A stretch of DNA of 64,000 nt from Actinomycetota bacterium (GTDB taxonomy: Bacteria > Actinomycetota > UBA4738 > CALAEC01). The notes below the pieces were generated by a model. It had not been told where the DNA came from. It saw only the letters and a program-made list of their open reading frames with translations, and searched no databases. Where the stretch lies: the NCBI GenBank assembly GCA_050692985.1, contig JBOGVZ010000047.1, positions 76,533 through 140,532 of the forward strand, read 5' to 3'. This document shows positions 1-64,000 of this stretch, piece by piece (position 1 is the first letter of the stretch; each line of letters begins with the position of its first letter). The position numbers and the translations under genes were made by a program.

Positions 1-809
1 CCCCCCAGCCCCTTCCCCAACGTGACCACATCGGGGGCGATGCCCTCCGCCTCGAAGGCGTGGAGCCAACCGGTGCGCCCCAGTCCCACCTTGACCTCGT
101 CGCACAGGAGCAGGATCCCGTGGCGGCGGCACCGCTCCTCCAGGCCGCGAAGGAAGCCCGGTGGCGGCACGATCATCCCCCCGTCCGACTGGATTGGCTC
201 CAGGAGGACCGCCGCTACCTCCTCCGGCGGGCAGATGGTGGCGAACAGGTAGTCGACGTAGTCCAGGACCGCCGCGCCCACGTCGCCCTCGAACACCGGC
301 CGGTAGGGGTCCGGGTACGGCACCAGCACCAGGCCGGGGTGGGTCGGGCTGTGTGCCTGGGCGGTGTGTCCCGAGACGGCCATCGACCCCGCCGTCCCCC
401 CGTGGTAGGCGCCGACGAACGACAGGAGCCGGCTCCGTCCCGTGGCGGCCTGGATGGACCGCACCGCGGTCTCGTTGGCGTCGGAGCCGGAATGGCCAAG
501 CCACACCAGCCGCTCCCCCTCGCCGGGGACCAGCGCCAAGAGCTCCTCGGCCAGGGCCACGGCCGGCTCGTTCACCGACGACAGGATGCTGGCGGCGGCC
601 ATGGTCCGGGTCGCCCCGGTCACCGCGTCGACTACCGCAGGATGCCCGTACCCGAGGCTCGCCGCTCCCCACGACGCCGACAGGTCGAGCAGCCGCCGGC
701 CGTCCTCCCCGATCAGGTAGGAGCCCTCCCCGCCGGTCACCGCGAGCGGGAAGAACCGCAGCTTCTCCACCCCGGCGATGGCCGCTCCGTCCCGCTCGTA
801 CAGGCCCAT
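1..809 (-). CDS. Class III PLP-dependent aminotransferase (GABA/ornithine-AT family), N-terminal part; gene runs off the window start
   Basis: Reverse-complement translation from ATG at 807-809 reads [63 protein letters not shown]...[34 protein letters not shown], which is a class III aminotransferase with the PLP-lysine motif. The start overlaps the stop of the upstream amidohydrolase (TGATG). It is absent from the ORF track because no stop lies inside the window. Confidence 0.75.
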
Positions 810-1963
810 CAGTCCTCAATCCCTCCGGCCAGCGCCGCCACCGCCCCCGAGTACGCCGCCGCCTGGGCACGGGCCACGGCCGCCACGGCCTCGTCCGGGG
901 GGAGGAACTCCGGGTGGTGCAGGGGATGGGTCCGCTCGCCCCGCCGGTCCCCCACCCCGACGAACAGCATCAGCGTCGTGGCCACCCGGCCGTAGTACCC
1001 GAAGTCGTCGGAGCCGCAGGACCGCATCGTGGGGCCCACGTCGAAGCCCACCTCGGCCAGCATCCTCCGAGCTGACCGCGCCAGCGCCGCGTCATTGACC
1101 ACCGACGGCTCGCCCTCCGTGATCTCCACCCGCGCCGTGCACCCGTGGGCCCGGGCGGTGTGGTCCACCACCTCCTCCACCGCGGCCACCAGGCGCTTGC
1201 GGTCTTCCGGGTCGAGCACCCGGAAGGTCCCCTCGCCCTCGGCCGATCCCGGGATCACGTTCGGGGCCGCCCCCGCCCGCACCGAGGTCACGCTGAACAC
1301 CGTGTGCCCCATGGGGTCCGACCGGCGGCTGACCACCTGCTGGAGGGCGACGACCGTCTGGGCCAGGGCCAGCACCGGGTCGCGGATCCGGTGGGGATAG
1401 GCCGCGTGCCCCCCAGTCCCCTCCACCACGATCCGGAAGTTGTCGGCCGAGGCGTTCACCGCCCCGGCGTCGGCCGTGACCGCGCCCAAACGGACATCTG
1501 GATGGACGTGGGCGGCCACCACCGCCGCCGCGCCCGCCTCCTCCAGGGCTCCCTCCTCCACCACCCCGGCGGCCCCGGACGGATAGTTCTCCTCACTCGG
1601 CTGGAACAGGCCCATCAGGGGAACGGGTAGGTCGGCCCGCCGGGCCGCTCGGACCACGGCCACCAGCGCGGCCATGTGGACGTCGTGGCCGCAGGCGTGC
1701 ATCCGCCCACCGGTGGCGGCGAACGGCGCTCCGCTCTCCTCCTCGATGGGCAGCCCGTCCAGCTCCGCCCGAACGACCACCCCGCCCGGGCCCCGGTCGG
1801 CCGGCACCAGCAGGCCCGTGCCCGCCACCCGGCGCCCCTCCCGGGAACCCAGGGCCTCGGCCACCGTCTCCAAGGTCCGGTGTTCCTGGCCCAGGTGCCA
1901 GAGATGGAACGTGACGTCACCGGCCTCCAGATGATCGAGCGGGTGGCCGACCGGCTGTTCGAG
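809..1963 (-). CDS. M20D-family amidohydrolase (hippurate hydrolase / N-acyl-amino-acid amidohydrolase-like)
   Basis: ORF 809..2119(-) contains ...[19 protein letters not shown]...[38 protein letters not shown]...[10 protein letters not shown]..., the M20 metal-binding and catalytic motifs. The N-terminal ~50 aa of the ORF are Arg/Pro junk. There is no in-frame ATG or GTG near the conserved N-terminus, so the start is uncertain (TTG, CTG or an unusual codon). Confidence 0.8.
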
Positions 1964-1974
1964 GGAGGGTAGGG

Positions 1975-2706
1975 ATGGCCACGGCCGAGACGGACCTGGT
2001 GACCACGTCCATGCGGGGGTTCTTCGACGGCCACCCCCACATCCGCTACCTGTTCTTCGGGGGCAAGGGCGGGGTGGGCAAGACCGCCATGGCCGGGACC
2101 ACCGCGGTGTCCCTGGCACGCCAGGGGACGCGAACGCTGCTGGCCTCCACGAACCCGGTGCACAGCCTGTCCGGCCTCCTGGACCAGGACGTGTTCGGCA
2201 AGGTCACCGACGTCGGCGGGGTGGAGAACCTGTCGGCCCTGGAGATCGACACCAAGGACGCCATCGAGCGCTCGAAGCGGGAGATCAAAGAGAAGGTCCA
2301 GTGGTTCCTGAAGTTCGCCGAGATCTCCACCAAGGAGGCCACCGAGTTCGTGGACGCGGCCACCATGAACCCGGCCTTCGAGGAGTCGGCCATGTTCGAG
2401 AACATGGTCGACCTGATCTTCAAGGACGAGTACGAGGCGTACGTGTTCGACACCGCCCCCACCGCGAACGCCCGGCGCCTGCTGGGGATGTCGAAGGTCT
2501 ACGGGCTGTGGGTCAACAAGATGGTGAAGTCGCGGGAGGAGGCCCAGGGCCTCCGTGAGCTGCTGTCGTTCACCAAGAAGAAGGAGGACGACCCGTTGAT
2601 GGAGTACCTGCTGGAGTTCCGGGAGCGCATCGCCCACGCCAAGGAGCTGCTCACCGACCCCGGCAAGACCGCGTTCTTCTTCGTCACGCTGCCCGAGGCC
2701 CTGCCG
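1975..2706 (+). pseudogene. ArsA/Get3-family P-loop ATPase, C-terminally truncated at about residue 244
   Basis: MATAETDL...YLFFGGKGGVGKTAMAGTTA (P-loop) ... YVFDTAPTANARRLL ... FFFVTLPEALP, after which homology stops abruptly at nt ~2706. The remaining 33 codons to the stop at 2808 are an off-frame reading of the opposite gene. About 80+ aa of the ArsA domain are missing. Confidence 0.65.
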
Positions 2707-3779
2707 ATGGCTCCCCGGAGGTGCTCGCCGCTCCCGGGGAAGCAGGTGAACTCGGGGAGGCCGTCCAGGGCCAGGTTCACCTTCCCCGACGACCCCCGGA
2801 ACTTGTAGCGACGCACGGCCGCCGTCACCGAGGGGTCGAGCACGCCGGGCTCCAGGAGGTCGAGGAAGGTCCGGCGGGCATCGACGCTGGAGAGCACCGC
2901 GTCGGCGTGGATCTCCTCCCCCGAGGCCAGGGCCACCCCCACGGCACGTTCGCCCCTGGTGAGGATGCGAGCCACCGGGGCCTCCAGGCGGATCTCGGCC
3001 CCGAACGAGCGGGCCGCCGAGGCGATGGCCTCGCTGGCGCCTCCGGTCCCCCCCCGGGGGATGCCCCATGCTCTATACACGCCGTCGATCTCCCCCATGT
3101 AGTGGTGGAGCAGGACGTACGCGGTGCCGGGCGAGCGGATGCCCTGGTAGGTCCCGATGATCCCCGACGCCGCCACGGTGGAGATGAGCGGGTCCGTCTC
3201 GAACCACTGCGACAGGAAGTCCACGGCGCTCATCGTCATGAGCTGGACGAACGTCCGCTGCTGCTCCCGGGACAGGTCCTCGAAGGAGCGGAGCAGGCCG
3301 GCGAGGGGAAGCCACTCACGGATGTCGATGCGGCCCACGTCCGGGGGCACCACCGACAGGATCGGCTTGATGAACCGGGCCATCTCCGCCATGAGCTGGC
3401 CGTACTCCTCGTAGGCCTCGGCATCGTGGCGTGACCACCGGCGGATCTCCCGCATCGTCCGGGCGTGGTCGTTCGTCCGCCACAGGTAGTCACCCTCCAG
3501 TGGCGTGAACGTGCCATCGAGGGGGAGGGAGGCGAATCCGTGGCGGGGGAGGCCGAGCTCCCGGATGATCTCCGGCCGGAGCAGGGAGATCACGTAGGAG
3601 GCCTCGCTGAACCGGAAGCCCGGGAACACCTCCTCCGTGACGGCCGCCCCGCCCACCACGTGGCGCCGCTCCAGCACGACCACCCGCCGGCCGGCCCGGG
3701 CCAGGTACGCGGCGGCCACCAGCCCGTTGTGCCCGCCCCCGATGACAACGGCCTCGAACCGCCGAGAGGTCGTGCCCAC
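2706..3779 (-). pseudogene. Phytoene-desaturase-family FAD/NAD(P)-dependent oxidoreductase (CrtI-like), C-terminally truncated at about residue 358
   Basis: MGTTSRRFEAVVIGGGHNGLVAAAYLARAGRRVVVLERRHVVGGAA (Rossmann GxGxxG) ... YKFRGSSGKVNLALDGLPEFTCFPGSGEHLRGAI, then homology is lost at nt ~2706. The remaining Ser-rich tail is antisense of the arsA-like gene. About 150 aa of the family's C-terminal domain are missing. Confidence 0.65.
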
Positions 3780-3810
3780 GGGCCGGAAGTCTACCGCGCG
3801 GTGCTACCGA

Positions 3811-4239
3811 TCAGCCCGAACCGGAGTTGCCGCCGCCGCCGGGACCCGAGTTGTCGTCCGTGCCGTCGCCGTCATCGTCGTCGTCGTCATCTTCGTCGTC
3901 GTCGACGGTCGCCTCCGGCTGGGGCGTCGGCGTGGGCGACGGCTGCTCGACGGGCGGCTCGGGGAGGAGGGCCAGCGCGGCCTCCACGTCCGCCGCGGCC
4001 GCCAGGATCTCGTCGGCCCGGCCGGGGTCGAGCTCGCCGGCTCCCAGCCACTCGTCCACTGCCCGGCGGAGCTCGTCCAACCGGGCCGCGGCGGCCTGCC
4101 CATCGAGCTCCTCGACGGATCCCCGGACGGCAGCGACGCGGTCCTGAAGATCGCGGGAGGCCCCAGGGGCGAGCCCGCCGGCGCCGGCACACCCGGCCAG
4201 GGCCACGGCGGCGGCCAGGAGGAGGACCCGGGCCCTCAT
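3811..4239 (-). CDS. Small secreted lipoprotein with a poly-Asp/Glu C-terminal tail
   Basis: Internal ATG of ORF 3811..5235(-): MRARVLLLAAAVALAGCAGAGG (lipobox LAGC) ... coiled segment ... EATVDDDEDDDDDDDGDGTDDNSGPGGGGNSGSG. The ATG overlaps the kinase stop (ATGA), so it is co-transcribed with the kinase. Confidence 0.6.
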   Translation of the reverse strand: MRARVLLLAAAVALAGCAGAGGLAPGASRDLQDRVAAVRGSVEELDGQAAAARLDELRRAVDEWLGAGELDPGRADEILAAAADVEAALALLPEPPVEQPSPTPTPQPEATVDDDEDDDDDDDGDGTDDNSGPGGGGNSGSG

Positions 4240-5315
4240 GGTCGGACCGCCCCCTCCAGCCGGTCCAGGGCGTCCTCGAGCGGCGGCGGGACGCCGGTCT
4301 CGGTCCGGGGCTCCTCGGCGGGGCCGCCCGGCGAGGGTCCCCGCAGGGCGACGAAGGCCAGGGCCACCGCCAGCGCCACCACCGCCACGGCGGCGACCGC
4401 CAGGAGGACCGGGCGAGGCAGCCGCCTTCCTCCGGCCACCGGCGCCGCCGGCGGGAGGGGCTCGGTAGGGGTCACCGGGGGCTCGGCGTGGCGCGCCGGC
4501 TCGGCCTCGCCGGAGAGGGCCGCCGCCATGTCCTCCGCCGACGCGAACCGAGCGGCCGGGTCCGGAGACAGCGCCCGCTCGACCGCGGCGGCCAGGGCGG
4601 GGTCCGCGTCCGGACGGAGCTCCGACACGGCTGCCCGGCCGCCGTTGCGGATGGCATCGAGGAAGGCCGCCGGCGTGGCGGCCCGGAACGGCGGCCGGCC
4701 GGTCAGGGCCTCGTACAGGACGGCGCCCGCCGAGTACAGGTCGCTCTGCGGGGTGGCCGGCCTCCCCTCCAGGCGCTCCGGGGCCATGTACACCACGGTC
4801 CCCATCACCTCGGCCGTCTGGGTCGCCGCGGCGTCGGCCATCTTGGCGATGCCGAAGTCCGCGACCTTGGCGTCCCCATCCTCGGTGAGCAGGACGTTCC
4901 CCGGCTTGACGTCGCGGTGGACGATCCCCGCGGCGTGGGCCGCGCCCAGGGCCGCCAGGATGTCGCCGGCCAGGGCCCGGACGCGCTCGCGGTCCGAGGG
5001 CCCGTCCGCCAGCTCGTCGGCCAGCGTCCTGCCCGGCAACAGCTCCATGACGAGGTACGGGAGCCCGTCGTGGGTGCCGCTGTCGTAGACGGACACCACG
5101 TTCGGGTGCACGAGCCGGGCCGCGGCCCGAGCCTCGCCCTCCACCCGCCTCCGCACCGACGGCTGGGTTCCCAGGTCGCGGCGCAGGAGCTTCACCGCCA
5201 CCGGGCGGGACAGGCGAACGTCGCGCCCGGACCACACGTGGCCCATGCCGCCACCCGCGATCCGGCGCTCCAGCCGGTAGCGCCCCCCGACCACGGGAAC
5301 CGTCTCGCTGCTCAC
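4236..5315 (-). CDS. Hanks-type Ser/Thr protein kinase with a C-terminal transmembrane segment
   Basis: RYRLERRIAGGGMGHVWSGRDVRLSRPVAVKLL ... HRDVKPGNVLL ... DFGIA ... VYMAPE, a full kinase subdomain set. A hydrophobic stretch LLAVAAVAVVALAVALAFVAL is followed by an extracytoplasmic tail. Confidence 0.9.
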   Translation of the reverse strand: MSSETVPVVGGRYRLERRIAGGGMGHVWSGRDVRLSRPVAVKLLRRDLGTQPSVRRRVEGEARAAARLVHPNVVSVYDSGTHDGLPYLVMELLPGRTLADELADGPSDRERVRALAGDILAALGAAHAAGIVHRDVKPGNVLLTEDGDAKVADFGIAKMADAAATQTAEVMGTVVYMAPERLEGRPATPQSDLYSAGAVLYEALTGRPPFRAATPAAFLDAIRNGGRAAVSELRPDADPALAAAVERALSPDPAARFASAEDMAAALSGEAEPARHAEPPVTPTEPLPPAAPVAGGRRLPRPVLLAVAAVAVVALAVALAFVALRGPSPGGPAEEPRTETGVPPPLEDALDRLEGAVRP

Positions 5316-5428
5316 ACCCTAGGCATTCCCCGCAGGGCCGGGGATGAACGTTAGGAAACGCTCAGCCGAACAACGGCCAAGCGAGGCGAGCCGGTTGGAT
5401 CGCCCGCGGGCCCGTATGCTGGGCGGCC

Positions 5429-6829
5429 ATGTCCCGTCCGAGCGGTCCCTCGCGGTGGAGGCGCGGGGGGGCGGCGGCGGTGGCCGCCGTGGCCCTGGCG
5501 TCGGCGTGCACGGCGTCCCCCGAGGCCGGACCGAGCGCGGCGCCCACCTCTCCCTCCCCCAGCCCCGAGGCTCCCGTCCCTGCGCTCGAGGTGAACCTGG
5601 CCCGCACCGCCGGCTTCCCGGTGAAGGGCAAGGCCCGTCCCCGCCACCTGCGGCGGCCAGCTCGCGCGGTCCGGGAGGCCATGGATCGGCTGTACACGGC
5701 CGCGTTCGTGGACCCCGGCGCGTGGACCGGCGGCTTCCCAGGCGCGCTCCGCGAGTTCCGGGGCGAGGCCCGGCGACATGCCCGCAAGGACATCAACCGG
5801 CTCACCGTGGGGCGGGCAGCACGGGTCCTGTCCGAGGTTCGGCCGGTGAAGGCCCGGCTCCGGGTCGACCTGCTGCTGGGGACCGGGCGCAACGCGCTGG
5901 CCGCCCTGGCCCGGATGGAGTTCGCCGCCACCGGCCTCAGCACGGACGGCGTGGAGACGCCGATCCGCCATCGCGCCGAGTACCTGCTCCGCCGCTTCGG
6001 GGGCCGGTGGCAGATCGTGGCCTACCGGGTGAAGCATCGCCTGGTGCCCCAGCGGGTCCCCGGCGTGCCCACCGGGGGCACGCTGTTCGTGCTGGCGATC
6101 GGCAGCGACGCCCGCCCCCGGCAGTCGGTGCCCAGGGCCCGGGCCGACTCGATCCACATCATCGGGGTGAACCTGCGCAAGGGGAAAGCCTCGATCCTGG
6201 GGATCCCCCGGGACTCCCACGTCCCGATCCCCGGGCGGGGCACCCAGAAGATCAACGCGGCCCTGTTCCTGGGTGGCCCGGAGCTCCTGGTGCGAACGGT
6301 GGAGCAGCTCACCGGCATCCGCATGGACGGCTACCTGCTCACCGGGTTCGAGGGCTTCCGAAGGATGGTGACCCGCATCGGCGGCCTGACCGTCCGGGTC
6401 CCCTACCGGATGAGCGACGCGGCCTCCGGGGCGTACTTCCAGCCCGGCTCCAAGCGGATGAAGGGCCGGGCCGCCCTGGCGTTCTCCCGCAACCGCCACG
6501 ACGCGCCCGGCGGCGACTTCGGCAGGTCGGTCAACCAGGGGGCGGTGATCCTGGCCGCCCTCCGGGAGCTCCGCCGGGACGTGGGCAAGAACCCCGCCAC
6601 CCTGTTCAGGTGGGTGGGGGTCGCCGCCCAGCACCTCCAGACCGACCTCAGCCCCCTGGAGCGGCTGGAGCTGCTGATCGCCGCCCTGTCCATCGACCCC
6701 GGGAAGGTGCGGAACCGGGTGGTGTCCGGCGGCGGAGGCTTCGCCGGCAGCGCCAGCGTGGTGTTCCTGGGCGGCGGCGCCCGGGCGATGTTCCAGGACC
6801 TCCGCCGCGACGGCACGCTGGGCGGCTGA
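5429..6829 (+). CDS. LytR-CpsA-Psr (LCP) family cell-envelope phosphotransferase with lipoprotein-type signal peptide
   Basis: N-terminus AAAVAAVALASAC, then the LCP core RADSIHIIGVNLRKGKASILGIPRDSHVPIPGRGTQKINAA ... ALAFSRNRHDAPGGDFGRSVNQ. Confidence 0.85.
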   Translation: MSRPSGPSRWRRGGAAAVAAVALASACTASPEAGPSAAPTSPSPSPEAPVPALEVNLARTAGFPVKGKARPRHLRRPARAVREAMDRLYTAAFVDPGAWTGGFPGALREFRGEARRHARKDINRLTVGRAARVLSEVRPVKARLRVDLLLGTGRNALAALARMEFAATGLSTDGVETPIRHRAEYLLRRFGGRWQIVAYRVKHRLVPQRVPGVPTGGTLFVLAIGSDARPRQSVPRARADSIHIIGVNLRKGKASILGIPRDSHVPIPGRGTQKINAALFLGGPELLVRTVEQLTGIRMDGYLLTGFEGFRRMVTRIGGLTVRVPYRMSDAASGAYFQPGSKRMKGRAALAFSRNRHDAPGGDFGRSVNQGAVILAALRELRRDVGKNPATLFRWVGVAAQHLQTDLSPLERLELLIAALSIDPGKVRNRVVSGGGGFAGSASVVFLGGGARAMFQDLRRDGTLGG

Positions 6830-6841
6830 CCCCGCGGGGGT

Positions 6842-9800
6842 TCACCGAGACGTCGCCAGCATCTCCTCGGCGAACTCGGCGTGGCGGGGCATGCCCAGGC
6901 CCCGGTAGCCCGCCGCGGCCTCCTCGAGCATGGCCCGGGCCCGGTCCCCGTCCGCCGGGTTCCCCCACCGAAGCAGGGCGTGGGCGTGGAGCCTGCGCAC
7001 CTCAGGCACGTGGACCCGCTGGGGGAGGTCCTGGGCCTGGCGGAGCGCGGCGGCGAACCGCTCCTCGGCCTCGGCCCACCGGCCTCCGGCCGCCGCGGCC
7101 AGGCCCGCCACGGCGGGCAGGGGCCGCCCGTCCATCCCCCGCATGCGGACGCCCTTGGCCAGGGCCCGCTCCGCGTACCGGCCCAGCCCGGCCGCGTCCT
7201 CCCCCCGGCCCATCAGCGACAGGGACTCGATCGCGTACAGGACCATGGTCCACGCTCCGAACGTGATGGCCTCCTCCGGAGCGGGCAGCCGTCCCTCCCA
7301 CGCCCCGTAGAGCGCGAGGGCCTCGTCCTCGCGTCCGGCCTGGGCCAGATGGAGGAGGAGGGCCCCGGCGGACCAGCCCTCGAACGCCCCGGGGATCTCC
7401 AGCGAGACCGCCCGGCGGTGATGCTCCAGGGCCTCGTCCCACCGGCCCAACCACTCCGCCGAGATGGCCAGGAAGCTGTGCGACTGGGCCACCCACAGCT
7501 GCTCCAGCCGCTCACACAGCTCCAGGTCCCGGCGCGCGAAGGCCTCCACGGCCCGGAAGTCGCCCGTCCGTCCCACGTCCCGGAAGGCCCCGGCCCGCCC
7601 ATGCAGGATGATGGCCAGGCCCGATCCCACCCGCTCGGCGATCGGCGCCAGCTCCTCCCCCACCGCCTCGGAGGCCTCCAGGTCACCCAGGAAGAAGTGG
7701 CTGAACTCCACCAGGCCCAGCAGGACGGCCCGCTCCCACGGGCGATCGTGAAGGGCACCGGTGGCGTCGGCGCGGCGACCGGCCTCGACCGCGCCGGCGA
7801 ACTCCATGAACAGGTAGTCGGCGGTGGCCCGTCCCCCGTGCACGAACGCTTCCAGCCACGGATCCCCCAGCTCCCGGGCCAAGGCCAGGGCCTCCTCCTC
7901 CGTATCCAGGGCCGCGCGACGGTCGCCCGCCCACGCCAGGTAGGCCAGGTGGCCGGCCAGCAGCCGGACCCGGGCACCGTTCCGCATGCCGCCCGAGACG
8001 GTCAGCCCCCGCTGCACGAACTCCAGCCCCTCCACGGCCCGGCCGCTGTAGCCGAGCTCGTAGCCCAGGCGGGCGCAGAGCTCGGTCACGGCCTCGGGAT
8101 CGCCCAGCTCCGTGTACAGGTCGAGGGCCTGGCGCCACGCCGAGGCGGCGTCCCCGATCCGGCCCAGGCTCCGCAGGGCCAGCCCCAGTCGCACCAGGGC
8201 CTGGGCACGGGCCGGCGGGTCGCCCTCGATCAGCGACAGGGCGTTCTCGAAGTGGCCCAGGGCCTCCTCCCACGCGGCGCCGGCCATGGCTCGCTCCCCG
8301 GCCACGGTGAGGTATCGCCGGAGCTTGCCCGGGTCGACCCCCCCGCCGGCATTCAGCAGGTGGTGGATGAGCTCCTCGGCTCGCTCGTCCGCCCGTTCCC
8401 CCAGGCCGGCCTCGATGGCCTCGGCCACCTTCCGGTGCAGGCGCTGGCGACGGAGCGTGGACAGGCCCGCCAGCAGCGTCTGGCGGATCAGCTCGTGGGA
8501 GAACTCGAACCGCTGGCCGCCGTCGGCGGCGGCGATGAGCCGGGCGGCCTCGGCCGACTCCAGGGCGTCGAGCACCTGGTCCTCCCCGGTCCCGGCCACG
8601 GCCTCCAGGAGGTCCGTGTCGAAGCCCCGGCCGATCGTGGCCGCGGCGGCCAGGGTCTTGCGGCCCTCCTCGGTGAGCCGCTGGAGCCTCCGGCCGATCA
8701 CCAGCCGGAGGCTCTCCGGGACGTCGACCTCGTCCACCAGGACGTCGGTGCGCCACCGGCCGGCCTCGTCGATCAGGCGGCCCTCCTCCATCAGGTGCCG
8801 GACCACCTCCTCCACGAAGAACGCGTTCCCCTCGGTCTCCGCGTAGACGACCCGGACCACCTCCGGGGGCGGATCCTGGCCGGCCAGGCCGGCCATCATG
8901 GCCGCCACGGCCGGCTCGTCCAGCCGCTTCAGGGAGATCCGCTCGGCCAGGCGGCGACGCAGGAGGTCCTCGAGCGTCCGGGCCAGCGGGCGGTCCACCT
9001 CGAGCTCCACGTCGCGGTACGTGCCCAGGACCAGCAGGGGGACGTCGTCCAGGGACTCGGCCACGTGCTCCAACAGGAGCAGGGTGGGCTCGTCCGCCCA
9101 GTGGAGGTCGTCCAGGACCAGCAGCATCGGGCGGAGCTCGGCCGCTCGGCCGATGAAGTCCCGGATCGAGTTGAACAGGTAGCGGCGCTCCTGCTCGGGA
9201 GGAAGGTCCAGGGCCGGGGGGATGTCGCCGAACAGGCGCCGGATCTCGGGGACGATCCGGGCGATCTCCCCCGCGGACTCTCCGAGGAGCGCGCGCAGGG
9301 CCTCGGGGCTCCTGGCCCGGGCCACGGCCTGCTCCAGGATCGCCACCCAGGGCATGTACGGGAGGCCGCCCTCCGCCTGGGTGCAGTACCCCACCAGCAC
9401 ACGGGCCCCCCGCTGGTCGGCCTCCCAGGAGACCTCTTCGGCCAGGCGGGTCTTGCCCACCCCCGGCTCGCCACCGATCAGGACCAGCGATCCCCGGCCT
9501 TCCAGGGCCTCGTCCAGGTGCCGGCGAAGGTCGGCGCGTTCCTCGTCCCGGCCGATGAACGGCGTACGGGCCTGGTCCGGGGGAGCGACCGCCTTGCCCC
9601 CCCACCCCAGCTCGTGGAGCCGCCACCGCTGCGGGAACCCCTTGAGCCAGTACAGGCCTCGGTCCACCAGGGTGGGCCCATCGAGGCCCTCGGCGTGGGG
9701 GAGGAGGTCCTCGGACACCAGGATCTGGCCGCCCCGGGCGTGGGCGGAGATGCGGGCCGCCGCGTTGACGGTGGCACCGAACAGGTCGTCGCCCCGCTCG

Positions 9801-10102
9801 ATCACCTCCCCGGCGTGGAGCCCCATCCGCACCGACACCCCGGGCGCTTCCTCCGGCAGGCGGCGTTGGATGGCCACAGCGGCGTCGAGGGCGGTCCGGG
9901 GCTCGGGGAAGGAGAGCATGAACCCGTCGCCCATCGTCTTGACCTCCCGGCCGCGGCGGCGGGCGATCTCCTCGCGGACGATCCCCTCGTGGAGCTCCAG
10001 GAGGAACCGGCACTCCTGGTCGCCCACCCGGTTGGCCAGGTCCGTGGAGCCCACCACGTCGGTGAACAGCAGGGTGGCGGTACGGGCGGCTTCGTCGGTC
10101 AG
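6842..10102 (-). CDS. Multidomain class III adenylate/guanylate cyclase - AAA/NB-ARC ATPase - TPR protein (Rv0386/Rv1358-like architecture, no LuxR HTH)
   Basis: ...TATLLFTDVVGSTDLANRVGD...GDGFMLSFPEP...GLHAGEV (cyclase), then LIGGEPGVGKTRLA (Walker A) ... LVLDDLHWADEP, then a long TPR-like C-terminus. The conserved FTD metal-binding strand lies upstream of the first GTG (10057). An in-frame CTG at 10100-10102 sits 6 nt after GGGAGAGGA and is taken as the start. Confidence 0.85.
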   Translation of the reverse strand: MTDEAARTATLLFTDVVGSTDLANRVGDQECRFLLELHEGIVREEIARRRGREVKTMGDGFMLSFPEPRTALDAAVAIQRRLPEEAPGVSVRMGLHAGEVIERGDDLFGATVNAAARISAHARGGQILVSEDLLPHAEGLDGPTLVDRGLYWLKGFPQRWRLHELGWGGKAVAPPDQARTPFIGRDEERADLRRHLDEALEGRGSLVLIGGEPGVGKTRLAEEVSWEADQRGARVLVGYCTQAEGGLPYMPWVAILEQAVARARSPEALRALLGESAGEIARIVPEIRRLFGDIPPALDLPPEQERRYLFNSIRDFIGRAAELRPMLLVLDDLHWADEPTLLLLEHVAESLDDVPLLVLGTYRDVELEVDRPLARTLEDLLRRRLAERISLKRLDEPAVAAMMAGLAGQDPPPEVVRVVYAETEGNAFFVEEVVRHLMEEGRLIDEAGRWRTDVLVDEVDVPESLRLVIGRRLQRLTEEGRKTLAAAATIGRGFDTDLLEAVAGTGEDQVLDALESAEAARLIAAADGGQRFEFSHELIRQTLLAGLSTLRRQRLHRKVAEAIEAGLGERADERAEELIHHLLNAGGGVDPGKLRRYLTVAGERAMAGAAWEEALGHFENALSLIEGDPPARAQALVRLGLALRSLGRIGDAASAWRQALDLYTELGDPEAVTELCARLGYELGYSGRAVEGLEFVQRGLTVSGGMRNGARVRLLAGHLAYLAWAGDRRAALDTEEEALALARELGDPWLEAFVHGGRATADYLFMEFAGAVEAGRRADATGALHDRPWERAVLLGLVEFSHFFLGDLEASEAVGEELAPIAERVGSGLAIILHGRAGAFRDVGRTGDFRAVEAFARRDLELCERLEQLWVAQSHSFLAISAEWLGRWDEALEHHRRAVSLEIPGAFEGWSAGALLLHLAQAGREDEALALYGAWEGRLPAPEEAITFGAWTMVLYAIESLSLMGRGEDAAGLGRYAERALAKGVRMRGMDGRPLPAVAGLAAAAGGRWAEAEERFAAALRQAQDLPQRVHVPEVRRLHAHALLRWGNPADGDRARAMLEEAAAGYRGLGMPRHAEFAEEMLATSR

Positions 10103-10170
10103 GGCGGATCCTCTCCCGGGCGTTCGATCCCAGATTGTCCCGCAGCTGCCGGTCCGGCGCCTACCCGTTT

Positions 10171-10244
10171 CACTGGGGGGTTCGCTCGCTGTTCACTCTG
10201 ACGCTTCCATCGCCCCCGGCGAGCTACACCCCCCGGACCCCCCC
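10171..10244 (+). repeat. Copy A of a ~73-nt GC-rich hairpin repeat (CACTGGGGGGTTCGCTCGC...GGCGAGCTACACCCCCCGGACCCCCCC)
   Basis: Shares its 5' 20 nt and 3' ~26 nt with the copies at 26232, 56804, 56878 and, inverted, 34454. The central ~27 nt are unique. Its 3' end supplies the last codons and the TAG stop of the P450 gene (...LRVRGGVRGV*). Confidence 0.8.
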
Positions 10245-11525
10245 GCGGACCCGGAGCTCCTTCAGGCCGCGGATGATGTAGTTGGGCTTCCACTCGGGCT
10301 CCTCCACCAGCTCCAGGCCCGGGAGGCGCCGCAGCAGCGTGCCGAACGAGGTCTCCAGCTCCACCCGGGCCAGCGGCGCCCCCAGGCAGAAGTGGATCCC
10401 GGCGCCGAACGACATGTGGGGGTTCTTCGGCCGGCCCACGTCGAGCTCGTCGGGACGCTCGAACACCTCGGGGTCGCGGTTGGCGCTGCCGAACAGCAGG
10501 GCCAGCTCCTGTCCCTTCGGGATCTCCACGCCGTGGACCTCCACGTCCTCCAGCACCCACCGCTCGAACATCTGGAGGGGGGTGTCGTAGCGCATCAGCT
10601 CCTCGATGGCCGTGCGCACCAGGGAGTGGTCGTCGTGGAGGCGTTGCAGCTCGCCCGGGTTGCGGAACAGCGACCACCACCCGTTGCCGGTGACGTTGAC
10701 CGTGGCCTCGTGGCCGGCGTTGAGCAGCAGGACGCAGGTGCCGATCAGCTCGTCCTTGGTGAGCCGGTGTCCCTCCTCCAGCACCTGGGTCAGGGCCGAG
10801 ATCAGGTCCTCCCGCGGGTCCCGGCGGCGCTCCCTCGATAGCCCGCGGAGGTAGGCGGAGAACTCCTCGCTGGCGGTGACCGCGGCCCGGGCGTCCTCGT
10901 CGGTGGGGTTGAGCTCGTACATCCGGCAGATCTCCGCCGACCACGGACGGAGGAGGTGGCGGTCGGACTCGGGCACGCCCAGCATCTCGGCGATCACCGC
11001 CACCGGCAGCGGCTCGGCCAGCTCCCTGATGAGGTCGAACTCGCCGGCGCCGGCCACCCCGTCTACCAGCTCCTCCATCAGGCCCTGGACGAACGGGCGC
11101 AGGCCCTCGACCATCCGCGGGGTGAACGCCTTCGACACCAGCTTCCTCACCCGGGAGTGGTCGGGAGGCTCCATGTCCAGGATCCCGGATCGGATCAGAT
11201 GCCAGAAGGGCGCGTGCCACTCGGGCTCCTCGGGCCGGCCCATCTCCGCGTGGGTGGCCATGTGGTGGTACGTCCGGCCGAACCGCCGGTCGCGGAGCAA
11301 GCCGTTCACGTCGTCGTGGCGGGGCACGATCCACTGGTTCGTGCCCTCGAAGTAGTGGATGGGCCCGGCCCGGCGCAGCGACGCGTAGACCGGATAGGGA
11401 TCGGCCACGAACTCCACTGCCCACGGGTCGAACCCCAGGGCCGCGGGATCGGCCATTCCGTGTGGCGCGGGGACCTGCGGCGCGTGCGCCATCAGCGGGA
11501 GTGTAGCGCGGGCGCTCGGCGTCAC
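10224..11525 (-). CDS. Cytochrome P450
   Basis: ...AGHEATVNVTGNGWW... EELMRYDTPLQ ... FGAGIHFCLGAPLARVE (heme-binding Cys loop) ... The start may be the internal Met (MADPAALGFDPW). Confidence 0.9.
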   Translation of the reverse strand: MTPSARATLPLMAHAPQVPAPHGMADPAALGFDPWAVEFVADPYPVYASLRRAGPIHYFEGTNQWIVPRHDDVNGLLRDRRFGRTYHHMATHAEMGRPEEPEWHAPFWHLIRSGILDMEPPDHSRVRKLVSKAFTPRMVEGLRPFVQGLMEELVDGVAGAGEFDLIRELAEPLPVAVIAEMLGVPESDRHLLRPWSAEICRMYELNPTDEDARAAVTASEEFSAYLRGLSRERRRDPREDLISALTQVLEEGHRLTKDELIGTCVLLLNAGHEATVNVTGNGWWSLFRNPGELQRLHDDHSLVRTAIEELMRYDTPLQMFERWVLEDVEVHGVEIPKGQELALLFGSANRDPEVFERPDELDVGRPKNPHMSFGAGIHFCLGAPLARVELETSFGTLLRRLPGLELVEEPEWKPNYIIRGLKELRVRGGVRGV

Positions 11526-11575
11526 CCACCGGTGCTAGGCTGCACGCATCCTCCCCCGGAGAGGAGCATCGGGGA

Positions 11576-11902
11576 GTGGACGTCCTGAACACGGCCATCA
11601 ACGCTGCGGTCATCGCTGCGGTGGGGATCCTGCTGGGGCGCTTCGTCAAGGGCAGGTTCGATGAGAACGACCGGCGGTGGGCGGAGAACGACCGGCGGTG
11701 GGCGGAGAACGACCGGCGCCTCGCGGCCATCGAGGCCAAGCTGGACGCCCACGACGCCCGGTTCGACGCCCTGGAGGCCAGGATGGCTTCCTTCGAAGCG
11801 CGGATGGATTCGTTCGAACGATCCCTGGACGGCATGCGCTCGGACCTGACCCGGGTGGCCCTGGCCGTGGGCGCGGGGCCGGCGGCCGGGACCGGAGGCT
11901 AG
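11576..11902 (+). CDS. Small N-terminally membrane-anchored coiled-coil protein with ENDRRWA heptapeptide tandem repeats
   Basis: GTG start 8-10 nt after GGAGAGGAG. MDVLNTAINAAVIAAVGILLGRF (TM), then ENDRRWAENDRRWAENDRRLAAIEAKLDAHDARFDALEARMASFEARMDSFERSLDGMRSDLTRV. Confidence 0.6.
   Translation: MDVLNTAINAAVIAAVGILLGRFVKGRFDENDRRWAENDRRWAENDRRLAAIEAKLDAHDARFDALEARMASFEARMDSFERSLDGMRSDLTRVALAVGAGPAAGTGG
11663..11725 (+). repeat. Perfect 21-bp direct repeat x2 plus a diverged third unit (GAGAACGACCGGCGGTGGGCG) inside the small coiled-coil gene
   Basis: Seen directly in the sequence at 11663-11704 (two identical units) plus a third unit with 3' divergence. It encodes the ENDRRWA repeats. Confidence 0.85.
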
Positions 11903-11990
11903 CGGGGGCACCGGCTCGCGCCGGCGCCGGGGCGGACACGCACGTCCGTCCCGGGCCGGCATCCCTCACCGGGCTAGGATTCGCCCTGAC

Positions 11991-14612
11991 ATGGCCGAGC
12001 TGCCCACCGGGACCGTCACGTTCCTGTTCACCGACATCGAGGGATCGACCCGGCTGCTGGCCGAGCTGGCGGAGGGATACCGGGACGTCCAGGCGGACCA
12101 CTTCCGCCTGATGCGTAAGGCCATGGCCGAGGGGGGCGGGGTGGAGATCCGCACCGAGGGCGACGCGTTCTTCGTGGTGTTCCCCAGCCCCGCCGGGGCG
12201 GTGAAGGCGGCAGCGGCCGCTCAGCGGAAGCTGGCCGCCCACCACTGGCCCGGTGGCCGCCCGGTGCGGGTGCGGATGGGCATGCACACCGGCGAGGGCG
12301 TGCTGGGAGGCGACGACTACCTGGGCATCGACGTGAACCGGGCGGCGCGCATCGCCGCAGCCGGTTACGGCGGCCAGGTCCTGCTGTCCTCGACCACGAA
12401 GCCGCTCGTCGAACGGAACCTCCCCCAGGGCGTGGCCCTCCGCGACCTGGGCGCGCATCGGCTCAAGGACTTCGACCAGCCCGAGCACCTCCACCAGCTG
12501 GTGATCGAAGGGCTGCCCGTCGGACTTCCCCGCCCTCAAGACCCTCGACGCTCGCCCCACAAACCTGCCCACCCCCCGGACCTCGTTCATCGGGCGGGAT
12601 CGGGAGGTGGCCGCGGTGGCCGAGGCGGTGGGAGCCTCCCGCCTGGTGACGCTGACCGGCCCCGGGGGCACCGGGAAGACCCGCCTGGCCATCCAGGCCG
12701 GGGACGGCCTGCGGGACGATTTCCCCGACGGGGTGTTCTTCGTGGACCTGTCCCCGATCGCCGATCCGGACCTGGTCGGCCCCGCCGTGGCCGAGGCCCT
12801 GAAGGTCATGGAGGAGCCCGGGCGGGCGCTGCTCGACGCCGTGGCCGACCACCTCCGCGACCGGGACACCCTCCTGGTGGTGGACAACTTCGAGCAGGTG
12901 ATCCAGGCGGCCGGCGTGGTGGAGCGGCTCCTCGACACTGCCCCCGGGGTACGGGTCCTGGCGACCAGCAGGGAGCCACTGCACCTGTCCGGGGAGCGCG
13001 AGGTCCCCGTGCCTCCGCTCGAGCTCCCCGATCCCTCGGACCTCCCGGCGGTCGACGTCCTGACTCACTACGAGGCCGTGGCCCTGTTCATCGACCGGGC
13101 CACCGCGGTGCGGCCGGGGTTCCGGGTGACGAACGAGAACGCCCCCGCCGTGGCGGAGCTGGTGGCCCGGCTGGACGGGCTGCCGCTGGCGGTCGAGCTG
13201 GCCGCCAGCCGCGTCAAGATCCTCACACCCCAGGCCATGCTGGCCCGGCTGGGCCAGCGGCTGCCGCTGCTCACCGGCGGGGCCCGCCACCTGCCCGAGC
13301 GCCAGCGCACCCTCCGAGGGGCCATCGAGTGGAGCCACGACCTCCTCGACGACGAGGAACGGCGGGTCTTCGCCCGTCTGGCGGTCTTCGCCGGGGGCTG
13401 GACCCTGGAGGCGGCCGAGGCGGCCTGCGGCGACGGCGTCGACGTGCTCGACAGGCTGGACTCGCTGGTGGACCGAAGCCTGGTCCGGCGCATCGATGAG
13501 GACGAGGGCGAGCCGCGGTTCACGATGCTGGAGACGATCCGTGAGTTCGCCGGCGAGCGGCTCGGGGAATCGGGCGAGGAGGAAGAGGTCCGGCGGCGCC
13601 ACGCCGGGTTCTTCCGGAGCTTGGCCGAGGAGGCCGGGCCGCACCTCGAGGCCGAGGAGCAGGTCGCGTGGCTGGACCGCCTGGACCGCGAGCGCGACAA
13701 CCTGCGGACGGCCATGTCCTGGGCGATCGACAGCGGCGAGGCGGAGGGCGGACTGGGGCTGGCCGCGCCCATCTGGCGGTTCTGGCAGCACCGGGGTCCG
13801 CTCTCCGAGGGACGCGGGTGGCTGGAGCGTCTCCTGGCGCTGCCACCCGCTCAGGAACGGTCGCCGGCCCGGGCCCGGGCGCTCGAAGCCCTGGGGAACG
13901 TGGCCTACTGGCAGAACGACTACGCGGCCACCCGGAAGGCCTACGCCGAGGCCGAGAGCCTCGCTCGCCGGCTCGGGGACAAGAGGTTCCTGGCCCGGGT
14001 GCTGTGGGACCAGTCCTACATGGCCGGGATCGACGGTGACCTCGACAGGGGAGAGGCGGCCCTCCTCGAGGCTCGGCAGGCGGCCCAGGAAGCCGGCGAC
14101 CGGGCCGCCACCGCGCTGGTGATGGTGGACCTGGGTTCCTCCGGCACAGGCGAGGGGACAGCCTCGGTGGCCGCGAACAGATGCGGCAGGGGATCGCCAT
14201 CATGGAGGAGCTCGGCATGACCGGGCTGCTGGCCGACAACATCGGAGTGCTCGGCATGCTCGACCTCGTCCTTGGCGACGTCAACGATGCCCGCCTCCAC
14301 CTCCGGCGGGCCATGGATCTGACCGTGGAAGCGGGAAGCGAGATGGGGATCGCCCAGATGCTCCTGGGGGTGGCCCTGCTCGCTCAGGCCGAGGGCCGCC
14401 ACGAACGTGCCGCGCGCCTCCTGGGCGCGCAGGCCCGGATCCAGGAGACCCTTGGTGGCGCCCCCCCGCCGGAGCTCCTGGCCCCGTTCGGCGACCCGGA
14501 GGCGGATGCCCGCACCGCCCTGGACGACGAGACCTTCGAGCGCGCCTGGGCCAAGGGCCGAGCCATGACCACGGAAGAGGCGGTTGCCTACGCCCTGGAG
14601 GAGGAGGGATAG
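11991..14612 (+). pseudogene. Second cyclase - NB-ARC/AAA - TPR gene, disrupted by two compensating frameshifts (+1 near 12519, -1 near 14136)
   Basis: Frame 0: MAELPTGTVTFLFTDIEGST...GDAFFVVF... cyclase through ...QLVIEGLP. The protein continues in frame +1 (SDFPALKTLDARPTNLPTPRTSFIGRDREVAAV...LTGPGGTGKTRLA...TPR...ATALVMVDLG). It then returns to frame 0 (FLRHRRGDSLGGREQMRQGIAIMEELG...TTEEAVAYALEEEG, the typical C-terminus of this family). Frame 0 between the two shifts is Arg/Gly/Pro junk. Confidence 0.7.
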
Positions 14613-14629
14613 GCAACCGGGCCGGCGCT

Positions 14630-14646
14630 CCCGGGCAGGACCCGGG
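14630..14646 (+). terminator. Short GC hairpin (CCCGGG-CAGGA-CCCGGG) just after the cyclase pseudogene stop
   Basis: Perfect 6-bp stem about 18 nt downstream of the stop at 14612. There is no U-tract (common in high-GC genomes). Weak call. Confidence 0.25.
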
Positions 14647-14702
14647 CCAGCTGGCGGCGAAGTAGGTCCACGAAGCCTGTGGGAAGGAGCCGCATGCGTC
14701 CG

Positions 14703-16424
14703 CGCCGAGCCCTGATCGTCGCCCTGGCCGCGGCCCTCCTGGTGCCCGCCGCCGCCGGCGCGACCCCGGACGAGCTGCCCCCGCTCCACCCGGTCACCGA
14801 GGACCGCTTCCAGGCCCTCCCGATGGAGACCGAGATGATCGACACCCGGGGCGGCCGGGTGTACGTGGAGGTCATCCGCCCCGACGTACCGGAGGGAACC
14901 CGGGTCCCGGTCATCCTCACGTTCACGCCCTACCAGGTGTTCCTGTCCTCGGCCGACGACGCGGTGGCGTCCTTCTTCGTGCCCAAGGGCTACGCCCGGG
15001 CCATGGCCCACGTGCCGGGGACCGGGAACTCCGGCGGGTGCTGGGACCACGGCGGTCCCCGGGAGCGAGCGGCCGGGTACGACCTGGTCGAGTGGCTGGG
15101 CACCATGGAGTGGGCGAGCGGCCGGGTGGGGATGATCGGCGGCTCCTACGAGGGGACCACGGCGAACATGGCCGCCGTTGACCGGCCCCCCCACCTGGCC
15201 ACCATCGTCCCCGAGGTGGCCATCGCCCAGTGGTACGGCTACTCATACGCGGACGGGGTCCGGTACCTGATCGTCGACCCGGGGCAGAACCAGAGCGTGG
15301 TCATCAACGAGCAGGGCTTCGACACCCCGCTGGCGTTCGACTTCGCCATCGGGCTGGCCCCCCCGCTCAATCCCACCGACCCCGACCACCTCGGAAGGGC
15401 CGTGGAGCGACTGTGCCCCGGCGGAGACAAGCTGGTCCACACCGAGCACGGCTACGACATGGAGCCCGACTTCGACGAGTTCTGGCAGGAGCGGAGCTAC
15501 CTGCGGGACGCGTCCCGGGTCCGGGTGCCGGTGCTGGTCCAGGGTGGATGGCGCGACTACAACGTGAAGAGCCACGAGTCCACCCGGTGGTTCGAGGCCC
15601 TGCCCCAGAGGGTGCCGAAGATGCTGGTGATGGACGCCGTGGCCCACGGCACCCCGCAGGACCCGCGGATCCGGTGGCAGACGCTCCTGCACGCATGGTT
15701 CGACCGGTGGCTGTACGGCTTCGACACCGGCATCTCGGACCAGCCCCCGGTCCTGTCGAAGGCGAACGACGGCGAGCTCCGCGCGGACACCCGGTGGCCC
15801 CCGGCGGGGACGCAGCCGGCCAGGCTGTTCCTCCACGGCGACGGCCGGCTGGCCACCGCCCCGGTGGAGGGCCCGCAGGCCCTGGGGTCGTTCCGGGACT
15901 CGGCGAAGACGACCGAGTCCGAGGCCCTGGCCCGCCGGGCCTCGGACGGAGGGGACTTCCTGTGGTTCGAGAGCGCCCCGCTCACCGAGGACATGCGGAT
16001 CGCCGGAACCCCCAGGCTGTCCCTGCACGCCACGTCGTCGGCGACCTCGACCCACTTCACCCCGGTGCTGTTCGACCTGGGGCCGCCGCTGACCGACCGG
16101 CCCCAGTGCCGGTTCGTGCCGCCGCAGCAGGCCTGCACGGTGGACCGTGGGTTCCTCAACGCCAGGTACCGCGACGGGCTGGAGGAGGGGAAGGACCTGG
16201 TGCCGGGAGAGCCGTACCACGCCACGGTGCGGTTCATCGGCAACGACTGGATGGTCCCGGCCGGGCACCGGATCGGCCTGGCGGTGATGTCGGCGAACCT
16301 GTGGTGGGCGGTCCCCGACGACCAGCGCGCCGAGAACACCCTGCACGCCGGACCGGGCGCCCGCACGGCGCTGATCCTCCCGGTCGTCGGCGGCACGGCC
16401 ACCGCCCGGGCCGCCGGGCTGTAG
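14703..16424 (+). CDS. Secreted CocE/NonD-family hydrolase (S15 Xaa-Pro dipeptidyl-peptidase-like)
   Basis: ATG 4 nt after GGAAGGAG. Signal peptide MRPRRALIVALAAALLVPAAAGA, then ...VILTFTPY ... GMIGGSYEGTTANMAA (nucleophile elbow GxSYxG) ... a long C-terminal beta-sandwich. Confidence 0.8.
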   Translation, partial: RRALIVALAAALLVPAAAGATPDELPPLHPVTEDRFQALPMETEMIDTRGGRVYVEVIRPDVPEGTRVPVILTFTPYQVFLSSADDAVASFFVPKGYARAMAHVPGTGNSGGCWDHGGPRERAAGYDLVEWLGTMEWASGRVGMIGGSYEGTTANMAAVDRPPHLATIVPEVAIAQWYGYSYADGVRYLIVDPGQNQSVVINEQGFDTPLAFDFAIGLAPPLNPTDPDHLGRAVERLCPGGDKLVHTEHGYDMEPDFDEFWQERSYLRDASRVRVPVLVQGGWRDYNVKSHESTRWFEALPQRVPKMLVMDAVAHGTPQDPRIRWQTLLHAWFDRWLYGFDTGISDQPPVLSKANDGELRADTRWPPAGTQPARLFLHGDGRLATAPVEGPQALGSFRDSAKTTESEALARRASDGGDFLWFESAPLTEDMRIAGTPRLSLHATSSATSTHFTPVLFDLGPPLTDRPQCRFVPPQQACTVDRGFLNARYRDGLEEGKDLVPGEPYHATVRFIGNDWMVPAGHRIGLAVMSANLWWAVPDDQRAENTLHAGPGARTALILPVVGGTATARAAGL

Positions 16425-16432
16425 GGCGGGGT

Positions 16433-17410
16433 TCAGGTACCCTTCGCCGGGGGGTGGGTGTCGCGGATCTTGAACAGCCGGACGCGGCCCACGCCCTTGA
16501 GGCTCCGGCTCCCGATCCGCCTCGCGTCCACCGCGTCGCGGCCGACCGCGTCGACGAATTCCTCGGAGGCCACCACGGAGCTGGGCCGGGCGAAGGCGGT
16601 GATCCTGGCGGCCACGTTGACGGGCCGCCCGAAGTAGTCGCCGCCCAGGGCCACCACCTCGCCGTAGTCGAGCCCGGCCCGGGCCGCAGGGAGGACCTCC
16701 GATCCCTCGGCCCGGCGGACCACGGTGGCGGCGGCCTCCAGGGCCCGAGGGGCCTCCGTGGAGACGAACATCACCGCGTCGCCGATCACCTTCACCAGGC
16801 GGGCTCCGGCCTCGGCGCAGGCCTCCACGGCCAGGTCCTCGAAGGCGTCGATCATCCCGCCCAGCTCCTCGCCGGGCAGGTCCTCGGAGATGCGGGAGAA
16901 GTCCACCAGGTCCACGAACCCGGTGGCCAGCGCGGAGCCCTCGCCGGTCCCGGCGGCCCGCAGCCCGTTCAGGGCCAGGAACAGGTGGCGGCGGTGGGCC
17001 TGGTCGAGGAGGTGGGCAGTGCTCTCCAGCAGCGAGTCCATCACGGGGCGGAGCCGCTCCTCCATCCCCTCACCGGGCTCGACGGCCATGGCCCCCAGGA
17101 TGCGGTCGCGGAACAACCTCGTCTCCGCGTCGGCGATCCGGGCCAGCGTGGTTCCGTACAGCCTGGTCACGGTGAGCATCTCGTCGGGCGGAACCCCGAG
17201 CTCCATGATGCCCCGGAGCAACGCCAGCGCCTCGACGTCACGGTCGTCGAACACGACCTCCCGGTCGTCCGGCTCGGGCATCCCCAGGGCCCGCCACACC
17301 CGCTTGGCCAGCGTCAGGTCGAGCCCGGCCTTGGCCGCGGCCTCCGGGGCGGTCAGGTGCGGCGGAGGGGCGAAGCTCTCCGCGGGGGGTGGCAGCGGTC
17401 GCTCGGACAG
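16433..17410 (-). CDS. Class III adenylate cyclase with N-terminal regulatory domain (Rv1264-like)
   Basis: C-terminal cyclase ATGFVDLVDFSRISEDL...KVIGDAVMFV...GEVVALGGDYFGRPVNVAARI. The N-terminal ...GLDLTLAKRVWRALGM resembles the Rv1264 regulatory domain. Conserved residues extend upstream of the first GTG (17299) to a TAG. The only plausible start is CTG at 17408-17410, 6 nt after AGGAGG. Confidence 0.8.
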   Translation of the reverse strand: MSERPLPPPAESFAPPPHLTAPEAAAKAGLDLTLAKRVWRALGMPEPDDREVVFDDRDVEALALLRGIMELGVPPDEMLTVTRLYGTTLARIADAETRLFRDRILGAMAVEPGEGMEERLRPVMDSLLESTAHLLDQAHRRHLFLALNGLRAAGTGEGSALATGFVDLVDFSRISEDLPGEELGGMIDAFEDLAVEACAEAGARLVKVIGDAVMFVSTEAPRALEAAATVVRRAEGSEVLPAARAGLDYGEVVALGGDYFGRPVNVAARITAFARPSSVVASEEFVDAVGRDAVDARRIGSRSLKGVGRVRLFKIRDTHPPAKGT

Positions 17411-17530
17411 GTCGGGCCTCCTGGGTTCTGCAAGAGCCTACCCGCTGGACCGCTGGGCCATGCGGGGCCCGAAGACCGCACCGGGGGCCGCTTGCTACTG
17501 TCTTCGCTGACCGAGCGGTGGGGATGGCGG

Positions 17531-18286
17531 ATGGAGACGGAAGCGGGACACCCGAGCGAGGACGAGGGAGCCCTGGTCGTCCGGGCGTCCGACCCCGAGG
17601 AGGTGGCCGGGCGGCTGGAAGCGCTGGACTCCGTGGGCGGGTACCGGCTCGAGCCCGGACCCACCCTGCGGATCCGCGACCGGTACGTCGACACGGCCGA
17701 CGGCGACCTGGGGGCTCGGAGGATCGCCCTGCGGGTCCGGGAGGTGGACGGGGCCACGCTCCTGACACTCAAGGGCTCCTCGCGGACGACCGGGCACGGG
17801 ACCCACCAGCGCCTGGAGATCGAGGAGCCGTGGTCGGAGCCGGCGCTGGCGCGAGCTATGGAGGAGCTCCGGACCATGGGTGTCCCCCTGGAGGTTCGGG
17901 CCGGGGGGGCCACGCCCGTCGAGGCCCTGGAGAGCGTGGGGCTTCGGGTGGTGCAGGACCGAGAGACCGAGCGGACCGTCCGGCACGTCCTGGCGGACGG
18001 CCCGGCGGCCGAGCTGGCCATCGACCGCGTGACCTACCACCTCGGGGAGGCGGCTCCCCGGTTGCTCGAGGTCGAGGTCGAGGCCAAGCGGCCCGGCGCC
18101 TCGGGTGTGCTCCACGACGTGATCGACGCCCTGGACCATGAGTGGCCCGAGCTCCGCCGATGGCCCCACAGCAAGCTGGCCATCGGAAAGGCCCTGGAGC
18201 GGCTGCTGCGGGAAGGGCGATTCCGTGGCGAGCTGGTCACCGGCAAGGACCTGGACCGGATCGCCGTGGAGCTCGGCGACGCCTGA
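17531..18286 (+). CDS. CYTH-domain protein (triphosphate tunnel metalloenzyme / class IV adenylate cyclase-like)
   Basis: METEAGHPSEDEGALVVRASDPEEVAGRLE ... RIALRVREVDGATLLTLKG ... QRLEIEEPW ... RLLEVEVEAKRP, the alternating acidic/basic beta-strand pattern of CYTH. It is divergent from the Rv1264-like cyclase. Confidence 0.7.
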   Translation: METEAGHPSEDEGALVVRASDPEEVAGRLEALDSVGGYRLEPGPTLRIRDRYVDTADGDLGARRIALRVREVDGATLLTLKGSSRTTGHGTHQRLEIEEPWSEPALARAMEELRTMGVPLEVRAGGATPVEALESVGLRVVQDRETERTVRHVLADGPAAELAIDRVTYHLGEAAPRLLEVEVEAKRPGASGVLHDVIDALDHEWPELRRWPHSKLAIGKALERLLREGRFRGELVTGKDLDRIAVELGDA

Positions 18287-18289
18287 AGC

Positions 18290-19297
18290 TCACTCCTCCT
18301 TGGAGCCGGTCCGCTCGGCCAGGCCCATGGCCCGGACGATCAGGGCCTCGCTGAAGCCGGCGGCGAACGCGATGGCCAGCAGGCCCACGTTCGTGGTGAC
18401 CTCGATGCCGAACGACCCCGCCCGCACCAGGACGTAGGCGGCAAGCGCGCCCGCCACGCCGAACAGCGGCCGGATGCCGGTGATCACCCCTTCCCGGAGC
18501 TGCTCGGGAACCCGGGCCTGCAGGGACCCGCCGATCACGGACAGGATCGCGGTGAAGCTGCCGCCCAGCACGCCCCAGGCGATCACGTGCAGCCACACCC
18601 GCACTCCTCCCTGCCCCGGCTCGAGGTCCAACGGGATCGGCCACCAGGCCTGGAGGGCCAGCACGGCCGCCACGGCCCCGAGGAGGTAGGCCATCAGGAT
18701 GGCCAGCCGCCGCCGCAGCAACGCGATGCGCCGGTACCCGTTGCGAAGGTCCTCGTCGCGGACCTCCAACGCCTTGGCCAGTGCCCGGCGAGCATCCTCA
18801 AGGTCCCGGGCCGAAGGCCGGCCGCGGCCACGCCTCCGTGCCGGCCCGGGGACCAGCACGCGGATCTCGTCCATGAGGTCCTCGATCGTCTGGCCGCGCC
18901 AGCCGGTGGACTTGTCGGCGGCCTCACGGGCCAGGGCGGTGGCCTCGTGCCGGAGCTCGTCCGTCTCGTACCCCAGGGCCGACGCGCGGCGGGCCGCGTT
19001 GAGCTGCGCCCAGGCCTCCTCCAGGCGGAAGAGCCCGAAGGCCGCCCGGGCCCGCTCCAGGTGCTCGCAGGCCTCGCGGGCCCACGGCTCGCTGTGGTCC
19101 GAGCAGGCCCGCCACGGCCCCGCCCGACGCACCAGCTCGCGCTCGAAGACGTCGAGGTCGGCGCCCAGCCGGCTCCGCCTGATCGGCGTCAGGACGGACA
19201 CGATCCACGCTCTGATCGAGCCGATGCTCATCGGCACCCCCCGGCCCTGTCGACTCCCGAAGAGCATGCGCCCGCCCGCCCCGCCGGGCAAGGCCAC
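18290..19297 (-). CDS. Hypothetical membrane protein (cytoplasmic N-domain, four C-terminal TM helices)
   Basis: ...LAILMAYLLGAVAAVLALQAWW ... WLHVIAWGVLGGSFTAILSVIGG ... LFGVAGALAAYVLV ... LLAIAFAAGFSEALIV. The start may be the internal Met near 19231 (MSIGSIRAW). Confidence 0.5.
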   Translation of the reverse strand: MALPGGAGGRMLFGSRQGRGVPMSIGSIRAWIVSVLTPIRRSRLGADLDVFERELVRRAGPWRACSDHSEPWAREACEHLERARAAFGLFRLEEAWAQLNAARRASALGYETDELRHEATALAREAADKSTGWRGQTIEDLMDEIRVLVPGPARRRGRGRPSARDLEDARRALAKALEVRDEDLRNGYRRIALLRRRLAILMAYLLGAVAAVLALQAWWPIPLDLEPGQGGVRVWLHVIAWGVLGGSFTAILSVIGGSLQARVPEQLREGVITGIRPLFGVAGALAAYVLVRAGSFGIEVTTNVGLLAIAFAAGFSEALIVRAMGLAERTGSKEE

Positions 19298-19355
19298 CCG
19301 TCCGCCGTGGCCCCCGCGCTAGGATGCGGCAGACCGACGCAGGGAGGAGGCCCGC

Positions 19356-19799
19356 ATGGCGGACGAGCAGAGGCCGGTCGAGCAGCTCACTCCGGAGCAG
19401 TTCGCGGAGATGGTGAGCGGAGCCAGCGACGAGGAGATCCTCCAGGGGATCCACGGGGCGGGGACCGAGGCGGCCCTAGACCGCATCTTCCAGGGGTTCG
19501 AGGAGCGCTTCGTCCCCGAGCGGGCGCAGGGAGTCACCGCCGACGTGCAGTGGGTGGTGGTCGACGAGGGCCAGGAGCACCCCTACCGGCTGCGCATCGC
19601 CGACGGGCGGTGCACGGCCGAGCGAGGACGGGTGGAGGGCGAGCCGAAGGTCACGCTGACCACGGACATCGTGTCGTTCGCCAAGCTGGTGACCGGCAAC
19701 GCCCAGGGCCCGGCCCTGTTCATGGGCGGCAAGCTGAAGATGCAGGGCGACATGATGTTCAGCATGCAGCTCAACAACTACTTCGAGCGCCCCGGCTAG
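19356..19799 (+). CDS. SCP2 sterol-carrier-like domain protein
   Basis: ATG after GGGAGGAGG. ...VQWVVVDEGQEHPYRLRIADGRCTAERGRVEGEPKVTLTTDIVSFAKLVTGNAQGPALFMGGKLKMQGDMMFSMQL. Confidence 0.7.
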   Translation: MADEQRPVEQLTPEQFAEMVSGASDEEILQGIHGAGTEAALDRIFQGFEERFVPERAQGVTADVQWVVVDEGQEHPYRLRIADGRCTAERGRVEGEPKVTLTTDIVSFAKLVTGNAQGPALFMGGKLKMQGDMMFSMQLNNYFERPG

Positions 19800-21157
19800 G
19801 GCCGGGGCTCACCTCCCAGGACCTCGCCGGCGGCCCGGCGGCCGGACTCGACCGCACCCTCCATGTACCCGGTCCACACCCGGGCGGTCTCGGTGCCGGC
19901 CCAGTGGATCGGGCCCACCGGCTCGCGCAGGGCCGGGCCGTACCGGGTCAGGACCCCGGGGGGCATGTGCCCCCCGTAGCACCCACGGGTCCACTCCTCC
20001 TCGGTCCAGTCGAGGTCCCCGTAGTCGCGAACCTCGGCCGCCCGGGGACCGAAGTACTCGACCAGGGAAGCGAGCACGGCCCTCCGCCGCTCCTCCCGCG
20101 CGGCCCCACCCAGCTCCCGGGCCCGGTCGCCCTCCACGAAGGCCACCAGCACCCCCGGCTTCCCGTCCGGCGGCGAGTTGTCGAAGGTGAACCCCACCGG
20201 GAGGTCGGGGCATCCGGCCTGGCCGCTCAACCCCTCGCCCCGCCAGAACGGCTCGTCGTACATCGCCATGGCCTTGATCGTGGCCCCGTGTGGCATGCGC
20301 TGGGTGAGCTGGTCGCGTCGGCCCGGAAGCGGAGGATCGAAGGCGATGCGCCCGGCCAGGGCGGGCGGGACGGCCACGATGACCCGGTGCGCCCGGACCG
20401 CGGCACCGTCGGCGTGGACGACCACCGCCCCGGTGGTGCTCTCGATGCGGCGGACCGGCGACCCCAGCCTCACCGCGTCCCCCAGGCGCTCGGCCAGCCG
20501 CACCGCCACCAGGTGCGAGCCGCCGACGAACCGGTCCTGCTGGGCCCCGCCGGAGGTGGTGATGAGATTCTCCAGGCTGATCCCGGAGCGCATGTAGTAC
20601 AGGGCGAACAGCAGCGACACCATGTCGGCCTCGGTGGTGAACACCGCCTCCACGAAGAGCCGCAGGGCCGCTCCGGCCCGCGCCGTCCGCACGTGACGCC
20701 GGATCCAGGTCTCCAGCGTCTGGGCATCCAACGCCAGCGCCCCGGGCGCGTCCCAGGGGCGGTCGGTGGGCACCCGCCGGGCCATCCGCTCCAGCCGCCG
20801 GAAGCCGAGGGCCAGGTCGGCCAGGCTGACCGGGTTCATCCGGGGAAGCGACCCGGAGAACCGGTACCTGCGATCCCCCAGGATCGCCACGCCATCCCCC
20901 TCGTCGTAGGTGGGGAAGGTGTCGACGCCCAGGTCGCGGGCCAGGGCGTACATGCGGGCCTGGCCGGGGCCGATCCACTGCCCGCCCAGCTCCACGGCCT
21001 TCCCCTGGCCCAGGTCGTGGGCCAGGAGCCGTCCCCCCACCCGGGAGCGGGCCTCCAGCACCGCCACGGACCTGCCGGCGGCGGCCACCTCGGCGGCGGC
21101 GGTGAGCCCGGCCAGCCCGGCCCCCACCACCACGACGTCCACATCGCGCTCCATCAC
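19796..21157 (-). CDS. Flavin-containing amine oxidase (monoamine/putrescine oxidase family)
   Basis: DVDVVVVGAGLAGLTAAAEVAAAGRSVAVLEARSRVGGR ... GGQWIGPGQ ... WAGTETA...GYMEGAVESG. Confidence 0.85.
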   Translation of the reverse strand: MMERDVDVVVVGAGLAGLTAAAEVAAAGRSVAVLEARSRVGGRLLAHDLGQGKAVELGGQWIGPGQARMYALARDLGVDTFPTYDEGDGVAILGDRRYRFSGSLPRMNPVSLADLALGFRRLERMARRVPTDRPWDAPGALALDAQTLETWIRRHVRTARAGAALRLFVEAVFTTEADMVSLLFALYYMRSGISLENLITTSGGAQQDRFVGGSHLVAVRLAERLGDAVRLGSPVRRIESTTGAVVVHADGAAVRAHRVIVAVPPALAGRIAFDPPLPGRRDQLTQRMPHGATIKAMAMYDEPFWRGEGLSGQAGCPDLPVGFTFDNSPPDGKPGVLVAFVEGDRARELGGAAREERRRAVLASLVEYFGPRAAEVRDYGDLDWTEEEWTRGCYGGHMPPGVLTRYGPALREPVGPIHWAGTETARVWTGYMEGAVESGRRAAGEVLGGEPRP

Positions 21158-21191
21158 GCCCAGACCCTACCGCCGGGGTCGCGGGAGCGGG

Positions 21192-22304
21192 CTACGGAGC
21201 GCAGGCCACCCGAACGGGGACCATGCCGTTGGCCGTGCACTCGCGGTACGGCCCGGGCTCCAGCCCGTCGACCAGCTCCCACAGCCGCTGGAGCGCCGTC
21301 TCCATGACGATGTGGGTGGTGCTCTTCTCGGAGGCGTGGCCGGCAAGCGGCGAGCGGTAGGCAGGGTCCACGTTGCCCGCCGCGTGGCCGGTCAGCGTGG
21401 TCTCCCGCTCGGAGTCCTCGTCCTTCAGCCCCACCGTGACCATGTCCGTGGGGATCCCCGACAGGGCCAGGAGCGAGGCCATCTGGCGGCCGTGGTCGTA
21501 GAAGACCAGGCCGTCGTCCACGCCGTGGATGATCACGGCCCCCTGGAGCCCGGCGGCCCGGACGTGGTCCATCCTGGCGGGCACGGTGCGACGGACGAAC
21601 TCGCCGGGGCAGGCCTCGATGGGGCAGCCCGTCTCCTCCTCGATGTCGAGGCGGGCGTTGGCCGCGGTCTCGTTCGCCGCGCTCCCGAGCCGCGCCGCCA
21701 GGTAGATCTCGGTGAGGTTCACCGCGCCCTCCACATCGACCCAGTAGTCCCACAGCGGCGAGCCGTCCCGACGGGTGATGCCCTCCTCCCCGGCCATGGC
21801 CACCGCCAGCCCTGACACGTTGCCTCCCATGCTGACGCCGAGAATGGTGACCATGGGGACCCGGCATCGGCGGTCGAAGAGGCGGGCGGCGGCGATGGAG
21901 TCCTCGGCCCCGGCGATGGCCGGCCACCCCCGGGACTCCGGCAGGCCGTCGTCGTTCGAGTCGGGGAAGATGTGCAGGCCCCGGTAGTCCATGGCCACGC
22001 CGATCAGCCCGTGTCGCGAGGCCTCCCGCATGTGATGGGCCCACGAGTACGGGGTGTGGCCGTAGCCGTGAGCGAACACCACCAGGCCACGGGGGCGGCC
22101 CTGCGGGACCGAGTACAGGCCGTGGGTCAGCTCGCCGTCCACCCGGACGAACAGGTCCCGGGCCTCGTCCACCCGGTCCCGGCACACCAGCCTGGTCGGC
22201 GCCGCGCCGGGAGCGGCCGCGGCCGGCGCGGCCCCCGCCACCAGGGCCAGCACGGCCAGGCCGAGCACGGCCGGGCGAACGATGGGGCGACCGGGGGGCT
22301 CCAT
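21192..22304 (-). CDS. Secreted alpha/beta-fold hydrolase
   Basis: Signal peptide with AAAAPGAAP, then ...GLVVFAHGYGHT ... ILGVSMGGNVSG (GxSxG) ... VIIHGVDDGLV. Confidence 0.65.
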   Translation of the reverse strand: MEPPGRPIVRPAVLGLAVLALVAGAAPAAAAPGAAPTRLVCRDRVDEARDLFVRVDGELTHGLYSVPQGRPRGLVVFAHGYGHTPYSWAHHMREASRHGLIGVAMDYRGLHIFPDSNDDGLPESRGWPAIAGAEDSIAAARLFDRRCRVPMVTILGVSMGGNVSGLAVAMAGEEGITRRDGSPLWDYWVDVEGAVNLTEIYLAARLGSAANETAANARLDIEEETGCPIEACPGEFVRRTVPARMDHVRAAGLQGAVIIHGVDDGLVFYDHGRQMASLLALSGIPTDMVTVGLKDEDSERETTLTGHAAGNVDPAYRSPLAGHASEKSTTHIVMETALQRLWELVDGLEPGPYRECTANGMVPVRVACAP

Positions 22305-22346
22305 GGATGGGTCAGTGTTCGACGACCGCCCGGCGACCTCCTGCTC

Positions 22347-22510
22347 TCAGCCGCCGTGGGGATGCGGCTGGGGCCGGGTCTCCTTCAGCTCGACCAGCGT
22401 GCACCGGTAGCAGATCTCCACCCCGCAGGCCTCACCGCAGAAGCCGCACACCTCGACCTCCCGGGCGCAGCCGGCGCACCGGGCGGGCTCGTCAACCCTC
22501 GGGGTAGCCA
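22347..22510 (-). CDS. Small Cys-rich zinc-ribbon-like protein (54 aa), not in the ORF track
   Basis: Reverse-complement translation from ATG 22508-22510: MATPRVDEPARCAGCAREVEVCGFCGEACGVEICYRCTLVELKETRPQPHPHGG*, with seven Cys in CxxC/CxxC/CxxxxC spacing. It overlaps the last 19 nt of the rhodanese-CBS gene in another frame. Confidence 0.4.
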
Positions 22511-23253
22511 TGGTCCCTCCGGTGGAGCGCCTCGTGGAACTCCTCGGCGACGCGGACGGCGTCCTGGCGACGAAGCAGCCCGACCAGGGTCCCTTCGCCG
22601 GTGGTCACCGGGGCGCTGTGGAGGTCGTGCTTCGTCATGTACTCGGCCATCTCCGTGACGTAGACGTGGGGGCGGAACGTGCTCGGCCCCGCCTGCATGG
22701 CCTCCTCCACCCGGAGGCCCGGGTCCTTCCCCAGGTGCTCCTCCCGCAGGAGGCCCAGCACCACCCGCTCGTCGTTCGTGACCACGCAGACGTCCCACCC
22801 GGCCCGGCGGACCCGCTCGGCGACGTCACCGAGGCGCTCGTCGAGGGCGCAGGTGGGCACGTCGTCCCGGGCCACGCCCCCGGCCCTGGGGACCACGGAC
22901 AGCCTGCCTTCCGTGGGCAGGCCGGTGGCCAGCCAGTCCTGCTTGCCACCCACGTAGTCGTAGACTCGGGTGAACCCCATCGTCTCGAGCCGCCACGCGG
23001 CTCGGGGGCTCATGTCTCAGGGGTCGTCCCAGCAGTACACGATGATCGGACGCTCGGGGTCGAGCCGCTCCCGGGCGTCGGCGTCGATCTTCCGCAGCGG
23101 GATGTTGATGGCGCCCGGGAGGTGCTCCTCCTCGTACTCCTCGGGCGGGAGGACCTCCACGAGCTGGGCGCCCTCCTTCACCAGGCGGCGAACCTCGTCG
23201 CGGTCGATGGCTTCGGGCACGTTCGATCCAACCTCGCCTCCAGGCCTACCCAT
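22492..23253 (-). CDS. Rhodanese-CBS-pair fusion protein interrupted by one in-frame TGA (23017-23019) inside the rhodanese active-site loop; possible pseudogene or readthrough
   Basis: Upstream ORF tail: ...NVPEAIDRDEVRRLVKEGAQLVEVLPPEEYEEEHLPGAINIPL...RPIIVYCWDDP-TGA-D-MSPRAAWRLETMGFTRVYDYVGGKQDWLATGLPTEG, then a CBS pair. Homology is continuous and in the same frame across the stop. Confidence 0.6.
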
Positions 23254-23273
23254 TCCCCGCATGGGGAACGCGT

Positions 23274-24920
23274 CTACGGGCCGCCGGGTGCCCGGAGCTC
23301 TCGCTTCAGCACCTTGCCGGTCGAGGTGCGGGGCAGCTCGTCCACGATGTCGACGTGCCTGGGGACCTTGAACGAGGCCAGCTCGGCGCGGCAGGCCTTC
23401 AGGACGTCCTCCTCCGAGGCCGACCCCGCCACGAACGCCGCCAGCACCCGGCCGTACTCGGGGTCCGGCACGCCCACCACGGCGACCTCGTCCACGCCGG
23501 CCACGCGCTCGATGACCTGCTCGACCTCCACCGGGTACACGTTCTCGCCGCCGACCACCACCATGTCGTCGGCCCGGCCCTCCACGAACAGGTAGCCCCG
23601 TTCGTCCAGGTGGCCCAGGTCGCCGACGGCCAGGTAGCCCTGCCGGCCTTCCCGGCCTTCTCCCGAGGTGTAGCCCTCGAACGTGGCGTCGCTGCGGACG
23701 TGGATCTCCCCGGTCTCCCCGGCGCCGAGCGGCCGGCCCTCCGGCGAGAAGACGGCCACCTCCACGCCGGGGACGGGCCGGCCCACCGTGGCCGGGCGCC
23801 GGGCCATGTCCCGGGGCGTGGCCACCGTGACCCACCCCGCTTCCGTGGACCCGTACAGGTCGTGGAGGACGTCGCCCAGGACCTCCCGGGCCCTGGCCCG
23901 CAGCTCCTGGCCCAGCGATGCCCCGCTGGTGAACACGATCCGCAGGGACGAGAGATCGAAGCCGGATCGGGCCTCCTCGGGGAGGGACACGATCCGGCTG
24001 ATCATCACCGGGACCAGGGCCACGGCCGTGGCCCCGGTGTCCTCGACCATCCGGAGCGTCCCCCGGGCGTCGAAGCGCTCGGGCAGGACCATGGTGCACC
24101 CCAGCAGCATCGCCAGCGAGAACGTGAGCATGCCGAACGAGTGGAACATCGGCGCGGGGATGCACACCACGTCGTCGCGGCGCAGCGGCACCGCCGTGAG
24201 CAGGCCCAGGATCGAGGTGATCTCGCCGCCGCCGGTGCCCCTGGCCGCGCCCCTGGGCTTCCCCGTGGTGCCCGAGGTGTGGATCACGATGCGGTGCGAG
24301 CCGCGGTTCAGGGTCAGCGGGCCGGGTGGGGTGGGCGGATGCTCGGCCAGGAGGTCCTCGTAGGGACGGGAGCCCGGGACCGCGTTCTCCCCGTCGCCCG
24401 CGGCAACCAGGGCCATGCCGCCGGCGAGCTCGCCGACCCGGTCGGCGTGGAGCTCGTCGTACAGCAGGACCCTCGGCTCGGTCTGCTCGAGCGCCGGCCG
24501 CAGCTCCGACGGCCTGGCCCAGGTGTTCAGGGGGCAGGCCACCACACCCACCTTCTGTGCCGCCAGCACACCCTCCACCAGCTCCCGGCCGTTGCGCAGC
24601 AGCAGGGCCACCCGGTCCCCGGGCGACGCCCCCAGGGACGCCAGCGCTCCGGCAAGCCGGTTCACCCGCCCGTCGAGCTCGGACCAGGTCAGCGTCCCCC
24701 ACCGGTCGACCACCGCCTCCTTGTCCGGGAACGCCCGGGCGTTCAGGTGGCTGAGGATGCCCAGGGACGGGCCCCGCCCCGCCAGCCACGGGATCGACCG
24801 GAGCGCCGCCGCGGCCGCGGCCCGATCCACCAGCCGGGCGTCCCACAGCCGGGCCAGGGTCCTGGGCCCGGCCACAGCGGCGATCCGGCGCAGGCTCCGG
24901 CGCGCGCCCTCGAGCCTCAT
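23274..24920 (-). CDS. AMP-dependent synthetase/ligase (acyl-CoA synthetase family)
   Basis: IVIHTSGTTGKPRGA (AMP-binding box) ... LYGSTEAGWV ... GEIHVRSDATFEGY ... PRTSTGKVLKREL. The ATG at 24918-24920 overlaps the upstream hydrolase stop (ATGA). Confidence 0.9.
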   Translation of the reverse strand: MRLEGARRSLRRIAAVAGPRTLARLWDARLVDRAAAAAALRSIPWLAGRGPSLGILSHLNARAFPDKEAVVDRWGTLTWSELDGRVNRLAGALASLGASPGDRVALLLRNGRELVEGVLAAQKVGVVACPLNTWARPSELRPALEQTEPRVLLYDELHADRVGELAGGMALVAAGDGENAVPGSRPYEDLLAEHPPTPPGPLTLNRGSHRIVIHTSGTTGKPRGAARGTGGGEITSILGLLTAVPLRRDDVVCIPAPMFHSFGMLTFSLAMLLGCTMVLPERFDARGTLRMVEDTGATAVALVPVMISRIVSLPEEARSGFDLSSLRIVFTSGASLGQELRARAREVLGDVLHDLYGSTEAGWVTVATPRDMARRPATVGRPVPGVEVAVFSPEGRPLGAGETGEIHVRSDATFEGYTSGEGREGRQGYLAVGDLGHLDERGYLFVEGRADDMVVVGGENVYPVEVEQVIERVAGVDEVAVVGVPDPEYGRVLAAFVAGSASEEDVLKACRAELASFKVPRHVDIVDELPRTSTGKVLKRELRAPGGP

Positions 24921-26158
24921 CCCGCCTCCAGGAACCCCCGGACCAGCCGGTGCGTCTCTTCCGGCAGCTCGTACTGGGGCACGTGCCCGCAATCGCGCAG
25001 CACCACCGAGGCCGCCCCCGGGAGGGCCCGCTCCACGTGCCGGGCGAACGCCGCAGGGACCAGCCGGTCGTGCTGCCCCCACACGAACAGGGCCGGTCGC
25101 CGGAGCCCGGGCAGCCGGTCCCAGAACCCGCCGTCGCCGTAAGGCTCCTCCAGGTAGATCTGGCGAGCGGCCGAGAAGAACGCGATCCGGCCGCGGGGCG
25201 TCCCGAACACCCGCAGGAACTCGTCGGCGGCGGCCTCGTACCACGGGCCGGGCAGCCGGGCGGGGCGGGAGAACATCCGCTTGATCGACCACACCACCTG
25301 CCGGTGGGAGAGCGGGACCGGCAGGAGCGCCAGCTCCGGCCGCAGCACCCGCACCACCCGCACGAACTCTCGATGGCGGATGAACGCCGGCGAGGGCGTG
25401 AGCAGCACCATCCGGTCCACGCGCTCGGGAGCCCGCAGCCCCGTCTCGATGGCCACCCGGCCGCCCATCGAGTTGCCCACCAGGTGGGTCCGGTCGATCC
25501 CCACCACGTCCAGGAACCCCCGCAGCCACCGGGCGAAGAACGCGGCGTGGTAGCTCCGCAGCGGCTTGCCCGATTCCCCGAAGCCGGGCAGGTCGGGCGC
25601 CAGCACGCGGTGGTCCCGGGCCAGCTCCACCAGGATCGGAAGGACCGAGGCGTTCGTGGCCCCCAGGCCGTGGAGCAGCACCACGGGTGGCCCCCGGCCG
25701 GCCTCCAGGTAGAACGTGGGGACGCCCCACACCAGGGCGGAGCCGGCCCGGGGGAAGTGGTCGGGGCGGCGGCGGCCGTCGAACAGGCTGTCGAGCCGGA
25801 GCGACAGGGCCAGGTTCCCCCGGACCCGCAGACGGCCCCCCAGGAACGCGTCCACCCCCGAGCGGGTCCCCTCCATCACCTCGGTGATCGTGGCCACGTC
25901 CGTGTCGATCGTGGTGTCCGGGGCCTCGGCCAGCTCGGTGGCCAGGCTCACCGTTCCCCGGTCGAATCGCAGCGACAGCCCCCCGTGATCGCCGAGGTTC
26001 AGCGCCACCGTGGCTCGCAGGCTCCGGACGCCGCCGGTGGGGTGCCGCACCCGCTCGCGGACCAACCGCTCCAGCGCCCGAAGCTCGGTGGAGGCCGGGG
26101 GTGGGGCCGAAGGGAGCGATGGTCGGCCTGCCGTCACCTGCGATCCTGGCCGGGCCAT
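24917..26158 (-). CDS. SCP2-domain / alpha-beta hydrolase fusion protein
   Basis: N-terminal SCP2-like ...ATVALNLGDHGGLSLRFDRGTVSL...DAFLGGRLRVRGNLALSLRL, then VVLLHGLGATNASV...LVGNSMGGRVA (GxSxG)...CGHVPQYE. Confidence 0.8.
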   Translation of the reverse strand: MARPGSQVTAGRPSLPSAPPPASTELRALERLVRERVRHPTGGVRSLRATVALNLGDHGGLSLRFDRGTVSLATELAEAPDTTIDTDVATITEVMEGTRSGVDAFLGGRLRVRGNLALSLRLDSLFDGRRRPDHFPRAGSALVWGVPTFYLEAGRGPPVVLLHGLGATNASVLPILVELARDHRVLAPDLPGFGESGKPLRSYHAAFFARWLRGFLDVVGIDRTHLVGNSMGGRVAIETGLRAPERVDRMVLLTPSPAFIRHREFVRVVRVLRPELALLPVPLSHRQVVWSIKRMFSRPARLPGPWYEAAADEFLRVFGTPRGRIAFFSAARQIYLEEPYGDGGFWDRLPGLRRPALFVWGQHDRLVPAAFARHVERALPGAASVVLRDCGHVPQYELPEETHRLVRGFLEAG

Positions 26159-26231
26159 ATGGGACCATTGTTACCCACGCCCGGGCCCCAGGAACGGAAC
26201 CGGTGCCCCCCCCGGACCCCGGGGCCCCCCT

Positions 26232-26305
26232 CACTGGGGGGTCCGCTCGCCTTCCGAGTCCTCGGCCCGGCGGTGGTCGGGGCGAGCTACCCCCCCGGGC
26301 CCCCC
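26232..26305 (+). repeat. Copy B of the ~73-nt hairpin repeat (CACTGGGGGGTCCGCTCGCC...GGGGCGAGCTACCCCCCCGGGCCCCCCGG), preceded by a partial 3'-arm remnant (26203-26227)
   Basis: Sits in the divergent intergenic region between the SCP2-hydrolase start (26158, minus) and the nitroreductase start (26324, plus). Confidence 0.8.
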
Positions 26306-26323
26306 GGTCCGCCTCCCGGTAGG

Positions 26324-26977
26324 GTGAGCGCCGTGGACCTGACCGAGGCGATGGAGACGCAGCGGGCCATCCGCCGGCTCAGGCCGGACCCCGTTGACGA
26401 CGGGGTGTTGCTGCGCTGCCTGGCCCTGGCGACCAAGGCCCCCACCGGCGGGAACCGCCAGGGCGTGGAGTTCGTGGTGGTCAGGGACCGAGGGAGGAAG
26501 GCTGCTCTGGGTCGGCAGTACCGCCGGGCATGGGCCCTGTACGGCGGCGCCGGCAGGCTGCTGTACCGGCGGAACGAGAAGACCCGAAGGATCATCGAGG
26601 CGGTGCAGTGGCAGGTCGACCACTGGGAGGAGGTCCCCGTGCTGGTCGTGGTGTGCTACCGGGGCGTCCCGCTCCCGCTCCCGGCGGTGGCCCGCGTGTC
26701 CCGGTACGGCTCGGTCTTCCCGGCCGTGCAGAACCTGCTGCTGGCGGCCAGGGCGGAGGGGCTGGGCGCCGCGCTGACCACCCTCCCCCTGTGGAGCCGC
26801 GTGGCCGTGCACCGCATCCTGGGCCTCCCGTGGAACGTGGAGCCGGTAGCGGCGGTTCCCATGGGATGGCCGAGGGGACGGTACGGGCCGACGTCGCGGA
26901 GGCCCGTGGAGGACTCCGTGCACCTGGACCGCTACGGGAACCGCCCGTTCCGGAAGCGTCGCCGGGGAGAGGAATGA
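26324..26977 (+). CDS. Nitroreductase-family protein
   Basis: GTG start. VSAVDLTEAMETQRAIRRLRPDPVDDGVLLRCLALATKAPTGGNRQGVEFVVV ... LLLAARAEGLGAALTT. Confidence 0.8.
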   Translation: MSAVDLTEAMETQRAIRRLRPDPVDDGVLLRCLALATKAPTGGNRQGVEFVVVRDRGRKAALGRQYRRAWALYGGAGRLLYRRNEKTRRIIEAVQWQVDHWEEVPVLVVVCYRGVPLPLPAVARVSRYGSVFPAVQNLLLAARAEGLGAALTTLPLWSRVAVHRILGLPWNVEPVAAVPMGWPRGRYGPTSRRPVEDSVHLDRYGNRPFRKRRRGEE

Positions 26978-27612
26978 CCGGGCCGGGGTCCGGGGTGGTC
27001 ACGATCTCCCGGCTGTACGGTGCGGGGGGTGTCCGCGTGGCCGACGCCGTTGCCACCGCCCTGGGGTTCCGCAAGGTCGATCGCGAGCTGGTCGAGCAGG
27101 CCGGCCGCCGCCTGGGCATGGACGCGGAACTGGCGGCGTCGCTCGACGAGCGGGTCCCGGCGCTGATCGAGGAGGTCGGACTGGCCCTGGCCGGGGGCGA
27201 GCTCCCCGTGGCGGTGCCCCAGCCCACCGTGGGCGACCGGGCCCTGGCCGAGGCCGTCCGCCGGGTCATCGAGTCGCTGGCGGCCGCGGGCGGGTACGTG
27301 ATCCTGGGGCGCGGCGGGCAGGCCATGCTTCGAGACCGGCCGGACGCCGTGCACCTCCAGCTGGTGGGGACCCTCGAGGATCGCGCCCGGCGCATCATGG
27401 AGTGGCGGGGGGTCTCCGAGGACGAGGGCCGGGCCCAGTGCCGGCGGGTGGACGCTGACCGCGCCGCCTACGTGCGGCGGTTCGCCGACGCCGACATCAA
27501 CGACCCGCTGCTCTACGACGCGATCCTCAACACCTCCCGGATGGGGGTCGACGGCGCCACCGACGCGGCGGTGGCCATCGCCCGGCACCGGCTGGGCCCG
27601 GGGCGCACCTAG
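26973..27612 (+). CDS. Cytidylate-kinase-like P-loop family protein
   Basis: ATG after GGAGAGGA, overlapping the upstream stop (ATGA). MTGPGSGVVTISRLYGAGG... Confidence 0.65.
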
Positions 27613-27615
27613 CGC

Positions 27616-28860
27616 GTGGCGGCGTTCCGCTCGCTCCGCTACCGCGACTACCGGCTGTTCTGGTTCGGGGCGTTCGCCTCGAACACGGGCACGTGGATGC
27701 AGAACATCGCGCTGTCGTGGTACGTGCTCCAGCTCACCGGCTCGGCGTTCTGGGTGGGGGCCATCAACTTCGCGAACTTCATCCCGATGTGGTTCTCGCC
27801 GCTGGGGGGCGTGCTGGCCGACCGCATGGACCGCAAGAAGATCCTGCTGGCCACGCAGTCCGCCATGCTGGTGGCGGCCGTGGGGCTGGCGATCGTCACC
27901 CAGCTCGGCACGAGGTCCGTCGTCCCGGCGTTCCTGCTGACCCTGTTCACGGGGATGGCCTTCGCCGTGGACGCGCCGACCCGCAACTCGTTCTTCCCCA
28001 AGCTCGTGCCGGCCGAGTCGATGGTCAACGCCATCGCCCTCAACTCGGCCCAGTTCAGCCTGGCCCGCGTGGTGGGGCCGACCGTGGCCGGCGCCATGGT
28101 GGCCACCGTGGGGGTGGTGCCGGTCTTCTGGATCAACGCCGCGTCGTTCCTGGCGGTCCTGGCGGCCCTGGCCGCGATCCGGAGCCCCTTCGACCGGGCC
28201 GCCACCGCCGCGGCCCCGCCGGCCCGGCTCCGAGACGGACTGGCCTACGCGTGGAGGCATCCGCTGATCCGCACGATGCTGGTGTCGATCGCCATCCTCT
28301 CGCTGTTCGGCGGCCCCGTCGCCGCGCTGCTGCCGGTGTTCGCCCGGGAGGTGTACGGCCGGGGGCCCCGGGCGTTCGGCCACCTGACCGCGGCGCTGGG
28401 GATCGGATCGGTGATCGGGGCCATGGCCTTGTCGAGGGTCGGCCGGGTCCGGCCCGGGATGGTCGGGGGCGGGTTGGTGCTGTCCGGGGTGGCCCTGATC
28501 GCGCTGGGATCCACCACGAGCTTCGCGGCCGGCCTGGCCATGATGCTGGTGTTCGGCGGGAGCTACCTGTTCTCGATCTCCGCCACGAACAGCCAGATCC
28601 AGACCTCGGTGGACGACCTGATCCGCGGCCGGGTGGTGGGGCTGTTCCTGCTGGCGTTCGGAGGGCTGTTCCCGGTGGGGAGCCTGGTGGCGGGCACGGT
28701 GGCCGACCACGTGGGGGTGGGGATCACCACGATCGGAGGGGCGTCGCTGTGCCTGGCCTGGGGCATCCTCCTGCTCGTCAGGACCCGTCGGCGCGACGAG
28801 GGTGCGGCGACCGCAGCCGAAGCCACGGGCCGGCACGGCGGTGAGGGGATGCCCACCTAG
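27616..28860 (+). CDS. MFS transporter (EntS/enterobactin-exporter-like, 12 TM)
   Basis: MAAFRSLRYRDYRLFWFGAFASNTGTWMQNIALSWYVLQLTGSAFWVGAI... and alternating hydrophobic helices throughout. Confidence 0.85.
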   Translation: MAAFRSLRYRDYRLFWFGAFASNTGTWMQNIALSWYVLQLTGSAFWVGAINFANFIPMWFSPLGGVLADRMDRKKILLATQSAMLVAAVGLAIVTQLGTRSVVPAFLLTLFTGMAFAVDAPTRNSFFPKLVPAESMVNAIALNSAQFSLARVVGPTVAGAMVATVGVVPVFWINAASFLAVLAALAAIRSPFDRAATAAAPPARLRDGLAYAWRHPLIRTMLVSIAILSLFGGPVAALLPVFAREVYGRGPRAFGHLTAALGIGSVIGAMALSRVGRVRPGMVGGGLVLSGVALIALGSTTSFAAGLAMMLVFGGSYLFSISATNSQIQTSVDDLIRGRVVGLFLLAFGGLFPVGSLVAGTVADHVGVGITTIGGASLCLAWGILLLVRTRRRDEGAATAAEATGRHGGEGMPT

Positions 28861-28904
28861 GTACGCGGGGTTCACCCGGCCCACCGGCGGGTAGCAATCC
28901 AGCC

Positions 28905-29513
28905 GTGGCACCGCGGCGGAAGGGAACGCTCGAGGAATACCGGCGCAAGCGGGACCTGCGCCGCACCCCCGAGCCGTCCGGGGGGCGGCGGAGGCGCGGC
29001 AAGGAGCCTCGCTTCGTGATCCAGAAGCACGACGCCACCGCTCTGCACTACGACTTCCGGCTGGAGGCCGCCGGGGTGCTGAAGTCGTGGGCCGTGCCCA
29101 AGGGACCCTCCACGGATCCGAGGGACAAGCGCCTGGCCATGCCCACCGAGGACCATCCGCTCGACTACGCGGACTTCGAGGGTGTGATCCCCGAGAAGAA
29201 CTACGGGGCCGGCCCGGTGATCGTGTGGGACGCGGGGACCTACCGGAACCTCACCGAGAGGGACGGACGTACGGTCCCGGTCGAGGACGCGGTGAACGCC
29301 GGGCACGTCAAGGTGTGGCTGGACGGACACAAGCTCACCGGCGGCTTCTCGCTCCGCCGCACCCGGATCGGCACCGACGGGCGGGAGAAGTGGCTGCTGG
29401 TCAAGCTCCGGGACGAGGCCGCCGACGCGCGCCGCAACCCGGTCAGCACGCAACCCCGGTCGGTGACGAGCGGGCGAACGATCGAGGAGGTCTCCGCCGA
29501 GGAGGCCCCGTGA
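28905..29513 (+). CDS. Stand-alone LigD 3'-phosphoesterase (PE) domain protein
   Basis: ...RFVIQKHDATALHYDFRLEAAGVLKSWAVPKGPSTDPRDKRLAMPTEDHPLDYADFEGVIP...GHVKVWLDGHKLTGGFSL, the LigD-PE signature. Confidence 0.8.
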   Translation: MAPRRKGTLEEYRRKRDLRRTPEPSGGRRRRGKEPRFVIQKHDATALHYDFRLEAAGVLKSWAVPKGPSTDPRDKRLAMPTEDHPLDYADFEGVIPEKNYGAGPVIVWDAGTYRNLTERDGRTVPVEDAVNAGHVKVWLDGHKLTGGFSLRRTRIGTDGREKWLLVKLRDEAADARRNPVSTQPRSVTSGRTIEEVSAEEAP

Positions 29514-30418
29514 CCGCCCGACGGGCCGGCCGGAGGACGATCGAGATCTCCAGGCCCGACAAGGTCCTGTTCCCCGGCGACGGCATCACCAAGGCCGACG
29601 TCGTCGACCACTACCTCCGGGTGGCCCCGGCCATGCTGCCGCATCTCCGTGACCGTCCGGTGAACATGCAGCGGTTCCCCGAGGGGATCGAGGCGGGCGG
29701 GTTCTACGAGAAGAAGGTCCCCCGCCACTTCCCGGACTGGGTGCCTCGCGTCCGGGTGTCACTGGGGGACGGCGGCTCCCAGGAGCAGGTGATGGCCCAG
29801 GACGCGGCCACCCTGGCGTACCTAGCCAACCAGGCCTGCCTGATCCCCCACGTATGGCTGTCGAGGAAGGACCGCCTCGACCACCCCGACCAGATGATCT
29901 TCGACCTCGATCCATCCACCGACGACTTCGAGCCGGTCCGGGACGGGGCCCTGGCCCTGCGAGAGATCCTGGAGGGCATCGGCCTGGTTCCCTTCGTCAA
30001 GACCAGCGGCTCGAAGGGCCTCCACGTGCACGTCCCCCTCGACCGACGGGTACCGTTCGACGAGGTCCGCGCTTTCGCCCGGCGGGTGGCCGCGGCGGCT
30101 GCCGCCCGAGACCCCGACCGCCTGACCACCGAGCAGCGGAAGGCCAAGCGCCGGGGCCGGGTGTTCATCGACATCCTGCGCAACGGGTACGGGCAGACGG
30201 CCGTGCCTCCGTTCGCCGTGCGGGCCCTGCCGGGAGCGCCGGTGGCGGTCCCGGTGGGGTGGGAAGAGGCGGCCCGCAGGGGGCTGGGTCCCAGGTCCTT
30301 CCGGCTGGCCAACGTGGCCCGGCGGCTCGAACGCGGCCACGACCCATGGGAGGGGTTCCGCCGCCGGGCCCGGTCGCTGCGGGCCCCGGGCCGCCGCCTG
30401 GATGCCCTGGGGCCGTGA
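29510..30418 (+). CDS. Stand-alone LigD polymerase/primase (PolDom) domain protein
   Basis: GTG overlapping the PE stop. ...ISRPDKVLFPGDGITKADVVDHYLRVAPAMLPHLRDRPVNMQRFPEGI...IFDLDP...TSGSKGLHVHVPL...RVFIDILRNGYGQTAV. Confidence 0.8.
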   Translation: MTARRAGRRTIEISRPDKVLFPGDGITKADVVDHYLRVAPAMLPHLRDRPVNMQRFPEGIEAGGFYEKKVPRHFPDWVPRVRVSLGDGGSQEQVMAQDAATLAYLANQACLIPHVWLSRKDRLDHPDQMIFDLDPSTDDFEPVRDGALALREILEGIGLVPFVKTSGSKGLHVHVPLDRRVPFDEVRAFARRVAAAAAARDPDRLTTEQRKAKRRGRVFIDILRNGYGQTAVPPFAVRALPGAPVAVPVGWEEAARRGLGPRSFRLANVARRLERGHDPWEGFRRRARSLRAPGRRLDALGP

Positions 30419-30489
30419 GACAGCCTCTCCCTAGACGTCTCGCCGCTCGTGGGTAGATAGTGGGAGGGAACGGAGAGGAGTGAGCGTCC

Positions 30490-30822
30490 ATGCTGGAGAT
30501 CACCGAATCGGCAGTCGACGTCATCAAGACGGTCCGGGAGGAGAACCAGCTGCCCGACTCGGCGGCCCTGCGGATCGAGCTGGTGCAGGAGCAGGAGCAG
30601 GAAGGGATCGGCTTCTCGTTCACCGGCGGACCCCAGGAGGGCGACCAGACCGTCGCCGAGGGCGACGACCTGACCGTGTACCTGGCCCAGGAGCTGTCCG
30701 ACCCCCTGTCGGGAGCGATCCTGGATGCCCGGGAGATCGAGGGCTCGGTCCAGCTCGAGCTCCGGGATCGTGAAGGCAAGGGGCACGACCACGACCACGA
30801 CCACGAGGGGCACGAGCACTAG
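30490..30822 (+). CDS. HesB/IscA-fold protein lacking the conserved cysteines, with His/Asp-rich C-terminal tail
   Basis: ATG after GGAGAGGAG. MLEITESAVDVIKTVREEN...GFSFTGGPQEGD...HDHDHDHEGHEH. Confidence 0.55.
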   Translation: MLEITESAVDVIKTVREENQLPDSAALRIELVQEQEQEGIGFSFTGGPQEGDQTVAEGDDLTVYLAQELSDPLSGAILDAREIEGSVQLELRDREGKGHDHDHDHEGHEH

Positions 30823-30844
30823 CCCCGGCTCCCCGGAGCCAACC

Positions 30845-31492
30845 GTGGCGAACCGAGAGGTCCTGGTCCCGGCGGGGCCGGTGGAGGTCGAGGGATCCCT
30901 TCATGTCCCCGACGACGCGGTGGGGGTCGTGGCGTTCGCCCACGGCACCGGCAGCGGCCGTCACAGCCCCCGGAACCGGGCCGTGGCCGCCACCCTGGGG
31001 GCGGCCGCCCTGGCCACCCTGCTCATCGACCTGCTGACCGAGGCCGAGGAGCGGGAGGACCTGCGGAGCGGACATCTGCGGTTCGACATCGGCCTGCTGG
31101 CGGAGCGGCTGGGTGGGGCCGGGGCGTGGCTGCAGAGGCAGCCGGACACCGCCGCCCTGGGCCTGGGCTTCTTCGGGGCCAGCACCGGAGCCGCCGCCGC
31201 GCTGGTGGCGGCGGCACGGTCGCCCCAGGCCGTGCGGGCGGTGGTGTCCCGGGGCGGCCGTCCGGACCTGGCCGGCGACGCCCTCCCGGAGGTGCGGGCG
31301 CCGACCTTGCTGATCGTGGGCAGCCTAGACGAGCCGGTCATCGGGATGAACCGCGAGGCCATGAGCCGCATGAGCGCCCCCGTCGAGCTGCGGATCGTGG
31401 ACGGGGCCTCACACCTGTTCGAGGAGCCCGGCACCATGGACCAGGTGGCCGCGCTGGCCAGGGACTGGTTCGCCAAGCACCTCCCGGGCTGA
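30845..31492 (+). CDS. Dienelactone-hydrolase-like alpha/beta hydrolase
   Basis: GTG start. ...GVVAFAHGTGSGRHSPRN ... GFFGASTGAAAAL (nucleophile elbow variant) ... RIVDGASHLFEEPG. Confidence 0.7.
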   Translation: MANREVLVPAGPVEVEGSLHVPDDAVGVVAFAHGTGSGRHSPRNRAVAATLGAAALATLLIDLLTEAEEREDLRSGHLRFDIGLLAERLGGAGAWLQRQPDTAALGLGFFGASTGAAAALVAAARSPQAVRAVVSRGGRPDLAGDALPEVRAPTLLIVGSLDEPVIGMNREAMSRMSAPVELRIVDGASHLFEEPGTMDQVAALARDWFAKHLPG

Positions 31493-31655
31493 GCGGCTAC
31501 TCGGGCCGGGGCCCTCGGAGTCTCCGGGCCCGGGCGCGGAGTGCTGTTCCCGACGAACGGCTAGACAGTCCGGAGCGCGAAGGGCCTCCCCTCGGGGAGG
31601 CCCTTCCGCTTCCCTCCCTTGCGCAACGGCGGCCGGGCGGCCAATCTTGGACCCA

Positions 31656-31858
31656 TGATGGCGAAGCCGGGAGACCGCATCGTGGTCGAGTCGGAGCAAG
31701 TGGGGAGCCCCACCCGTGAGGGCGAGATCCTCGACGTGATCGAGCGCCCGGGAGGCGCGCGCTACCGGGTTCGGTGGGCCGACGGGCATGAGAGCGTGTT
31801 CACGCCCAGCGTGGGCAGCGCCACGGTCGTTCCCAGGAGGGGTCGGCGGAAGGCGTAG
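31656..31858 (+). CDS. DUF1918-like small protein
   Basis: MMAKPGDRIVVESEQVGSPTREGEILDVIERPGGARYRVRWADGHESVFTPSVGSATVV. Confidence 0.55.
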
Positions 31859-31884
31859 CTCGGCCGCTGTCTGCGGCGAAGCGG

Positions 31885-32487
31885 CTAGGAGAAGTACTCG
31901 ACGATCAGCCGCTCGTCGACCTCGACGGGCAGGGGGATCTCGTGGCGCTCGGGGCTGCGGGTGAACGTGGCCCGGTGGCCGCTCGGGTCGCGGTCCAGGT
32001 AAGGGGGCGGATCCGAGCTGAGCTCAAGGGCCTCGCGGACCGAGACGAAGCTCCGGGCCTTCTCGGACAGCTCGATGGCCTGGCCGGGGCGGACCTCGGC
32101 GCTGGGGATGTCCACCCGCCGGTCGTCCACCCGGACGTGGCCGTGCGAGACGAGCTGGCGGGCCTGCCGCTGCGTGAGCGCCCAGCCGAGCCGAAGGACC
32201 AGGGAGTCGAGGCGTGACTCGAGCTGGCGCAGGAGGTCCTCACCGGTGACCCCCTTCTTGCGAGAGGCCCGCTCGAAGTACCGACGGAACTGCCGCTCGC
32301 CGACCCCGTAGATGGCCCGCAGCTTCTGCTTCTCCAGGAGGCGGAGGCGATACTCGGTGACCCGCTGGCGGGCACGGCCGTGCATGCCCGGGGGGTAGGG
32401 TCGCTTGTTCAGCGCGCAGTTGGGGCGCCCGCACACGGACACGCCCAACCGGCGGCAGATCTTGTGCCTGGATCCAAGCTTGTGCAC
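31885..32487 (-). CDS. rpsD: 30S ribosomal protein S4, zinc-ribbon (Cys4) type, stand-alone copy
   Basis: GTG start. ...HKICRRLGVSVCGRPNCA... RPYPPGMHGRAR...YRLRLLEKQKLRAIYGV...GLARTRRQARQLVSHGH-like core...LIVEYFS. Confidence 0.85.
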   Translation of the reverse strand: MHKLGSRHKICRRLGVSVCGRPNCALNKRPYPPGMHGRARQRVTEYRLRLLEKQKLRAIYGVGERQFRRYFERASRKKGVTGEDLLRQLESRLDSLVLRLGWALTQRQARQLVSHGHVRVDDRRVDIPSAEVRPGQAIELSEKARSFVSVREALELSSDPPPYLDRDPSGHRATFTRSPERHEIPLPVEVDERLIVEYFS

Positions 32488-32586
32488 GGCGAATCAGTGT
32501 AGACGAGGCCGGTCCCCGTGACCGCGGATGACCGCCCGCGGCCCGGAGCGGTGGCGCCGGCCTCGCCGTTCGGGTAGGAGTGGCCC

Positions 32587-33246
32587 ATGCGACTCCCCTC
32601 CCGCCTGGGCGTGTACGTGGTGACCTCCGCGGACCTGGTGCCCGGCCGCGGTCACCTCGAGGTGGCCCGGGCGGCCCTCCGGGGCGGGGCCGGGGCGATC
32701 CAGCTGCGGGCCCCCGAGCTGGCCGACGGCGACCTCCTTCCGCTGGCCCGGGAGCTGGCCGCGACCTGTGGGAACGCCGGGGCCCTGTTCGTGGTGAACG
32801 ACCGGGTGGACGTGGCGTTGGCGGCCGGCGCCGACGGCGCCCACCTGGGCCAGGGCGACGAGCTCGAGCGGGCCCGCGACCGGCTGGGGCCGGAGCGAGT
32901 GCTGGGGGTCAGCGTGGCCGACCCCGCCCAGGCGGCGGCCGCCCAGGCCGCCGGGGCCGACTACCTGGGGGTCACGGTGTGGCCCACCGGAACCAAGCCG
33001 GAGGCGATCCCGGTGGGGCTGGACGGGCTCCGGGCTGTCGTGGCGGCGGCCGGCGTCCCGGTGGTGGCCATCGGTGGGATCGACGAGCGCACCGCCCCCC
33101 CGGCCCTGGCCGCCGGGGCGTCGGGCGTAGCGGTGGTCTCGGCCGTGGGTGCCGCCCCCGACCCGGAGGCCGCCACCCGTAGGCTGGTCGACGTGGTGAA
33201 GAGGACCCGGACCGAGGCGGCCGCCTCGGAGGAGGACGTGGGATGA
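32587..33246 (+). CDS. thiE: Thiamine-phosphate synthase
   Basis: ...GAIQLRAPELADGDLLPLARELAATCGNAGALFVVNDRVDVALAAGADGAHLGQ...ADYLGVTVWPTGTKPEAIPVGLDGL...VVAIGGI. Confidence 0.85.
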   Translation: MRLPSRLGVYVVTSADLVPGRGHLEVARAALRGGAGAIQLRAPELADGDLLPLARELAATCGNAGALFVVNDRVDVALAAGADGAHLGQGDELERARDRLGPERVLGVSVADPAQAAAAQAAGADYLGVTVWPTGTKPEAIPVGLDGLRAVVAAAGVPVVAIGGIDERTAPPALAAGASGVAVVSAVGAAPDPEAATRRLVDVVKRTRTEAAASEEDVG

Positions 33247-34304
33247 GCGAAGAGCAGCGCCCCGGAAAGGTCACCCCCGAGCTGTTCGAGCGATACATCT
33301 TCCGGTACCTCGGTGCCCCGGACCCCGAGGTGCTCCAGGGCCCCCGCCACGGCGTGGACGTGGGCGTGGTCCGGGTGGCTCCGGGGGTGGCCATGGCCCT
33401 GACCGCCGACCCGGTGTTCATCGTGCCAGCGTACGGGTGGGACCGGGCGGCGTGGTTCGCGGTGCACATCCTGGCTTCCGACGCCGCCGTCAGCGGGCTG
33501 CCGCTGCGGTGGATGGCCGTGGACCTCAACCTGCCGGTGGCCACCACCGACGACGACCTGGCCGCGATCTGGACGGCGTTCTCCGGGACGTGCCGCGATC
33601 TCGGGATCGCCGTGGTCACCGGCCACACCGCCCGATACGACGGCTGTGACTGGCCGATGGTGGGCGGCGCGGTGTGCGCGGCCCTGGGGCCCGAGGATGC
33701 CTACGTGACCCCGGCGATGGCCCGGCCGGGCGACGCCGTGGTGGTCACCAAGGGCCCGGCCATCGAGGCCACCGCGCTGTTCGCCGCCACGTTCCCCGAC
33801 CGGCTGGCCGCGGGCGTCGGGGCCGACGTGGCCAAGGCCGCCGACGCGCTGTTCGAGCAGATGACCGTGGTCCCCGAGGCCGCGGTGGCCGCGGCGTACG
33901 GACTGCGAGACGCTGGCGTCACGGCCATGCACGATGCCACCGAAGGGGGTCTGGTAGGCGGGCTGGCGGAGGTGGCCACCGCGTCCGAGGTGGGCCTGCG
34001 GATCGACCTGGCCGCGGTTCCCGTTCCCCCCGAGGTCCGGGCGGTGTGCGACCACGTGGGCATCGACCCGTTCACCTCGATCTCCGAGGGCACGCTGATC
34101 GCCACCGTACGGCCCGGCCACGCCGACGGCTACGTTGGGGCGTTGGGAGAGGCGGGGATCGAGGGGGCCGTGATCGGCGAGGTCACCGAGCCGCAGGCGG
34201 GCACGGTCCTGGTCGACGGCGGCGCCAAGCGGCCGCTGGAGCACCCGGGCCTGGACCCGTTCTGGGATGCGTTCGGCCGGTGGGCCAGGGAGGCGGCCGG
34301 CTGA
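33243..34304 (+). CDS. AIR-synthase-related (PurM-superfamily) protein, ThiL/HypE-like
   Basis: Overlaps the thiE stop (ATGA). PurM N- and C-domain motifs (..HGVDVGVV.., ..AMHDATEGGLVGGLAEVA..). Confidence 0.65.
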   Translation: MSEEQRPGKVTPELFERYIFRYLGAPDPEVLQGPRHGVDVGVVRVAPGVAMALTADPVFIVPAYGWDRAAWFAVHILASDAAVSGLPLRWMAVDLNLPVATTDDDLAAIWTAFSGTCRDLGIAVVTGHTARYDGCDWPMVGGAVCAALGPEDAYVTPAMARPGDAVVVTKGPAIEATALFAATFPDRLAAGVGADVAKAADALFEQMTVVPEAAVAAAYGLRDAGVTAMHDATEGGLVGGLAEVATASEVGLRIDLAAVPVPPEVRAVCDHVGIDPFTSISEGTLIATVRPGHADGYVGALGEAGIEGAVIGEVTEPQAGTVLVDGGAKRPLEHPGLDPFWDAFGRWAREAAG

Positions 34305-34453
34305 GGGCGGAGCTCCCCGGCCGGCCCGCCCACCGAAACACCTACCCGTCGAGGTCGACCTCGGACGGCGCCGATGACCCGGCGAGGTCGTGAACCGGAG
34401 CCCACTCGGGGCCGTCCCAACGAGGGAACCAGACGGAAGGAGCGGCGATGAAC

Positions 34454-34526
34454 GGGGGGTCCGGGGGGGTAGCTCGCCCGGGGGCGGGATGGCGGCGATC
34501 CGGACGGCGAGCGAACCCCCCAGCGA
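34454..34526 (-). repeat. Copy E of the ~73-nt hairpin repeat, inverted orientation (GGGGGGTCCGGGGGGGTAGCTCGCC...GGCGAGCGAACCCCCCAGCG)
   Basis: Lies immediately upstream of the cupredoxin start. The 5'-terminal CACTG is changed to CGCTG. Confidence 0.75.
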
Positions 34527-34550
34527 GAGGGGGGTCCGGGAAGGTAGCGG

Positions 34551-35083
34551 TGCTGGTGATGGCCGCGGGGATGGCCGCGGCGGGGATGGCCGGACCGACC
34601 CCTGCCGGCGCCAGCGGTGGCGGTGGGTGCGGGGCACCGCTCACCGAGGCCACCGGGACCACGGTGGCGATCCGGGGGTTCTGCTTCACCCCGACCGTGC
34701 TCCACGTCTCGCCGGGGACCGACGTCTCGTTCGTGAACCGGGACGGGGTGCCCCACAACGTGCTCGGGGCGGGCGGCGAATGGGGCAGCTTCGAACGACT
34801 GCGACGCGGCGTCCCCACGACCTACCGGTTCGAGGCCTCGGGGACGTTCGCCTTCAGCTGCGTGTACCACCCGGGCATGGTCGGCACGGTCGTGGTGGGT
34901 GACGGCGTGGGGGCCGGGTCGGCGGTGGACATCCGGCCGGTGGCCGCGACGCGCCCAGCCCGAGAGCCGGCCCAGCAGGCCACCACCGGATGGAGGATGG
35001 CCACCGCGATCAGCGTGGGGATGCTGCTGCTCACGGTGGCGGCCGCGGCCGGCCAGCGTCGCCACCTGCTCGGGCGGCGCTAA
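34551..35083 (+). CDS. Cupredoxin-fold blue-copper protein (amicyanin/plastocyanin-like) with signal peptide
   Basis: Likely GTG after GGAAGG. ...FCFTPTVLHVSPGTDVSFVNRDGVPHNV...TFAFSCVYHPGMVGTVVV (His...Cys-x2-His-x2-Met copper ligands). The N-terminal 35 codons of ORF 34448.. are the repeat read through. Confidence 0.7.
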
Positions 35084-35132
35084 TCGCACAGCGGGGATAT
35101 CCTCGCCGTGCGTGTCATCTCTGCGGCGGAGC

Positions 35133-36287
35133 ATGGCCCTGGCGGCCGCGGTCCTCACGGTGTCCGCGTCGTGCCAGGCACGCGAGGAGCCGCCCCCGCC
35201 CTCGCCCCCGCCTCCCACGGCGGCCCCGGATGGATCTCCCACCCCCACGCCCACCCGGGAGCCCCTCCGGCTCCGCCTGGTCAGGGTGGCCACCCTGGAC
35301 CAGCCGCTGGCCCTGTCCGTGCGGTCCGGCGACCCGGCCACGTACGTGGCCCAGAAGACCGGCCAGCTCGTGGCGCTGCGGGCCGGCCGGAGCGAGGTGG
35401 TGCTCGACCTCTCCGCCGAGGTCTCCCAGGGCGGCGAGCAGGGTCTGTTGGGCCTGGCATTCTCGCCGGACGGCCGGTTCCTGTACGTCAACTACACGGA
35501 CCGCGGCGGTGACACCCATGTCCTGGAGTTCGAGATGCGGGGGGAAGGCGTGGCCACCGGCACCCGCAGGGAGGTCTTGTCGGTGGGCCAGCCGTACGGG
35601 AACCACAACGGCGGGCACCTGGCCTTCGGCCCCGACGGCTACCTGTACGTCGGGCTGGGCGACGGGGGCAGCGCCGGCGACCCGCAGGGCAACGCCCAGG
35701 ACCCGGGCACGCTGCTGGGGAAGATGCTGCGGATCGACCCCAGGCCGAGGGGCGGGCAACCCTACACGGTCCCGGCGGACAACCCGTTCACGGGTCGCCG
35801 GGGCGCCCGGCCGGAGATCTGGGCGCTGGGGCTGCGGAACCCGTGGCGCTACTCGTTCGACCGGAAGACCGGCGACCTGTGGATCGCCGACGTGGGCCAG
35901 AGCGCCCGGGAGGAGGTCAACCGCCAGCCCGCGGACTCCACCGGCGGGGAGAACTATGGATGGGACCGGCTCGAAGGCACCCGTCCGTTCGAGGGAGAGG
36001 CGCCCTCGGACGCCGTCGCCCCGGTGTTCGACTACGGCCGCGACGTGGGCGGCACCGTCATCGGCGGGTTCGTCTACCGGGGCAGCGCCATCCCCGCCCT
36101 CCGGGGCGGCTACGTGTTCGGGGACTTCTTCTCCGACCGCCTGATGGTCCTCCGGGTCCGGGATGGCGACGTCCGGTTCCGCCGGCTGCGCGTGGGCGTG
36201 CCCAACCTCAGCTCGTTCGGCGAGGACGAGGACGGCGAGCTCTACGTGTTCTCGCTGTCCGGCGGGGTCTTCCGCCTGGAGGGCTGA
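35133..36287 (+). CDS. PQQ-dependent soluble sugar (glucose/sorbosone) dehydrogenase-family beta-propeller lipoprotein
   Basis: MALAAAVLTVSASC..., then ...QGGEQGLLGLAFSPDGRFLYVNYTD...YGNHNGGHLAFGPDGYLYVGLGDGGSAGDPQGNAQ...GLRNPWRYSFD...GDLWIADVGQ. Confidence 0.8.
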   Translation: MALAAAVLTVSASCQAREEPPPPSPPPPTAAPDGSPTPTPTREPLRLRLVRVATLDQPLALSVRSGDPATYVAQKTGQLVALRAGRSEVVLDLSAEVSQGGEQGLLGLAFSPDGRFLYVNYTDRGGDTHVLEFEMRGEGVATGTRREVLSVGQPYGNHNGGHLAFGPDGYLYVGLGDGGSAGDPQGNAQDPGTLLGKMLRIDPRPRGGQPYTVPADNPFTGRRGARPEIWALGLRNPWRYSFDRKTGDLWIADVGQSAREEVNRQPADSTGGENYGWDRLEGTRPFEGEAPSDAVAPVFDYGRDVGGTVIGGFVYRGSAIPALRGGYVFGDFFSDRLMVLRVRDGDVRFRRLRVGVPNLSSFGEDEDGELYVFSLSGGVFRLEG

Positions 36288-37095
36288 CCCGCAGGGCTTC
36301 CTCCGTGGACGCCTGGGGGCCCAGGGCCCGGCGCCGCTCGGAGGTCCACAGGAACAGGTCCCCGTCCGGCGCACCCGAAAGGTCCGCGTGGAGCCGGGCC
36401 CGGTGGATGGCCTCCACCGTGGGCAGGTACACACGGTCGTACCAGTCACCCGCCGCCTCTTCCGGCGAGACCACCTCGCCGCGCTCCTGCACCAGCCGGT
36501 AGCCGTGGGAACGGACCTGCTCGATAAGCTCCACGTACCCCTGGGGGCGGCTGCACTCGATGCGGCCCTCCGGCCGGGCCCGTTCCAGGGCGCTCTCGTC
36601 CATGAACCGGGCCTCCTGCTCCAGCAGGATCAGCCGCCCCACGTCGGCGTCCGCCGGCAACGGCACCCTGCTCCGCAGCTCCGTGATCTCGGCGTCGATG
36701 AACTCCACCCCTCGGTGCCGGGCCACCGCCACCCGGTGGTGGCCGTCCACCAGGAAGTACGAGCCCCCGATCCGGTACACCACGATCGGGGGGAAGTCGC
36801 CCCGGGGGAAGGCCTGCTCGATGCGCCGCCACCGCTCCCGGACGTCCTCGTCCCGGGGGAGGAAGTCTCGATCGAAGTCGCGGGACCGCGACGTGGTGCC
36901 CACCACCCGGTCCACGGGGATCGGTTCGATGCCCACGTAGCTCTGGTCGAACAGGCGGAGGCGGCCTCGGAGCTCGTCCATCTCCAGCAGGGGCTCCTCG
37001 CCTCTCGCCCCCACGGCCCTGGCCAGGCGCCGGTAGGCCTGCCGCCGCCTGGCCTGGTCGAACGCGGTGAGGTCCGGCAGGTGATCCCACCTCAC
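36208..37095 (-). CDS. ParB/Srx-like nuclease-domain protein (conserved actinobacterial type)
   Basis: GTG overlapping the YceI stop. ...FPPIVVYRIGGSYFLVDGHHRVAVARHRGVEFIDAEITEL... The N-terminal 170 codons of the listed ORF are junk. Confidence 0.65.
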   Translation of the reverse strand: MRWDHLPDLTAFDQARRRQAYRRLARAVGARGEEPLLEMDELRGRLRLFDQSYVGIEPIPVDRVVGTTSRSRDFDRDFLPRDEDVRERWRRIEQAFPRGDFPPIVVYRIGGSYFLVDGHHRVAVARHRGVEFIDAEITELRSRVPLPADADVGRLILLEQEARFMDESALERARPEGRIECSRPQGYVELIEQVRSHGYRLVQERGEVVSPEEAAGDWYDRVYLPTVEAIHRARLHADLSGAPDGDLFLWTSERRRALGPQASTEEALRVSPPGGRPRRTARTRRARRPRPRRTS

Positions 37096-37673
37096 GACGG
37101 GCCCTCCCCGGGCCAGGCCTCGACCTCCAGCTCGACCCTGACCCCCCGCCCGGACAAGGGCACCCCCAGGATGTGCGACCACCCGAAGCCAAAGGCCACT
37201 CGGTCCACCTCGGCCCGGGCGGCGAACCGGGCGCGGGCGGCGCCGGCCCCGGGGGCCAGGCCCCGATAGTCCACGTCGAGGGTCACCGGCCGGGTGACCG
37301 TACGGACCGTCAGGTCGCCGGTCACCCGAAGGTTGGTCTGCCCGGTCCGGGCCACCTCGCGGCTGCGGAACCGGAGCCAGGGATGGCGGCGGACGTTCAG
37401 GAACGGCCCGGTCCGCAGGACACGGTCGAGCAGCCGGATCCCCGTGTCGATGCTGGCCGCGGCGATGGCCACCTCCAGCCGGGAGTCCTCGGGCCGCTCC
37501 GCCACCACCATGTGCCCGGTCACACCCCGGAACCGGCCGCGCAGGCGGCCGACCTCCAGGTACCGGGCCACGAACTCCACCCTGGCGCCTTCCGGGTGGA
37601 TGTCCCACGGGCCGGGCGCGGGGGCCACGGTCCCCTCCAGGTCCCGGGCATGCTGACGCATGGCCCGGCTCAT
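37092..37673 (-). CDS. YceI-like polyisoprenoid-binding beta-barrel protein
   Basis: MSRAMRQHARDLEGTVAPAPGPWDIHPEGARVEFVARYLEVGRLRGRFRGVTGHMVV...RVTGDLTVRTVTRPVTLDVDY... Confidence 0.7.
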   Translation of the reverse strand: MSRAMRQHARDLEGTVAPAPGPWDIHPEGARVEFVARYLEVGRLRGRFRGVTGHMVVAERPEDSRLEVAIAAASIDTGIRLLDRVLRTGPFLNVRRHPWLRFRSREVARTGQTNLRVTGDLTVRTVTRPVTLDVDYRGLAPGAGAARARFAARAEVDRVAFGFGWSHILGVPLSGRGVRVELEVEAWPGEGPS

Positions 37674-37727
37674 GCCGGACCGCCGCCCGGGTAGGGTGAG
37701 ATCGACCACATCTTCGAGGGGAGGACC

Positions 37728-38591
37728 ATGGCCACGCTCGCGTTCCTCGGTTTGGGGCAGATGGGCGCTCCGATGGCCGCCCGCCTGCTCGGTGCCGGGC
37801 ACCGGCTCTCCGTGTGGAACCGTACCTCGGAGAAGGCCGAGCCGCTCGTGTCCCGCGGCGCCCGGGGGGCGTCCTCGCCGGGCGATGCGGCGTCGGGAGC
37901 GGAAGCGGCGATCACCATGCTGGCCACGCCCGAGGCGATGGAGGAGGTCGTGTTCGGGCCCGGCGGGCTGGCGGAGGCCCTGGCGGACGGAGGCACGCTC
38001 ATCGAGATGTCCACCATGGGACCCGGGGCCATCCGCCGGACCGCCCGGCGCCTCGGCGAGGGGGTCACGGTGATCGATGCCCCGGTGCTCGGCACGGTCC
38101 CCCACGCCGAGGAGGGCACCCTGAAGATCTTCGTGGGTGGCTCCCAGGGGGCCCTGGCCCGGTGGCGGGACGTCCTGTCGGCGATGGGCACGCCGATCCA
38201 CGTGGGGCCGCAGGGGGCCGGGGCCTCGATGAAGCTCGTGGTCAACTCGACGCTGGGGGCGATGATGGCCGGTCTCGGCGAGGCCCTGGTCCTGGCGGAC
38301 GCGTTCGGGCTCGACGAGAAGACCGTGCTCGACGTGCTGTCGGAGTCCGCCATCGGCGCCACCACGAAGAGCAAGCGGGACAAGATCGAGACCGGCGTCT
38401 ACGAGCCCAACTTCAAGCTCTCGCTGGCCCGCAAGGACGTGCGACTGGTGACCGAGGAAGCCGAGCGGGCCGGTGCCGAGCTTCGGGTGGCCCCGGCGGC
38501 CCGGGCCTGGCTGGAAGCGGCCGACGACGGGGGCCTCGGCGACCTCGACTACTCGGCGGTGGTGGCTCACATCCGCGGCCGACCGGGGTAG
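37728..38591 (+). CDS. NAD(P)-dependent 3-hydroxyisobutyrate/6-phosphogluconate-dehydrogenase-family oxidoreductase
   Basis: MATLAFLGLGQMGAPMAARLLGAGHRLSVWNRT (Rossmann) ... KLVVNSTLGAMMAGLGEAL. Confidence 0.85.
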   Translation: MATLAFLGLGQMGAPMAARLLGAGHRLSVWNRTSEKAEPLVSRGARGASSPGDAASGAEAAITMLATPEAMEEVVFGPGGLAEALADGGTLIEMSTMGPGAIRRTARRLGEGVTVIDAPVLGTVPHAEEGTLKIFVGGSQGALARWRDVLSAMGTPIHVGPQGAGASMKLVVNSTLGAMMAGLGEALVLADAFGLDEKTVLDVLSESAIGATTKSKRDKIETGVYEPNFKLSLARKDVRLVTEEAERAGAELRVAPAARAWLEAADDGGLGDLDYSAVVAHIRGRPG

Positions 38592-38642
38592 TCAGATCCG
38601 GCGCGGAGCGGGCGATGGCCGTGGTCACCCATGGCGTCAGCT

Positions 38643-39557
38643 TCACTGGGGGGTTCGGACGGCGAAGGCCAGGGGCCGCCCCGGCTCCCGCGACTTGCAG
38701 GTGAGGATGCGGGGGTCGCGCCGTCCGACGGCGACCTCCACCCGGTGGCGGGGACCGTCCACCTGGTCGAACTCGACGACGTGGCGGCCCCGAGCCAGCC
38801 GCCGGACCGCCCGGAACGCCAGGTCCTCGACCCCGACGATCCCGTGCCGCTCCCGGACGAAGTGCTCGGCGGCCTGGACGGCCGGCGGATAGGCCGAGCG
38901 CCCCCTGTAGAACGGCAGGGCGATCCGTCCCCGGGCGTAGGCCTCGGCCACCCCTACCGCATCGCCCGGTCCCACCCGTCCGAAGTACAGCCCGTGGGGG
39001 AAGCACACCACGTTGCCGGCGAAGCGGTCGCCGCCCACGTGGGTGGCCTCCCACACCGCTCCGTCCCCGAACCCGGCCAGGGCCCGGTACAGGGGCCCGC
39101 CCAGGCGGGCGCAGCAGGGGTCGTGCTTGCCATGGGTGCACACCAGGTAGAGCGGCCCGGGCACGGGCTCACCGAACCCCTCGAACCGCCGCCCCACCAG
39201 GGCGTCGAGGTCCAGCTCCATCAGCCAGGCCGGGTCGTCGACCTCGAAGCTGGCCACCCGGTGACGGTCCCGCCCGGTGTGCGCCACGAAGCACCTCCGT
39301 GGCACCGCCACCGGCCGCTGCCGCTGCTTGACGAGCAGCACGCGCATGCCCAGCCGCGTTCCGGCCTCGGCCAGCCTGGCCCCGACGTCGGGAGGGAACG
39401 CGCTGTCGACCAGGGCGTCGTGCCCCCACCGGCCGGGCTGCTCGATCAGCAGCCAGGAGCGGAACCGCGACGCCGTGCCGGCCAGGGGCTCGTCGGCCGC
39501 CAGGGAGACCGCGGAGCACACCGCCCCCTCAGCGGCCACCTGTGACCTCGAGGGCAC
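38643..39557 (-). CDS. Sucrase/ferredoxin-like (thioredoxin-like [2Fe-2S]) family protein
   Basis: ...LYLVCTHGKHDPCCARLGGPLY..., the characteristic Cys cluster. Its last codons and TGA stop (CCC CAG TGA) are formed by the 5' terminus of repeat fragment C. Confidence 0.65.
   Translation of the reverse strand: MPSRSQVAAEGAVCSAVSLAADEPLAGTASRFRSWLLIEQPGRWGHDALVDSAFPPDVGARLAEAGTRLGMRVLLVKQRQRPVAVPRRCFVAHTGRDRHRVASFEVDDPAWLMELDLDALVGRRFEGFGEPVPGPLYLVCTHGKHDPCCARLGGPLYRALAGFGDGAVWEATHVGGDRFAGNVVCFPHGLYFGRVGPGDAVGVAEAYARGRIALPFYRGRSAYPPAVQAAEHFVRERHGIVGVEDLAFRAVRRLARGRHVVEFDQVDGPRHRVEVAVGRRDPRILTCKSREPGRPLAFAVRTPQ
38644..38658 (+). repeat. Fragment C: only the 15-nt 5' terminus (CACTGGGGGGTTCGG) of the hairpin repeat
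   Basis: Identical to the first 14-15 nt of copies A and D. The rest of the element is absent. Confidence 0.5.
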
Positions 39558-40737
39558 CCTCCCGCACCAGGCGGCGCAGGAGCACCAGGCGCGACTCGTC
39601 GTCGAGCGTCCCCGGCAGGTCCCCGGGCCGGAAGGGTCCCTCCACCGCTGCCACGAACCGAAGGTCGGGCTCCACGTGCGCCGGCAGCCGGAGCTCGGTC
39701 GGCCCGAGCAGCACCACGGCCTCGTCTACCTCCACCGAGACCCCGAACAGGGACCCCCGCCGCCGGGCGAAGCGGGTGTCGGGGCCGGCCGTGCGGAGCC
39801 GCTCCATCTGCTCGAGCTGGCCGGAGAGCAACGGTCGCCGGCCCGCGTAGAAGGCCCGGGCGAAAGAGGCCACGGTCTCCTCGGTCTGGGCCTCGTCGAG
39901 CCACGCTCGGAACGCCTCGGACCGCTGGGGAAGCTCCTCCAGCAGCCGGTGCGGGTCGCGAGCGAAGCCGATCGGGAGGCTCTCCCGGAACGGGAAGTGC
40001 TCCGAGGCCGACCCAATCACGTGACGCCAGAAGTCGAGCCAGGTCGAGGCCAGGATCCCCACGGTCACGTGGATCGAGACCTCCTCCCGGGCCTCGGCGT
40101 CATGGAGGAACCCCCGCGGGATGTACAGGCAGTCGCCGGGGGCCAGCTCGGCCTCCAGGACCCGGGGGCCAGGGGGCGTCGTGCCCTTCTTCCACGGCTG
40201 GTCCGGTCCGGCCAGCTCGACCACCGGGCGGTACACCCGCCAGGCCTTATGGCCGTGGGTCTGGAGCACGAACACGTCGTGGGTGTCGTGATGCACGTCG
40301 AATCCCCTGGAGGTGGCCGGGGTGACGTAGGCGTTGGCCTGGGCCGCGTGGGTCATCGACAGCTCGAGGTCCCGGCAGAACCGGGCCACCGGCGGCCACA
40401 TCCGGTGGAGGGCCTGGAGCACGATCGTGGCTCCGCCTGCGAAGGCCTGGGCCACCCGGTCGGGGCGGACCGTGCGATCCACCCGGGACGAGCCGATCCT
40501 GATCGTGGTCGTGTACGTGGCGGGCGGGAGCGGCGTCCCGTCCTTGACCAGCCGGAACGACGGCATGCGCAGCAGGGTCTCGGTGACCAGGTGGTCGACG
40601 TCGGGCAGGTCCAGGAGGTCCGCGAAGCCGGGCTGTCCGGGCTCGGCCCGGCGCAGCAGGGGCTCCCGCCCCCAGTGGTCCTCCGCGAACCTGCGGACGT
40701 CACCAACGCACCGCTGGAGAGCGGCGTCGGAGCTCAC
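39529..40737 (-). CDS. JmjC/cupin-domain oxygenase (ribosomal-protein hydroxylase YcfD/RoxA-like)
   Basis: ...VHHDTHDVFVLQTHGHKAWRVY (HxD...H facial triad) ... GDCLYIPRGFLHDAEA. Confidence 0.7.
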   Translation of the reverse strand: MSSDAALQRCVGDVRRFAEDHWGREPLLRRAEPGQPGFADLLDLPDVDHLVTETLLRMPSFRLVKDGTPLPPATYTTTIRIGSSRVDRTVRPDRVAQAFAGGATIVLQALHRMWPPVARFCRDLELSMTHAAQANAYVTPATSRGFDVHHDTHDVFVLQTHGHKAWRVYRPVVELAGPDQPWKKGTTPPGPRVLEAELAPGDCLYIPRGFLHDAEAREEVSIHVTVGILASTWLDFWRHVIGSASEHFPFRESLPIGFARDPHRLLEELPQRSEAFRAWLDEAQTEETVASFARAFYAGRRPLLSGQLEQMERLRTAGPDTRFARRRGSLFGVSVEVDEAVVLLGPTELRLPAHVEPDLRFVAAVEGPFRPGDLPGTLDDESRLVLLRRLVREGALEVTGGR

Positions 40738-40752
40738 GGCCGGGTCGCGCGC

Positions 40753-41040
40753 CTACCTGGCGTCGGTGGTGTCGCTGTCCCCCGACTCGTCGGTGGTGTC
40801 GTCGTCGGCGTCGGTCGTATCGGTGTCGTCGACGGCGTCGGTGGTATCGGTGTCGCCACCACCGCCCTCGTCCGCGGCGTCGGTGGTATCCGAGTCGGTC
40901 CCGTCCTGGTCGGCGGCATCGGTCGTGTCGGTGCTGTCCGCGTCCCGGGTGTCCGGGTCCTCAACCGAGGCCGATGCGTTGCCGCCGGCAAGCGAGACGG
41001 TCCGGATGTCCTCGTCGGTGAGCTTCGTGGGGTCGGCCAT
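40753..41040 (-). CDS. Small highly acidic Asp/Thr-rich repeat protein (TDTTDA-type repeats), intrinsically disordered
   Basis: Strong SD (AGAGGAGATGGC-ATG). MADPTKLTDEDIRTVSLAGGNASASVEDPDTRDADSTDTTDAADQDGTDSDTTDAADEGGGGDTDTTDAVDDTDTTDADDDTTDESGDSDTTDAR. Confidence 0.55.
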   Translation of the reverse strand: MADPTKLTDEDIRTVSLAGGNASASVEDPDTRDADSTDTTDAADQDGTDSDTTDAADEGGGGDTDTTDAVDDTDTTDADDDTTDESGDSDTTDAR

Positions 41041-41197
41041 GCCATCTCCTCTCTGCTCGGGTCGTGGCCAGGCTACGTCCGGGCCTTCCCTGGGGCAAAT
41101 GGCCCCGTCGCCGTGAGCGAGGGGCTCCGGCCACGCGCGGCACCAGCGCCGCCACGTCGAGCCCCGACCCGCCGGGGCTCCCGGCCGGGGGCCTGCC

Positions 41198-41416
41198 CTA
41201 CCGTCGGTGCTGTCCGCGTATCGAAGCGGCGATCGCCCCGATGGCCGGGGCCATGACCAGCCACAGCCCGATCGTGGCCACCATGGCCGTCCCGTAGCCG
41301 AAGGGCCGGATCCCGATGTCCTCGGCCAGGATGCCGGCGAAGATCATCAGCAGCCAAGCGCTGAGGAAGAAGAACGCGCCCGCGGCCGGGAGCGCGAAGT
41401 ACGTGCTGGGTCCCAT
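41198..41416 (-). CDS. Small two-TM membrane protein
   Basis: MGPSTYFALPAAGAFFFLSAWLLMIFAGILAEDIGIRPFGYGTAMVATIGLWLVMAPAIGAIAASIRGQHRR. Confidence 0.45.
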   Translation of the reverse strand: MGPSTYFALPAAGAFFFLSAWLLMIFAGILAEDIGIRPFGYGTAMVATIGLWLVMAPAIGAIAASIRGQHRR

Positions 41417-41520
41417 CTCCCCTCCCGTTCCTGAGGTGTTTCAACCGACGCTACCACGGTCCATCCACCCGCCTCGGTGGCCCTGGCGCGGGCCTGGAGG
41501 ATGTTCGCTACGGTGGGGCC

Positions 41521-42180
41521 ATGGATGCCACCGGGTCCGATTCGAAGGTCGAGCGGGTGTTCGTGCTGGGCCCTCCCGCCAGCGGAAAGACCACGCAGGC
41601 GCAGCGGGTGGCCACCTCGCTCGGTCTTCGGCACCTCTCGATGGGCGACGCGCTGCGGGACGCCGTGGCGCAGGGGACGCCGATGGGCGCCCGGGCCCGC
41701 TCCTCCATGGAGCGAGGGGAGCTCGTCCCCGACGAGGTCGTCGTGGCGGTGCTGGGCGAGCACGTCGACCGAGCCGACGAGCGCGGCTTCGTCCTCGACG
41801 GCTTCCCCCGGGATGTGGAGCAGGCAGAGGTGACCGGGGCTGTGGTGGGACGACCGGATCTGGTGGTCCATCTGGCGATCCCGGACGACGAGGTCGTGCG
41901 GCGGATCGCCGGCCGGCGGTCGTGCCCTTCCTGCGCACGCATCTATCACCTGGAGGACCGACCGCCCGGCGTGCCCGACCGGTGCGACGACGACGGCGAG
42001 CCCTTGGTCCGGCGGCCCGACGACCGGCGCGACGTGGTCCTGTCCCGCCTGGCGGTCTACCGTGAGCGCACGGAGCCGGTGATCCGCCACTACGGCGCCG
42101 CGGGCGTGCTGGTCGAGGTCGATGGGACGGGAGAGATCTCGCAGGTCACCGCCCGCATCCTCGGCGCTCTCGGTGCCTGA
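41521..42180 (+). CDS. adk: Adenylate kinase (Zn-binding LID type)
   Basis: VFVLGPPASGKTTQA (P-loop) ... GFVLDGFPRDVEQAE ... CPSCARIYH...PDRCDDDGEPLVRRPDD (Cys4 LID). Confidence 0.85.
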   Translation: MDATGSDSKVERVFVLGPPASGKTTQAQRVATSLGLRHLSMGDALRDAVAQGTPMGARARSSMERGELVPDEVVVAVLGEHVDRADERGFVLDGFPRDVEQAEVTGAVVGRPDLVVHLAIPDDEVVRRIAGRRSCPSCARIYHLEDRPPGVPDRCDDDGEPLVRRPDDRRDVVLSRLAVYRERTEPVIRHYGAAGVLVEVDGTGEISQVTARILGALGA

Positions 42181-42259
42181 GCACCGATGCGGCCGGAACG
42201 TCCAAGGAGGGCCGGAGTGAGCGGAGCCATCGGCCAGCCGCGAGGTACAGTGAGCCTCG

Positions 42260-42880
42260 ATGCCGGCTTCCCCGAACCTGTCCTGGCAGCCGTCCCTCTT
42301 CGCGCTGGATGACGTCGGCATCGACCCCTCGTTCGCCCGGCTCGGCCGGATCGAGCTCGACGACGACTCGTGGGTCGATCACGCACCCGAGTGGGTCTCC
42401 GGCGCCGACGCGCTGTTCGAGGAGATCCTGGCGGCCCGCCGGTGGGAGCAGCGCTCCCGCCGGATGTACGACCAGACCGTGGAGGAGCCCAGGCTGACCG
42501 CGCCGTGGACCCTGGGCTCGGGCGAGCCGCTGGAGCCACCGGTCCTGGAGGAGATGCGGCTGCTGCTCTCAACGCGCTACGACCGGGAGTTCGACTCGGT
42601 GGGCTTCAACCTCTACCGGGACGGCTCCGACAGCGTGGCCTGGCACGGGGACAGGATCCCCTCGGAGATCGAGGCGCCCGTGGTGGCGCTGGTCTCGCTG
42701 GGCGAACCGCGGAAGTTCCTCCTCCGCCCCAAGGGCGGGGGCACGTCCCGTTCGTTCATGCTCGGCCGAGGCGACCTGCTGGTCACCGGAGACCAGACCC
42801 AGCGGAGCTGGGAGCACAGCGTCCCCAAGGTGGCCCAGGCCGGGCCCCGGATCAGCGTGGCCTACCGCCACAGCCGCTGA
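42260..42880 (+). CDS. alkB: AlkB-family Fe(II)/2-oxoglutarate-dependent DNA/RNA demethylase
   Basis: ...SVAWHGDRIPSEIEAPVVALVSLGEPRKFLLRPKGGGTSRSFMLGRGDLLVTGDQTQRSWEHSVPK... (HxD...H and the RxxxxxR motif). Confidence 0.75.
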   Translation: MPASPNLSWQPSLFALDDVGIDPSFARLGRIELDDDSWVDHAPEWVSGADALFEEILAARRWEQRSRRMYDQTVEEPRLTAPWTLGSGEPLEPPVLEEMRLLLSTRYDREFDSVGFNLYRDGSDSVAWHGDRIPSEIEAPVVALVSLGEPRKFLLRPKGGGTSRSFMLGRGDLLVTGDQTQRSWEHSVPKVAQAGPRISVAYRHSR

Positions 42881-42979
42881 CCCGGCTGGCGTGAGAGAAA
42901 GCGGTCGCGGCCACGTTCACCTCGGGCTGACCGGCCCTTACCCGGCAGGCCCGCGGCGAACGATCCCCAGGGAGGTGCC

Positions 42980-45286
42980 TCAGGGCGTGCCCGGGTCCCC
43001 GCTCCTGGCCTTCACGATGCGGCCGTTCGAGATCACCAGGGCGAAGTCCTGGTCGGTGTCGTCCCCGATGCCCGGCACTCCGTCGCCGGCCAGGTTCGCA
43101 CCAAGCACCTCGACCTCGATCGCGCCACCCGGCGAGGCCAGGAAGACGTTCTCCACGTTGTTCATGAAGTCGGCCGCCCCGCCGGGGACGCTCCAGCCGG
43201 TACTGGGCTCGCCGAACCAGTTGCCCAGGTACGTCTGTCCCCTGGACACGACGCGCAGGTCGAGATCATTGACCCACGCCGGGGTGGCGCCCCCCAGGCC
43301 GTGGCCGGGCGCGTCCGTCCACACCAGTGTCACCTTCACCGGCTCCGACCGGTCGATCGCCCGCACCCTGGCCTGCCACCGAGCCCCCGTGGTGGACAAC
43401 AGCACCGCCTGGTCGACGTAGGTCTTCGACGACCCACCCAGGACGTTCTCCAGGTTGAACCGGCCCCACCCCTGCTTGTTGTCGGGGACGTGACCGAGGA
43501 TGTTCCCGTCGGCGTCCCTGTTCCCGGCCAGGTCGACGGCGCCGTTCACGAAGGCGGCCTTGATGAGCACCGGGCTGGGGTCCTCGCCGAACAGGTCGCG
43601 GTAGTGCTCGGTGAACAGCGCGGCCCCGCCGCTCACGTGTGGTGACGCCATCGAGGTGCCGGTGCAGTGCGAGTACAGGATGATCCCGAGCCCGATCACG
43701 GGGTCGAGGCACAGGCCGATGGTCACCGGATCGGCCGTGGACACCACTCGCTCACCGGGGGCCACGATGTCCGGCAGGCGTCGGCCGTCGAGGGCCGGGC
43801 CGTGCGCGGTGACGAAGGAGAGGTCGTCGATCTGGCCGGCGCGGAAGTTCTCCGTGGCACCCACGCGGAGCAGGTTCTTGCCCTCGTCGGGGGTGCCCTG
43901 GGTGCTGGTCCCGCCCCGGCCGTTCATGATCGACAGAACCCACGTGAGCGGCTCGTGCTCGGGCGTGTCGAGGTTCGCGTCCCGCGGGGCATGGTCGAAC
44001 TCCCTGGTGTCGGCGTCGTATCCGCGGGGCCTCCCAGACGGCCCCCACGAGTTCGCCGAGATCGTGGCGTCGCCCAGGACGGAGTCCTTGTTGAGCTCGA
44101 TGTACTGGCCCGGGCCCGACGGAGCGAACGGCGTGAGCAGGCCGATGAAGTTCTGGGCGAATAGCTTCGCACCGGGGGCCATCCCCAGCCCGAACTCGAA
44201 GCCGTCACCGTCGGTCAGGCCGGTGGATCCCGTCCCCACGATGATCCCCGCGGTGTGGGTGCCGTGCCCGAACGTGTCCGTCATCTCCGCCAGGCACAGG
44301 ATCCCGAGCTGGCCCGTGGTGTAGTCGTGGCAGCCGTGCAGCTGTCCCTGGAGGTCCGGGTGGCGCGCGCTCACCCCCGTGTCCACGTGGGCCACCACGA
44401 CGCCGGTGCCGTCGACCTGGTGGCCGGCGAGCCACTCCTCGTATCCCGGAAGGGGAACCCCGTCGCCCGTGTAGTTGCCGGCCGAGATCTGGTTCGACAT
44501 CTCGTCGCGGGCGGCCGGAGCGAGCTGGGGAGAGATCGCGTAAACGGCCGAGAGGCTGGTGGCGGCCTCGATCGCCGCCGGCGTGGCGGCGACCTGGACC
44601 CCGATCAGCTCCACGTCCCCGATCGCCTGCCGGCCGGTCACCTCGAGCCGCCCCCCGGCCGCCGTGAGGCGCTCCAGCGCCTCGCCGGCGTGGCCGTCGT
44701 CGACCAGCAGGACGTTCAGGATGGTCGCGTTCCCCGCGCGAAGGTCACCGAAGCGGTACGCGGGCTCGAACGCCCCCACCCACCGGACGGCCGCCACGTC
44801 GGCCAGCGCCGCGGCGTCCTCGGGGGTGGCCAGGACCACGAACGTGAACGGGGCCAGGTACTGGACCAGCCGCGCTCCGCCGGCCCGAACGGCATCGAGC
44901 CAGGCGTCCTTGATCGGCCCGTGGAACTGCACCAGGTGAAGCGCGGGCCGGCCGGCGGCCACATCGGCGGCGATGTGTGGAAGCCTGGTCAGGGGGTCGA
45001 ACGAGGCGGACGGCAGGACCAGCCGTCCGGCCTCGGGATACGCCTGGAAGGCCACGTTCGCCCGGCGCAGGTCCTCGAGGGCCTCGGTGGGCACCACCGC
45101 CCAGTCGAACCAGCCGTACCCCGCCGAGAACGACGCCTCCACGCCCGCCGCGGCCAGGCCGCCGGGCTGGAGACGGACCGCGACCTGGGGGGAGTCGTCG
45201 GCGCGCGCGCCGGAGAGACCGGTCAGGAGCAGGGCCACCGCAGCGAGGACGGAGACGGGCAGGCGCTTCCTCATCACTACCTCCAC
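42980..45286 (-). CDS. Secreted subtilisin-like serine protease (S8 family) with C-terminal beta-sandwich domains
   Basis: Signal peptide, then VVVAHVDTGV (Asp), FGHGTHTAGII (His), GTSMASPHVSG (Ser). Confidence 0.9.
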   Translation of the reverse strand: MEVVMRKRLPVSVLAAVALLLTGLSGARADDSPQVAVRLQPGGLAAAGVEASFSAGYGWFDWAVVPTEALEDLRRANVAFQAYPEAGRLVLPSASFDPLTRLPHIAADVAAGRPALHLVQFHGPIKDAWLDAVRAGGARLVQYLAPFTFVVLATPEDAAALADVAAVRWVGAFEPAYRFGDLRAGNATILNVLLVDDGHAGEALERLTAAGGRLEVTGRQAIGDVELIGVQVAATPAAIEAATSLSAVYAISPQLAPAARDEMSNQISAGNYTGDGVPLPGYEEWLAGHQVDGTGVVVAHVDTGVSARHPDLQGQLHGCHDYTTGQLGILCLAEMTDTFGHGTHTAGIIVGTGSTGLTDGDGFEFGLGMAPGAKLFAQNFIGLLTPFAPSGPGQYIELNKDSVLGDATISANSWGPSGRPRGYDADTREFDHAPRDANLDTPEHEPLTWVLSIMNGRGGTSTQGTPDEGKNLLRVGATENFRAGQIDDLSFVTAHGPALDGRRLPDIVAPGERVVSTADPVTIGLCLDPVIGLGIILYSHCTGTSMASPHVSGGAALFTEHYRDLFGEDPSPVLIKAAFVNGAVDLAGNRDADGNILGHVPDNKQGWGRFNLENVLGGSSKTYVDQAVLLSTTGARWQARVRAIDRSEPVKVTLVWTDAPGHGLGGATPAWVNDLDLRVVSRGQTYLGNWFGEPSTGWSVPGGAADFMNNVENVFLASPGGAIEVEVLGANLAGDGVPGIGDDTDQDFALVISNGRIVKARSGDPGTP

Positions 45287-45525
45287 GGGCGAGGGTCACT
45301 AAGTCGTTCGCCGCCCGACCCCCGGCTTCCTGCCTCCGGGCCGGTCGGGCGGTTGGCGGCGGGAGGCTTCGCAGGCCGTCGTCGTCCCTGGCGTTGCCGG
45401 TTCCACCCAGGCACAAATGGGGAAATCATCGGCCGATGCTGGGGCGCTTCACTCTGGTCGACGGCCTGGCCGGTACGTATCGTCGCCTCTGCGATGGACC
45501 CGGGCGACGAACCGACTGATCACAG

Positions 45526-46371
45526 ATGTCGACGGACGGCAACGAGCTGATCTACGAGCGGCGGTGGGCCGCCTCGACCCGGGTGGTTCGCCTGCGGCCG
45601 CATGTGTGGCGAGGACTGGCGGGATCCCTGGAGGGCCAACCCCTCCTGGAGATCGGGCCCGGGCTCAGGCCGACGATCCCCGTGGAGGGCTCCTACTTCG
45701 CCGAAATCTCCAGCAGGGCGCTGGATGTGCTGGCCAGGCGGGGAGCTCACGTCAGACGCTACGCTGGGGGTTCCCTTCCGTTCCCCGACCGATTCTTCGG
45801 AGGGGTCTTCGCGTTCGAGGTCCTCGAGCACGTCCAGGAGGACAACGTGCTCGCGAGAGAGATCGCTCGGGTCCTCCACACCGGCGGAAGGTTCATGCTG
45901 TCCGTCCCCATCCGCATGTCGCGGTGGTCGAGGCTGGACGAGCTCTCGGCACACGTGCGGAGGTATGAGCCCGACGAGCTGTTCGACCTCCTTCGCCGAA
46001 ACGGCTTCCGGGTGGAATCCTGCGAGTTCAAGACCGAGAAGATCCGGCCGGGCCTCGTCACGATGAAGGCGTCCGTCCTCCAGTCGTTCCCCCGGCTGAC
46101 GAACACGTTCCTGCAGGGCGTCTTCTTCCCGTTGCTGGCGGGCTATCAGCGACGGTTCGCCGAGGTGCGGTGGCTGCCCCCGGAAGCCGCGATCCCGGCC
46201 GAGGCGACCGGGATCACGGTCCTCACGCGGCTGGTCGGCACGACGGCTCGGCTGGCTCCCGGGGGCGGTGACCTACCTCTTCCGGCCGTCAGTGGGGCCG
46301 CGTTCGGCGCCGAACCTGCCCCTCCACCCAGCCGAGGGAGGCGAGGCCGGCCAGGCCGACGAACGCGATGA
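45526..46371 (+). CDS. Class I SAM-dependent methyltransferase (type 11 domain); the last ~50 codons are low-complexity and may not be real
   Basis: ...LLEIGPGLRPTIP (motif I) ... GVFAFEVLEHVQED ... LHTGGRFMLSVP. Confidence 0.65.
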   Translation: MSTDGNELIYERRWAASTRVVRLRPHVWRGLAGSLEGQPLLEIGPGLRPTIPVEGSYFAEISSRALDVLARRGAHVRRYAGGSLPFPDRFFGGVFAFEVLEHVQEDNVLAREIARVLHTGGRFMLSVPIRMSRWSRLDELSAHVRRYEPDELFDLLRRNGFRVESCEFKTEKIRPGLVTMKASVLQSFPRLTNTFLQGVFFPLLAGYQRRFAEVRWLPPEAAIPAEATGITVLTRLVGTTARLAPGGGDLPLPAVSGAAFGAEPAPPPSRGRRGRPGRRTR

Positions 46372-46645
46372 ATCCGCCCTCCGTGAGCGCCTGGCGGATC
46401 GCCCGGGCCTGATCGGCGAACACGAAGGAGAACACCAGGACGATGGCCAGGAAGATGAGGTACCCGGCCGCCGCCATGGACCCCAGGTGCCTCAGGAGGA
46501 CGGGCCACCCGGGGGCCGGGCCGCTCGCCCGCCGCCGGGCCTTGGGAGAGCGCCGGTAGACGAAGAACATCACCAGGAAGCCCACGTACGCACAGCCCAG
46601 GGGAGCCACCACGCCTCCCCAGATCCCTCCGCCCAACGGCTCCAT
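46289..46645 (-). CDS. Hypothetical small membrane protein
   Basis: MEPLGGGIWGGVVAPLGCAYVGFLVMFFVYRR...AAGYLIFLAIVLVFSFVFADQ..., hydrophobic helices with positive-inside loops. Confidence 0.4.
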   Translation of the reverse strand: MEPLGGGIWGGVVAPLGCAYVGFLVMFFVYRRSPKARRRASGPAPGWPVLLRHLGSMAAAGYLIFLAIVLVFSFVFADQARAIRQALTEGGFIAFVGLAGLASLGWVEGQVRRRTRPH

Positions 46646-46654
46646 CCGCCTGCC

Positions 46655-46870
46655 TCAGTCCCGCAGGAAGAACTGCCACCCGCGAACGAACAGGTGCCAT
46701 CCGAGCCACAGCCACACCGCGAAGAGCACCCATCGCCCCACCACGCTCCGGGTGACCACGTCGAGCATGTCGCTGATCGTGGGGAAGCTCGGTCCGGACA
46801 CCATGGCCAGACCCTGCCAGATGAAGAAGAGGGCGACCAGGACGGCCCATCCAACGAGCGCCATCATCCG
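46655..46870 (-). CDS. Hypothetical small membrane protein (Trp-rich)
   Basis: Internal Met of ORF 46655..47338: MRMMALVGWAVLVALFFIWQGLAMVSGPSFPTISDMLDVVTRSVVGRWVLFAVWLWLGWHLFVRGWQFFLRD. Confidence 0.35.
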   Translation of the reverse strand, partial: RMMALVGWAVLVALFFIWQGLAMVSGPSFPTISDMLDVVTRSVVGRWVLFAVWLWLGWHLFVRGWQFFLRD

Positions 46871-46965
46871 CATCTTCCCTAAGTACGGAGCGAGCCGCCA
46901 CCGATGCTGGGATCGGCCGCGACCGGCGTCCGGGAGACGTGTGGTAAAAGCAGATCCGAGCGACA

Positions 46966-49322
46966 TGCCTGGGGGGGAACGCGTCGAAGGCGGCCGGGAT
47001 CCCCTCGACACGCCACCTCCGAGCCTCCCGGTCGACGAGGCCCGAACGATCGCCGAGCGCGTCTTCGGGGTGCGCGGATCGGTCTCCGCGCTGCGGAGTG
47101 AGCGGGACCAGAACTTCCGGGTCGATGCGGAGAGCGGACGCGGATACGTCCTCAAGGTCTCCAACCCCGCCGACGACCGGTCGGTCATCGAGATGCAGGC
47201 CGAGTCGCTGCTGCATGTCCGGCGCCAGGGTCCAGATCTGCCGGTGATGCGCCTCCTGCCGACGCCAGACGGAGCCCTGTGGGGGGAGATCCCGGGACCC
47301 CGGGACGATCCCCTTCTCGTGCGGATGTTCACCCTCATGCCGGGGCGGATGGTGAGGCCCGGGGAGCTGGATCACCGGGCCCTGGCCCGCTTCGGGCGGC
47401 TGGTGGCTCGGATGGGGCTGGCCCTCCGTGGGTTCTTCCACCCCGCCGCCGACTACGAGATCCTGTGGGATCTCAAGCACGCCCCCCGGCTACGGCCGCT
47501 CCTGGATGCCGTCGAGGAACCCGGCCGGCGCTCGCTGGCCGAGGGGGTGCTCGACCGGTTCGAGGAGCGCGTGGCGCCGGTCCTGGACGGCCTGCGGGCG
47601 CAGGTCATCCACAACGACCTGACGATCGACAACGTCCTCCTCGACGATGGGCGGAGGGTCAGCGGCATCGTCGACTTCGGCGATCTCACCCACACGGCCC
47701 TGGTCTGCGATCTGGCGATCGCGCTGGCCTCGCTGATGTGGGAGCGACCCGACCCCTTCGAGGCCGCCGCGGCGGCGATCCGCGGCTACGTCGAGGTGCT
47801 GCCCCTCGAGGAGCCGGAGGTTGATCTCCTCGGCGACCTGGTGGCCGCCCGGGTTGCCGCATGGGGCGTGATCGCGGCGTGGCGCGTCCGTCGGTTCCCC
47901 GACAACACCGACTACATCACCGCGGGCGACGATGCCGCGTGGCGCCTCCTCGAGGACCTCGACCGGATCGGGCCGCCTGAGGTCGGGCGGCGGCTCCGAG
48001 AGACCGGGCTCGATGCGCCTCTCCCGTACCGGAGGGTCCGCAGCGAGGAGCTCCTGGAGCGCCGCCGCCGGGTGCTCCGACGATCGCCGCTGACGTACGA
48101 GAGACCGGTGCACCTCGTCCGGGGGGAAGGGGTGTGGATGTTCGATCCGCACGGGCGACGGTACCTGGACGCGTACAACAACGTGCCCGTCGTGGGGCAC
48201 GGTCATCCACGGGTGACGGCGGCGGTCGCGGAACAGGCCCGCAGGCTGAACACGAACACCCGCTACCTGCACGAGGCCGCGGTGGAGCTTGCCGAGAGAC
48301 TGGTGGCCACGATGCCCGGCGACCTCGACACGGTCCTGTTCGTCAACTCGGGGAGCGAGGCCAATGACGTCGCGTGGCGCCTGGCCCGGGCAGCGACCGG
48401 CGGGGATGGGGCCATCGTCACCGAGCACGCCTACCACGGCATCACCGAAGCGACCGCGGCGCTGTCACCGGAGGAGTGGGCGAGGGGCGAGTGCCCCGGG
48501 CACGTCGAGCTCGTGCCGGCCCCGGACGGGTACCGGGGGCGGTACCGACGCGAGGACGGAGGGTGGGCCGAGCGGTACGCGGCGCACGTCGGAGAGGCCG
48601 TGGCCAGGCTGAGGGAGCGCCCGATGCGGCTCGCGGCGATGTTCGTCGATCCGGCCTCGACCAGTGACGGCGTCCTGGTCCCGCCGGATCCCTACCTCCG
48701 AGGGGTGGCCCCGCTGGTCCGGGAGGCGGGAGGCCTGCTGGTGGCTGACGAAGTGCAGGCGGGTCACGGCCGATACGGCTCGCATCTATGGAGCTTCCAG
48801 GCCTCCGGCGTGGAGCCGGACATCGTCACGTTGGGCAAGCCCATGGGCAACGGACATCCGGTGGCGGCGGTGGTGACCAGGGCCGAGATCCTCGATGCGC
48901 TCACCAGAGACACCGAGCTGTTCAGCACGTTCGGCGGCAACCCGGTGTCCTGTTCCGCGGCCCTGGCCGTGCTCGAGGTGATCGAGGAGGAAGCGCTCAT
49001 GCAGCGCGCGGCGACGGTCGGCGCCTACCTGCGGAGGGGCTTCGAACGGCTGAGCGAGGCCCACGTACAGATCGGCGACGTCCGGGGCGAGGGCCTCCTC
49101 ATCGGCGTCGAGCTCGTTCGCGACCGGCAGACGCGCGAGCCGGCACGGCAGGAGGCCGGGGCCGTGGTCAACACCATGCGGGAGCGCGGTGTCCTGCTCC
49201 GCTCGACGGGGCCGGAGGGGAACGTGCTGAAGATCCGGCCCCCGCTGGTCTTCACCGGTGAGCACGCGGACCTGCTCCTGGGAACGCTGGCCGCCGTGCT
49301 GGACGATGTGGACCATCGATGA
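46966..49322 (+). CDS. Fusion of an APH/choline-kinase-like phosphotransferase domain with a class III aminotransferase (kinase + PLP phospho-lyase-type architecture)
   Basis: N-terminal half ...YVLKVSNPADD...VIHNDLTIDNVLLDDGRRVSGIVDFGD (Brenner HxD and DFG-like). C-terminal half ...VNSGSEANDVAWRLAR...LLVADEVQAGHGRYGSHLWSFQASGVEPDIVTLGKPMGNG. Confidence 0.85.
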
Positions 49323-49463
49323 TCCGGTCGAACGCGCCGCTCTCAGGGAGGGAGTTGTAGCCTTCTCCTGCTCGGTCCCTCGACCCGGGGCCGAGTTCGG
49401 GAAAGTGGGCCGGCAACTGCGTAGGATGCACCGAGAGGACGTTTGCCCGGAAGCGCGGGGCCG

Positions 49464-50021
49464 ATGAAGGAAGTTCCCACGTCCGCTGAGGCGGACCCGA
49501 GGTCGAAGGCACCCACCGACGGGGGCGGTGAGGGGGAGCACCCGGCCGCCCCGGTCCCGGAGGTTGCCCCGGGCGGGGCGCCCACCGCTCCCTCTCCTGG
49601 CCCGGGCCCCGAGGCCGACACCTCCGGCTCGCTCCGACGGATCCTTCAGACGACCGCAACCATCATCGGCCCCGCCACCCTCGTGACGGCGCTGGCCTTC
49701 TACTTCGGGTGGGTCTCCACGAACGCCACGTTCTCCTACTTCGGCCTGGACGCCAGCGTGCTGGGGCTGACGGTCCAGGACATCGTCCTCAGCAGCACCG
49801 ATGCCCTGTTCGTTCCCCTGGGGTCCATCGTCATCGCCGCGCTCGCCGGGATCGCCGCCCACGCGGTGCTGATCCAGTGGGCGGACCGGGGGGGCCGCTC
49901 CGGTGAGCGCGTTCGACGCATCTCCGTCGCTCTGGCGGTCGCCGGGGCCGTGGCCTTCGTCCTGGGGATCTGGGCGGTGGTGGAGCCGCTTCCGCCACTC
50001 CGTTCCTGTTCCAACAGCTGA
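49464..50021 (+). CDS. Hypothetical polytopic membrane protein with Pro/Gly-rich N-terminus
   Basis: MKEVPTSAEAD...IIGPATLVTALAFYFGWV...IVIAALAGIAAHAVLI...VALAVAGAVAFVLGIWAVV. Confidence 0.45.
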   Translation: MKEVPTSAEADPRSKAPTDGGGEGEHPAAPVPEVAPGGAPTAPSPGPGPEADTSGSLRRILQTTATIIGPATLVTALAFYFGWVSTNATFSYFGLDASVLGLTVQDIVLSSTDALFVPLGSIVIAALAGIAAHAVLIQWADRGGRSGERVRRISVALAVAGAVAFVLGIWAVVEPLPPLRSCSNS

Positions 50022-50044
50022 GCGCGGGCATCGGGATCGCCTTC

Positions 50045-50491
50045 GTGGCCTACGCGGCGTACATCCGAAGGAGGGCCGGGTCCGCGGGGAAGCCGGCGGT
50101 CCGGCAGAACCCGGAGATCCGCCGGCTATGGTCCGCGGGGCTGGCGCTCGTGTGGCTGGTCATCGCCCTGTCCGTGTTCTGGTCCGTGTCCGAGTACGCC
50201 AAGGCCTTGGGTCGCGGCCGGGCCCAGCAGCTCGAGATCGGACTGGGGCGCCAGCCTTCCGTGGTGGTGTACGCCGAGCGCGACCTCCACCTGGACGAGG
50301 CCGGGGTCCGGAAGGAGCGGCTGAGGGGGCCGGACTCGGCCTATCGGTTCCGCTACTCGGGCCTGACGTTCCTGGTGCGAAGCGGCGGCAAGTACTTCCT
50401 GGTGCCCGAGTCGTGGACCAGGGGTGGGGGCGGGGTGATCGCATTGCCCGACGACGAGGCCCTGCGGGTGGAGTTCGAGGCGCGGGGATGA
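50045..50491 (+). CDS. Hypothetical membrane-anchored protein; possibly the frameshifted continuation of the preceding gene
   Basis: GTG start. ...RRLWSAGLALVWLVIALSVFWSVSEYAKAL, then a soluble domain. Upstream in the same frame reads TPFLFQQLSAGIGIAF (TM-like), continuous with the 49464 gene after a 1-nt shift. Confidence 0.45.
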   Translation: MAYAAYIRRRAGSAGKPAVRQNPEIRRLWSAGLALVWLVIALSVFWSVSEYAKALGRGRAQQLEIGLGRQPSVVVYAERDLHLDEAGVRKERLRGPDSAYRFRYSGLTFLVRSGGKYFLVPESWTRGGGGVIALPDDEALRVEFEARG

Positions 50492-51021
50492 GGCGATACA
50501 TCGTCCTGGCGCTCGTGGCCGCGTGGGTGCTTCCCGGGTGCCCGGTCGTGGGAGGTGACGGTGGCGTAGCCGGCGGAGGGGATGAGCCCCCCGCGGTGGC
50601 GCCGGCGGCCGAGCTCGGCTCGGTGGCGCTCACCGCGAACTGCGAGTCCTCCGGCGACGGAGAGGTGCAGGCCGTCAGCTTGGTGGGGACCTACGACTGC
50701 GACGCGAGGTTCGCCGTCACCATGTCGAACGCCGGGTCGGAGGAGCTCGGAGGGCTCGTGGCGCAGCTCGACCTGGCCGACGTGGAACTGGCCCCCGTGG
50801 CCGGCCCTACCACTCCGGGGGTCGAGGCCGGGGAGCCGGAGGGATTCGGCCTCGCGTCGGTCGATGCCAAGGGGGCTTCCTGCGAGGTGGGAGGGGTCAG
50901 GGCGGTCTGCGACCTGGAGTCCCTGTCGGCGGGCGAAAGCGCCGTGATCACGCTGGAGATCTCTCCATCCCCCGAGGTGGCCACGGTGACCACCGACGTC
51001 ACCCTGGCGGAGGCCGGCTAG
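50488..51021 (+). CDS. Secreted lipoprotein
   Basis: ATG overlapping the upstream stop (ATGA). MRRYIVLALVAAWVLPGC (lipobox), then a Gly/Ala-rich beta-rich domain. Confidence 0.55.
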   Translation: MRRYIVLALVAAWVLPGCPVVGGDGGVAGGGDEPPAVAPAAELGSVALTANCESSGDGEVQAVSLVGTYDCDARFAVTMSNAGSEELGGLVAQLDLADVELAPVAGPTTPGVEAGEPEGFGLASVDAKGASCEVGGVRAVCDLESLSAGESAVITLEISPSPEVATVTTDVTLAEAG

Positions 51022-51112
51022 GCCCGGCCGCCGATCTCCCGGGGAGACCGGAGCGGGGTCATACGCTCCAGCAGCGGTGTGCGCCGGCGCCGGGATGCGT
51101 TTCCGCAGGTCG

Positions 51113-51187
51113 TGCGCCCGGAGGGACTCGAACCCCCAACCTCCTGATCCGTAGTCAGACGCTCTGTCCAAATTGAGCTACGGGCGC
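51113..51187 (-). tRNA. tRNA-Arg (anticodon ACG)
   Basis: Reverse complement GCGCCCGTAGCTCAATTTGGACAGAGCGTCTGACTACGGATCAGGAGGTTGGGGGTTCGAGTCCCTCCGGGCGCA folds as a cloverleaf with 7-bp acceptor stem, anticodon loop CTACGGA and a GTTCGAGTC T-loop. CCA is not encoded. Confidence 0.85.
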
Positions 51188-51191
51188 TGCG

Positions 51192-51280
51192 CGGAGGCGG
51201 TGCGATTTGAACGCACGAGGGGCTTGCACCCCAACGGGATTAGCAATCCCGCGCCATAGACCAGACTAGGCGACGCCTCC
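51192..51280 (-). tRNA. tRNA-Ser (anticodon GCT), class II with long variable arm
   Basis: Reverse complement GGAGGCGTCGCCTAGTCTGGTCTATGGCGCGGGATTGCTAATCCCGTTGGGGTGCAAGCCCCTCGTGCGTTCAAATCGCACCGCCTCCG, with anticodon stem CGGGA/TCCCG and loop TTGCTAA. Confidence 0.85.
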
Positions 51281-51365
51281 TCCTCCGACCAAAGTGTACC
51301 GGACCGTGGCCGGCGGGGAACCGCCCGGAGGGAGGACGCTGGGGCGGCACGGCTACAATGGCCGC

Positions 51366-52229
51366 ATGGCCCAGGGCACCAGCGGCACCCCCTCACCCGT
51401 CCTGGGGATCGCGGGTCCCGTCATCCTCATCGGTGGCGCCGAGGACAAGCGGCGCGACAAGGTCATCCTGAGCCGGTTCGTGGAGCTTGCCGGAGGCCCG
51501 AACGCCAACATCGTGGTCATCAGCACCGCCTCGACGTTCGCGGAGCTGGCGGCGGAACGGTACGTCGAGCTGTTCTCCGAGCTGGGAGCCGGAGTCGTCA
51601 CCGGCGTCCGCCCCCTGTCACGTGAGGAGGCCAACGACCCCGCCACGGTCGCCCCCCTGGCCACGGCCACGGGGGCGTTCCTCACCGGCGGCAACCAGGT
51701 CCGGCTGATCTCCACGGTCGGGGGGACCCGGCTCGAGGACGCCCTGGCCTCGGCCCGTGACCGCGGGGCGGCCATCGCGGGGACCTCGGCCGGGGCGAGC
51801 GCCGCGGCCACCCACATGGTGGCCTTCGGCCGGTCGGGGGCCAGCCCCAAGCACCGCATGATCCACATCTCGGCCGGACTGGGCCTGGTGGACGGGATCA
51901 TCGTGGACCAGCACTTCGAGCAGCGCGGACGCATGGGCCGGCTCCTGGCCGCGGTGGCCCTGTCCCCCCGCTTGATCGGCATCGGGCTCGACGAGGACAC
52001 GGCCGCCATCATCTGGCCGGACCGCACGCTGGAGGTGATCGGGAAGGGGTCGGTGACGATCGTGGACGGCTCCCAGATCGCCACGGACTCGTTCCAGATG
52101 AAGGGCCACCGCCCCATGATGGTCTCCGGGGCCATCGTCCATGCCCTCCCCACGGGGTTCCGGTTCGACCTGCGGGGGCGGCGGCTGATCGAGGTGAGCG
52201 AGCCCGAGGTCCGGGAGGCCTCCGAGTGA
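51366..52229 (+). CDS. cphB: Cyanophycinase (S51 peptidase)
   Basis: ...PVILIGGAEDKRRDKVILSRFVELAGG...AIAGTSAGASAAATHM (Ser nucleophile)...GLGLVDGIIVDQHFEQRGR. An alternative upstream GTG start exists at 51294. Confidence 0.85.
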   Translation: MAQGTSGTPSPVLGIAGPVILIGGAEDKRRDKVILSRFVELAGGPNANIVVISTASTFAELAAERYVELFSELGAGVVTGVRPLSREEANDPATVAPLATATGAFLTGGNQVRLISTVGGTRLEDALASARDRGAAIAGTSAGASAAATHMVAFGRSGASPKHRMIHISAGLGLVDGIIVDQHFEQRGRMGRLLAAVALSPRLIGIGLDEDTAAIIWPDRTLEVIGKGSVTIVDGSQIATDSFQMKGHRPMMVSGAIVHALPTGFRFDLRGRRLIEVSEPEVREASE

Positions 52230-55081
52230 GCCGGCCCGCCCGATCCTCCCCGAAGGGGTCCCGCACGGCGTCCAGGGATGCCCGGGCCAGGGCCAAGCGC
52301 GAGCCGGCCTCCAAGAAGCCGCCGGCCCGGCCCGACCTGAAGATCCTCAAGACCCAGGTGTTCCGGGGACCAAACTACTACTCGTACGACCCCACCATCC
52401 GCCTGCTGGTCGACCTGGGCTCGCTGGAGCACTGGCCGTCGAACACGATCAAGGGCTTCAACACGGCGCTGCGGGAGCTGCTCCCGGGTATGGCGGACCA
52501 CTCCTGCTCGCTGGGACGGCAGGGCGGCTTCCTGGAGCGGCTCGACGACGGCACCTGGCTGGGCCACGTGGCCGAGCACGTGGCCCTGGAGCTCCAGCGC
52601 GAGGCGGGGACGCACATCTACCGGGGCAAGACCCGCAGCGCCGGAGCCCCCGGCCGCTACAACGTGATCTACGGGTACAGCGAGGAGCGGGTGGGGCTGG
52701 CCGCCGGCACCCTGGCCGTGCGGCTGGTCAACCACCTGGTCGAGGCCGAGGAGGCATTCGACTTCCTGGCCGAGCTGGAGAGGCTCATCCTCCTGGCGGA
52801 GCGGCGGGCCTTCGGCCCATCCACCCAGGCGCTCATCGACGAGGCCGCCAGCCGCGACATCCCCTACATCCGGCTCAACGAGGCGTCCCTGGTCCAGCTC
52901 GGTCAGGGCACCTACCAGCGGCGGATCCGGGCCACGATGACCTCGCTCACCCCGGCCCTGGCCGTGGACATAGCCGGAGACAAGAACCTCACGAACCGGT
53001 TGCTGGGTGCCGCCGGGTTGCCGGTCCCCCGCTCGGAGACCGTGCGCACCGAGGACGACGCGGTGGCCGCGGCCAAGCGGATCGGGTTCCCCGTGGTGAC
53101 CAAGCCCCTGGACGGGAACCACGGCCGCGGGGTGAGCCTGGAGCTCGCCACCGAGCGGGACGTGCGCCGGGGGTGCAGGCGGGCCCGGGACGAGTCCCGC
53201 CGGGGGGTCGTGGTCGTGGAGAGCTACGTGACCGGCAACGACTACCGGGTGCTGGTCATCGGTGGCCACATGGTGGCGGTGGCCCAGCGGGTCCCTGCCC
53301 ACGTGATCGGCGACGGCACCCACACGGTCCGCGAGCTGGCCGACATCGCCAACGAGGACCCCCGTCGGGGCATCGGGCACGAGAAGGTGCTCACCAGGAT
53401 CAAGGTGGACGAGGCCGCCGAGGCCCTGGTCAGGAAGCAGGGCTACGCGCTCGATGACGTCCTCCCCGAAGGCGAGATGGCCCTGCTGGTGGCCACCGGC
53501 AACATGTCCACCGGGGGCAGCTCGATCGACCGCACCTGGGAGGCCCACGAGGAGAACGTGGAGATCGCCGAGGAGGCCGCCCGGGTGGTCGGCCTGGACG
53601 TGGCCGGCATCGACTTCCTGACGCCCGACATCTCCCAGCCCGTCCGGGAGACCGGCGGAGCCATCGTGGAGGTCAACGCGGCCCCCGGCTTCCGGATGCA
53701 CACCCATCCCACCGAGGGCGAGCCGCAGTACGTGGCCAAGCCGGTGGTGGACCTGTTGTTCCCCCCCGGGTCACCGTCCCGGATCCCGATCGTGGCCGTC
53801 ACCGGCTCGAACGGGAAGACCACCACCGTTCGGATGATCGCCCACATCTTCGAGCGCATGGGGCGGAAGGTGGGCGTCACCACCACCGACGGCATCTACG
53901 TCGACGGCCGCCTGGTGCGGAAGGTAGACGCCAGCGGCCCCAAGTCGGCGCTGATGGTCCTCCAGAACCCCCGCGTGGACTTCGCCGTGTTCGAGGTGGC
54001 CCGGGGCGGGATCCTCCGTGAGGGTCTGGGCTACGGGCGAAACGACGTGGCCGTGGTGCTCAACGTCACCGGAGACCACCTGGGGCTGAAGGACGTCGAC
54101 TCCCTGGAGGACCTGGCCGAGGTCAAGCGGGTCGTCGTGGAGGCCGTCCCCCGGACCGGCATGGCCGTGCTCAACGCCGACGACCCCCTGGTGGCCGACA
54201 TGCGCAAGCACACCCGCGGCTCCGTGGTGCTGTTCTCGATGGAGGACCGCAGCGAGCTCGTTGAGCGGTGGGTCCGGCGGGGGAACAAGGCCGTCACGCT
54301 CGAGCGCGACGACCGGGGAGAGCGCATGGTGATCCGCGAGGGTCGCCGGTCGATGCCGATCGCCTACACCCACAACCTGCCGGCCACGTTCAACGGCCGG
54401 GCCCGGATGATGGTCCAGAACGCCCTGGCCGCCGCGGCGGCCGCCCATGCCGCCGGCGCCCACCTCCACGACATCCGCCAGGGGCTGCGGACGTTCACGA
54501 CCTCGATCTTCCAGGCACCGGGACGCCTGAACCTGGTCGACCTGGCCGGGATCAAGGTGCTGATCGATTACGCCCACAACCCCCACGGACTGGAGATGGT
54601 GGGCGACTTCGTGGAGCGCATCACCGCCGAGGCACCCGGTGGCGCCCCGCCCGGTGCGCCGTCGTGGTCGGCCAACCTGCGGGTTGCGGTGGTGGCCACC
54701 CCCGGCGACCGCCGCGAGGACGACATGCGGGAGCTGGGCCGGGTGGCCGCCCGATACTTCGACGACGTCATCATCCGGGAGGACGAGCATCCCCGCGGCC
54801 GCAAGCGCGGTGAGACCGCGGCGTTCATCCTGGAGGGCGTGCAGGAGGCCATGCGGGCCGGTGCCCGGGCGGGCAGCGTGGAGATCGTGCTCGAGGAGGA
54901 CGAGGCCGCCCGGCGGGCCCTGGACCGCAGCCGGCCGGGCGACCTGGTGGTGGTGTGCGTGGACCACGCCGACCGGGTGTGGCGAGAGCTCGAGACCCGC
55001 CGCAAGGCCGCCCTGGGCCTGCCGCCAACGGCCGGCGATGGCCAGGGCGCCGAGATCCCGGAGCTGGCCCCGGAGCTCTGA
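52226..55081 (+). CDS. cphA: Cyanophycin synthetase (N domain + ATP-grasp G domain + Mur-ligase M domain)
   Basis: GTG overlapping the cphB stop. ...VVTKPLDGNHGRGVSLEL (ATP-grasp) ... IVAVTGSNGKTTTVRM (Mur-ligase P-loop) ... IDYAHNPHG. Confidence 0.9.
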   Translation: MSRPARSSPKGSRTASRDARARAKREPASKKPPARPDLKILKTQVFRGPNYYSYDPTIRLLVDLGSLEHWPSNTIKGFNTALRELLPGMADHSCSLGRQGGFLERLDDGTWLGHVAEHVALELQREAGTHIYRGKTRSAGAPGRYNVIYGYSEERVGLAAGTLAVRLVNHLVEAEEAFDFLAELERLILLAERRAFGPSTQALIDEAASRDIPYIRLNEASLVQLGQGTYQRRIRATMTSLTPALAVDIAGDKNLTNRLLGAAGLPVPRSETVRTEDDAVAAAKRIGFPVVTKPLDGNHGRGVSLELATERDVRRGCRRARDESRRGVVVVESYVTGNDYRVLVIGGHMVAVAQRVPAHVIGDGTHTVRELADIANEDPRRGIGHEKVLTRIKVDEAAEALVRKQGYALDDVLPEGEMALLVATGNMSTGGSSIDRTWEAHEENVEIAEEAARVVGLDVAGIDFLTPDISQPVRETGGAIVEVNAAPGFRMHTHPTEGEPQYVAKPVVDLLFPPGSPSRIPIVAVTGSNGKTTTVRMIAHIFERMGRKVGVTTTDGIYVDGRLVRKVDASGPKSALMVLQNPRVDFAVFEVARGGILREGLGYGRNDVAVVLNVTGDHLGLKDVDSLEDLAEVKRVVVEAVPRTGMAVLNADDPLVADMRKHTRGSVVLFSMEDRSELVERWVRRGNKAVTLERDDRGERMVIREGRRSMPIAYTHNLPATFNGRARMMVQNALAAAAAAHAAGAHLHDIRQGLRTFTTSIFQAPGRLNLVDLAGIKVLIDYAHNPHGLEMVGDFVERITAEAPGGAPPGAPSWSANLRVAVVATPGDRREDDMRELGRVAARYFDDVIIREDEHPRGRKRGETAAFILEGVQEAMRAGARAGSVEIVLEEDEAARRALDRSRPGDLVVVCVDHADRVWRELETRRKAALGLPPTAGDGQGAEIPELAPEL

Positions 55082-55083
55082 GC

Positions 55084-56247
55084 GTGCCGAACCTCGGCGA
55101 CTTCCAGATCGAGGTCTACCTGGCCGGCATGGCGGGGACCCGGCCGGAGTTGCCGGTGGTCCTGGCCGAGCTGGAAGGGAGGGCCAGGGAGGTGCTGGCC
55201 CCGGAGGCCTACGACTACGTGGCCGGCGGAGCGGGGTCCGAGGATACCGTGCGGGAGAACCTGGAAGCGTTCCGCCGGTGGCGCATCGTGCCCCGGCACC
55301 TCCGGAACGTGGAGTCGCGGGACCTGTCGGTGGAGGTGTTCGGCCGCCGGCTGCCGGCCCCGGTGCTGCTGGCGCCGATCGGGGTCCAGGGGATCGTTCA
55401 CGACGATGCCGAGGTCGCGGTGGCCCGGGCGGCCTCGACCCTCGGGGTGCCGGTGGTCCTGTCGACGCTGTCCTCGAAGACGATGGAGGAGGTCGCCGAG
55501 GCCTGCGGCGACGGCCCCCGGTGGTACCAGCTCTACTGGCCGAACGACCCCGAGCTGACCAAGAGCTTCCTGTCCCGGGCCCGGTCGGCCGGGTTCGAGG
55601 CGGTTGCCGTCACCGTGGACACCAACCTGCTGGCCTGGCGGCCCCGGGACCTGCAGCACGCGTTCCTGCCGTTCCTGGCGGGCAAGGGCATCGCCAACTA
55701 CCTGTCCGACCCGGTGTTCCTGGCCGCCCTGGAGAAGGGCCCCGAGGACGACCCCCTGGCCGCCGTCATGCGGTGGGGTGCGGTGTATCCCCATCCCACG
55801 GCGGTGTGGGAGGAGCTGGCGTTCATCAAGGAGCACACCTCGCTGCCGGTGCTGCTGAAGGGGATCCTCCACCCGGACGACGCCCGCCGGGCGGTGGACC
55901 TGGGGATGGACGGGATCATCGTGTCGAACCACGGCGGGCGGCAGGTGGACGGGGCGGTGGCCACCCTGGACGCCCTCCCCGGCGTGGTGGAGGCGGTGGC
56001 CGGGCGGGTGCCGGTACTGCTCGACTCGGGCATCCGCACGGGGGCGGACGCGCTGAAGGCCCTGGCCCTGGGGGCCACGGCCGTCCTGCTGGGGCGGCCG
56101 TACATCTGGGGACTGGCCGCAGGCGGCGAGGCCGGGGTCCGCCACGTGGTGCGTTCGTTCCTGGCCGACCTCGACCTGACCATGGCTCTGGCCGGCCTGG
56201 AGACGGTGGATGCGGTGACGCCGGACGTCCTCATCCGGCGCCCCTAG
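55084..56247 (+). CDS. FMN-dependent alpha-hydroxy-acid dehydrogenase/oxidase (L-lactate oxidase / mandelate dehydrogenase family)
   Basis: GTG 3 nt after the cphA stop. ...YDYVAGGAGSEDTVRENLEAFRRWRIVPR...VSNHGGRQVDGAVATLDALP...DSGIRTGADALKALALGA. Confidence 0.85.
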   Translation: MPNLGDFQIEVYLAGMAGTRPELPVVLAELEGRAREVLAPEAYDYVAGGAGSEDTVRENLEAFRRWRIVPRHLRNVESRDLSVEVFGRRLPAPVLLAPIGVQGIVHDDAEVAVARAASTLGVPVVLSTLSSKTMEEVAEACGDGPRWYQLYWPNDPELTKSFLSRARSAGFEAVAVTVDTNLLAWRPRDLQHAFLPFLAGKGIANYLSDPVFLAALEKGPEDDPLAAVMRWGAVYPHPTAVWEELAFIKEHTSLPVLLKGILHPDDARRAVDLGMDGIIVSNHGGRQVDGAVATLDALPGVVEAVAGRVPVLLDSGIRTGADALKALALGATAVLLGRPYIWGLAAGGEAGVRHVVRSFLADLDLTMALAGLETVDAVTPDVLIRRP

Positions 56248-56397
56248 CGCCTGCTAGACCCGTCCGCACCGAGGGCTGCCTGCAGACCATGGCCACGATC
56301 ACGAACCTGTCCCAGACGGGGGGCCGACCCGGCGGCCTCGATGGACCGGGCCTACACGTTGAGCACCGCCGGCGGTAGGTAGGCCCCCCCGGCGCCC

Positions 56398-56793
56398 CTA
56401 CGCGGGGTCGAGGTCCAGGGCGACGGAGTTGATGCAGTACCGCTGGCCCGTGGGGGCGGGGCCGTCGTCGAAGACGTGGCCCAGGTGGGAGCCGCACCTC
56501 CGGCACAGGACCTCGGTGCGGGTCATGCCGTGGCTGTCGTCGGGGCGCAGCTCCACCGCCTGGGCCACGGCCGGCTCGGTGAAGCTGGGCCATCCGGTCC
56601 CCGAGTCGAACTTGGCATCGGAGCGGAACAGCTCCGCGCGGCAGGCCGCGCACCGGTACACCCCCTCGTCCTTGCTGTAGACGTACTGGCCGGTGAACGG
56701 CGGCTCGGTTCCCGCCTTCCGCAGGATCTCGTACTGGGCCGGGGTCAGCCGGGCCTTCCATTCCTCGTCGGTGAGGTTCCGTTCCGTGTCCAT
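56398..56793 (-). CDS. msrB: Peptide-methionine (R)-S-oxide reductase
   Basis: ...[26 protein letters not shown]...[21 protein letters not shown] (CxxC x2 zinc site and the catalytic Cys region). Confidence 0.9.
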
Positions 56794-56803
56794 GGCTCCT
56801 CTC

Positions 56804-56876
56804 CACTGGGGGGTTCGCTCGCCATCCGATCCCGACGCCGACCCACCCGGGGCGAGCTACCCCCCCGGACCCCCCT
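56804..56876 (+). repeat. Copy D1 of the ~73-nt hairpin repeat (CACTGGGGGGTTCGCTCGCC-ATCCGATCCCGACGCCGACCCACCCGG-GGCGAGCTACCCCCCCGGACCCCCC)
   Basis: First unit of a tandem pair between the hydrolase stop (56992) and the msrB start (56793), both on the minus strand. Confidence 0.85.
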
Positions 56877-56877
56877 C

Positions 56878-56950
56878 CACTGGGGGTTCGCTCGCCATCC
56901 GATCCCGACGCCGACCCACCCGGGGCGAGCTATCCCCCCCGGACCCCCCA
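56878..56950 (+). repeat. Copy D2, near-identical tandem duplicate of D1 (including the loop sequence)
   Basis: Differs from D1 by one G fewer in the 5' run and an extra T in the 3' arm. The repeat period is 74 nt. Confidence 0.85.
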
Positions 56951-56991
56951 GGCTACTCCTCGGCGCCGACAACGCTGCCCACGCCCGCTGG

Positions 56992-58293
56992 TCAAGGGGT
57001 GCCGTGGAGGAGCGCGTCCCCGAAGAACGCCAGGACCCGGCGGCCCCACTCCTCGGGGTGCGTCCAGATCGCCCGGGTGTGGCGGGTATCCGGGACCTCC
57101 CACAGGTCGGTGGAGTGGGGCGCCGCGGCCCGGTACCGGCGGTTGAGGAGCGATTCGGTGCGGTCCTCGCCCGAGATCAACAGGACCGGACGGGGCGCGA
57201 TCCGGGCCATGGCCTCCTCGGTCGGGATGGGCGGCTCGGCGGGGGTCATCAGGTCGACCGCGGTGAATCCCAGGAGGTAGAAGGGCAGGCTGAACGCCCC
57301 GCGGAGGCCCAGGGCCCGCGCGTCGGCGAACGAGAACGCCCTGGCGCCCTCGGCCACCACGGCTCCGATCCGGGGGTCCGCAGCCGCCGATGCGAGGGCC
57401 TCCCCGGCCCCCATCGAGAGTCCTAGGACACCGATGCGGCCGGGATCGACGTCGTGCCGGTGGGCCAGGTAGGAGACCGCGGGTTCGACGTCCAGCGCCC
57501 CGAACCAGCCCACGTCCATCGCCACCCCGTCGCTCTGGCCGTGGCCCCTGGCGTCGATCGCCAACACGCCGTAGCCCGCCCGACCGAGCACGGCGATGTG
57601 ATCGAGGACGTCGGACCGCGTCGAGCCCGACCCGTGCAGGACGATCACCGCCGCCGCGTTGTCCGAGGGAACGTACCAGCCCCCGAGGCGGACGCCGTCT
57701 TCCGTTCGCAAGGTGACGTTCCGATAGTCGAGACCGACCTCCGCGGGGGTGCGTCCCGACGGCAACGTGGTGGGCACGTGCGTCATGTACACCGCGACCG
57801 TCAGAGGCAGCATGACGTAGTAGACGAACAGCAGCCCGATCGGCACCGCCAGCACCAGCCGCCGGCGGACCTCGCTGAGGATCACCAACGACCCGAGCGC
57901 CAGGAGGGCGATGCCCGCCGCCAATGAGGAGACGCCCAGGAGATCGAACTCCGACAGGCCCAGCTTGACGACCCGGACCACGGTGATGGCGACGCCGGCC
58001 GCGGTCGCGGCGGCGCCGATGGCCAGGGCAAGGAGGGCCCGCACGAGGCGTCCGGACCGACGGAACCACACCACGGCGATCCCCGACAGCCCCACCGCCA
58101 GCGCCGAATCCCACAGTCGCGCCATCACCGAGCGGTCCGACGTCCTGACGGTGAGACCGGTCAGCAGGTGGAGACACACCAGCGCGATGGCCACCGAGAA
58201 GACGACCGATGGACGGCGCCAGGCGCTGGTGGACGAATCCTCCAACCGGGACGTCGCCACCGGCGACTCGAGGCGATCCTTGCCCGTATCCAC
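56992..58293 (-). CDS. Membrane-anchored alpha/beta hydrolase (about four N-terminal TM helices plus a dienelactone-hydrolase/S9-like domain)
   Basis: ...AAVIVLHGSGSTRSD...VLGLSMGAGEALASAA (GxSxG)... Confidence 0.7.
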   Translation of the reverse strand: MDTGKDRLESPVATSRLEDSSTSAWRRPSVVFSVAIALVCLHLLTGLTVRTSDRSVMARLWDSALAVGLSGIAVVWFRRSGRLVRALLALAIGAAATAAGVAITVVRVVKLGLSEFDLLGVSSLAAGIALLALGSLVILSEVRRRLVLAVPIGLLFVYYVMLPLTVAVYMTHVPTTLPSGRTPAEVGLDYRNVTLRTEDGVRLGGWYVPSDNAAAVIVLHGSGSTRSDVLDHIAVLGRAGYGVLAIDARGHGQSDGVAMDVGWFGALDVEPAVSYLAHRHDVDPGRIGVLGLSMGAGEALASAAADPRIGAVVAEGARAFSFADARALGLRGAFSLPFYLLGFTAVDLMTPAEPPIPTEEAMARIAPRPVLLISGEDRTESLLNRRYRAAAPHSTDLWEVPDTRHTRAIWTHPEEWGRRVLAFFGDALLHGTP

Positions 58294-58465
58294 CCTCTCC
58301 GCTCCGTCGGTCCCGTTTCCGTCGGGCGACGCTGGCCCAACGCCCAGGCCCGCATACTACGAGATGCAGGGGCCCGGCTCATCGGGTTCCGGCCCCGCGC
58401 CCGGAACGGGGCCGTCGAGGAGCGGTTCGATCCACCCTGCCCCATGGGGCGCCTATCCTCGGGAC

Positions 58466-59194
58466 GTGCTGGTGAAGGCATGCCTCAACGGTGGGCGAGC
58501 GAAGCACGAGCACCCGGCCGTGCCCATCTCCCACCCGGAGCTGGCCCTTGACGCCTACCAGGCCGTGGCTGCCGGGGCCGGGGGCGTGCACGTGCACCCC
58601 CGCCAGGCCGACGGGTCCGAGACCGTGGAGGCGGGAGCCTGCGCCCTGGCCCTGACGGCGATCCGCCGGGTGGTCCCCGGGACGCCGGTGGGGCTGACCA
58701 CCGCGGCCTGGATCGAGCCGGACCCCGACCGCCGGCGGTGGGCCGTGGCCCGGTGGGAGGTCCTCCCCGACTTCGCCTCGGTCAACGTGTCCGAGGAGGG
58801 CTGGGGGGACCTGGCCGCCACGCTGCTCGACCTGGGCGTGGGGGTGGAGGCCGGGCTGGCCTCGGTGGAGGACGCCGAGGCCCTGGCCCGGAGTGGGCTG
58901 GCCGGCCGCTGCCTGCGCGTGCTGGTCGAGGTTCCCCAAGAGGACCCGGCGGAGGCCGTGGCCGCGGCGGCACGGATCGAGGCCGCGCTCGACGACGCCG
59001 GGATCGAGGCGCCGCGGCTCCACCACGGAGAGGGCCCGGCCACCTGGGCGGTCGTGGAGGCGGCGGTCCTCCGGGGGCGGGACGTCCGGGTGGGGCTGGA
59101 GGACACCCTGGTCCTCCAGGACGGGAGGCCGGCCAGGGACAACGCCGAGCTCGTCCGCGCGGGCGTCCGCGTGGCGGGCCGGGGACGGGCCTAG
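58466..59194 (+). CDS. BKACE-family (3-keto-5-aminohexanoate cleavage enzyme-like, DUF849) protein
   Basis: VLVKACLNGGRAKHEHPAVPISHPELALDAYQAVAAGAGGVHVHPRQADGSE... aligns with the N-terminus of Kce-type enzymes. GTG start is uncertain. Confidence 0.6.
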   Translation: MLVKACLNGGRAKHEHPAVPISHPELALDAYQAVAAGAGGVHVHPRQADGSETVEAGACALALTAIRRVVPGTPVGLTTAAWIEPDPDRRRWAVARWEVLPDFASVNVSEEGWGDLAATLLDLGVGVEAGLASVEDAEALARSGLAGRCLRVLVEVPQEDPAEAVAAAARIEAALDDAGIEAPRLHHGEGPATWAVVEAAVLRGRDVRVGLEDTLVLQDGRPARDNAELVRAGVRVAGRGRA

Positions 59195-60924
59195 GGACGC
59201 GCTGGGGCCGGGGCCGGGCCCCGAGCCCGGCGGGCCAGCTGGCGGCACCGGGCCGGGCCGACCCGGCGGCCCCCCCGGCCGCGGATCTCCTCGAAGATCT
59301 CCGGCCGCTGCCCCAGGGCGGTCACCGTCACCACGTCTCCGGGTCGGGAGCGCTCCAGCATCCAGCGCAGGGCGTGGAGCTCGTCTGGGAACAGGGGCAC
59401 GTCGGTGGCGCCGCCCTCGAGCGCCCCGGCCCGAAGCCGCTCGACGACATCCTCGGGCCTGCGCCCGCGCAGGTATCTCGTGAGCTCCGAGATGGCCACG
59501 TGGTCCGCCCCGCGGGCGGCGATCAGGCCGAGACCGTGCATGATCCCGTCGGAGCGGTCCCCGGCGGAGCAGTACGAGAGCCACACCTCGGCCCCGGGCC
59601 GGCGCAAGCCGCGGGCGATCTCCACCAGGCCGGACATCCCGGCCTCGTTGTGCGCGTAGTCCACGACCACCACCCGCCCCTCGAGCTCGAACAGGTTTGC
59701 CCGGCCGGGGTTGGCCTCCGGGTCGAGCACGAAGGTGCGCAGTCCTTCGACCACGTCACCGCGAGAGACGCCCGCCCCCAGCGCCGCCGCGGCGGCGGCC
59801 ATGGCGTTCTGGGTGTACGGGCCGGAGATCCCGGCCAGCGTCACGGGGACCGCCTCCACCTCGACCAGCGGCTCGATGGCCGGGCCCGGCAGGAACAGGG
59901 TCAGGTGACGATCGAGGGGGGCCAGGGCCCGGCCGCCCTCCGCCAGGGCCGCCCGGATGGCCGGGTGGTCGGGGTCGAGCGAGAACAGGAACGGCCGGCC
60001 CCGGGCCAGCCGCCGCATGGCCAGGACGCGGGGGTCGTCGGCGTTCAGCACGTCCCAGCCGTGGGGACGGGTGATCCGAGTGATCGTCGACTTGACCTCG
60101 GCCAGCTGGTCGAGGGTGTGGATGCCGTGGAGGCCCAGGTGGTCGGCGGAGACGTTCGTCACCACGGCCACGTCGTTGTGGAGCGTCCCGATGCCCTTGA
60201 GCAGGATGCCGCCCCGGGCCACCTCCAGAACGGCCATCTCCACGCCCGGCTGGGACATTGCCATGGCCGCGCCGGCAGGCCCCGAGTAGTCCCCCTCTTC
60301 CACCATCTCTCCATCGACGTACACCCCGTCCGTGGACGTGTAGGCCACCCGCAGCCCGGCCGCGCGGACCAGGTGGGCCACGAGGCGGACCGTGGTCGTC
60401 TTCCCGTTCGTGCCGGTGACCATCACCACGGGGATGGCCGGTACCGGAACCGAAGGGACCGGTCCCTGGTCGATGGCGGCGATGCGTCCGGCCGCCCCGG
60501 CCACCAGGCGGTCCAGCCCCCGGCGGGAGGTGAGCAGCGTCCCCAGCACGCCGACGACCTCCCTCCCCAGCGCCTCCGCCAGCGCCTGGCGACGCCACGG
60601 GTAGGCCACCACGATCCGGTCGCGCCGCTCGCCCGGCCTGGCCCGGACCGCCAGGCGAACGCCCGAGGCCTCGGCCAGCGCCCTCACCACGTGGGCCGCG
60701 GTGCGGGCCGCGAAGCGGCGGCGCTGCTCGGACCGGGGTTCGCCCGGACGGATCCCCCGCCCGGGGAGCCCAGCCCGCCTGGCGGCGCCCGAGACCTTCG
60801 CCTCGCCGGCATCGAGCCACCCGGGGACCGCGAGCGTGAGCTTGATGGCCGGCCGCGTGAAGTACAGGTTCGGCCCGTGGAGGACCCGCAGCTCCGTCAG
60901 GCGAACCGCCGCCCCCTTCGCCAT
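59191..60924 (-). CDS. CphA-like protein with a cyanophycin-synthetase N domain fused directly to a Mur-ligase domain, no ATP-grasp domain
   Basis: MAKGAAVRLTELRVLHGPNLYFTRPAIKLTLAV (CphA N-domain signature) ... VVMVTGTNGKTTTVRL (Mur-ligase P-loop) ... VVDYAHNEAG. There is no ATP-grasp motif anywhere. It is convergent with and 4-nt overlapping the BKACE gene. Confidence 0.75.
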   Translation of the reverse strand: MAKGAAVRLTELRVLHGPNLYFTRPAIKLTLAVPGWLDAGEAKVSGAARRAGLPGRGIRPGEPRSEQRRRFAARTAAHVVRALAEASGVRLAVRARPGERRDRIVVAYPWRRQALAEALGREVVGVLGTLLTSRRGLDRLVAGAAGRIAAIDQGPVPSVPVPAIPVVMVTGTNGKTTTVRLVAHLVRAAGLRVAYTSTDGVYVDGEMVEEGDYSGPAGAAMAMSQPGVEMAVLEVARGGILLKGIGTLHNDVAVVTNVSADHLGLHGIHTLDQLAEVKSTITRITRPHGWDVLNADDPRVLAMRRLARGRPFLFSLDPDHPAIRAALAEGGRALAPLDRHLTLFLPGPAIEPLVEVEAVPVTLAGISGPYTQNAMAAAAAALGAGVSRGDVVEGLRTFVLDPEANPGRANLFELEGRVVVVDYAHNEAGMSGLVEIARGLRRPGAEVWLSYCSAGDRSDGIMHGLGLIAARGADHVAISELTRYLRGRRPEDVVERLRAGALEGGATDVPLFPDELHALRWMLERSRPGDVVTVTALGQRPEIFEEIRGRGGRRVGPARCRQLARRARGPAPAPARP

Positions 60925-60974
60925 GGCCGCAGTCTATGACCAGCGGCCGACCGTGGGCGGCGCCGCCCCCGTGC

Positions 60975-63263
60975 TCAGCCGGACGACCTGAACGCCCGGA
61001 GGGCGGGCAGGAGCTCCGGCGGGAGCCGGCCACCGAACAGCCCCCGGGCCATGGCGTCGAGCAACCCGCCGGTGGAGGCCGGGTCCAGGAGGGAGGGGCC
61101 CGGGGTGGCGGGGACGGAGGTCGCAGCGACCGAGGTGTCACCCGAGGAACCGGGCCCTCCGATCTTCTCGCCCTTGTCCTTCCCCGCCAGCACCAGGATC
61201 GCCGAGGACACCGCTCGCTCTGACCCGTCGGAGGGGACGTTGACGATCTTCCCCGCCACCACCATGGTGCTGGAGCCTCCCCCGTCGAGGTTCAGCGCCG
61301 ACTTCGCCCCCATGTCCCGGAACAGGCGAGCGAACCTGACCAGCTTCATGCCCTTCGAGCCCTTCCGCCGCCCGTCCACCACGACGAGGAGGAGGCGGTC
61401 GTTCCCGGTCACCCCGATCCCGGTCCGGGGATGCCGCCCGCAGATCGGGGCCCCGCACGGCTCGGCCACCACCGCCCCGTCGCGCACCAACCGGGGCATC
61501 CCCCCCATCGAGTCGGCAACCTTCTTCCACCGGAAGGACCAGGTGAGGGACACCGTCTCCCCGGGCCGGAGCGACTGGATCTGGATCCCCCCCTGGCTGC
61601 CGGGCTGGGCGGACAGCACCACCCCGCCCTTGCGCCCCATCCGCGACTTGCGGCACGCCACCGCGTCGACCTCGTAGTCGCGGCGGACGCCGTTCATGCC
61701 CGGGGCCCACCGCCGGGGGCCGTCGGGCATGAGGCGAGCCGAGCACGCGTGCTTGGGCGGGCGGCCGTGCTTGGCTCGCCCCGCCGGGCTGTAGGCGGCG
61801 ATCTCCCCCCAGGTCGGCACCCCGTCGTTCCACCGGTCGAACGTCCACACGTCGTTGCTGTCGGCCTCCAGGACCTTCAGCACCTCCACCGCGTTCCCGA
61901 TGCGGGGATTCCGCTCGTCCGCGCGGATCGCGAAGTTGTTGGAGCCGGCCAGCGAGCTGGTCTTGAGATCGCCGTCCTCGGCGAAGGGGTGCGAGGGCTT
62001 GCCCGAGGGCAGGGGGAAGTCGCCGTTGATCGCGGCCACGGCGCCGTGCCGCTTGGCCATGGAGGAGGTTCGCTCCCGGCCGGGCAACACGTTCCCCCCC
62101 AGGGCCACGTCCATCGTCGGTTGCTTGGAGGGGTCCACCTTCAGCACGTACACGTCGCTCCGGGCGTAGCGGCCCTTGATCAGCTGCACGCCCTTCATCA
62201 CCCCGCTGGTCTTCGACCTGTTCAGCGCGGACCCAACCTGCCCCCCGCCGCCGCCCGACGAGGCCTTGGGGCCCGATGATCGACCGGCCGAGGAGGGCGG
62301 GGGAGAGTCCTGGCCCCGCGGCAGCAGGGCCCCGCCGGACCAGCTCGGCGACAGCTCGGCTCGCTTCGTCTCCAGGACCTTGTGAGCCTCGGTGCCGTCG
62401 GCCCGCATGACCCACAGGTCCTTGTCGCCCCCGCCCGGCGGGTAGGCGGAGAACGCGACGTGCTGGCCGTCCGGGGACCAGGCGGCCTGGACCTCGTTCC
62501 GTCCCGTGGTCGTCAGCCGGGTTTGTCCGGAGCCGTCGGCGTTCATCGTGAACAGCTCCCAGCTCCCGCCCGGGCAGCACCGGTCGAACAGGATCCGGGA
62601 CCCGTCCGGAGACCATGCCGGGTTTCCCTCGATGCGCTTGCCGGTCCGGGTCAGGCGCTCCCGGCCCGTGCCGTCCGCGTTCGCCACCCATAGGTCGGGG
62701 AAGCCGGAGTCTCGGTCGCTGACGAACGCGATCCTCGAGCCATCGGGTGACCACGCGGGGCTGGAGTCGAACCGTCCGGAGACGGCATCGGTCACGGCCG
62801 TGGCGCCGCTCCCGTCGGCGTTCATCGTGAAGATCTGGGAGACGCCCTGGAAATGGATGCTGCGCGTCCAGGCGATCCGGGTCCCATCCGGGCTCCACGC
62901 GGGCTGACGATCGATCGGTCCACCGAAGTCCTGGGTGAGCCGGAGCTCGTTCCCCACCGCGTCACGGACGTAGATGTCCGGGGAGGGGTTGGTGGCCAGC
63001 TTCCGGGCGAAGGCGATCCGGGCCCCGTCCGGGGACCACGCCGGGTCCAGCTCCTGGGCGCCCGGTGTCTGGGTGAGGTTCGTCACAGAGCCGGTCGCCG
63101 GGTCCACGGTGAGGAGGTCGAAGCCACCCTTCCGGGCCCCCGCGAAGACCACCTCGCCGCCGAACAGCGGCAGCCCCACCTGGCCGGCCACGGGGGCTGG
63201 CGGCGGCGCCAGCAGCGCCGCCGACACCAGGAGGACGAGTGCTGCCCGTGCCCGCCGTGTCAA
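60975..63263 (-). CDS. Secreted fusion of TolB-like beta-propeller repeats with a C-terminal phosphodiester-glycosidase (NAGPA-like) domain
   Basis: Signal-like LTRRARAALVLLVSAALLA. Repeated PAWSPDG(S/A)RIAF blades. C-terminal ...ALNLDGGGSSTMVVAGKIVNVPSDGSERAVSSAILV. TTG/ATG start choice is uncertain; the listed ORF start at 63491 lies upstream of the terminator hairpin and is unlikely. Confidence 0.7.
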   Translation of the reverse strand: MTRRARAALVLLVSAALLAPPPAPVAGQVGLPLFGGEVVFAGARKGGFDLLTVDPATGSVTNLTQTPGAQELDPAWSPDGARIAFARKLATNPSPDIYVRDAVGNELRLTQDFGGPIDRQPAWSPDGTRIAWTRSIHFQGVSQIFTMNADGSGATAVTDAVSGRFDSSPAWSPDGSRIAFVSDRDSGFPDLWVANADGTGRERLTRTGKRIEGNPAWSPDGSRILFDRCCPGGSWELFTMNADGSGQTRLTTTGRNEVQAAWSPDGQHVAFSAYPPGGGDKDLWVMRADGTEAHKVLETKRAELSPSWSGGALLPRGQDSPPPSSAGRSSGPKASSGGGGGQVGSALNRSKTSGVMKGVQLIKGRYARSDVYVLKVDPSKQPTMDVALGGNVLPGRERTSSMAKRHGAVAAINGDFPLPSGKPSHPFAEDGDLKTSSLAGSNNFAIRADERNPRIGNAVEVLKVLEADSNDVWTFDRWNDGVPTWGEIAAYSPAGRAKHGRPPKHACSARLMPDGPRRWAPGMNGVRRDYEVDAVACRKSRMGRKGGVVLSAQPGSQGGIQIQSLRPGETVSLTWSFRWKKVADSMGGMPRLVRDGAVVAEPCGAPICGRHPRTGIGVTGNDRLLLVVVDGRRKGSKGMKLVRFARLFRDMGAKSALNLDGGGSSTMVVAGKIVNVPSDGSERAVSSAILVLAGKDKGEKIGGPGSSGDTSVAATSVPATPGPSLLDPASTGGLLDAMARGLFGGRLPPELLPALRAFRSSG

Positions 63264-63340
63264 GCGCCCAACCCTAGAGAGGTCCGCCGGGAAGGTCAAG
63301 AAGCCCCAGCCGACGAAGCCGCCAAACCCCATGAATGGAA

Positions 63341-63365
63341 CGGGGGCGCCCGAAGGCGCCCCCGT
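63341..63365 (-). terminator. Intrinsic-terminator-like hairpin (9-bp GC stem, UUCG tetraloop on the minus-strand transcript) after the gene ending at 63400
   Basis: On the minus strand: GGGGGCGCC-UUCG-GGCGCCCCC followed by GUUCCAUUCAU, about 35 nt downstream of the stop of ORF 63400..63951. Confidence 0.55.
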
Positions 63366-63399
63366 CTCGTCATCCGGGCTCGGCACCCGGATGCCCGCC

Positions 63400-63951
63400 C
63401 TACGGCTGGGGCAGCATCCCGAAGGACTCCGGCGTGAGCAGGAACACGTCCTCGGTCTGTGCACCCTCCGAGCTGCCGGTCCCGGGCTCATCGTTCTGGT
63501 TGAAGAACGTGATCTCCAGGTGAGCGTCCTGGGGACCGCCGAGCCAGTTGTGGACCAGGACCCGGTAGTGGCCCGGGGGCAGCCGCCCGGCCGTCAGCAG
63601 CTCGTGGTCCAGCGGCTCGTTCGTGGCCTGGGTGAGGGTCTCCCACCCACCACCCTCGGCCGCCCGCTGGAGGAACAGGTCCAGGTCGGCGGCGATCGTG
63701 GGGGTGGCCAGCACCTCCACCCGGGCGTTGTCGAAGCCCTCCTCCGAGTCGAACTCGAACCCGGCGGCGGTGATGGGCTCCACCCGCTGTCCCAGTCCGG
63801 GAGCGGGAACCAGGACGTTCCCCTCGATCGGGCCCTGAGCGGGCCCCAGCGGGAAGTCCACCCGGTTCTCGAACACCTGCACGTCCTGGCGGAGCAGGAA
63901 CCTCGAGAGGGACGGCAGATCGTACGTCGTGGCCTCCGGGCCGGTGAACAC
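63400..63951 (-). CDS. Hypothetical protein (may extend upstream beyond the listed Met toward the window end)
   Basis: ORF with a coding-like composition (…YRVLVHNWLGGPQDAHLEITFFNQNDEPG…). I recognise no family. Confidence 0.4.
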   Translation of the reverse strand: MFTGPEATTYDLPSLSRFLLRQDVQVFENRVDFPLGPAQGPIEGNVLVPAPGLGQRVEPITAAGFEFDSEEGFDNARVEVLATPTIAADLDLFLQRAAEGGGWETLTQATNEPLDHELLTAGRLPPGHYRVLVHNWLGGPQDAHLEITFFNQNDEPGTGSSEGAQTEDVFLLTPESFGMLPQP

Positions 63952-64000
63952 GGTGATTCTCGGCTGGGGACCGAATGGGGCGTGGTGGGAGGGCTCGGAC

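Follow-up and report, generated by a model that had tools for sequence, protein, structure and literature searches.

We found that a gene on the reverse strand of the window (by which we mean the whole 64-kb stretch of DNA that was analysed) contains one in-frame UGA, at 23019-23017, that is very probably read as selenocysteine (Sec) by means of a SECIS hairpin in the mRNA. According to the sequences compared here, the gene would encode a single selenoprotein with a rhodanese domain and a CBS pair, and we put the probability of this reading at about 0.88. The first-pass annotation had listed Sec recoding, a nonsense mutation and a base-call error side by side without choosing between them. The conserved TGA, the hairpin and a Sec/Cys pair favour the first of these options, and the finding of TGA in 85 of 85 loci leads us to reject the other two.

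Gene layout and domain structure

The complete rhodanese-CBS gene extends over 22492-23220 (−) and comprises 242 sense codons including one UGA, with a GTG start at 23220-23218 and its own TGA terminator at 22494-22492. An ATG at 23253 had previously been proposed as the start; we assigned the start to the GTG, which is the conserved position at which homologues begin (MPxxIDR). Translation of 22492-23301 (−) gave ...RPIIVYCWDDP*DMSPRAAWRLETMGF..., in which the TGA at 23017-23019 (−) is the sole internal stop and, counted from the GTG, the codon for residue 68.

The Rhodanese homology domain [22918-23190 (−); Pfam PF00581, residues 22-112 of the 256-aa query] is continuous across the bridged TGA, with a score of 63.8 bits against a cutoff of 22.2. 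It is followed by two CBS repeats (Pfam PF00571, 45.9 bits; cutoff 24), which form a CBS pair, or Bateman module, at 22537-22884 (−) that was also recognized by Foldseek. The first-pass annotation had described the gene as a rhodanese domain with a CBS pair and a single in-frame TGA, and the Pfam matches bear this out. Its placement of the TGA five residues after the putative catalytic Cys likewise agrees with the translation: the canonical rhodanese active-site Cys is encoded by TGC at 23032-23034 (−), comes directly after the IIVY strand and precedes the UGA by five residues. The loop motif is Y-C-W-D-x-x-U-D-x-S-x-R, which in the window begins as V-Y-C-W-D-D-P-U.

The window has a G+C content of ~73%. 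When it was scanned for two long, coding-like ORFs in the same frame that are parted by one TGA, two sites were returned, namely the rhodanese-CBS gene and an ordinary gene boundary. The in-frame TGA of the rhodanese-CBS gene is thereby a feature far beyond chance. A second selenoprotein gene was considered at 46657 (−) and rejected; the codon there is an ordinary stop that separates the genes of two small membrane proteins. In the public record CDIABC010000050.1 (MAG GCA_975305695.1), the rhodanese-CBS gene is annotated as two ORFs, one of 67 aa (Rhodanese) and one of 162 aa (CBS).

Conservation of the UGA and the Sec/Cys pair

A scan of one-genome-per-species contigs returned 338 related stretches. 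In all of the best 80 loci (L006-L085), each from the genome of a different species, TGA occupies the identical codon, and the same was found in five further loci (85/85 in total). The hosts of the best 80 loci belong to the Actinomycetota, Dormibacterota, Rokubacteria/Methylomirabilota and Chloroflexota, and one is a Bacillota MAG. The encoded protein is equally conserved on either side of the codon, the mean pairwise identity being 55% upstream of the TGA (64 residues) and 58% downstream of it (150 residues). Since 67 of 84 rhodanese-CBS genes terminate in TGA, their hosts still use UGA as a stop codon.

A protein search gave 2479 relatives, and we inspected the residue at the TGA site in the best 120 clusters. 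At least 50 of these 120 have as their first residue the Met that follows the TGA and are shortened gene calls, and 14 have 'W' at the site, where TGA was mistranslated; the DNA of one of them (L113) was checked and has TGA at the codon. Of the 120 clusters, at least 31 have Cys at the site, two have Arg and two have Ser. Comparison of 46 full-length protein calls showed the first Cys (46/46), D+2, D+6, S+8 and R+10 to be invariant, and position +5 to be occupied by C in 36, by W in nine (a gene-caller artefact) and by R in one. A pattern search of metagenome contigs yielded 25 loci with TGY at the codon, which correspond to 17 distinct sequences of the form Y-C-x-D-x-x-C-D-x-S-P-R-A-A-W-R-L-E. 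These Cys forms are single polypeptides.

In these alignments, the UGA and the Cys aligned with it are a classic Sec/Cys pair. It had been suggested beforehand that orthologues be aligned at this position, and it had been noted that the position often carries the conserved loop Arg, from which CGA to TGA would be a single change. The alignment has Cys as the usual residue and Arg in only one or two homologues, so that an origin of the stop by CGA>TGA mutation was ruled out. We regard it as highly probable that the UGA is a conserved, recoded codon, with a small share of this probability going to recoding to a residue other than Sec.

A SECIS-like hairpin downstream of the UGA

For stem and loop positions, the U of UGA is numbered 1; for the '+n' positions of the entropy analysis, the same U is 0. 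The 40 nt from the UGA fold into an 8-bp stem (C16-C23 with G27-G34; −15.5 kcal/mol, z = −2.4) with the apical loop G24-U25-G26, and the distance from the UGA to the loop is 20 nt. The hairpin lies at 22986-23004 (−) and starts 12 nt after the UGA, with 23004-22997 paired to 22993-22986 and the loop at 22996-22994. The first-pass annotation had noticed no obvious SECIS-like hairpin downstream, a statement that this structure contradicts, and had proposed folding the region as a check.

RNAalifold applied to 81 distinct TGA-form sequences gave a common hairpin of 7-8 bp with a GUG loop that starts 12-13 nt downstream of the UGA. Seven pairs are formed in all or nearly all of the 81 sequences and the eighth in 60 of them; one stem pair alternates between A-U and G-U. 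No compensatory covariation was found in the hairpin among the 81 TGA forms, because the stem is invariant. The argument for selection on the RNA therefore rests on the conservation of synonymous sites beyond the needs of the protein, together with thermodynamics.

This conservation was pronounced. The 15-nt core GCCGCGUGGCGGCUC, which is present exactly once in the 64-kb window, was found unchanged in 79 of the 81 Sec forms, compared with 7 of 17 Cys forms. In the Sec forms, the codons GCC-GCG-UGG-CGG-CUC are fixed, and the third-position entropy at +20, +23, +29 and +32 is 0-0.1 bit. The corresponding values in the Cys forms are 1.1-1.45 bit at +20, +23 and +32 and 0.32 bit at +29, and four-fold codons flanking the hairpin in the Sec forms themselves reach 1.2-1.8 bit. 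Across six synonymous or degenerate sites, 1 of 486 positions deviates from the consensus in the Sec forms as against 19 of 102 in the Cys forms (Fisher p = 1.4×10−14, uncorrected for phylogeny, as is the Mann-Whitney test). At position +17, which belongs to an Arg codon, the Sec forms use A or G only, whereas C and U are also used in the Cys forms; in the Sec forms this position therefore always pairs with U+31. The mean hairpin energy was −14.1 kcal/mol for the Sec forms and −11.0 kcal/mol for the Cys forms, and no other nucleotide stretch of the rhodanese-CBS gene is as conserved as the hairpin. That seven of the 17 Cys forms keep its core may be due to codon bias or to a recent conversion from Sec to Cys.

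A hallmark of bacterial SECIS elements is a small, G-containing apical loop (PMC1088965). We compared the hairpin with the SECIS of E. coli fdhF, which likewise is located within the coding sequence directly after the UGA and is similarly stable (−14.9 kcal/mol for fdhF, −15.5 kcal/mol here). Folded in the same way from UGA140, fdhF has the apical loop G22-G23-U24-C25, with GU at +23/+24 rather than +24/+25 as in the window. The two sequences are unrelated, and the helix found here differs from that of fdhF in being a perfect, G+C-rich stem of 7-8 bp that lacks a bulged U and is capped by a loop of 3 nt. Its invariance across phyla is unusual for bacterial SECIS elements.

Proposed selenocysteine decoding and alternative readings of the UGA

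In tblastn searches with the SelA, SelB and SelD proteins of E. coli, we detected no selA, selB or selD in the 64-kb window. No tRNA-Sec was found by ARAGORN in the window and 60 loci or by Rfam in the window. A weak SelD-like match at 33243-34304 was below the SelD cutoff and was rejected; it looks HypE/ThiL-like and is a relative of AIR synthase. ARAGORN also reported tRNAs in the window at 17229-17318 and 39154-39234, for which Rfam gave no confirmation.

When the same three queries were run against all 110 loci, one real match was obtained, a selD gene in an actinomycetotal locus (L039) that lies ~1.5 kb upstream of the rhodanese gene (TIGR00476, 340 bits; cutoff 125). This selD has an in-frame TGA of its own at the known Sec/Cys position (GAG-U-ACK). 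Within 10 kb of the rhodanese gene, five loci carry a peroxiredoxin gene with TGA at the catalytic Cys. Three of them (L005, L012 and L031) encode a Bcp-type peroxiredoxin with the motif T-[PS]-G-TGA-T, each with its own hairpin downstream, and in the other two, L045 and L026, a Prx-like gene has the motif G-D-W-TGA-P-Y-C. The published lists of selenoprotein families include both types of peroxiredoxin (PMC13188914, PMC9312934). As indirect support drawn from neighbouring genes, these findings suggest that the Sec trait is present in relatives carrying the rhodanese-CBS gene.

In the decoding scheme that we propose, the ribosome would read the UGA at 23019-23017 as Sec. The mRNA hairpin 12 nt downstream would act as a bacterial SECIS and recruit SelB with Sec-tRNA(Sec) to the ribosome, and normal termination would occur at the terminal UGA of the gene, which is not accompanied by a hairpin.

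The alternative that survives best is a site-specific recoding of the UGA to a residue other than Sec, either to Cys by means of a SelB-like factor and a tRNA(Cys) that resembles tRNA-Sec, or to Trp or Cys by hairpin-promoted near-cognate read-through. Systems that recode UGA to Cys have been described in some bacteria, and the conserved UGA, the hairpin and the Cys homologues leave the inserted residue unnamed. However, carriers of the gene encode other classic selenoproteins and a selD whose own UGA needs Sec decoding, and the geometry of the hairpin matches that of the SelB-dependent SECIS of E. coli. We consider recoding to another residue improbable.

More improbable still is a naturally split gene, in which translation would stop at the UGA and restart at the next-but-one codon to yield two products, a fragment of 67 aa and a CBS protein of 173 aa. 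In the window, gene callers do use this next-but-one codon, which there is ATG. Among the 81 TGA forms, however, it is ATG in only 26 and TTG in three, the remainder having CTC, CTG, ATC, CTT or ATT, and a stop-and-restart arrangement is therefore not conserved. Moreover, the break would fall inside the active-site loop of the rhodanese domain, which in the Cys forms is part of one uninterrupted polypeptide.

A plain nonsense mutation that made the gene a pseudogene in the genome of the window would fit the single in-frame stop and the public annotation as two separate ORFs, but hardly deserves consideration given that the same TGA is shared by many species and phyla, that the protein is conserved on both sides with no other stops and that the nucleotides just downstream of the TGA are under extra constraint; the possibility that the loci are copies of one contaminating sequence is excluded by saturated flanking synonymous sites. 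An error of base-calling or assembly at 23017-23019 that conceals a true TGC, TGG or CGA has equally little to recommend it, for although the window is from a metagenome-assembled genome and a second assembly (Logan SRR27067772, L116) begins only 1 nt upstream of the ATG after the TGA and so does not cover the codon, TGA is found there in independent assemblies from dozens of projects.

Predicted structure and activity of the putative selenoprotein

We used a 65%-identical Cys homologue (P0007) for structure prediction, and its AlphaFold2 model had a pLDDT of 96.3 and a pTM of 0.88. A strand (residues 59-62) leads into a loop that holds C63, as its first residue, and C68, which is at the Sec position; a helix follows at residues 70-80. 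Because C63 and C68 are both located in this strand-helix loop of the model, both residues would lie in the active-site cradle of the rhodanese domain.

The loop comprises C-W-D-x-x-U-D-x before a conserved Ser. The active-site loop of classical rhodaneses such as GlpE and PspE has six residues, C-R-x-G-x-[RT], and the loop described here is thus two residues longer than the classical one. With the GlpE and PspE models, the window protein scored 27-28 bits against cutoffs of 102-126, which sets it apart from the classical thiosulfate sulfurtransferase type.

None of the solved structures searched with Foldseek spans the rhodanese domain together with the CBS pair (TM at most 0.48 when normalised to the query). 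The top sequence match among solved structures (E = 1.7×10−14) was BH2092 of Bacillus halodurans (PDB 3NHV, 3O3W), which was also the best Foldseek match of the rhodanese domain, with an rmsd of 1.7 Å over 109 columns. The loop of BH2092, Y-C-W-G-P-A-C, is enlarged in the same way and has a second Cys at the Sec position. Unlike the window protein, BH2092 has Cys instead of Sec and is a single-domain protein without the CBS pair; it is uncharacterised. For the CBS half, the top Foldseek matches were AcuB, the cytosolic domain of MgtE and the plant protein CBSX2 (E ~10−9, rmsd 1.6-2.5 Å). In these proteins the CBS pairs sense nucleotides and none is fused to a rhodanese domain; ligand binding by the window protein is a prediction.

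The product would be a rhodanese domain that has an enlarged loop, with Cys and, five residues on, Sec, and that is fused to a CBS pair. We infer that Cys and Sec may form a redox-active thiol/selenol pair (a selenenylsulfide) that transfers sulfur or selenium or carries out a reduction, and the CBS pair could gate the rhodanese step by binding an adenosine-type ligand.

Relation to known rhodanese selenoproteins

Rhodanese selenoproteins are known mainly from Deltaproteobacteria and marine metagenomes, and new bacterial selenoprotein families are reported regularly. Five rhodanese-like selenoprotein forms have been tabulated, with the motifs UxxS (form 1), UxxG (form 2), CxU (form 3, NF041203), UxxG (form 4) and UxxxxU (form 5, TsoB, NF045694); the table gives no CBS domain for any of them and PF00581 only for form 1 (PMC13188914). 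All five have in common with the window protein the rhodanese homology domain, a Sec that lies within the active-site loop or beside it, and a prediction logic built on Sec/Cys pairs and a SECIS. Three of them differ from it in the Sec position: Sec is the catalytic residue in forms 2 and 4 and is at +2 in form 3, whereas the window protein keeps the canonical Cys and has Sec at +5.

No NCBIfam cutoff was reached by the window protein. It scored 26.8 bits with NF041203 (rhodanese_LYCAU; cutoff 115), and the L-Y-C-A-U motif is absent. With NF045694, the model for the rhodanese/DsbD fusion-like TsoB, it scored 21 bits (cutoff 805). TsoB shares the spacing (U-x4-U, compared with C-x4-U here), but has two Sec residues and a DsbD-like fusion where the window protein has one UGA and a CBS pair. 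Form 1 (WP_010941598.1), which was compared by description only, has a UxxS label that U-D-M-S of the window protein would fit. None of the curated families matches a C-x4-U motif combined with a CBS pair, and the literature searched held no paper that joins rhodanese, CBS domain and selenoprotein or selenocysteine. We rate the window protein as a new, CBS-fused C-x4-U variant among the known rhodanese-type selenoproteins, though it may be identical with form 1.

If the UGA encodes Sec, the gene is misrecorded in hundreds of public genomes and metagenomes. It is entered there either in two parts, a 67-aa 'rhodanese' and a 'CBS domain protein' or 'MgtE' of ~170 aa, or with Sec replaced by Trp, and both kinds of annotation could be mended by a family model. 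The gene would also add a widespread selenoprotein to soil lineages of the Actinomycetota, Dormibacterota, Rokubacteria and Chloroflexota, for which no selenoprotein literature was found in the literature searched. The short, perfect and phylum-invariant hairpin would offer a clean substrate on which to examine how SelB recognizes its target in high-G+C bacteria, and possibly a compact tag for engineered Sec insertion. The retention of Cys with Sec at +5 points to a chemistry with a resolving residue (selenenylsulfide) that is uncharacterised for rhodanese domains. The enzyme should be a tractable target, and its Cys-bearing structural homologue BH2092 is also without known function.

The Cys-rich partner ORF

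A 54-aa Cys-rich ORF at 22347-22511 (−) overlaps the 3′ end of the rhodanese-CBS gene by 20 nt, as had been noted from the sequence at the outset. Its product has the pattern CxxC-x6-CxxC-x3-C-x4-C-xx-C and the C-terminus QPHPHGG. No Pfam, NCBIfam or PDB family matched it. The ORF was found downstream of the gene in 53 of the 80 TGA-form loci with enough downstream DNA, where the overlap is usually a 4-nt ATGA; neither the Rokubacteria loci nor any of the 23 Cys-form loci examined has it. When ORFs within ~6 kb were clustered over 82 loci, only this ORF and an occasional peroxiredoxin recurred in the neighbourhood.

The small Cys-rich protein, being translationally coupled, may be a partner or substrate of the selenoprotein in many lineages. 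A more elaborate scheme is a two-protein selenium/sulfur relay of a kind not described before, in which the Cys-x4-Sec rhodanese would load or reduce a chalcogen and pass it to, or modify, the seven-Cys protein, with the CBS pair coupling the reaction to adenylate or SAM levels; we regard this scheme as a long shot. By analogy, the C-terminal His-x-His-Gly-Gly of the partner recalls the Gly-Gly tails of thiocarboxylate carriers of the ThiS/MoaD type, on a scaffold that appears zinc-ribbon-like and not beta-grasp.

We detected 102 homologues of the partner ORF, all of them named 'hypothetical'. Among the copies that lie downstream of the TGA-form loci, six Cys residues are invariant and the C-terminal H-x-H-G-G is present in 42. 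A copy of at least 90% identity is labelled Actinomycetota in NCBI.

Small Cys-rich ORF and gene copies

The 54-aa Cys-rich ORF that overlaps the 3' end of the rhodanese-CBS gene (window 22347–22511, minus strand) has equivalents in the related loci L002–L082. Six cysteines are invariant, the C-terminus is usually QPHxHGG and a few members show a weak match to Pfam Rhodanese_C (E=0.006). The ORF follows 53 of 80 rhodanese-CBS genes with TGA at the inferred Sec codon (TGA-form) but none of the 23 with a cysteine codon there (Cys-form), and it is absent from the Rokubacteria loci. This distribution may track the use of Sec, or only phylogeny.

The TGA-form gene occurs twice on one contig of an Actinomycetota MAG (JBOGVD010000102.1; L050 and L055, ~21 kb apart), which indicates that one genome can hold duplicate members of the rhodanese-CBS family. 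Public JGI gene calls read both the internal TGA and the real TGA terminator as Trp (L113, 198–968, and 14 of the top 120 protein clusters, among them P0002, P0031, P0061 and P0098), which creates artefactual full-length proteins with 'W' at the site and false extensions of the C-terminus.

Neighbouring peroxiredoxin and selD genes

Peroxiredoxin genes near the rhodanese-CBS gene have TGA at the position of the peroxidatic Cys in L005 (6140–6619), L012 (10443–10901, minus strand), L031 (9539–9991), L045 (14429–14851, minus strand) and L026 (1606–2028, minus strand). Three of these five are of the Bcp type (motif T-[PS]-G-U-T), and each of the three has a conserved hairpin of its own (GGGGYUC-CGUGAYC-GAGCCCC). 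The other two are Prx-like (motif G-D-W-U-P-Y-C). In one metagenome protein (P0054), the gene call fuses a Cys-form rhodanese-CBS protein to a peroxiredoxin.

In L039, the rhodanese-CBS gene is preceded, ~1.5 kb upstream, by selD (7432–8481, minus strand; TIGR00476, 340 bits), whose known Sec/Cys site holds an in-frame TGA (HGAG-TGA-ACK); gene callers would cut this selD short.

Other candidate features in the window

An AIR-synthase-superfamily protein is encoded at 33243–34304 (plus strand), and its scores for HypE (80 bits), ThiL (75) and SelD (59) were all below the curated cutoffs; we rejected it as a selenophosphate synthetase. The start of its gene shares 4 nt with the end of ORF 32587–33246, which we take, from the public calls of the contig, to be a TMP-TENI (thiamine phosphate synthase-like) gene.

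The sole other same-frame pair of coding-like ORFs parted by a single TGA (46657, minus strand) was rejected as a recoding site, the TGA being an ordinary stop between two genes for small hydrophobic (membrane-type) proteins.

ARAGORN predicted a 90 nt tRNA-Pro(GGG) at 17229–17318 and an 81 nt tRNA-Thr(GGT) at 39154–39234 (both minus strand). Neither was supported by the Rfam tRNA model, and the former falls inside the coding region of an adenylate-cyclase-regulator-like gene; both are thus likely to be false positives in high-G+C DNA. At 51113–51280, a tRNA-Arg and a tRNA-Ser were confirmed.

Follow-up and report, generated by a model that had tools for sequence, protein, structure and literature searches.

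A cyanophycin synthetase relative built of an N and an M domain, without an ATP-grasp domain, is encoded tail-to-tail with cphA1-cphB in Actinomycetota

The window, a stretch of 64,000 nucleotides from an Actinomycetota bacterium, contains an ordinary locus for making and degrading cyanophycin, a nitrogen-storage polymer, and a gene for a second CphA relative. This 577-aa protein, here referred to as NM, consists of N and M domains only. The features of the region are as follows:

51112-51187, minus strand: tRNA-Arg(ACG)
51191-80, minus strand: tRNA-Ser(GCT)
51294..52229, plus strand: cphB, cyanophycinase (TIGR02069, 239 bits, cut-off 127)
52226..55081, plus strand: cphA1, complete with N, G and M domains (TIGR02068, 1158 bits over the full model, cut-off 850)
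55084..56247, plus strand: FMN-dependent alpha-hydroxy-acid dehydrogenase/oxidase (Pfam FMN_dh, 427 bits)
59191..60924, minus strand: NM gene, from its ORF and Pfam/NCBIfam domains
60475..60924, minus strand: NM N domain, residues 1-150, CphA-type, without the Zn-peptidase motif
60859..60876, minus strand: GPNLYF loop, NM residues 17-22, family-invariant by motif and alignment
59725..60438, minus strand: NM Mcore, residues 163-400, Mur-ligase central ATP-binding domain (Pfam Mur_ligase_M, 78 bits)
60391..60414, minus strand: NM P-loop GTNGKTTT, residues 171-178, family-invariant
60133..60147, minus strand: NM ADHLG motif, residues 260-264, with D261 and H262 invariant
59290..59724, minus strand: NM Mlid, residues 401-545, Mur-ligase C-terminal domain (Pfam Mur_ligase_C, 39 bits)

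Both tRNA genes lie on the minus strand, so that the pair is divergent from cphB, whose real start is probably an ATG near 51366. The TGA stop of cphB and the GTG start of cphA1 overlap as GTGA, and the GTG start of the FMN_dh gene follows 2 nt past the cphA1 stop. Pfam assigns Cyanophycin_syn, ATP-grasp and Mur ligase domains to the window's CphA1, in which the primer-generating motif Cx19HxxEH is intact (52505-52579). A BKACE ORF is convergent with NM and overlaps its 3' end by 4 nt. A preliminary description of this DNA had reported the tRNAs, cphB, cphA1, the FMN oxidase, NM and BKACE, and all of its sequence-level statements were borne out.

Pfam finds Mur_ligase_M and Mur_ligase_C in NM and nothing else, and neither Pfam nor NCBIfam gives a match to an ATP-grasp domain. 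The AlphaFold2 model of NM (pLDDT 90.8, pTM 0.89) likewise contains the N domain, Mcore and Mlid as its sole domains, with no cryptic G domain, in agreement with the proposal that the ATP-grasp domain is missing. The pTM of the full model indicates that the predicted packing of N against M is confident. GPN loop and P-loop are spaced 153 aa apart in NM and 479 aa apart in CphA1, so that NM is shorter by 326 aa. The G domain of TeCphA1 (residues 162-487; PMC9427784) is exactly that long, and what NM lacks is thus precisely the G domain. Taken together, NM is a CphA-type N domain fused straight to a complete CphA1-like M domain. An identical protein, P0001, is encoded on a contig of 167,687 bp from an Actinomycetota MAG, and the databases name NM a "Mur ligase family protein" (NCBI) or a "cyanophycin synthetase" (JGI).

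The N domain has diverged strongly in sequence. Residues 1-169 of NM give zero Pfam matches even at E<=10, and in six divergent family members Pfam likewise detects only Mur_ligase_M and Mur_ligase_C. An hhalign comparison of the NM N-terminus with the N domains of neighbouring CphA1 proteins is collinear over 123 columns, but weak (19% probability, P=0.0012). A phmmer search with the NM N domain against 1.84 billion representatives returned 205 matches; among the 150 listed none is of CphA1 length, all being of NM length or shorter save a 745-aa TPR fusion (P0130), so that the domain is not linkable to CphA1 by sequence alone. It is the structure that confirms the CphA N-terminal domain (PF18921 fold) whose signature had been suspected in NM. 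The Cx19HxxEH peptidase motif is absent, and the single sequence motif common to the N domains of NM and CphA1 is GPNxY. In NM this is the GPNLYF loop, with G17, P18, N19, Y21 and F22 invariant and the motif found in 198/198 members. The loop is the counterpart of the hydrophobic GPNYW loop of SuCphA1 (Y14/I17), which packs onto the M domain (PMC9262961). A basic N domain, as would suit a poly-anion binder, was considered as a family trait and rejected, as the median charge of +11 in the main clade is not shared by the divergent members (+6 to -14).

Residues 163-545 of NM form a complete Mur-ligase-type M domain. NM scores 358 bits against TIGR02068 (model positions 478-847) and only ~103 bits against the MurE model. 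Of the PDB chains, CphA1 reaches 233 bits, whereas the best MurE-like chain (8w9z_N) reaches 89 bits and bacterial MurE at most 70 bits. Within the window, the Mcore/M domain of NM shares 41% identity with the corresponding domain of CphA1. The GTNGKT, VK lysine, PGR, (D/Y)(Y/L)(A/G)HN (DYAHN in the window's protein) and GDR motifs are each found in all 198 NM members, E-x-ARGG in 196/198 and NADD in 197/198, so that the Mur-ligase catalytic residues are conserved in 196-198 of the 198 members. The NM P-loop is equivalent to that of the TeCphA1 M domain, which carries K499 and T500 (PMC9427784). NM D261/H262 align with D585/H586 of SuCphA1, the mutation of which inactivates the M domain (PMC9262961), and K278 aligns with the carbamylated-lysine position of MurE. 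Every catalytic motif that was checked is thus retained in NM.

These scores and motifs bear on two readings in which NM would have little to do with amino acid ligation onto cyanophycin. That NM is a Mur paralogue of the MurE, FolC or MurT type, or else a decaying cphA fragment, is very improbable: CphA1 is favoured by 250 bits, no curated Mur or FolC cut-off is reached (MurE TIGR01085, 102 bits vs 257; folC, 48.9 vs 162.65; MurT, 32.6 vs 800; PgsB, 20.2 vs 222.7), and the UDP-binding N-terminal domain of MurE is replaced by the CphA N domain. The expectation that NM is nearer to CphA than to MurE or FolC therefore holds. Decay is argued against by the best 120 matches, which are all full-length, and by the occurrence of full-length family members in hundreds of MAG species with a mean column identity of 68%. 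Alternatively, NM could be a non-catalytic partner that binds granules or CphA1 and regulates synthesis or degradation. The CphA N domain is a polymer-binding module (PMC9427784; PMC9262961) and in CphA2 the inactive domains confer nothing but stability (PMC10273328), which would suit such a role. However, the P-loop Lys/Thr, the Mg ligands, D261/H262, K278, GDR and PGR do not vary across some 200 sequences, which is unexpected for a pseudo-enzyme and makes a purely regulatory role improbable.

The conserved catalytic core is combined with a different lid. At the Mlid sites where CphA1 proteins from five lineages carry GDRRDxD and, at the position of the MurE DNPR motif, an acidic DDDxR segment (for the role of DNPR in MurE, see PMC3829189), NM carries GDR[S/T]D.I (residues 455-461) and YLRGR (residues 484-488), and the replacements GDR[S/T]..I and x-Y-x-R are family-wide. 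The predicted amino-acid pocket of NM thus appears to lack the acidic motifs seen in every compared CphA1 and to differ in charge, as judged from an alignment to the distant MurE rather than from a CphA1-Arg complex. GDRRDxD and DDDxR plausibly bind the guanidinium or ammonium group in CphA1. The differing charge implies that NM is probably not a simple duplicate of Arg addition. Furthermore, the M domain of NM is acidic (median net charge -8) compared to that of the neighbouring CphA1 (+3). In the M domains of 48 neighbouring actinobacterial CphA1 proteins, 197 columns are at least 95% conserved, and 117 of these are not identically conserved in NM. Residues specific to the NM family include Y213, L242, R299, N405, I461 and Y484.

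These differences weigh on the reading that NM duplicates the reaction of the CphA1 M domain. It would then attach Arg (or Lys) at the beta-carboxylate of a C-terminal Asp of cyanophycin that is still undecorated, and serve in trans as a booster or repair enzyme for chains that leave CphA1 after the G but before the M step. This role fits the closest relative of NM being the CphA1 M domain with all catalytic motifs kept, the retention of the N and Mcore module that in CphA1 holds the M-site substrate (PMC9427784), and the tight linkage to cphA1-cphB. The family-wide replacement of both acidic motifs speaks against it, as do the intact M domain already present in the neighbouring CphA1 and the greater divergence of the NM M domain from cyanobacterial CphA1 (233 bits) than is seen for actinobacterial CphA1 (333 bits). 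We regard it as rather unlikely, and the earlier suggestion of Arg or Lys addition by NM is weakened by the replaced acidic motifs.

The MAGs that carry NM belong to Actinomycetota or are labelled Dormibacterota. A true cphA1 lies within 10 kb of NM in 59 of 80 loci, on the convergent strand in every case (59/59) and mapped downstream of NM in 58, the exception abutting NM with a 20-bp overlap; where the sequence extends for at least 9 kb downstream, cphA1 is present in 41 of 47 loci. The gap between the two genes is often 6-134 bp, being <140 bp in 16 loci, and the most divergent NM members still adjoin cphA1, at 84 and 49 bp. The tail-to-tail arrangement of NM and cphA1-cphB spans the whole breadth of the family, and the tree indicates that the adjacency is ancestral; NM is unlinked from cphA1 in a few subclades (L082, L087, L035, L044, L057/58 and L078/79). 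The connection of NM to cyanophycin is thus stronger than the preliminary description could have known. The neighbouring CphA1 is complete, keeping Cx19HxxEH in 46/48 cases, so NM is not a substitute for a defective domain.

The convergent orientation also bears on the reading that NM ligates an amino acid to a small carboxylate metabolite, a peptide or some other substrate with no relation to cyanophycin, the adjacency to cphA1 being a remnant of the duplication from which NM arose. NM and cphA1, being convergent, do not share a transcript, and the loci come mostly from one broad lineage, so that inheritance rather than selection may account for part of the synteny. The linkage is lost in several subclades, the N domain varies in charge, and the differences at more than half of the conserved actinobacterial CphA1 M positions imply that the acceptor might not be cyanophycin at all. 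On the other side, the adjacency persists in members whose N domains share only 37-51% identity, and it is seen in two phylum-level bins. The N domain, which binds cyanophycin, and its M-interface loop are strongly conserved, and no alternative conserved neighbour of NM was found in the loci examined. An unrelated substrate therefore appears unlikely.

Neighbour content was scored by tblastn with the window's proteins together with called genes, as de novo ORF clustering was swamped by spurious high-GC ORFs. BKACE and an alpha/beta hydrolase, considered as conserved partners of NM, have no match in the 80 loci, and FMN_dh (2), MsrB (5) and a PD40/NAGPA protein (6 of 80 loci) are too rare to be parts of the system. 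The proposed coupling of the FMN oxidase to cphA1 stands for the window, with its 2-nt junction, but is lineage-specific: homologues occur only in L006 and L077, and adjoin cphA1 only in the latter. The gene is probably a neighbour in the window's subclade only, outside the conserved system. The BKACE, hydrolase and tRNA-pair context is likewise present in the window but a lineage-specific accident, and MsrB too is confined to particular lineages. Class-III aminotransferase matches lie upstream in 37 loci; their identity to the APH-aminotransferase fusion of the window is only about 34%, and nothing ties them to NM.

From the observed architecture, fold, catalytic motifs and linkage to cphA1-cphB, we infer a substrate, a reaction and a specificity: on balance, NM would be a functional protein of the cyanophycin synthetase superfamily, a stand-alone ATP-dependent ligase that acts on cyanophycin with altered specificity and works with the products of CphA1. 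The M site would use its P-loop and Mg ligands to bind ATP, and an incoming amino acid held on Mlid would attack the resulting acyl-phosphate with its amino group, yielding an isopeptide bond. As NM has no G domain, it would perform no poly-Asp extension and hence would have to work in trans on what the neighbouring CphA1 produces. Its N domain, having lost the Zn endopeptidase site, would only bind the substrate. NM would more likely add a different residue or use another acceptor position. Weighing against this explanation, the catalytic role is predicted from sequence and a model. The idea that NM decorates a bare poly-Asp backbone is speculation.

If NM is a ligase, it shows that the side-chain-adding module is able to function as an enzyme of its own, and it suggests an extra step in cyanophycin metabolism, be it finishing, repair or chemical diversification, in soil Actinomycetota. 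A more specific and only tentative possibility is a third CphA class, an M-only trans ligase that adds a non-Arg residue to cyanophycin, at the beta-carboxylate of the backbone Asp or the free alpha-carboxylate of Arg, giving a cyanophycin-like polymer of distinct chemistry, not seen before, in the soil Actinomycetota/Dormibacterota that have NM beside cphB-cphA1. Such a compact ligase may be of use for engineering the composition of cyanophycin, which is of interest as a biopolymer. The JGI label "cyanophycin synthetase" is a recurrent mis-annotation, as NM-type proteins are predicted to be incapable of making the backbone.

An N+M-only architecture had been regarded as uncharacterized, and no curated family or paper for such a CphA-type protein was found in the literature accessible to search. 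MurE (PDB 1E8C) has a UDP-MurNAc-binding N-terminal domain where NM has a CphA N domain, and the alignment of NM to E. coli MurE begins only at MurE residue 108; MurE-type genes belong to the context of the dcw cluster, whereas NM is found among cyanophycin genes. The closest sequence relative of NM is CphA1 (TIGR02068; PDB 7LG5, 7WAC, 7LGM, 7LGN), with which it shares the N-domain fold with the GPNxY loop, a full Mcore and Mlid, and the catalytic motifs. CphA1 differs in having the 326-aa ATP-grasp G domain, the Cx19HxxEH Zn-peptidase site in an N domain from which that of NM has diverged past Pfam detection, and the GDRRDxD and DDDxR motifs in Mlid. At 358 bits, NM has the M domain of CphA1 but stays below the 850 bits of a TIGR02068 equivalog, and being without a G domain it should be unable to make cyanophycin from Asp, Arg and ATP on its own. 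CphA2 (PDB 7TA5, 8FXH), in contrast, is cyanobacterial, polymerises beta-Asp-Arg dipeptides and consists of an N domain, an active G domain and a truncated, inactive M domain (PMC10273328). This agrees with the earlier description of CphA2 as the G-retaining type, of which NM is the reverse, with a full and apparently active M domain and no G domain. Cyanophycin synthesis is now described with two enzyme types, CphA1 (N+G+M) and CphA2 (N+G+dead M), to which NM would add a third.

The cyanophycin locus of the window and NM, the protein in which a CphA-type N domain is joined to a Mur-ligase M domain, comprise the following genes:

51112-51187, - strand: tRNA-Arg(ACG), predicted by ARAGORN
51191-51280, - strand: tRNA-Ser(GCT), predicted by ARAGORN
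51294-52229, + strand: cphB (cyanophycinase) ORF, TIGR02069 at 239 bits (cut-off 127)
52226-55081, + strand: cphA1, TIGR02068 at 1158 bits over the whole model
after cphA1, + strand: FMN-dependent dehydrogenase, Pfam FMN_dh at 427 bits
59191-60924, - strand: NM, a 577-aa ORF

The TGA stop of cphB is overlapped by the GTG start of cphA1, whose product carries the Pfam domains Cyanophycin_syn N, ATP-grasp, Mur_ligase_M and Mur_ligase_C, and the FMN enzyme has its GTG start 2 nt past the cphA1 stop. It is followed by MsrB (-), a putatively membrane-anchored alpha/beta hydrolase (-), BKACE (+) and NM (-), with the stops of the last two overlapping by 4 nt. ARAGORN, Pfam, NCBIfam and the ORF junctions agree with the preliminary description of the tRNAs, the cphB-cphA-FMN order and the convergence of NM with BKACE. 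There is nothing unusual about the cphB-cphA1 locus as such.

The tRNA genes (51112-51280, -) lie 3 nt apart and 14 nt from the start of the longest cphB ORF, and the presence of a tRNA-Arg gene beside the locus of an arginine-storage polymer is probably a coincidence. Upstream of this pair, 46752-49322 (+) encodes an 856-aa fusion of an APH phosphotransferase (Pfam APH, 92 bits) and a class-III aminotransferase (275 bits); in 37 of the 80 related loci, an unfused class-III aminotransferase, ~34% identical to the fusion and probably a different paralogue, lies 1.5-5 kb from NM on its upstream side. The hydrolase (56992-58293, -) is Hydrolase_4/Peptidase_S15-like, and its first ~200 residues have no Pfam match and appear hydrophobic by eye. 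The BKACE ORF (57911-59194, +) is 427 aa as listed; its true start is probably near 58450, because Pfam matches it only from residue 186 onwards and its counterpart in the related locus L081 has only 242 aa. On the same strand as NM, and ending 48 nt upstream of it, 60975-63491 (-) encodes an 838-aa protein that combines PD40 beta-propeller repeats with a NAGPA phosphodiester-glycosidase domain; the pairing is limited to the nearest relatives, namely 6 of the 80 loci plus L081.

Pfam matches NM only with Mur_ligase_M (residues 169-320) and Mur_ligase_C (407-536), and with no ATP-grasp family. The top NCBIfam match is the cyanophycin synthetase equivalog at 358 bits, restricted to model positions 478-847, which correspond to the M domain. 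MurE models score ~103 bits and folC 49 bits, none of them at its curated cut-off. Among PDB sequences, four CphA1 enzymes are matched on their M domains at 196-233 bits, compared to 89 bits for the best MurE-like chain and at most 70 bits for bacterial MurE. NM is thus nearer to CphA1 than to MurE or FolC, a relationship that the preliminary description had left to be decided, and it is extremely improbable that NM is the remnant of a gene or a ligase acting in peptidoglycan or folate synthesis. MurE, FolC, MurT and PgsB as identities of NM are ruled out by score and by the N-terminal domain.

BLASTP aligns NM 164-535 with residues 520-911 of the window CphA1 at 41% identity, and adds a marginal 23-residue match between the extreme N-termini. 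The full-length AlphaFold model (pLDDT 90.8, pTM 0.89) consists of an N domain, a Mur-ligase central domain and a Mur-ligase C-terminal domain, and nothing else. Between the GPN loop and the P-loop lie 153 aa (range 149-174) in 198 full-length NM members and 479 aa in 48 neighbouring CphA1s; the difference of 326 aa is the exact length of the G (ATP-grasp) domain of TeCphA1, residues 162-487 (PMC9427784). By Pfam, the predicted structure and this spacing, NM carries no cryptic ATP-grasp domain, as had been read from the window.

For the N-terminus, sequence methods barely see the likeness to CphA, and structure decides. Pfam gives no match even at E<=10, while residues 1-159, used as a phmmer query, retrieved 205 proteins from 1.84 billion representatives; the 150 listed are of NM length or shorter, except for one 745-aa TPR fusion, and include no protein of CphA1 length. 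With hhalign, the alignment to neighbouring CphA1 N domains is collinear over 123 columns (P=0.0012), at only 19% probability. The AlphaFold model of residues 1-158 (pLDDT 91.9) was compared to 350,542 chains with Foldseek: the top 15 are all CphA1 or CphA2 (probability 0.99-1.00) and every further match is at 0.41 or below. The predicted fold bears out the CphA-type N domain proposed earlier.

The sole N-domain motif common to NM and CphA1 is GPN(L/Y)(Y/W), invariant in NM. In SuCphA1, the hydrophobic GPN loop (Y14, I17) is the N-domain part packing against the M domain (PMC9262961), and therefore the N-M interface is what NM has preserved. Most CphA1 N domains are made primer-generating endo-cyanophycinases by a Cx19HxxEH metallopeptidase motif (PMC9262961), which the window CphA1 carries at 52505-52579 and 46 of the 48 neighbouring CphA1s share. 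Since it occurs in none of the 198 NM sequences, the N domain of NM, like that of CphA2, is predicted to serve in binding and to have no hydrolase activity. In the main clade this domain has a strongly basic character, with 16% Arg and a median net charge of +11 (neighbouring CphA1 N domain -1), and in divergent members its charge runs from +6 to -14.

The M domain has kept its catalytic motifs. All 198 members have the P-loop GTNGKT, the VK lysine, PGR, (D/Y)(Y/L)(A/G)HN (DYAHN in the window NM) and GDR; the Mg-ligand glutamate of E-x-ARGG is retained by 196 of them, and NADD by 197. At the position of the VK lysine, E. coli MurE has its carbamylated K224, and the invariant D261/H262 correspond in the alignment to D585/H586 of SuCphA1, mutation of which renders the M domain inactive (PMC9262961). 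By these motifs NM looks like a working ATP-dependent ligase, and a role as non-catalytic partner is very unlikely. The M domain is also consistently acidic (median -8; divergent members -11 to -18; CphA1 M domain +3).

The M domains of the 48 neighbouring actinobacterial CphA1s share 197 columns with a conservation of at least 95%, 117 of which are not identically conserved in NM. Two of the differences sit at the site that holds the incoming amino acid in Mur ligases. GDRRDxD, present in all CphA1 compared (Synechocystis, Trichodesmium, Tatumella, Acinetobacter, Actinomycetota), is GDR(S/T)D(G/E)I in NM. In MurE, the DNPR motif holds the amino acid that is added by its distal group, and in the S. 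aureus enzyme the lysine ammonium is contacted by the first Asp of the motif (PMC3829189). The corresponding position is an acidic segment in CphA1s (DDDKR, DDDLR, DEHPR) and x-Y-x-R in the whole NM family, most divergent members included (TRYLR, KPKYFR, KEKYRR). These changes suggest that NM would not recognize arginine as CphA1 does; that it performs the same arginine-adding reaction, as a booster or finisher, would fit the shared catalytic motifs and is nevertheless unlikely. Against cyanobacterial CphA1, the NM M domain scores 233 bits and the actinobacterial CphA1 M domain 333 bits, and this greater distance argues against NM being a recent copy of the neighbouring cphA1.

A search of 5.8 billion proteins returned thousands of matches to NM, the best 120 of which are all 563-614 aa, 65-73% identical at full length and named 'Mur ligase family protein' (NCBI) or 'cyanophycin synthetase' (JGI). 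GTDB species genomes contain at least 399 loci encoding NM relatives (399 of 599 returned stretches). The best 80 are all MAGs, most labelled Actinomycetota; 12, forming one NM clade (L014, L018, L023-L026, L031, L033, L041, L043, L047, L052), are labelled Dormibacterota or Chloroflexi. The family may span two phyla, or these bins may share a taxonomic mislabel. The labels come from different studies, and the clade has the tightest NM-cphA1 spacing (6-73 bp).

A true cphA1 (>55% identity to that of the window, inside the fetched flank) lies near NM in 59 of these 80 loci, always convergent and, in 58 cases, downstream of NM, as in the window; of the 47 loci whose downstream flank spans 9 kb or more, 41 have it. 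The stop-to-stop gap is <140 bp in 16 loci and <520 bp in 28, and cphB comes after cphA1 in 47. The most divergent members (37-51% N-domain identity) also adjoin cphA1 (P0265, 84 bp; P0130, 49 bp). Because tight adjacency is found in both the outgroup members and the Dormibacterota-labelled clade of a neighbour-joining tree, it probably represents the ancestral state; the window has acquired its 4.1-kb spacer later. That NM uses a substrate unrelated to cyanophycin and merely inherited its synteny is quite unlikely given this linkage, and would suit the few subclades (L082, L087, others) with NM and no cphA1 nearby. In the subclade of L082 and L087 (10001-12720), NM is followed by a DUF4349 gene on the same strand and then a convergent two-component system. 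P0130 (L086 6727-8964) is a 745-aa protein with a C-terminal TPR_5 fused to N + M, still tail-to-tail with cphA1-cphB.

Apart from cphA1 and cphB, no neighbour is conserved in the 80 loci, and the called genes of further contigs are also variable. None of the 80 has BKACE or the hydrolase; 2 have FMN_dh, 5 have MsrB and 6 have the PD40/NAGPA gene that lies upstream of NM. The BKACE and FMN-oxidase associations emphasized in the preliminary description are thus not conserved and are incidental, as the one with the tRNAs probably is.

The module kept by NM, N + Mcore (the central Mur-ligase part of the M domain), holds the M-site substrate in CphA1, and the backbone-building domain and primer-cutting site are lost. 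From the observed architecture, fold, catalytic-motif retention and linkage to cphA1-cphB we infer substrate, chemistry and specificity: as best supported, NM would be a stand-alone ATP-dependent side-chain ligase, acting in trans on cyanophycin or on intermediates of the neighbouring CphA1. The altered pocket points to the addition of another residue or the use of another acceptor position.

The finding is real and reproducible. Full-text literature searches, together with the survey of cyanophycin bioinformatics PMC10206079, turned up no such protein, and the characterised N+M-only family that would have spoken against the earlier reading was likewise not found there. Within a known enzyme family, NM represents a conserved and uncharacterised variant, strongly tied to cyanophycin metabolism by its genomic context. 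It would work like the M module of CphA1, from which it differs in having no G domain and in scoring 358 bits against the 850-bit cut-off of TIGR02068, and is thus not a CphA1. Compared to CphA2, which retains the G domain with a truncated and inactive M domain (PMC10273328), NM is the mirror image, as the preliminary description had stated.

What the first reader, a model, noticed from the sequence alone, without database searches (positions are those of the whole stretch)
56797..56992. Tandem duplicated hairpin elements D1-D2 between the hydrolase stop and the msrB start
Two near-identical 73/74-nt units sit head-to-tail, directly after the stop of the membrane hydrolase gene and about 10 nt upstream of the msrB start codon on the same (minus) strand. 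The msrB transcript would therefore begin with two stable GC hairpins unless a promoter lies inside or after them. They may act as a terminator/insulator for the upstream gene and possibly as a translational or RNA-stability module for msrB. Tandem duplication with a conserved loop indicates a recent event.
Basis: partly seen in the sequence, partly recalled or inferred. Interest (0 to 1): 0.5.

Follow-up and report, generated by a model that had tools for sequence, protein, structure and literature searches.

The report
Tandem pair of dispersed hairpin repeats
The two hairpins in front of msrB are real, but they are a doubled copy of a roughly 75-base repeat scattered through this uncultured actinobacterium and its relatives, not a control element made for msrB.

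Summary
The tandem repeat is real: two units at 56801-56949, period 73-74, 97% match. It starts 42 nt after the hydrolase stop. Its C-run ends 14 nt before the msrB ATG.

It is not specific to this locus. A covariance model finds five strong copies in the window and about 95 in 0.52 Mb of loci from 11 uncultured Actinomycetota MAGs. Rfam has no match.

On the mRNA-sense strand the unit reads G6-TYC-G7, TAG, a GCTCGCC stem, a 27-29 nt variable loop, GGCGAGC, GRA, C6, then a 7-10 nt tail.

Copies fill gene junctions in the sense orientation (25 versus 4 between co-directional genes). They often supply the upstream gene's TAG stop or are read through in frame. They usually end 30 nt or less before the next start codon. 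Arrays of 2-3 units are common.

Between orthologous copies the stems and G-motif stay conserved while the loops drift. No transposase lies nearby.

My reading is a new REP/MITE/MIRU-like palindromic repeat family. D1-D2 is a recent local duplication that is co-transcribed with hydrolase and msrB. There is no U-tract and no promoter-like site. Any RNA-level role, such as a stability or processing barrier, is inferred and untested.

The parts
56801..56875 (-). Unit D1, next to msrB. In + coordinates: tail 56801-56807, C-run 56808-56813, 3' stem arm 56817-56823, loop 56824-56850, 5' stem arm 56851-56857, TAG 56857-56859, G-motif 56860-56875.
   Evidence: Covariance model R1, 76.1 bits; sequence; inverted repeat I3
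56876..56949 (-). Unit D2, next to the hydrolase. Same loop as D1. It has one extra A before the TAG (GGGGGGGATAGC) and a 5-C run instead of 6.
   Evidence: R1, 54.8 bits; TRF; alignment
56797..56805 (-). msrB Shine-Dalgarno GGAGAGGAG, directly after and overlapping D1's tail
   Evidence: Sequence; the same layout is seen at many family members
56398..56793 (-). msrB (131 aa, PF01641 SelR), the downstream gene
56992..58293 (-). Membrane alpha/beta hydrolase (433 aa, PF02129/PF12146), the upstream gene. Its TGA stop lies 42 nt before D2.
56950..56991 (-). 42-nt spacer between the hydrolase stop and the array
10164..10245 (-). Family copy A. The upstream ORF 10224-11525 ends at the element's own TAG. 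The ortholog in L021 lacks the element and ends ...RVRF*.
   Evidence: R1, 62.7 bits; filled/empty alignment
26225..26307 (-). Family copy B, followed by a second G-motif (about 26207-26224) and lying 77 nt before the start of gene 24917-26158
   Evidence: R1, 59 bits
34452..34532 (+). Family copy C, between + strand genes 33243-34304 and 34899-36287, followed by a partial G-motif
   Evidence: R1, 65.5 bits

Best explanation
D1-D2 is a two-unit tandem array of a previously uncatalogued family of small palindromic interspersed repeats. The family resembles REP, MITE and MIRU elements and is confined, as far as sampled, to a clade of uncultured high-GC Actinomycetota.

Shown:
- The unit has a 16-nt G-motif, a TAG, a 7-bp GC stem, a 27-29 nt free-to-vary loop, a C-run and a short tail.
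- It occupies gene junctions in the orientation of the flanking genes. It often supplies the upstream stop codon or is translated through in frame, and it ends just before the next ribosome-binding site.
- It forms arrays of 1-3 or more units.
- Stems and G-motif are kept between orthologous copies while loops diverge.

Inferred:
- The family spread long ago through a trans-acting enzyme that is not encoded nearby, with a preference for G-rich GGNYCNGG-like targets.
- Arrays such as D1-D2 grow and shrink locally by slippage or unequal recombination between the repeated G-motifs.
- At this locus both hairpins are transcribed as part of a hydrolase-msrB mRNA. They leave the msrB ribosome-binding site outside the helix.
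- They act at most as a generic RNA punctuation element, meaning an exonuclease or processing barrier that decouples the stability of the two cistrons. They are not a dedicated msrB switch and not a terminator.
For: - Family membership and size: the regex scan of 185,579 species genomes returned 73 loci, 70 of them from 11 Actinomycetota MAGs. Model R1 finds 5 copies at 55-76 bits in the window, with the next hit at 20 bits. It finds about 95 copies at 42 bits or more in the loci, then noise at 26 bits or less.
- Anatomy: alignment A2. The G-motif columns were not part of the search pattern yet are at least 90% conserved. Loop length is 27-29 nt in 83 of 86 copies.
- Orientation: between co-directional genes, 25 sense versus 4 antisense under strict coding criteria, or 34 versus 9 with rough gene calls (p=1.7e-4).
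- Junction hugging: of 41 arrays with a sense upstream ORF, the stop is the element's TAG in 13, the ORF reads through to +18..+62 in 9, and the stop lies 28 nt or less upstream in 15. The first start codon is a median of about 25 nt downstream.
- Filled versus empty orthologous sites: L042/L056/L065, L055/L035, window A/L021, L011/L040, L040/L011, L015/L033.
- In situ constraint: orthologous copies differ 2-4% in stems and G-motif but 17-24% in loops (L052/L063; L012/L023 copy 3). There is a compensatory GCTCGCC/GGCGAGC to GCTGGCC/GGCCAGC change.
- Recent events are tandem only: no loops above 0.9 identity at separate loci apart from arrays split across contig ends.
- No U-tract and no promoter-like site at the locus. 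No Rfam family matches.
Against: - No mobilising enzyme was found. There is no recurrent transposase-like gene near about 86 arrays, no IS200/RAYT-like hit in 0.56 Mb (the queries were recalled from memory, so this is only a lead), and no long version with the same arms.
- No recent dispersed copies exist, so mobility is inferred only from filled/empty sites.
- Strong in situ conservation of the stems is unexpected for a purely selfish relic. It points to a host-level function or gene conversion that I could not identify.
- The hairpins are not much more stable than composition-matched shuffles in this genome.
- No transcript data exist for any of these organisms, so co-transcription and any RNA role are inference.
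- Stem conservation statistics are biased, because most copies were found with a pattern that required perfect stems.
Confidence: 0.6

Rival explanations
1. Host-maintained punctuation signal. The invariant G-motif and stem are the binding site of a dedicated cellular factor on RNA or DNA that marks gene ends and starts. This is what was speculated for the mycobacterial TRIT motif. On this reading D1-D2 modulates hydrolase and msrB expression through that factor.
For: - Sequence, not just pairing, of the stems and G-motif is conserved across 12 genomes and between orthologous copies while loops drift.
- Scores are bimodal, with no degenerate tail.
- Position relative to stop and start codons is tight.
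- TRIT offers a precedent: 147 conserved palindromes around position -8 of stop codons (PMC3152330).
Against: - No candidate factor is known.
- Presence/absence differs between related genomes at six junctions, so individual copies are dispensable.
- Copy number varies.
- Copies inside ORFs and in divergent regions do not fit a single gene-end role.
- The stem pattern used for discovery inflates apparent conservation.
Confidence: 0.2
2. Intrinsic (factor-independent) terminator or insulator ending the hydrolase transcript, with msrB transcribed separately.
For: Two GC-rich hairpins lie downstream of a stop codon. Hairpins without U-tails ('I-shaped') have been proposed as actinobacterial terminators (bioRxiv 10.1101/2022.06.01.494293, introduction).
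Against: - No T-run follows either hairpin, and the terminator scan finds none.
- There is no room or signal for an msrB promoter in the 14 nt after D1.
- Family copies lie inside reading frames and directly before co-oriented, often overlapping, start codons.
- Under strict coding criteria, arrays in divergent regions (4) are about as frequent as in convergent ones (3). The rough gene calls gave 17 versus 8.
- In M. tuberculosis, predicted TRIT and I-shaped terminators overlap only 2-4% of mapped 3' ends.
Confidence: 0.08
3. Locus-specific cis-regulatory leader of msrB, such as a riboswitch, RNA thermometer or redox-responsive attenuator.
For: It sits immediately upstream of the msrB ribosome-binding site. 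Native folding lowers predicted accessibility of the msrB start region somewhat (0.39 versus 0.53 with the unit deleted).
Against: - The same element precedes unrelated genes, for example at a carbamoyltransferase (pyrB-like) junction and next to glycosyltransferase and response-regulator genes.
- The loop, which is the only place for a ligand pocket, is not conserved.
- No Rfam family matches.
- There is no family-wide effect on start-site accessibility.
Confidence: 0.04
4. The second copy is an assembly artefact, and only one unit exists in the organism.
For: The MAG contig CDIABC010000002.1 of GCA_975305695.1 is 100% identical in the flanks and carries a single hybrid unit.
Against: - D1 and D2 differ at their junctions, which an artefactual duplication would not create.
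- Logan unitigs from SRR27067772 break exactly k-1 nt into the shared core from two distinct junction contexts.
- Arrays of 2-3 units are common in other MAGs.
Confidence: 0.05

Closest known systems
MIRU (mycobacterial interspersed repetitive units)
   Same: - Found in an actinobacterial host.
- 40-100 bp units in tandem arrays of variable copy number.
- Located between genes of polycistronic operons.
- Transcribed with the operon.
- Open frames whose ends overlap the adjacent genes.
- GC-rich internal inverted repeats.
- Filled and empty sites between species (PMC3184786).
   Different: - No sequence relationship was tested or is evident.
- The present element is a strong hairpin with a variable loop and a conserved 16-nt G-motif.
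- It is found in uncultured non-mycobacterial lineages.
- It supplies a TAG stop.
TRIT motif of Mycobacterium (RNIE study)
   Same: A conserved, repeated palindromic motif in an actinobacterium, with about 150 copies. It is positioned very narrowly at stop codons and partly inside coding sequence. Its function is unproven and a binding factor is suspected (PMC3152330).
   Different: TRIT is reported as mostly bidirectional and restricted to Mycobacterium. The element here is strongly strand-biased, abuts the next start codon and forms tandem arrays. Homology could not be tested because no TRIT model was available, and Rfam gave no hit.
REP / REPIN elements with RAYT transposases
   Same: - Short GC-rich imperfect palindromes.
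- A GTAG immediately 5' of the stem.
- Hundreds of copies, vertically persistent.
- Conserved arms with a less conserved spacer.
- Co-transcribed, with known roles as mRNA stabilisers (PMC3116915, PMC3337134, PMC2817692).
   Different: - No RAYT-like gene was seen near any array.
- Arrays are direct tandems, not inverted doublets or BIMEs.
- Many copies overlap or lie within ORFs rather than being extragenic.
- The two arms are not themselves palindromes.
RPE (Rickettsia palindromic elements) and other in-frame MITEs
   Same: Palindromic repeats that insert into protein-coding genes in frame and are translated as extra peptide segments (PMC10969869). Here L055, L042, L015 and L052/L063/L031 are read through in frame.
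   Different: RPEs are about 100-150 bp, AT-rich and found in Rickettsia. The present element sits mainly at the extreme 3' ends of genes or in junctions and carries a stop codon in one frame.

Membership tests
REP/REPIN-RAYT system | Short GC-rich imperfect palindrome present in many copies | tested here: met
   13 conserved base pairs, about 100 copies
REP/REPIN-RAYT system | Conserved GTAG (or CGTC) head adjoining the palindrome | tested here: inconclusive
   G-TAG directly precedes the inner stem in nearly all copies. It lies inside the larger hairpin, and its role is unknown.
REP/REPIN-RAYT system | A RAYT (Y1 transposase) gene in the genome, typically flanked by the repeats | tested here: not met
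   No recurrent transposase-like gene lies near 86 arrays. tblastn with recalled RAYT and IS608 TnpA sequences gave only noise in 0.56 Mb. Whole genomes could not be searched.
REP/REPIN-RAYT system | Extragenic location; inverted doublets (REPIN/BIME) | tested here: not met
   26 of 41 arrays overlap the upstream ORF. Arrays are head-to-tail.
MITE | Terminal inverted repeats, small size, no coding capacity | tested here: met
   The arms GGGGGGG-TA-GCTCGCC and GGCGAGC-GRA-CCCCCC; units of 73-78 nt
MITE | Target-site duplication | tested here: inconclusive
   Many copies are followed by a second G-motif-like sequence, and empty sites carry GGNYCNGG-like sequences. No clean fixed-length duplication could be defined.
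MITE | Parent insertion sequence with the same ends | tested here: not met
   No solo arms or long-spaced arm pairs in 559 kb. Whole genomes were not searchable.
MIRU-like intercistronic tandem repeats | 40-100 bp units, tandem, copy number variable, between co-transcribed genes in their orientation, frames overlapping neighbours | tested here: met
MIRU-like intercistronic tandem repeats | Sequence homology to MIRU consensus / mycobacterial host | not tested
The hosts here are unclassified Actinomycetota MAGs.
Intrinsic terminator | GC hairpin followed by a U-tract | tested here: not met
   0 terminator-like sites in 56300-57300. The hairpins are followed by AGTGGAG.
Any Rfam 15 RNA family | Score at or above the family gathering threshold | tested here: not met
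   Only two tRNAs in the whole window. The best local hits have E of about 7-10 and are noise.
Integron attC site | RYYYAAC...GTTRRRY core sites at the ends of the palindrome, in cassette arrays next to an integrase | tested here: not met
   The ends are G6/C6 runs with no GTT core. Copies are dispersed among housekeeping genes.

The most novel reading that the evidence does not exclude
The 16-nt G-motif may be an attachment site for an unknown site-specific recombination system that inserts, swaps and excises hairpin 'cassettes' at gene junctions. Alternatively, it and the invariant stem may be the recognition site of a dedicated host factor.

Four observations hint at this:
- Orthologous sites carry unrelated loops (L031 versus L052; L012 versus L023 copies 1-2).
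- One of only three solo G-motifs in 559 kb sits exactly at the empty orthologous site (L056).
- A different insert of about 100 nt is bracketed by G-motifs in L035.
- Stems are conserved in situ.
Probability: 0.15. Interest if true: 0.7.

Novelty: new member of a known kind. Interest (0 to 1): 0.38.

Why it matters
For this locus, msrB should not be annotated as having its own leader or riboswitch, and the hairpins should not be annotated as a terminator.

More broadly:
- The family is a marker of an uncultured actinobacterial clade.
- It breaks short-read assemblies, since arrays sit at contig ends.
- It changes protein C-termini by adding GGSGG-type tails or inserts of about 26 residues.
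- It offers a natural case for studying how a structured repeat can live inside tightly coupled gene junctions without breaking them.

If the conserved stem binds a factor, the family would parallel the unexplained TRIT motif of mycobacteria.

Tried and rejected
- **Rfam.** Searched at gathering and at permissive thresholds; nothing.
- **Conserved loop structure.** RNAalifold on 81 copies pairs only the known stems, and the loop has no common fold.
- **Preferred folding strand.** Sense versus antisense MFE shows no overall difference (36 versus 43 copies, p=0.30). Only the SD8036-type subfamily folds better on the antisense strand.
- **Orientation bias explained by ribosome-binding-site masking.** In silico inversion or deletion of the element at 32 loci does not change accessibility of -15..+3 significantly (p=0.18 and 0.69). 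Rejected.
- **Replication-direction explanation for orientation.** GC skew in the window only follows local gene strand, so it is not informative.
- **Associated transposase.** ORF clustering, Pfam and recalled RAYT/TnpA queries found nothing.
- **Orthologous hydrolase-msrB junction.** The nearest hydrolase homologs are 66% identical or less and have other neighbours.
- **Exact-sequence literature search.** Only unrelated primer hits.
- **Pairing of the first G-run with the 3' arm.** No covariation between TYC and GRA (read from the alignment).
- **Programmed -1 frameshift at G7-TAG.** Considered because of the slippery run plus stop plus hairpin, but the stem starts too close to the run to act as a stimulator. 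Not pursued.
- **Correction of an earlier count.** The first ORF classification used GC3 alone and can pick antisense shadow frames; for example, L058 as 'continuous' is unreliable. Counts in the report use the stricter.

Full report
**Observation.** The window has 73% GC. Both genes of interest lie on the minus strand. The alpha/beta hydrolase, which has an N-terminal membrane region, occupies 56992-58293. msrB occupies 56398-56793 (PF01641).

Tandem Repeats Finder reports one array at 56801-56949 with period 73, 2.0 copies, 97% matches and score 284. A 57-nt core occurs twice with at most one mismatch, where none is expected by chance. Each unit contains 15-16 nt inverted arms around a 27-nt loop.

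D1 (56801-56875) and D2 (56876-56949) have identical loops. They differ by one extra A before the TAG in D2 and by a 5-C versus a 6-C run. A 42-nt spacer separates the hydrolase TGA from D2. D1's C-run ends 14 nt before the msrB ATG, and the GGAGAGGAG ribosome-binding site overlaps the unit's tail.

The hairpins are strong in absolute terms, about -40 kcal/mol each. Against dinucleotide shuffles they are only mildly unusual (z -0.9 to -2.2).

**Is the second copy real?** A MAG contig with 100% identical flanks (GCA_975305695.1, L074) has a single unit. That unit is a D2-left/D1-right hybrid.

Two Logan contigs from run SRR27067772 behave differently. One stops exactly 30 nt into the shared core after the D2-type junction. 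The other starts exactly 30 nt before the D1-type junction. That is the expected behaviour of a k=31 graph at a tandem duplicate. I therefore take the two-copy state as real and the one-copy contig as a likely collapse. A true population variant is not excluded.

**It is a family, not a locus feature.** A low-stringency comparison of the unit with the window found partial matches at about 10.2, 26.2 and 34.5 kb. The arms were conserved and the loops were different.

I scanned one genome per species (185,579 species) with a pattern requiring only the arms, GGGGGTYCGCTCGC-N20-45-GGCGAGCTA. It gave 73 loci. Seventy come from 11 MAGs labelled only Actinomycetota, and they often hold 2-3 matches spaced 75-78 nt apart. 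The three loci from other phyla later scored as noise.

I built a covariance model from 81 copies (A2, R1):
- In the window it finds exactly five copies at 55-76 bits. The next hit scores 20 bits.
- In 519 kb of loci it finds about 95 copies at 42 bits or more, then nothing above 26 bits.
- Rfam 15 has no match at either threshold.

**Anatomy.** On the strand that is mRNA-sense for the flanking genes, the unit reads G6-TYC-G7 (the 'G-motif'), TAG, GCTCGCC, a loop, GGCGAGC, GRA, C6, then a 7-10 nt tail specific to each genome (AGTGGAG in this one).
- The G-motif was not part of the search pattern, yet it is at least 90% conserved per column.
- Loops are 27-29 nt in 83 of 86 copies. They are purine-rich on the sense strand and have no common fold.
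- A few compensatory changes keep the inner stem paired. One example is GCTGGCC/GGCCAGC in both units of an L012 array.
- Neither strand folds consistently better than the other.

**Genomic niche.** I used strict coding criteria on the flanks: no stops, GC3 of at least 0.8, and GC1 above GC2.
- Arrays between co-directional genes are sense-oriented 25 times and antisense 4 times. Rough gene calls gave 34 versus 9 (p=1.7e-4).
- Of 41 arrays with a sense upstream ORF, the ORF ends at the element's own TAG in 13, including window copy A.
- In 9 the ORF reads through the whole unit and stops 18-62 nt later, often in an ATGA, GTGA or TTGA overlap with the next start.
- In 2 the ORF is called continuous through the unit (L055 and L026). 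Only L055 was checked against an ortholog.
- In 15 the stop lies 28 nt or less upstream of the element.
- The next start codon follows the C-run at a median of about 25 nt.
- Neighbouring genes are ordinary housekeeping genes, such as a carbamoyltransferase, glutamine synthetase, aldehyde dehydrogenase, response regulators and ABC ATPases. None is a transposase.

**Filled and empty sites.** Six orthologous comparisons show presence or absence:
- L042 versus L056 and L065. This is a carbamoyltransferase (pyrB-like) gene junction, with the unit in frame inside the last codons of the upstream gene.
- L055 versus L035. A 78-nt unit sits in frame inside a continuous ORF and adds 26 residues.
- Window copy A versus L021. 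The C-terminus ...RVRF* becomes ...RVRGGVRGV*.
- L011 versus L040, L040 versus L011, and L015 versus L033.

Empty sites tend to carry GGNYCNGG-like sequence. One of only three solo G-motifs in 559 kb sits exactly at the empty L056 site. In L035, G-motifs bracket a different insert of about 100 nt. Many single copies are followed by a second, partial G-motif, as in window copies B and C.

**Age and constraint.** Identical loops occur only in tandem neighbours or in arrays split across contig ends (L001/L067, L002/L062, L025/L066). Dispersal is therefore old and tandem duplication is the recent process.

Orthologous copies (L052/L063; L012/L023 copy 3) differ 17-24% in the loop but only 2-4% in the G-motif and stems. 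The L031 ortholog has an unalignable loop with intact stems.

This suggests constraint, or conversion, acting on the arms in place. The caveat is that most copies were found through intact arms.

**How it most likely works.** The distribution, orientation bias, junction hugging, translation through the unit and tandem copy-number change are shown. The following steps are inferred:
1. The family spread through a trans-acting enzyme with a taste for G-rich targets.
2. Arrays change length by slippage or unequal exchange between G-motifs.
3. The units are co-transcribed with their neighbours.

At msrB there is no promoter-like or terminator-like site, and there is no room for a promoter after D1. 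The mRNA should therefore run from the hydrolase through both hairpins into msrB.

Folding 32 loci with the unit native, inverted or deleted shows no significant effect on start-site accessibility: 0.45, 0.41 and 0.44. The hairpin behaves as a self-contained insert.

It is untested.

Terminator function is unlikely. There is no U-tract. In M. tuberculosis, hairpin-only and TRIT predictions coincide with only 2-4% of mapped 3' ends.

**Comparison with known families.** The niche and behaviour are closest to MIRUs: actinobacterial, 40-100 bp, tandem and copy-variable, intercistronic, with frames overlapping their neighbours (PMC3184786). They are also close to the TRIT motif, a conserved palindrome hugging stop codons (PMC3152330).

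The palindrome with a GTAG head recalls REP/REPIN elements. However, no RAYT was found, arrays are direct rather than inverted, and many copies are not extragenic. In-frame residence recalls RPEs (PMC10969869).

I file it as a new member of the general class of small interspersed palindromic repeats. I do not file it as a member of any named family.

**Verdict.** It is not an msrB-specific module and probably not a terminator.

Interest is moderate. The locus itself is ordinary once the family is recognised. The family has unusual, unexplained properties: invariant arms with free loops, a built-in stop codon, strict sense orientation and no visible mobilising gene.

Noticed in passing
window 10164-10245, 26225-26307, 34452-34532: Three further copies of the same hairpin element lie in the window, each with a different loop. 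Copy A supplies the TAG stop of ORF 10224-11525. Copies B and C are followed by an extra partial G-motif.
   Followed up: yes
L035:1-220 (minus strand), orthologous to L004:780-1010: Two G-motifs (GGGGGGCTCGGGG ... GGGGGGCTCGGAGGG) bracket an unrelated insert of about 100 nt that has its own internal direct repeats (CTAGTTGCCTCA / ATGCCCGCG). L004 has the hairpin unit at that position.
   Followed up: partly
L056 about 2160-2180 (orthologous to the L042 element site): A solo G-motif without a hairpin (GGGGGGCTCCGGGGGGG, coding GGSGG) sits exactly where the related genome carries a full unit. Only three solo G-motifs exist in 559 kb. It could be an excision footprint or a pre-insertion target.
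   Followed up: partly
L001/L067, L002/L062, L025/L066, L030 (both ends), L075, L077: Arrays of the element sit at contig ends with identical loops on two different contigs. The repeat breaks short-read assemblies, so true array lengths may exceed the 3 copies seen.
   Followed up: partly
window 11663-11718 and 40795-40855: Two other short tandem repeats: a perfect 21-nt repeat (2.7 copies, 100% match) and a 27-nt repeat (2.3 copies, 94% match). They are unrelated in sequence to the hairpin family.
   Followed up: no
window 52226-55081 (+) and 59191-60924 (-): Two cyanophycin-synthetase-type genes flank the region. One is full-length (951 aa, PF18921 plus Mur ligase domains). The other is 577 aa with Mur-ligase domains. 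A BKACE-family gene and an FMN-dependent dehydrogenase lie between them.
   Followed up: no
window 51113-51187 and 51192-51280 (-): Two adjacent tRNA genes, the only Rfam matches in the window.
   Followed up: no
L012:7600-7754 vs L023:5441-5598: Orthologous two-unit arrays in two species have unrelated loops. In L012 both units carry a compensated stem variant (GCTGGCC/GGCCAGC). This suggests replacement or conversion of units at a fixed site.
   Followed up: partly
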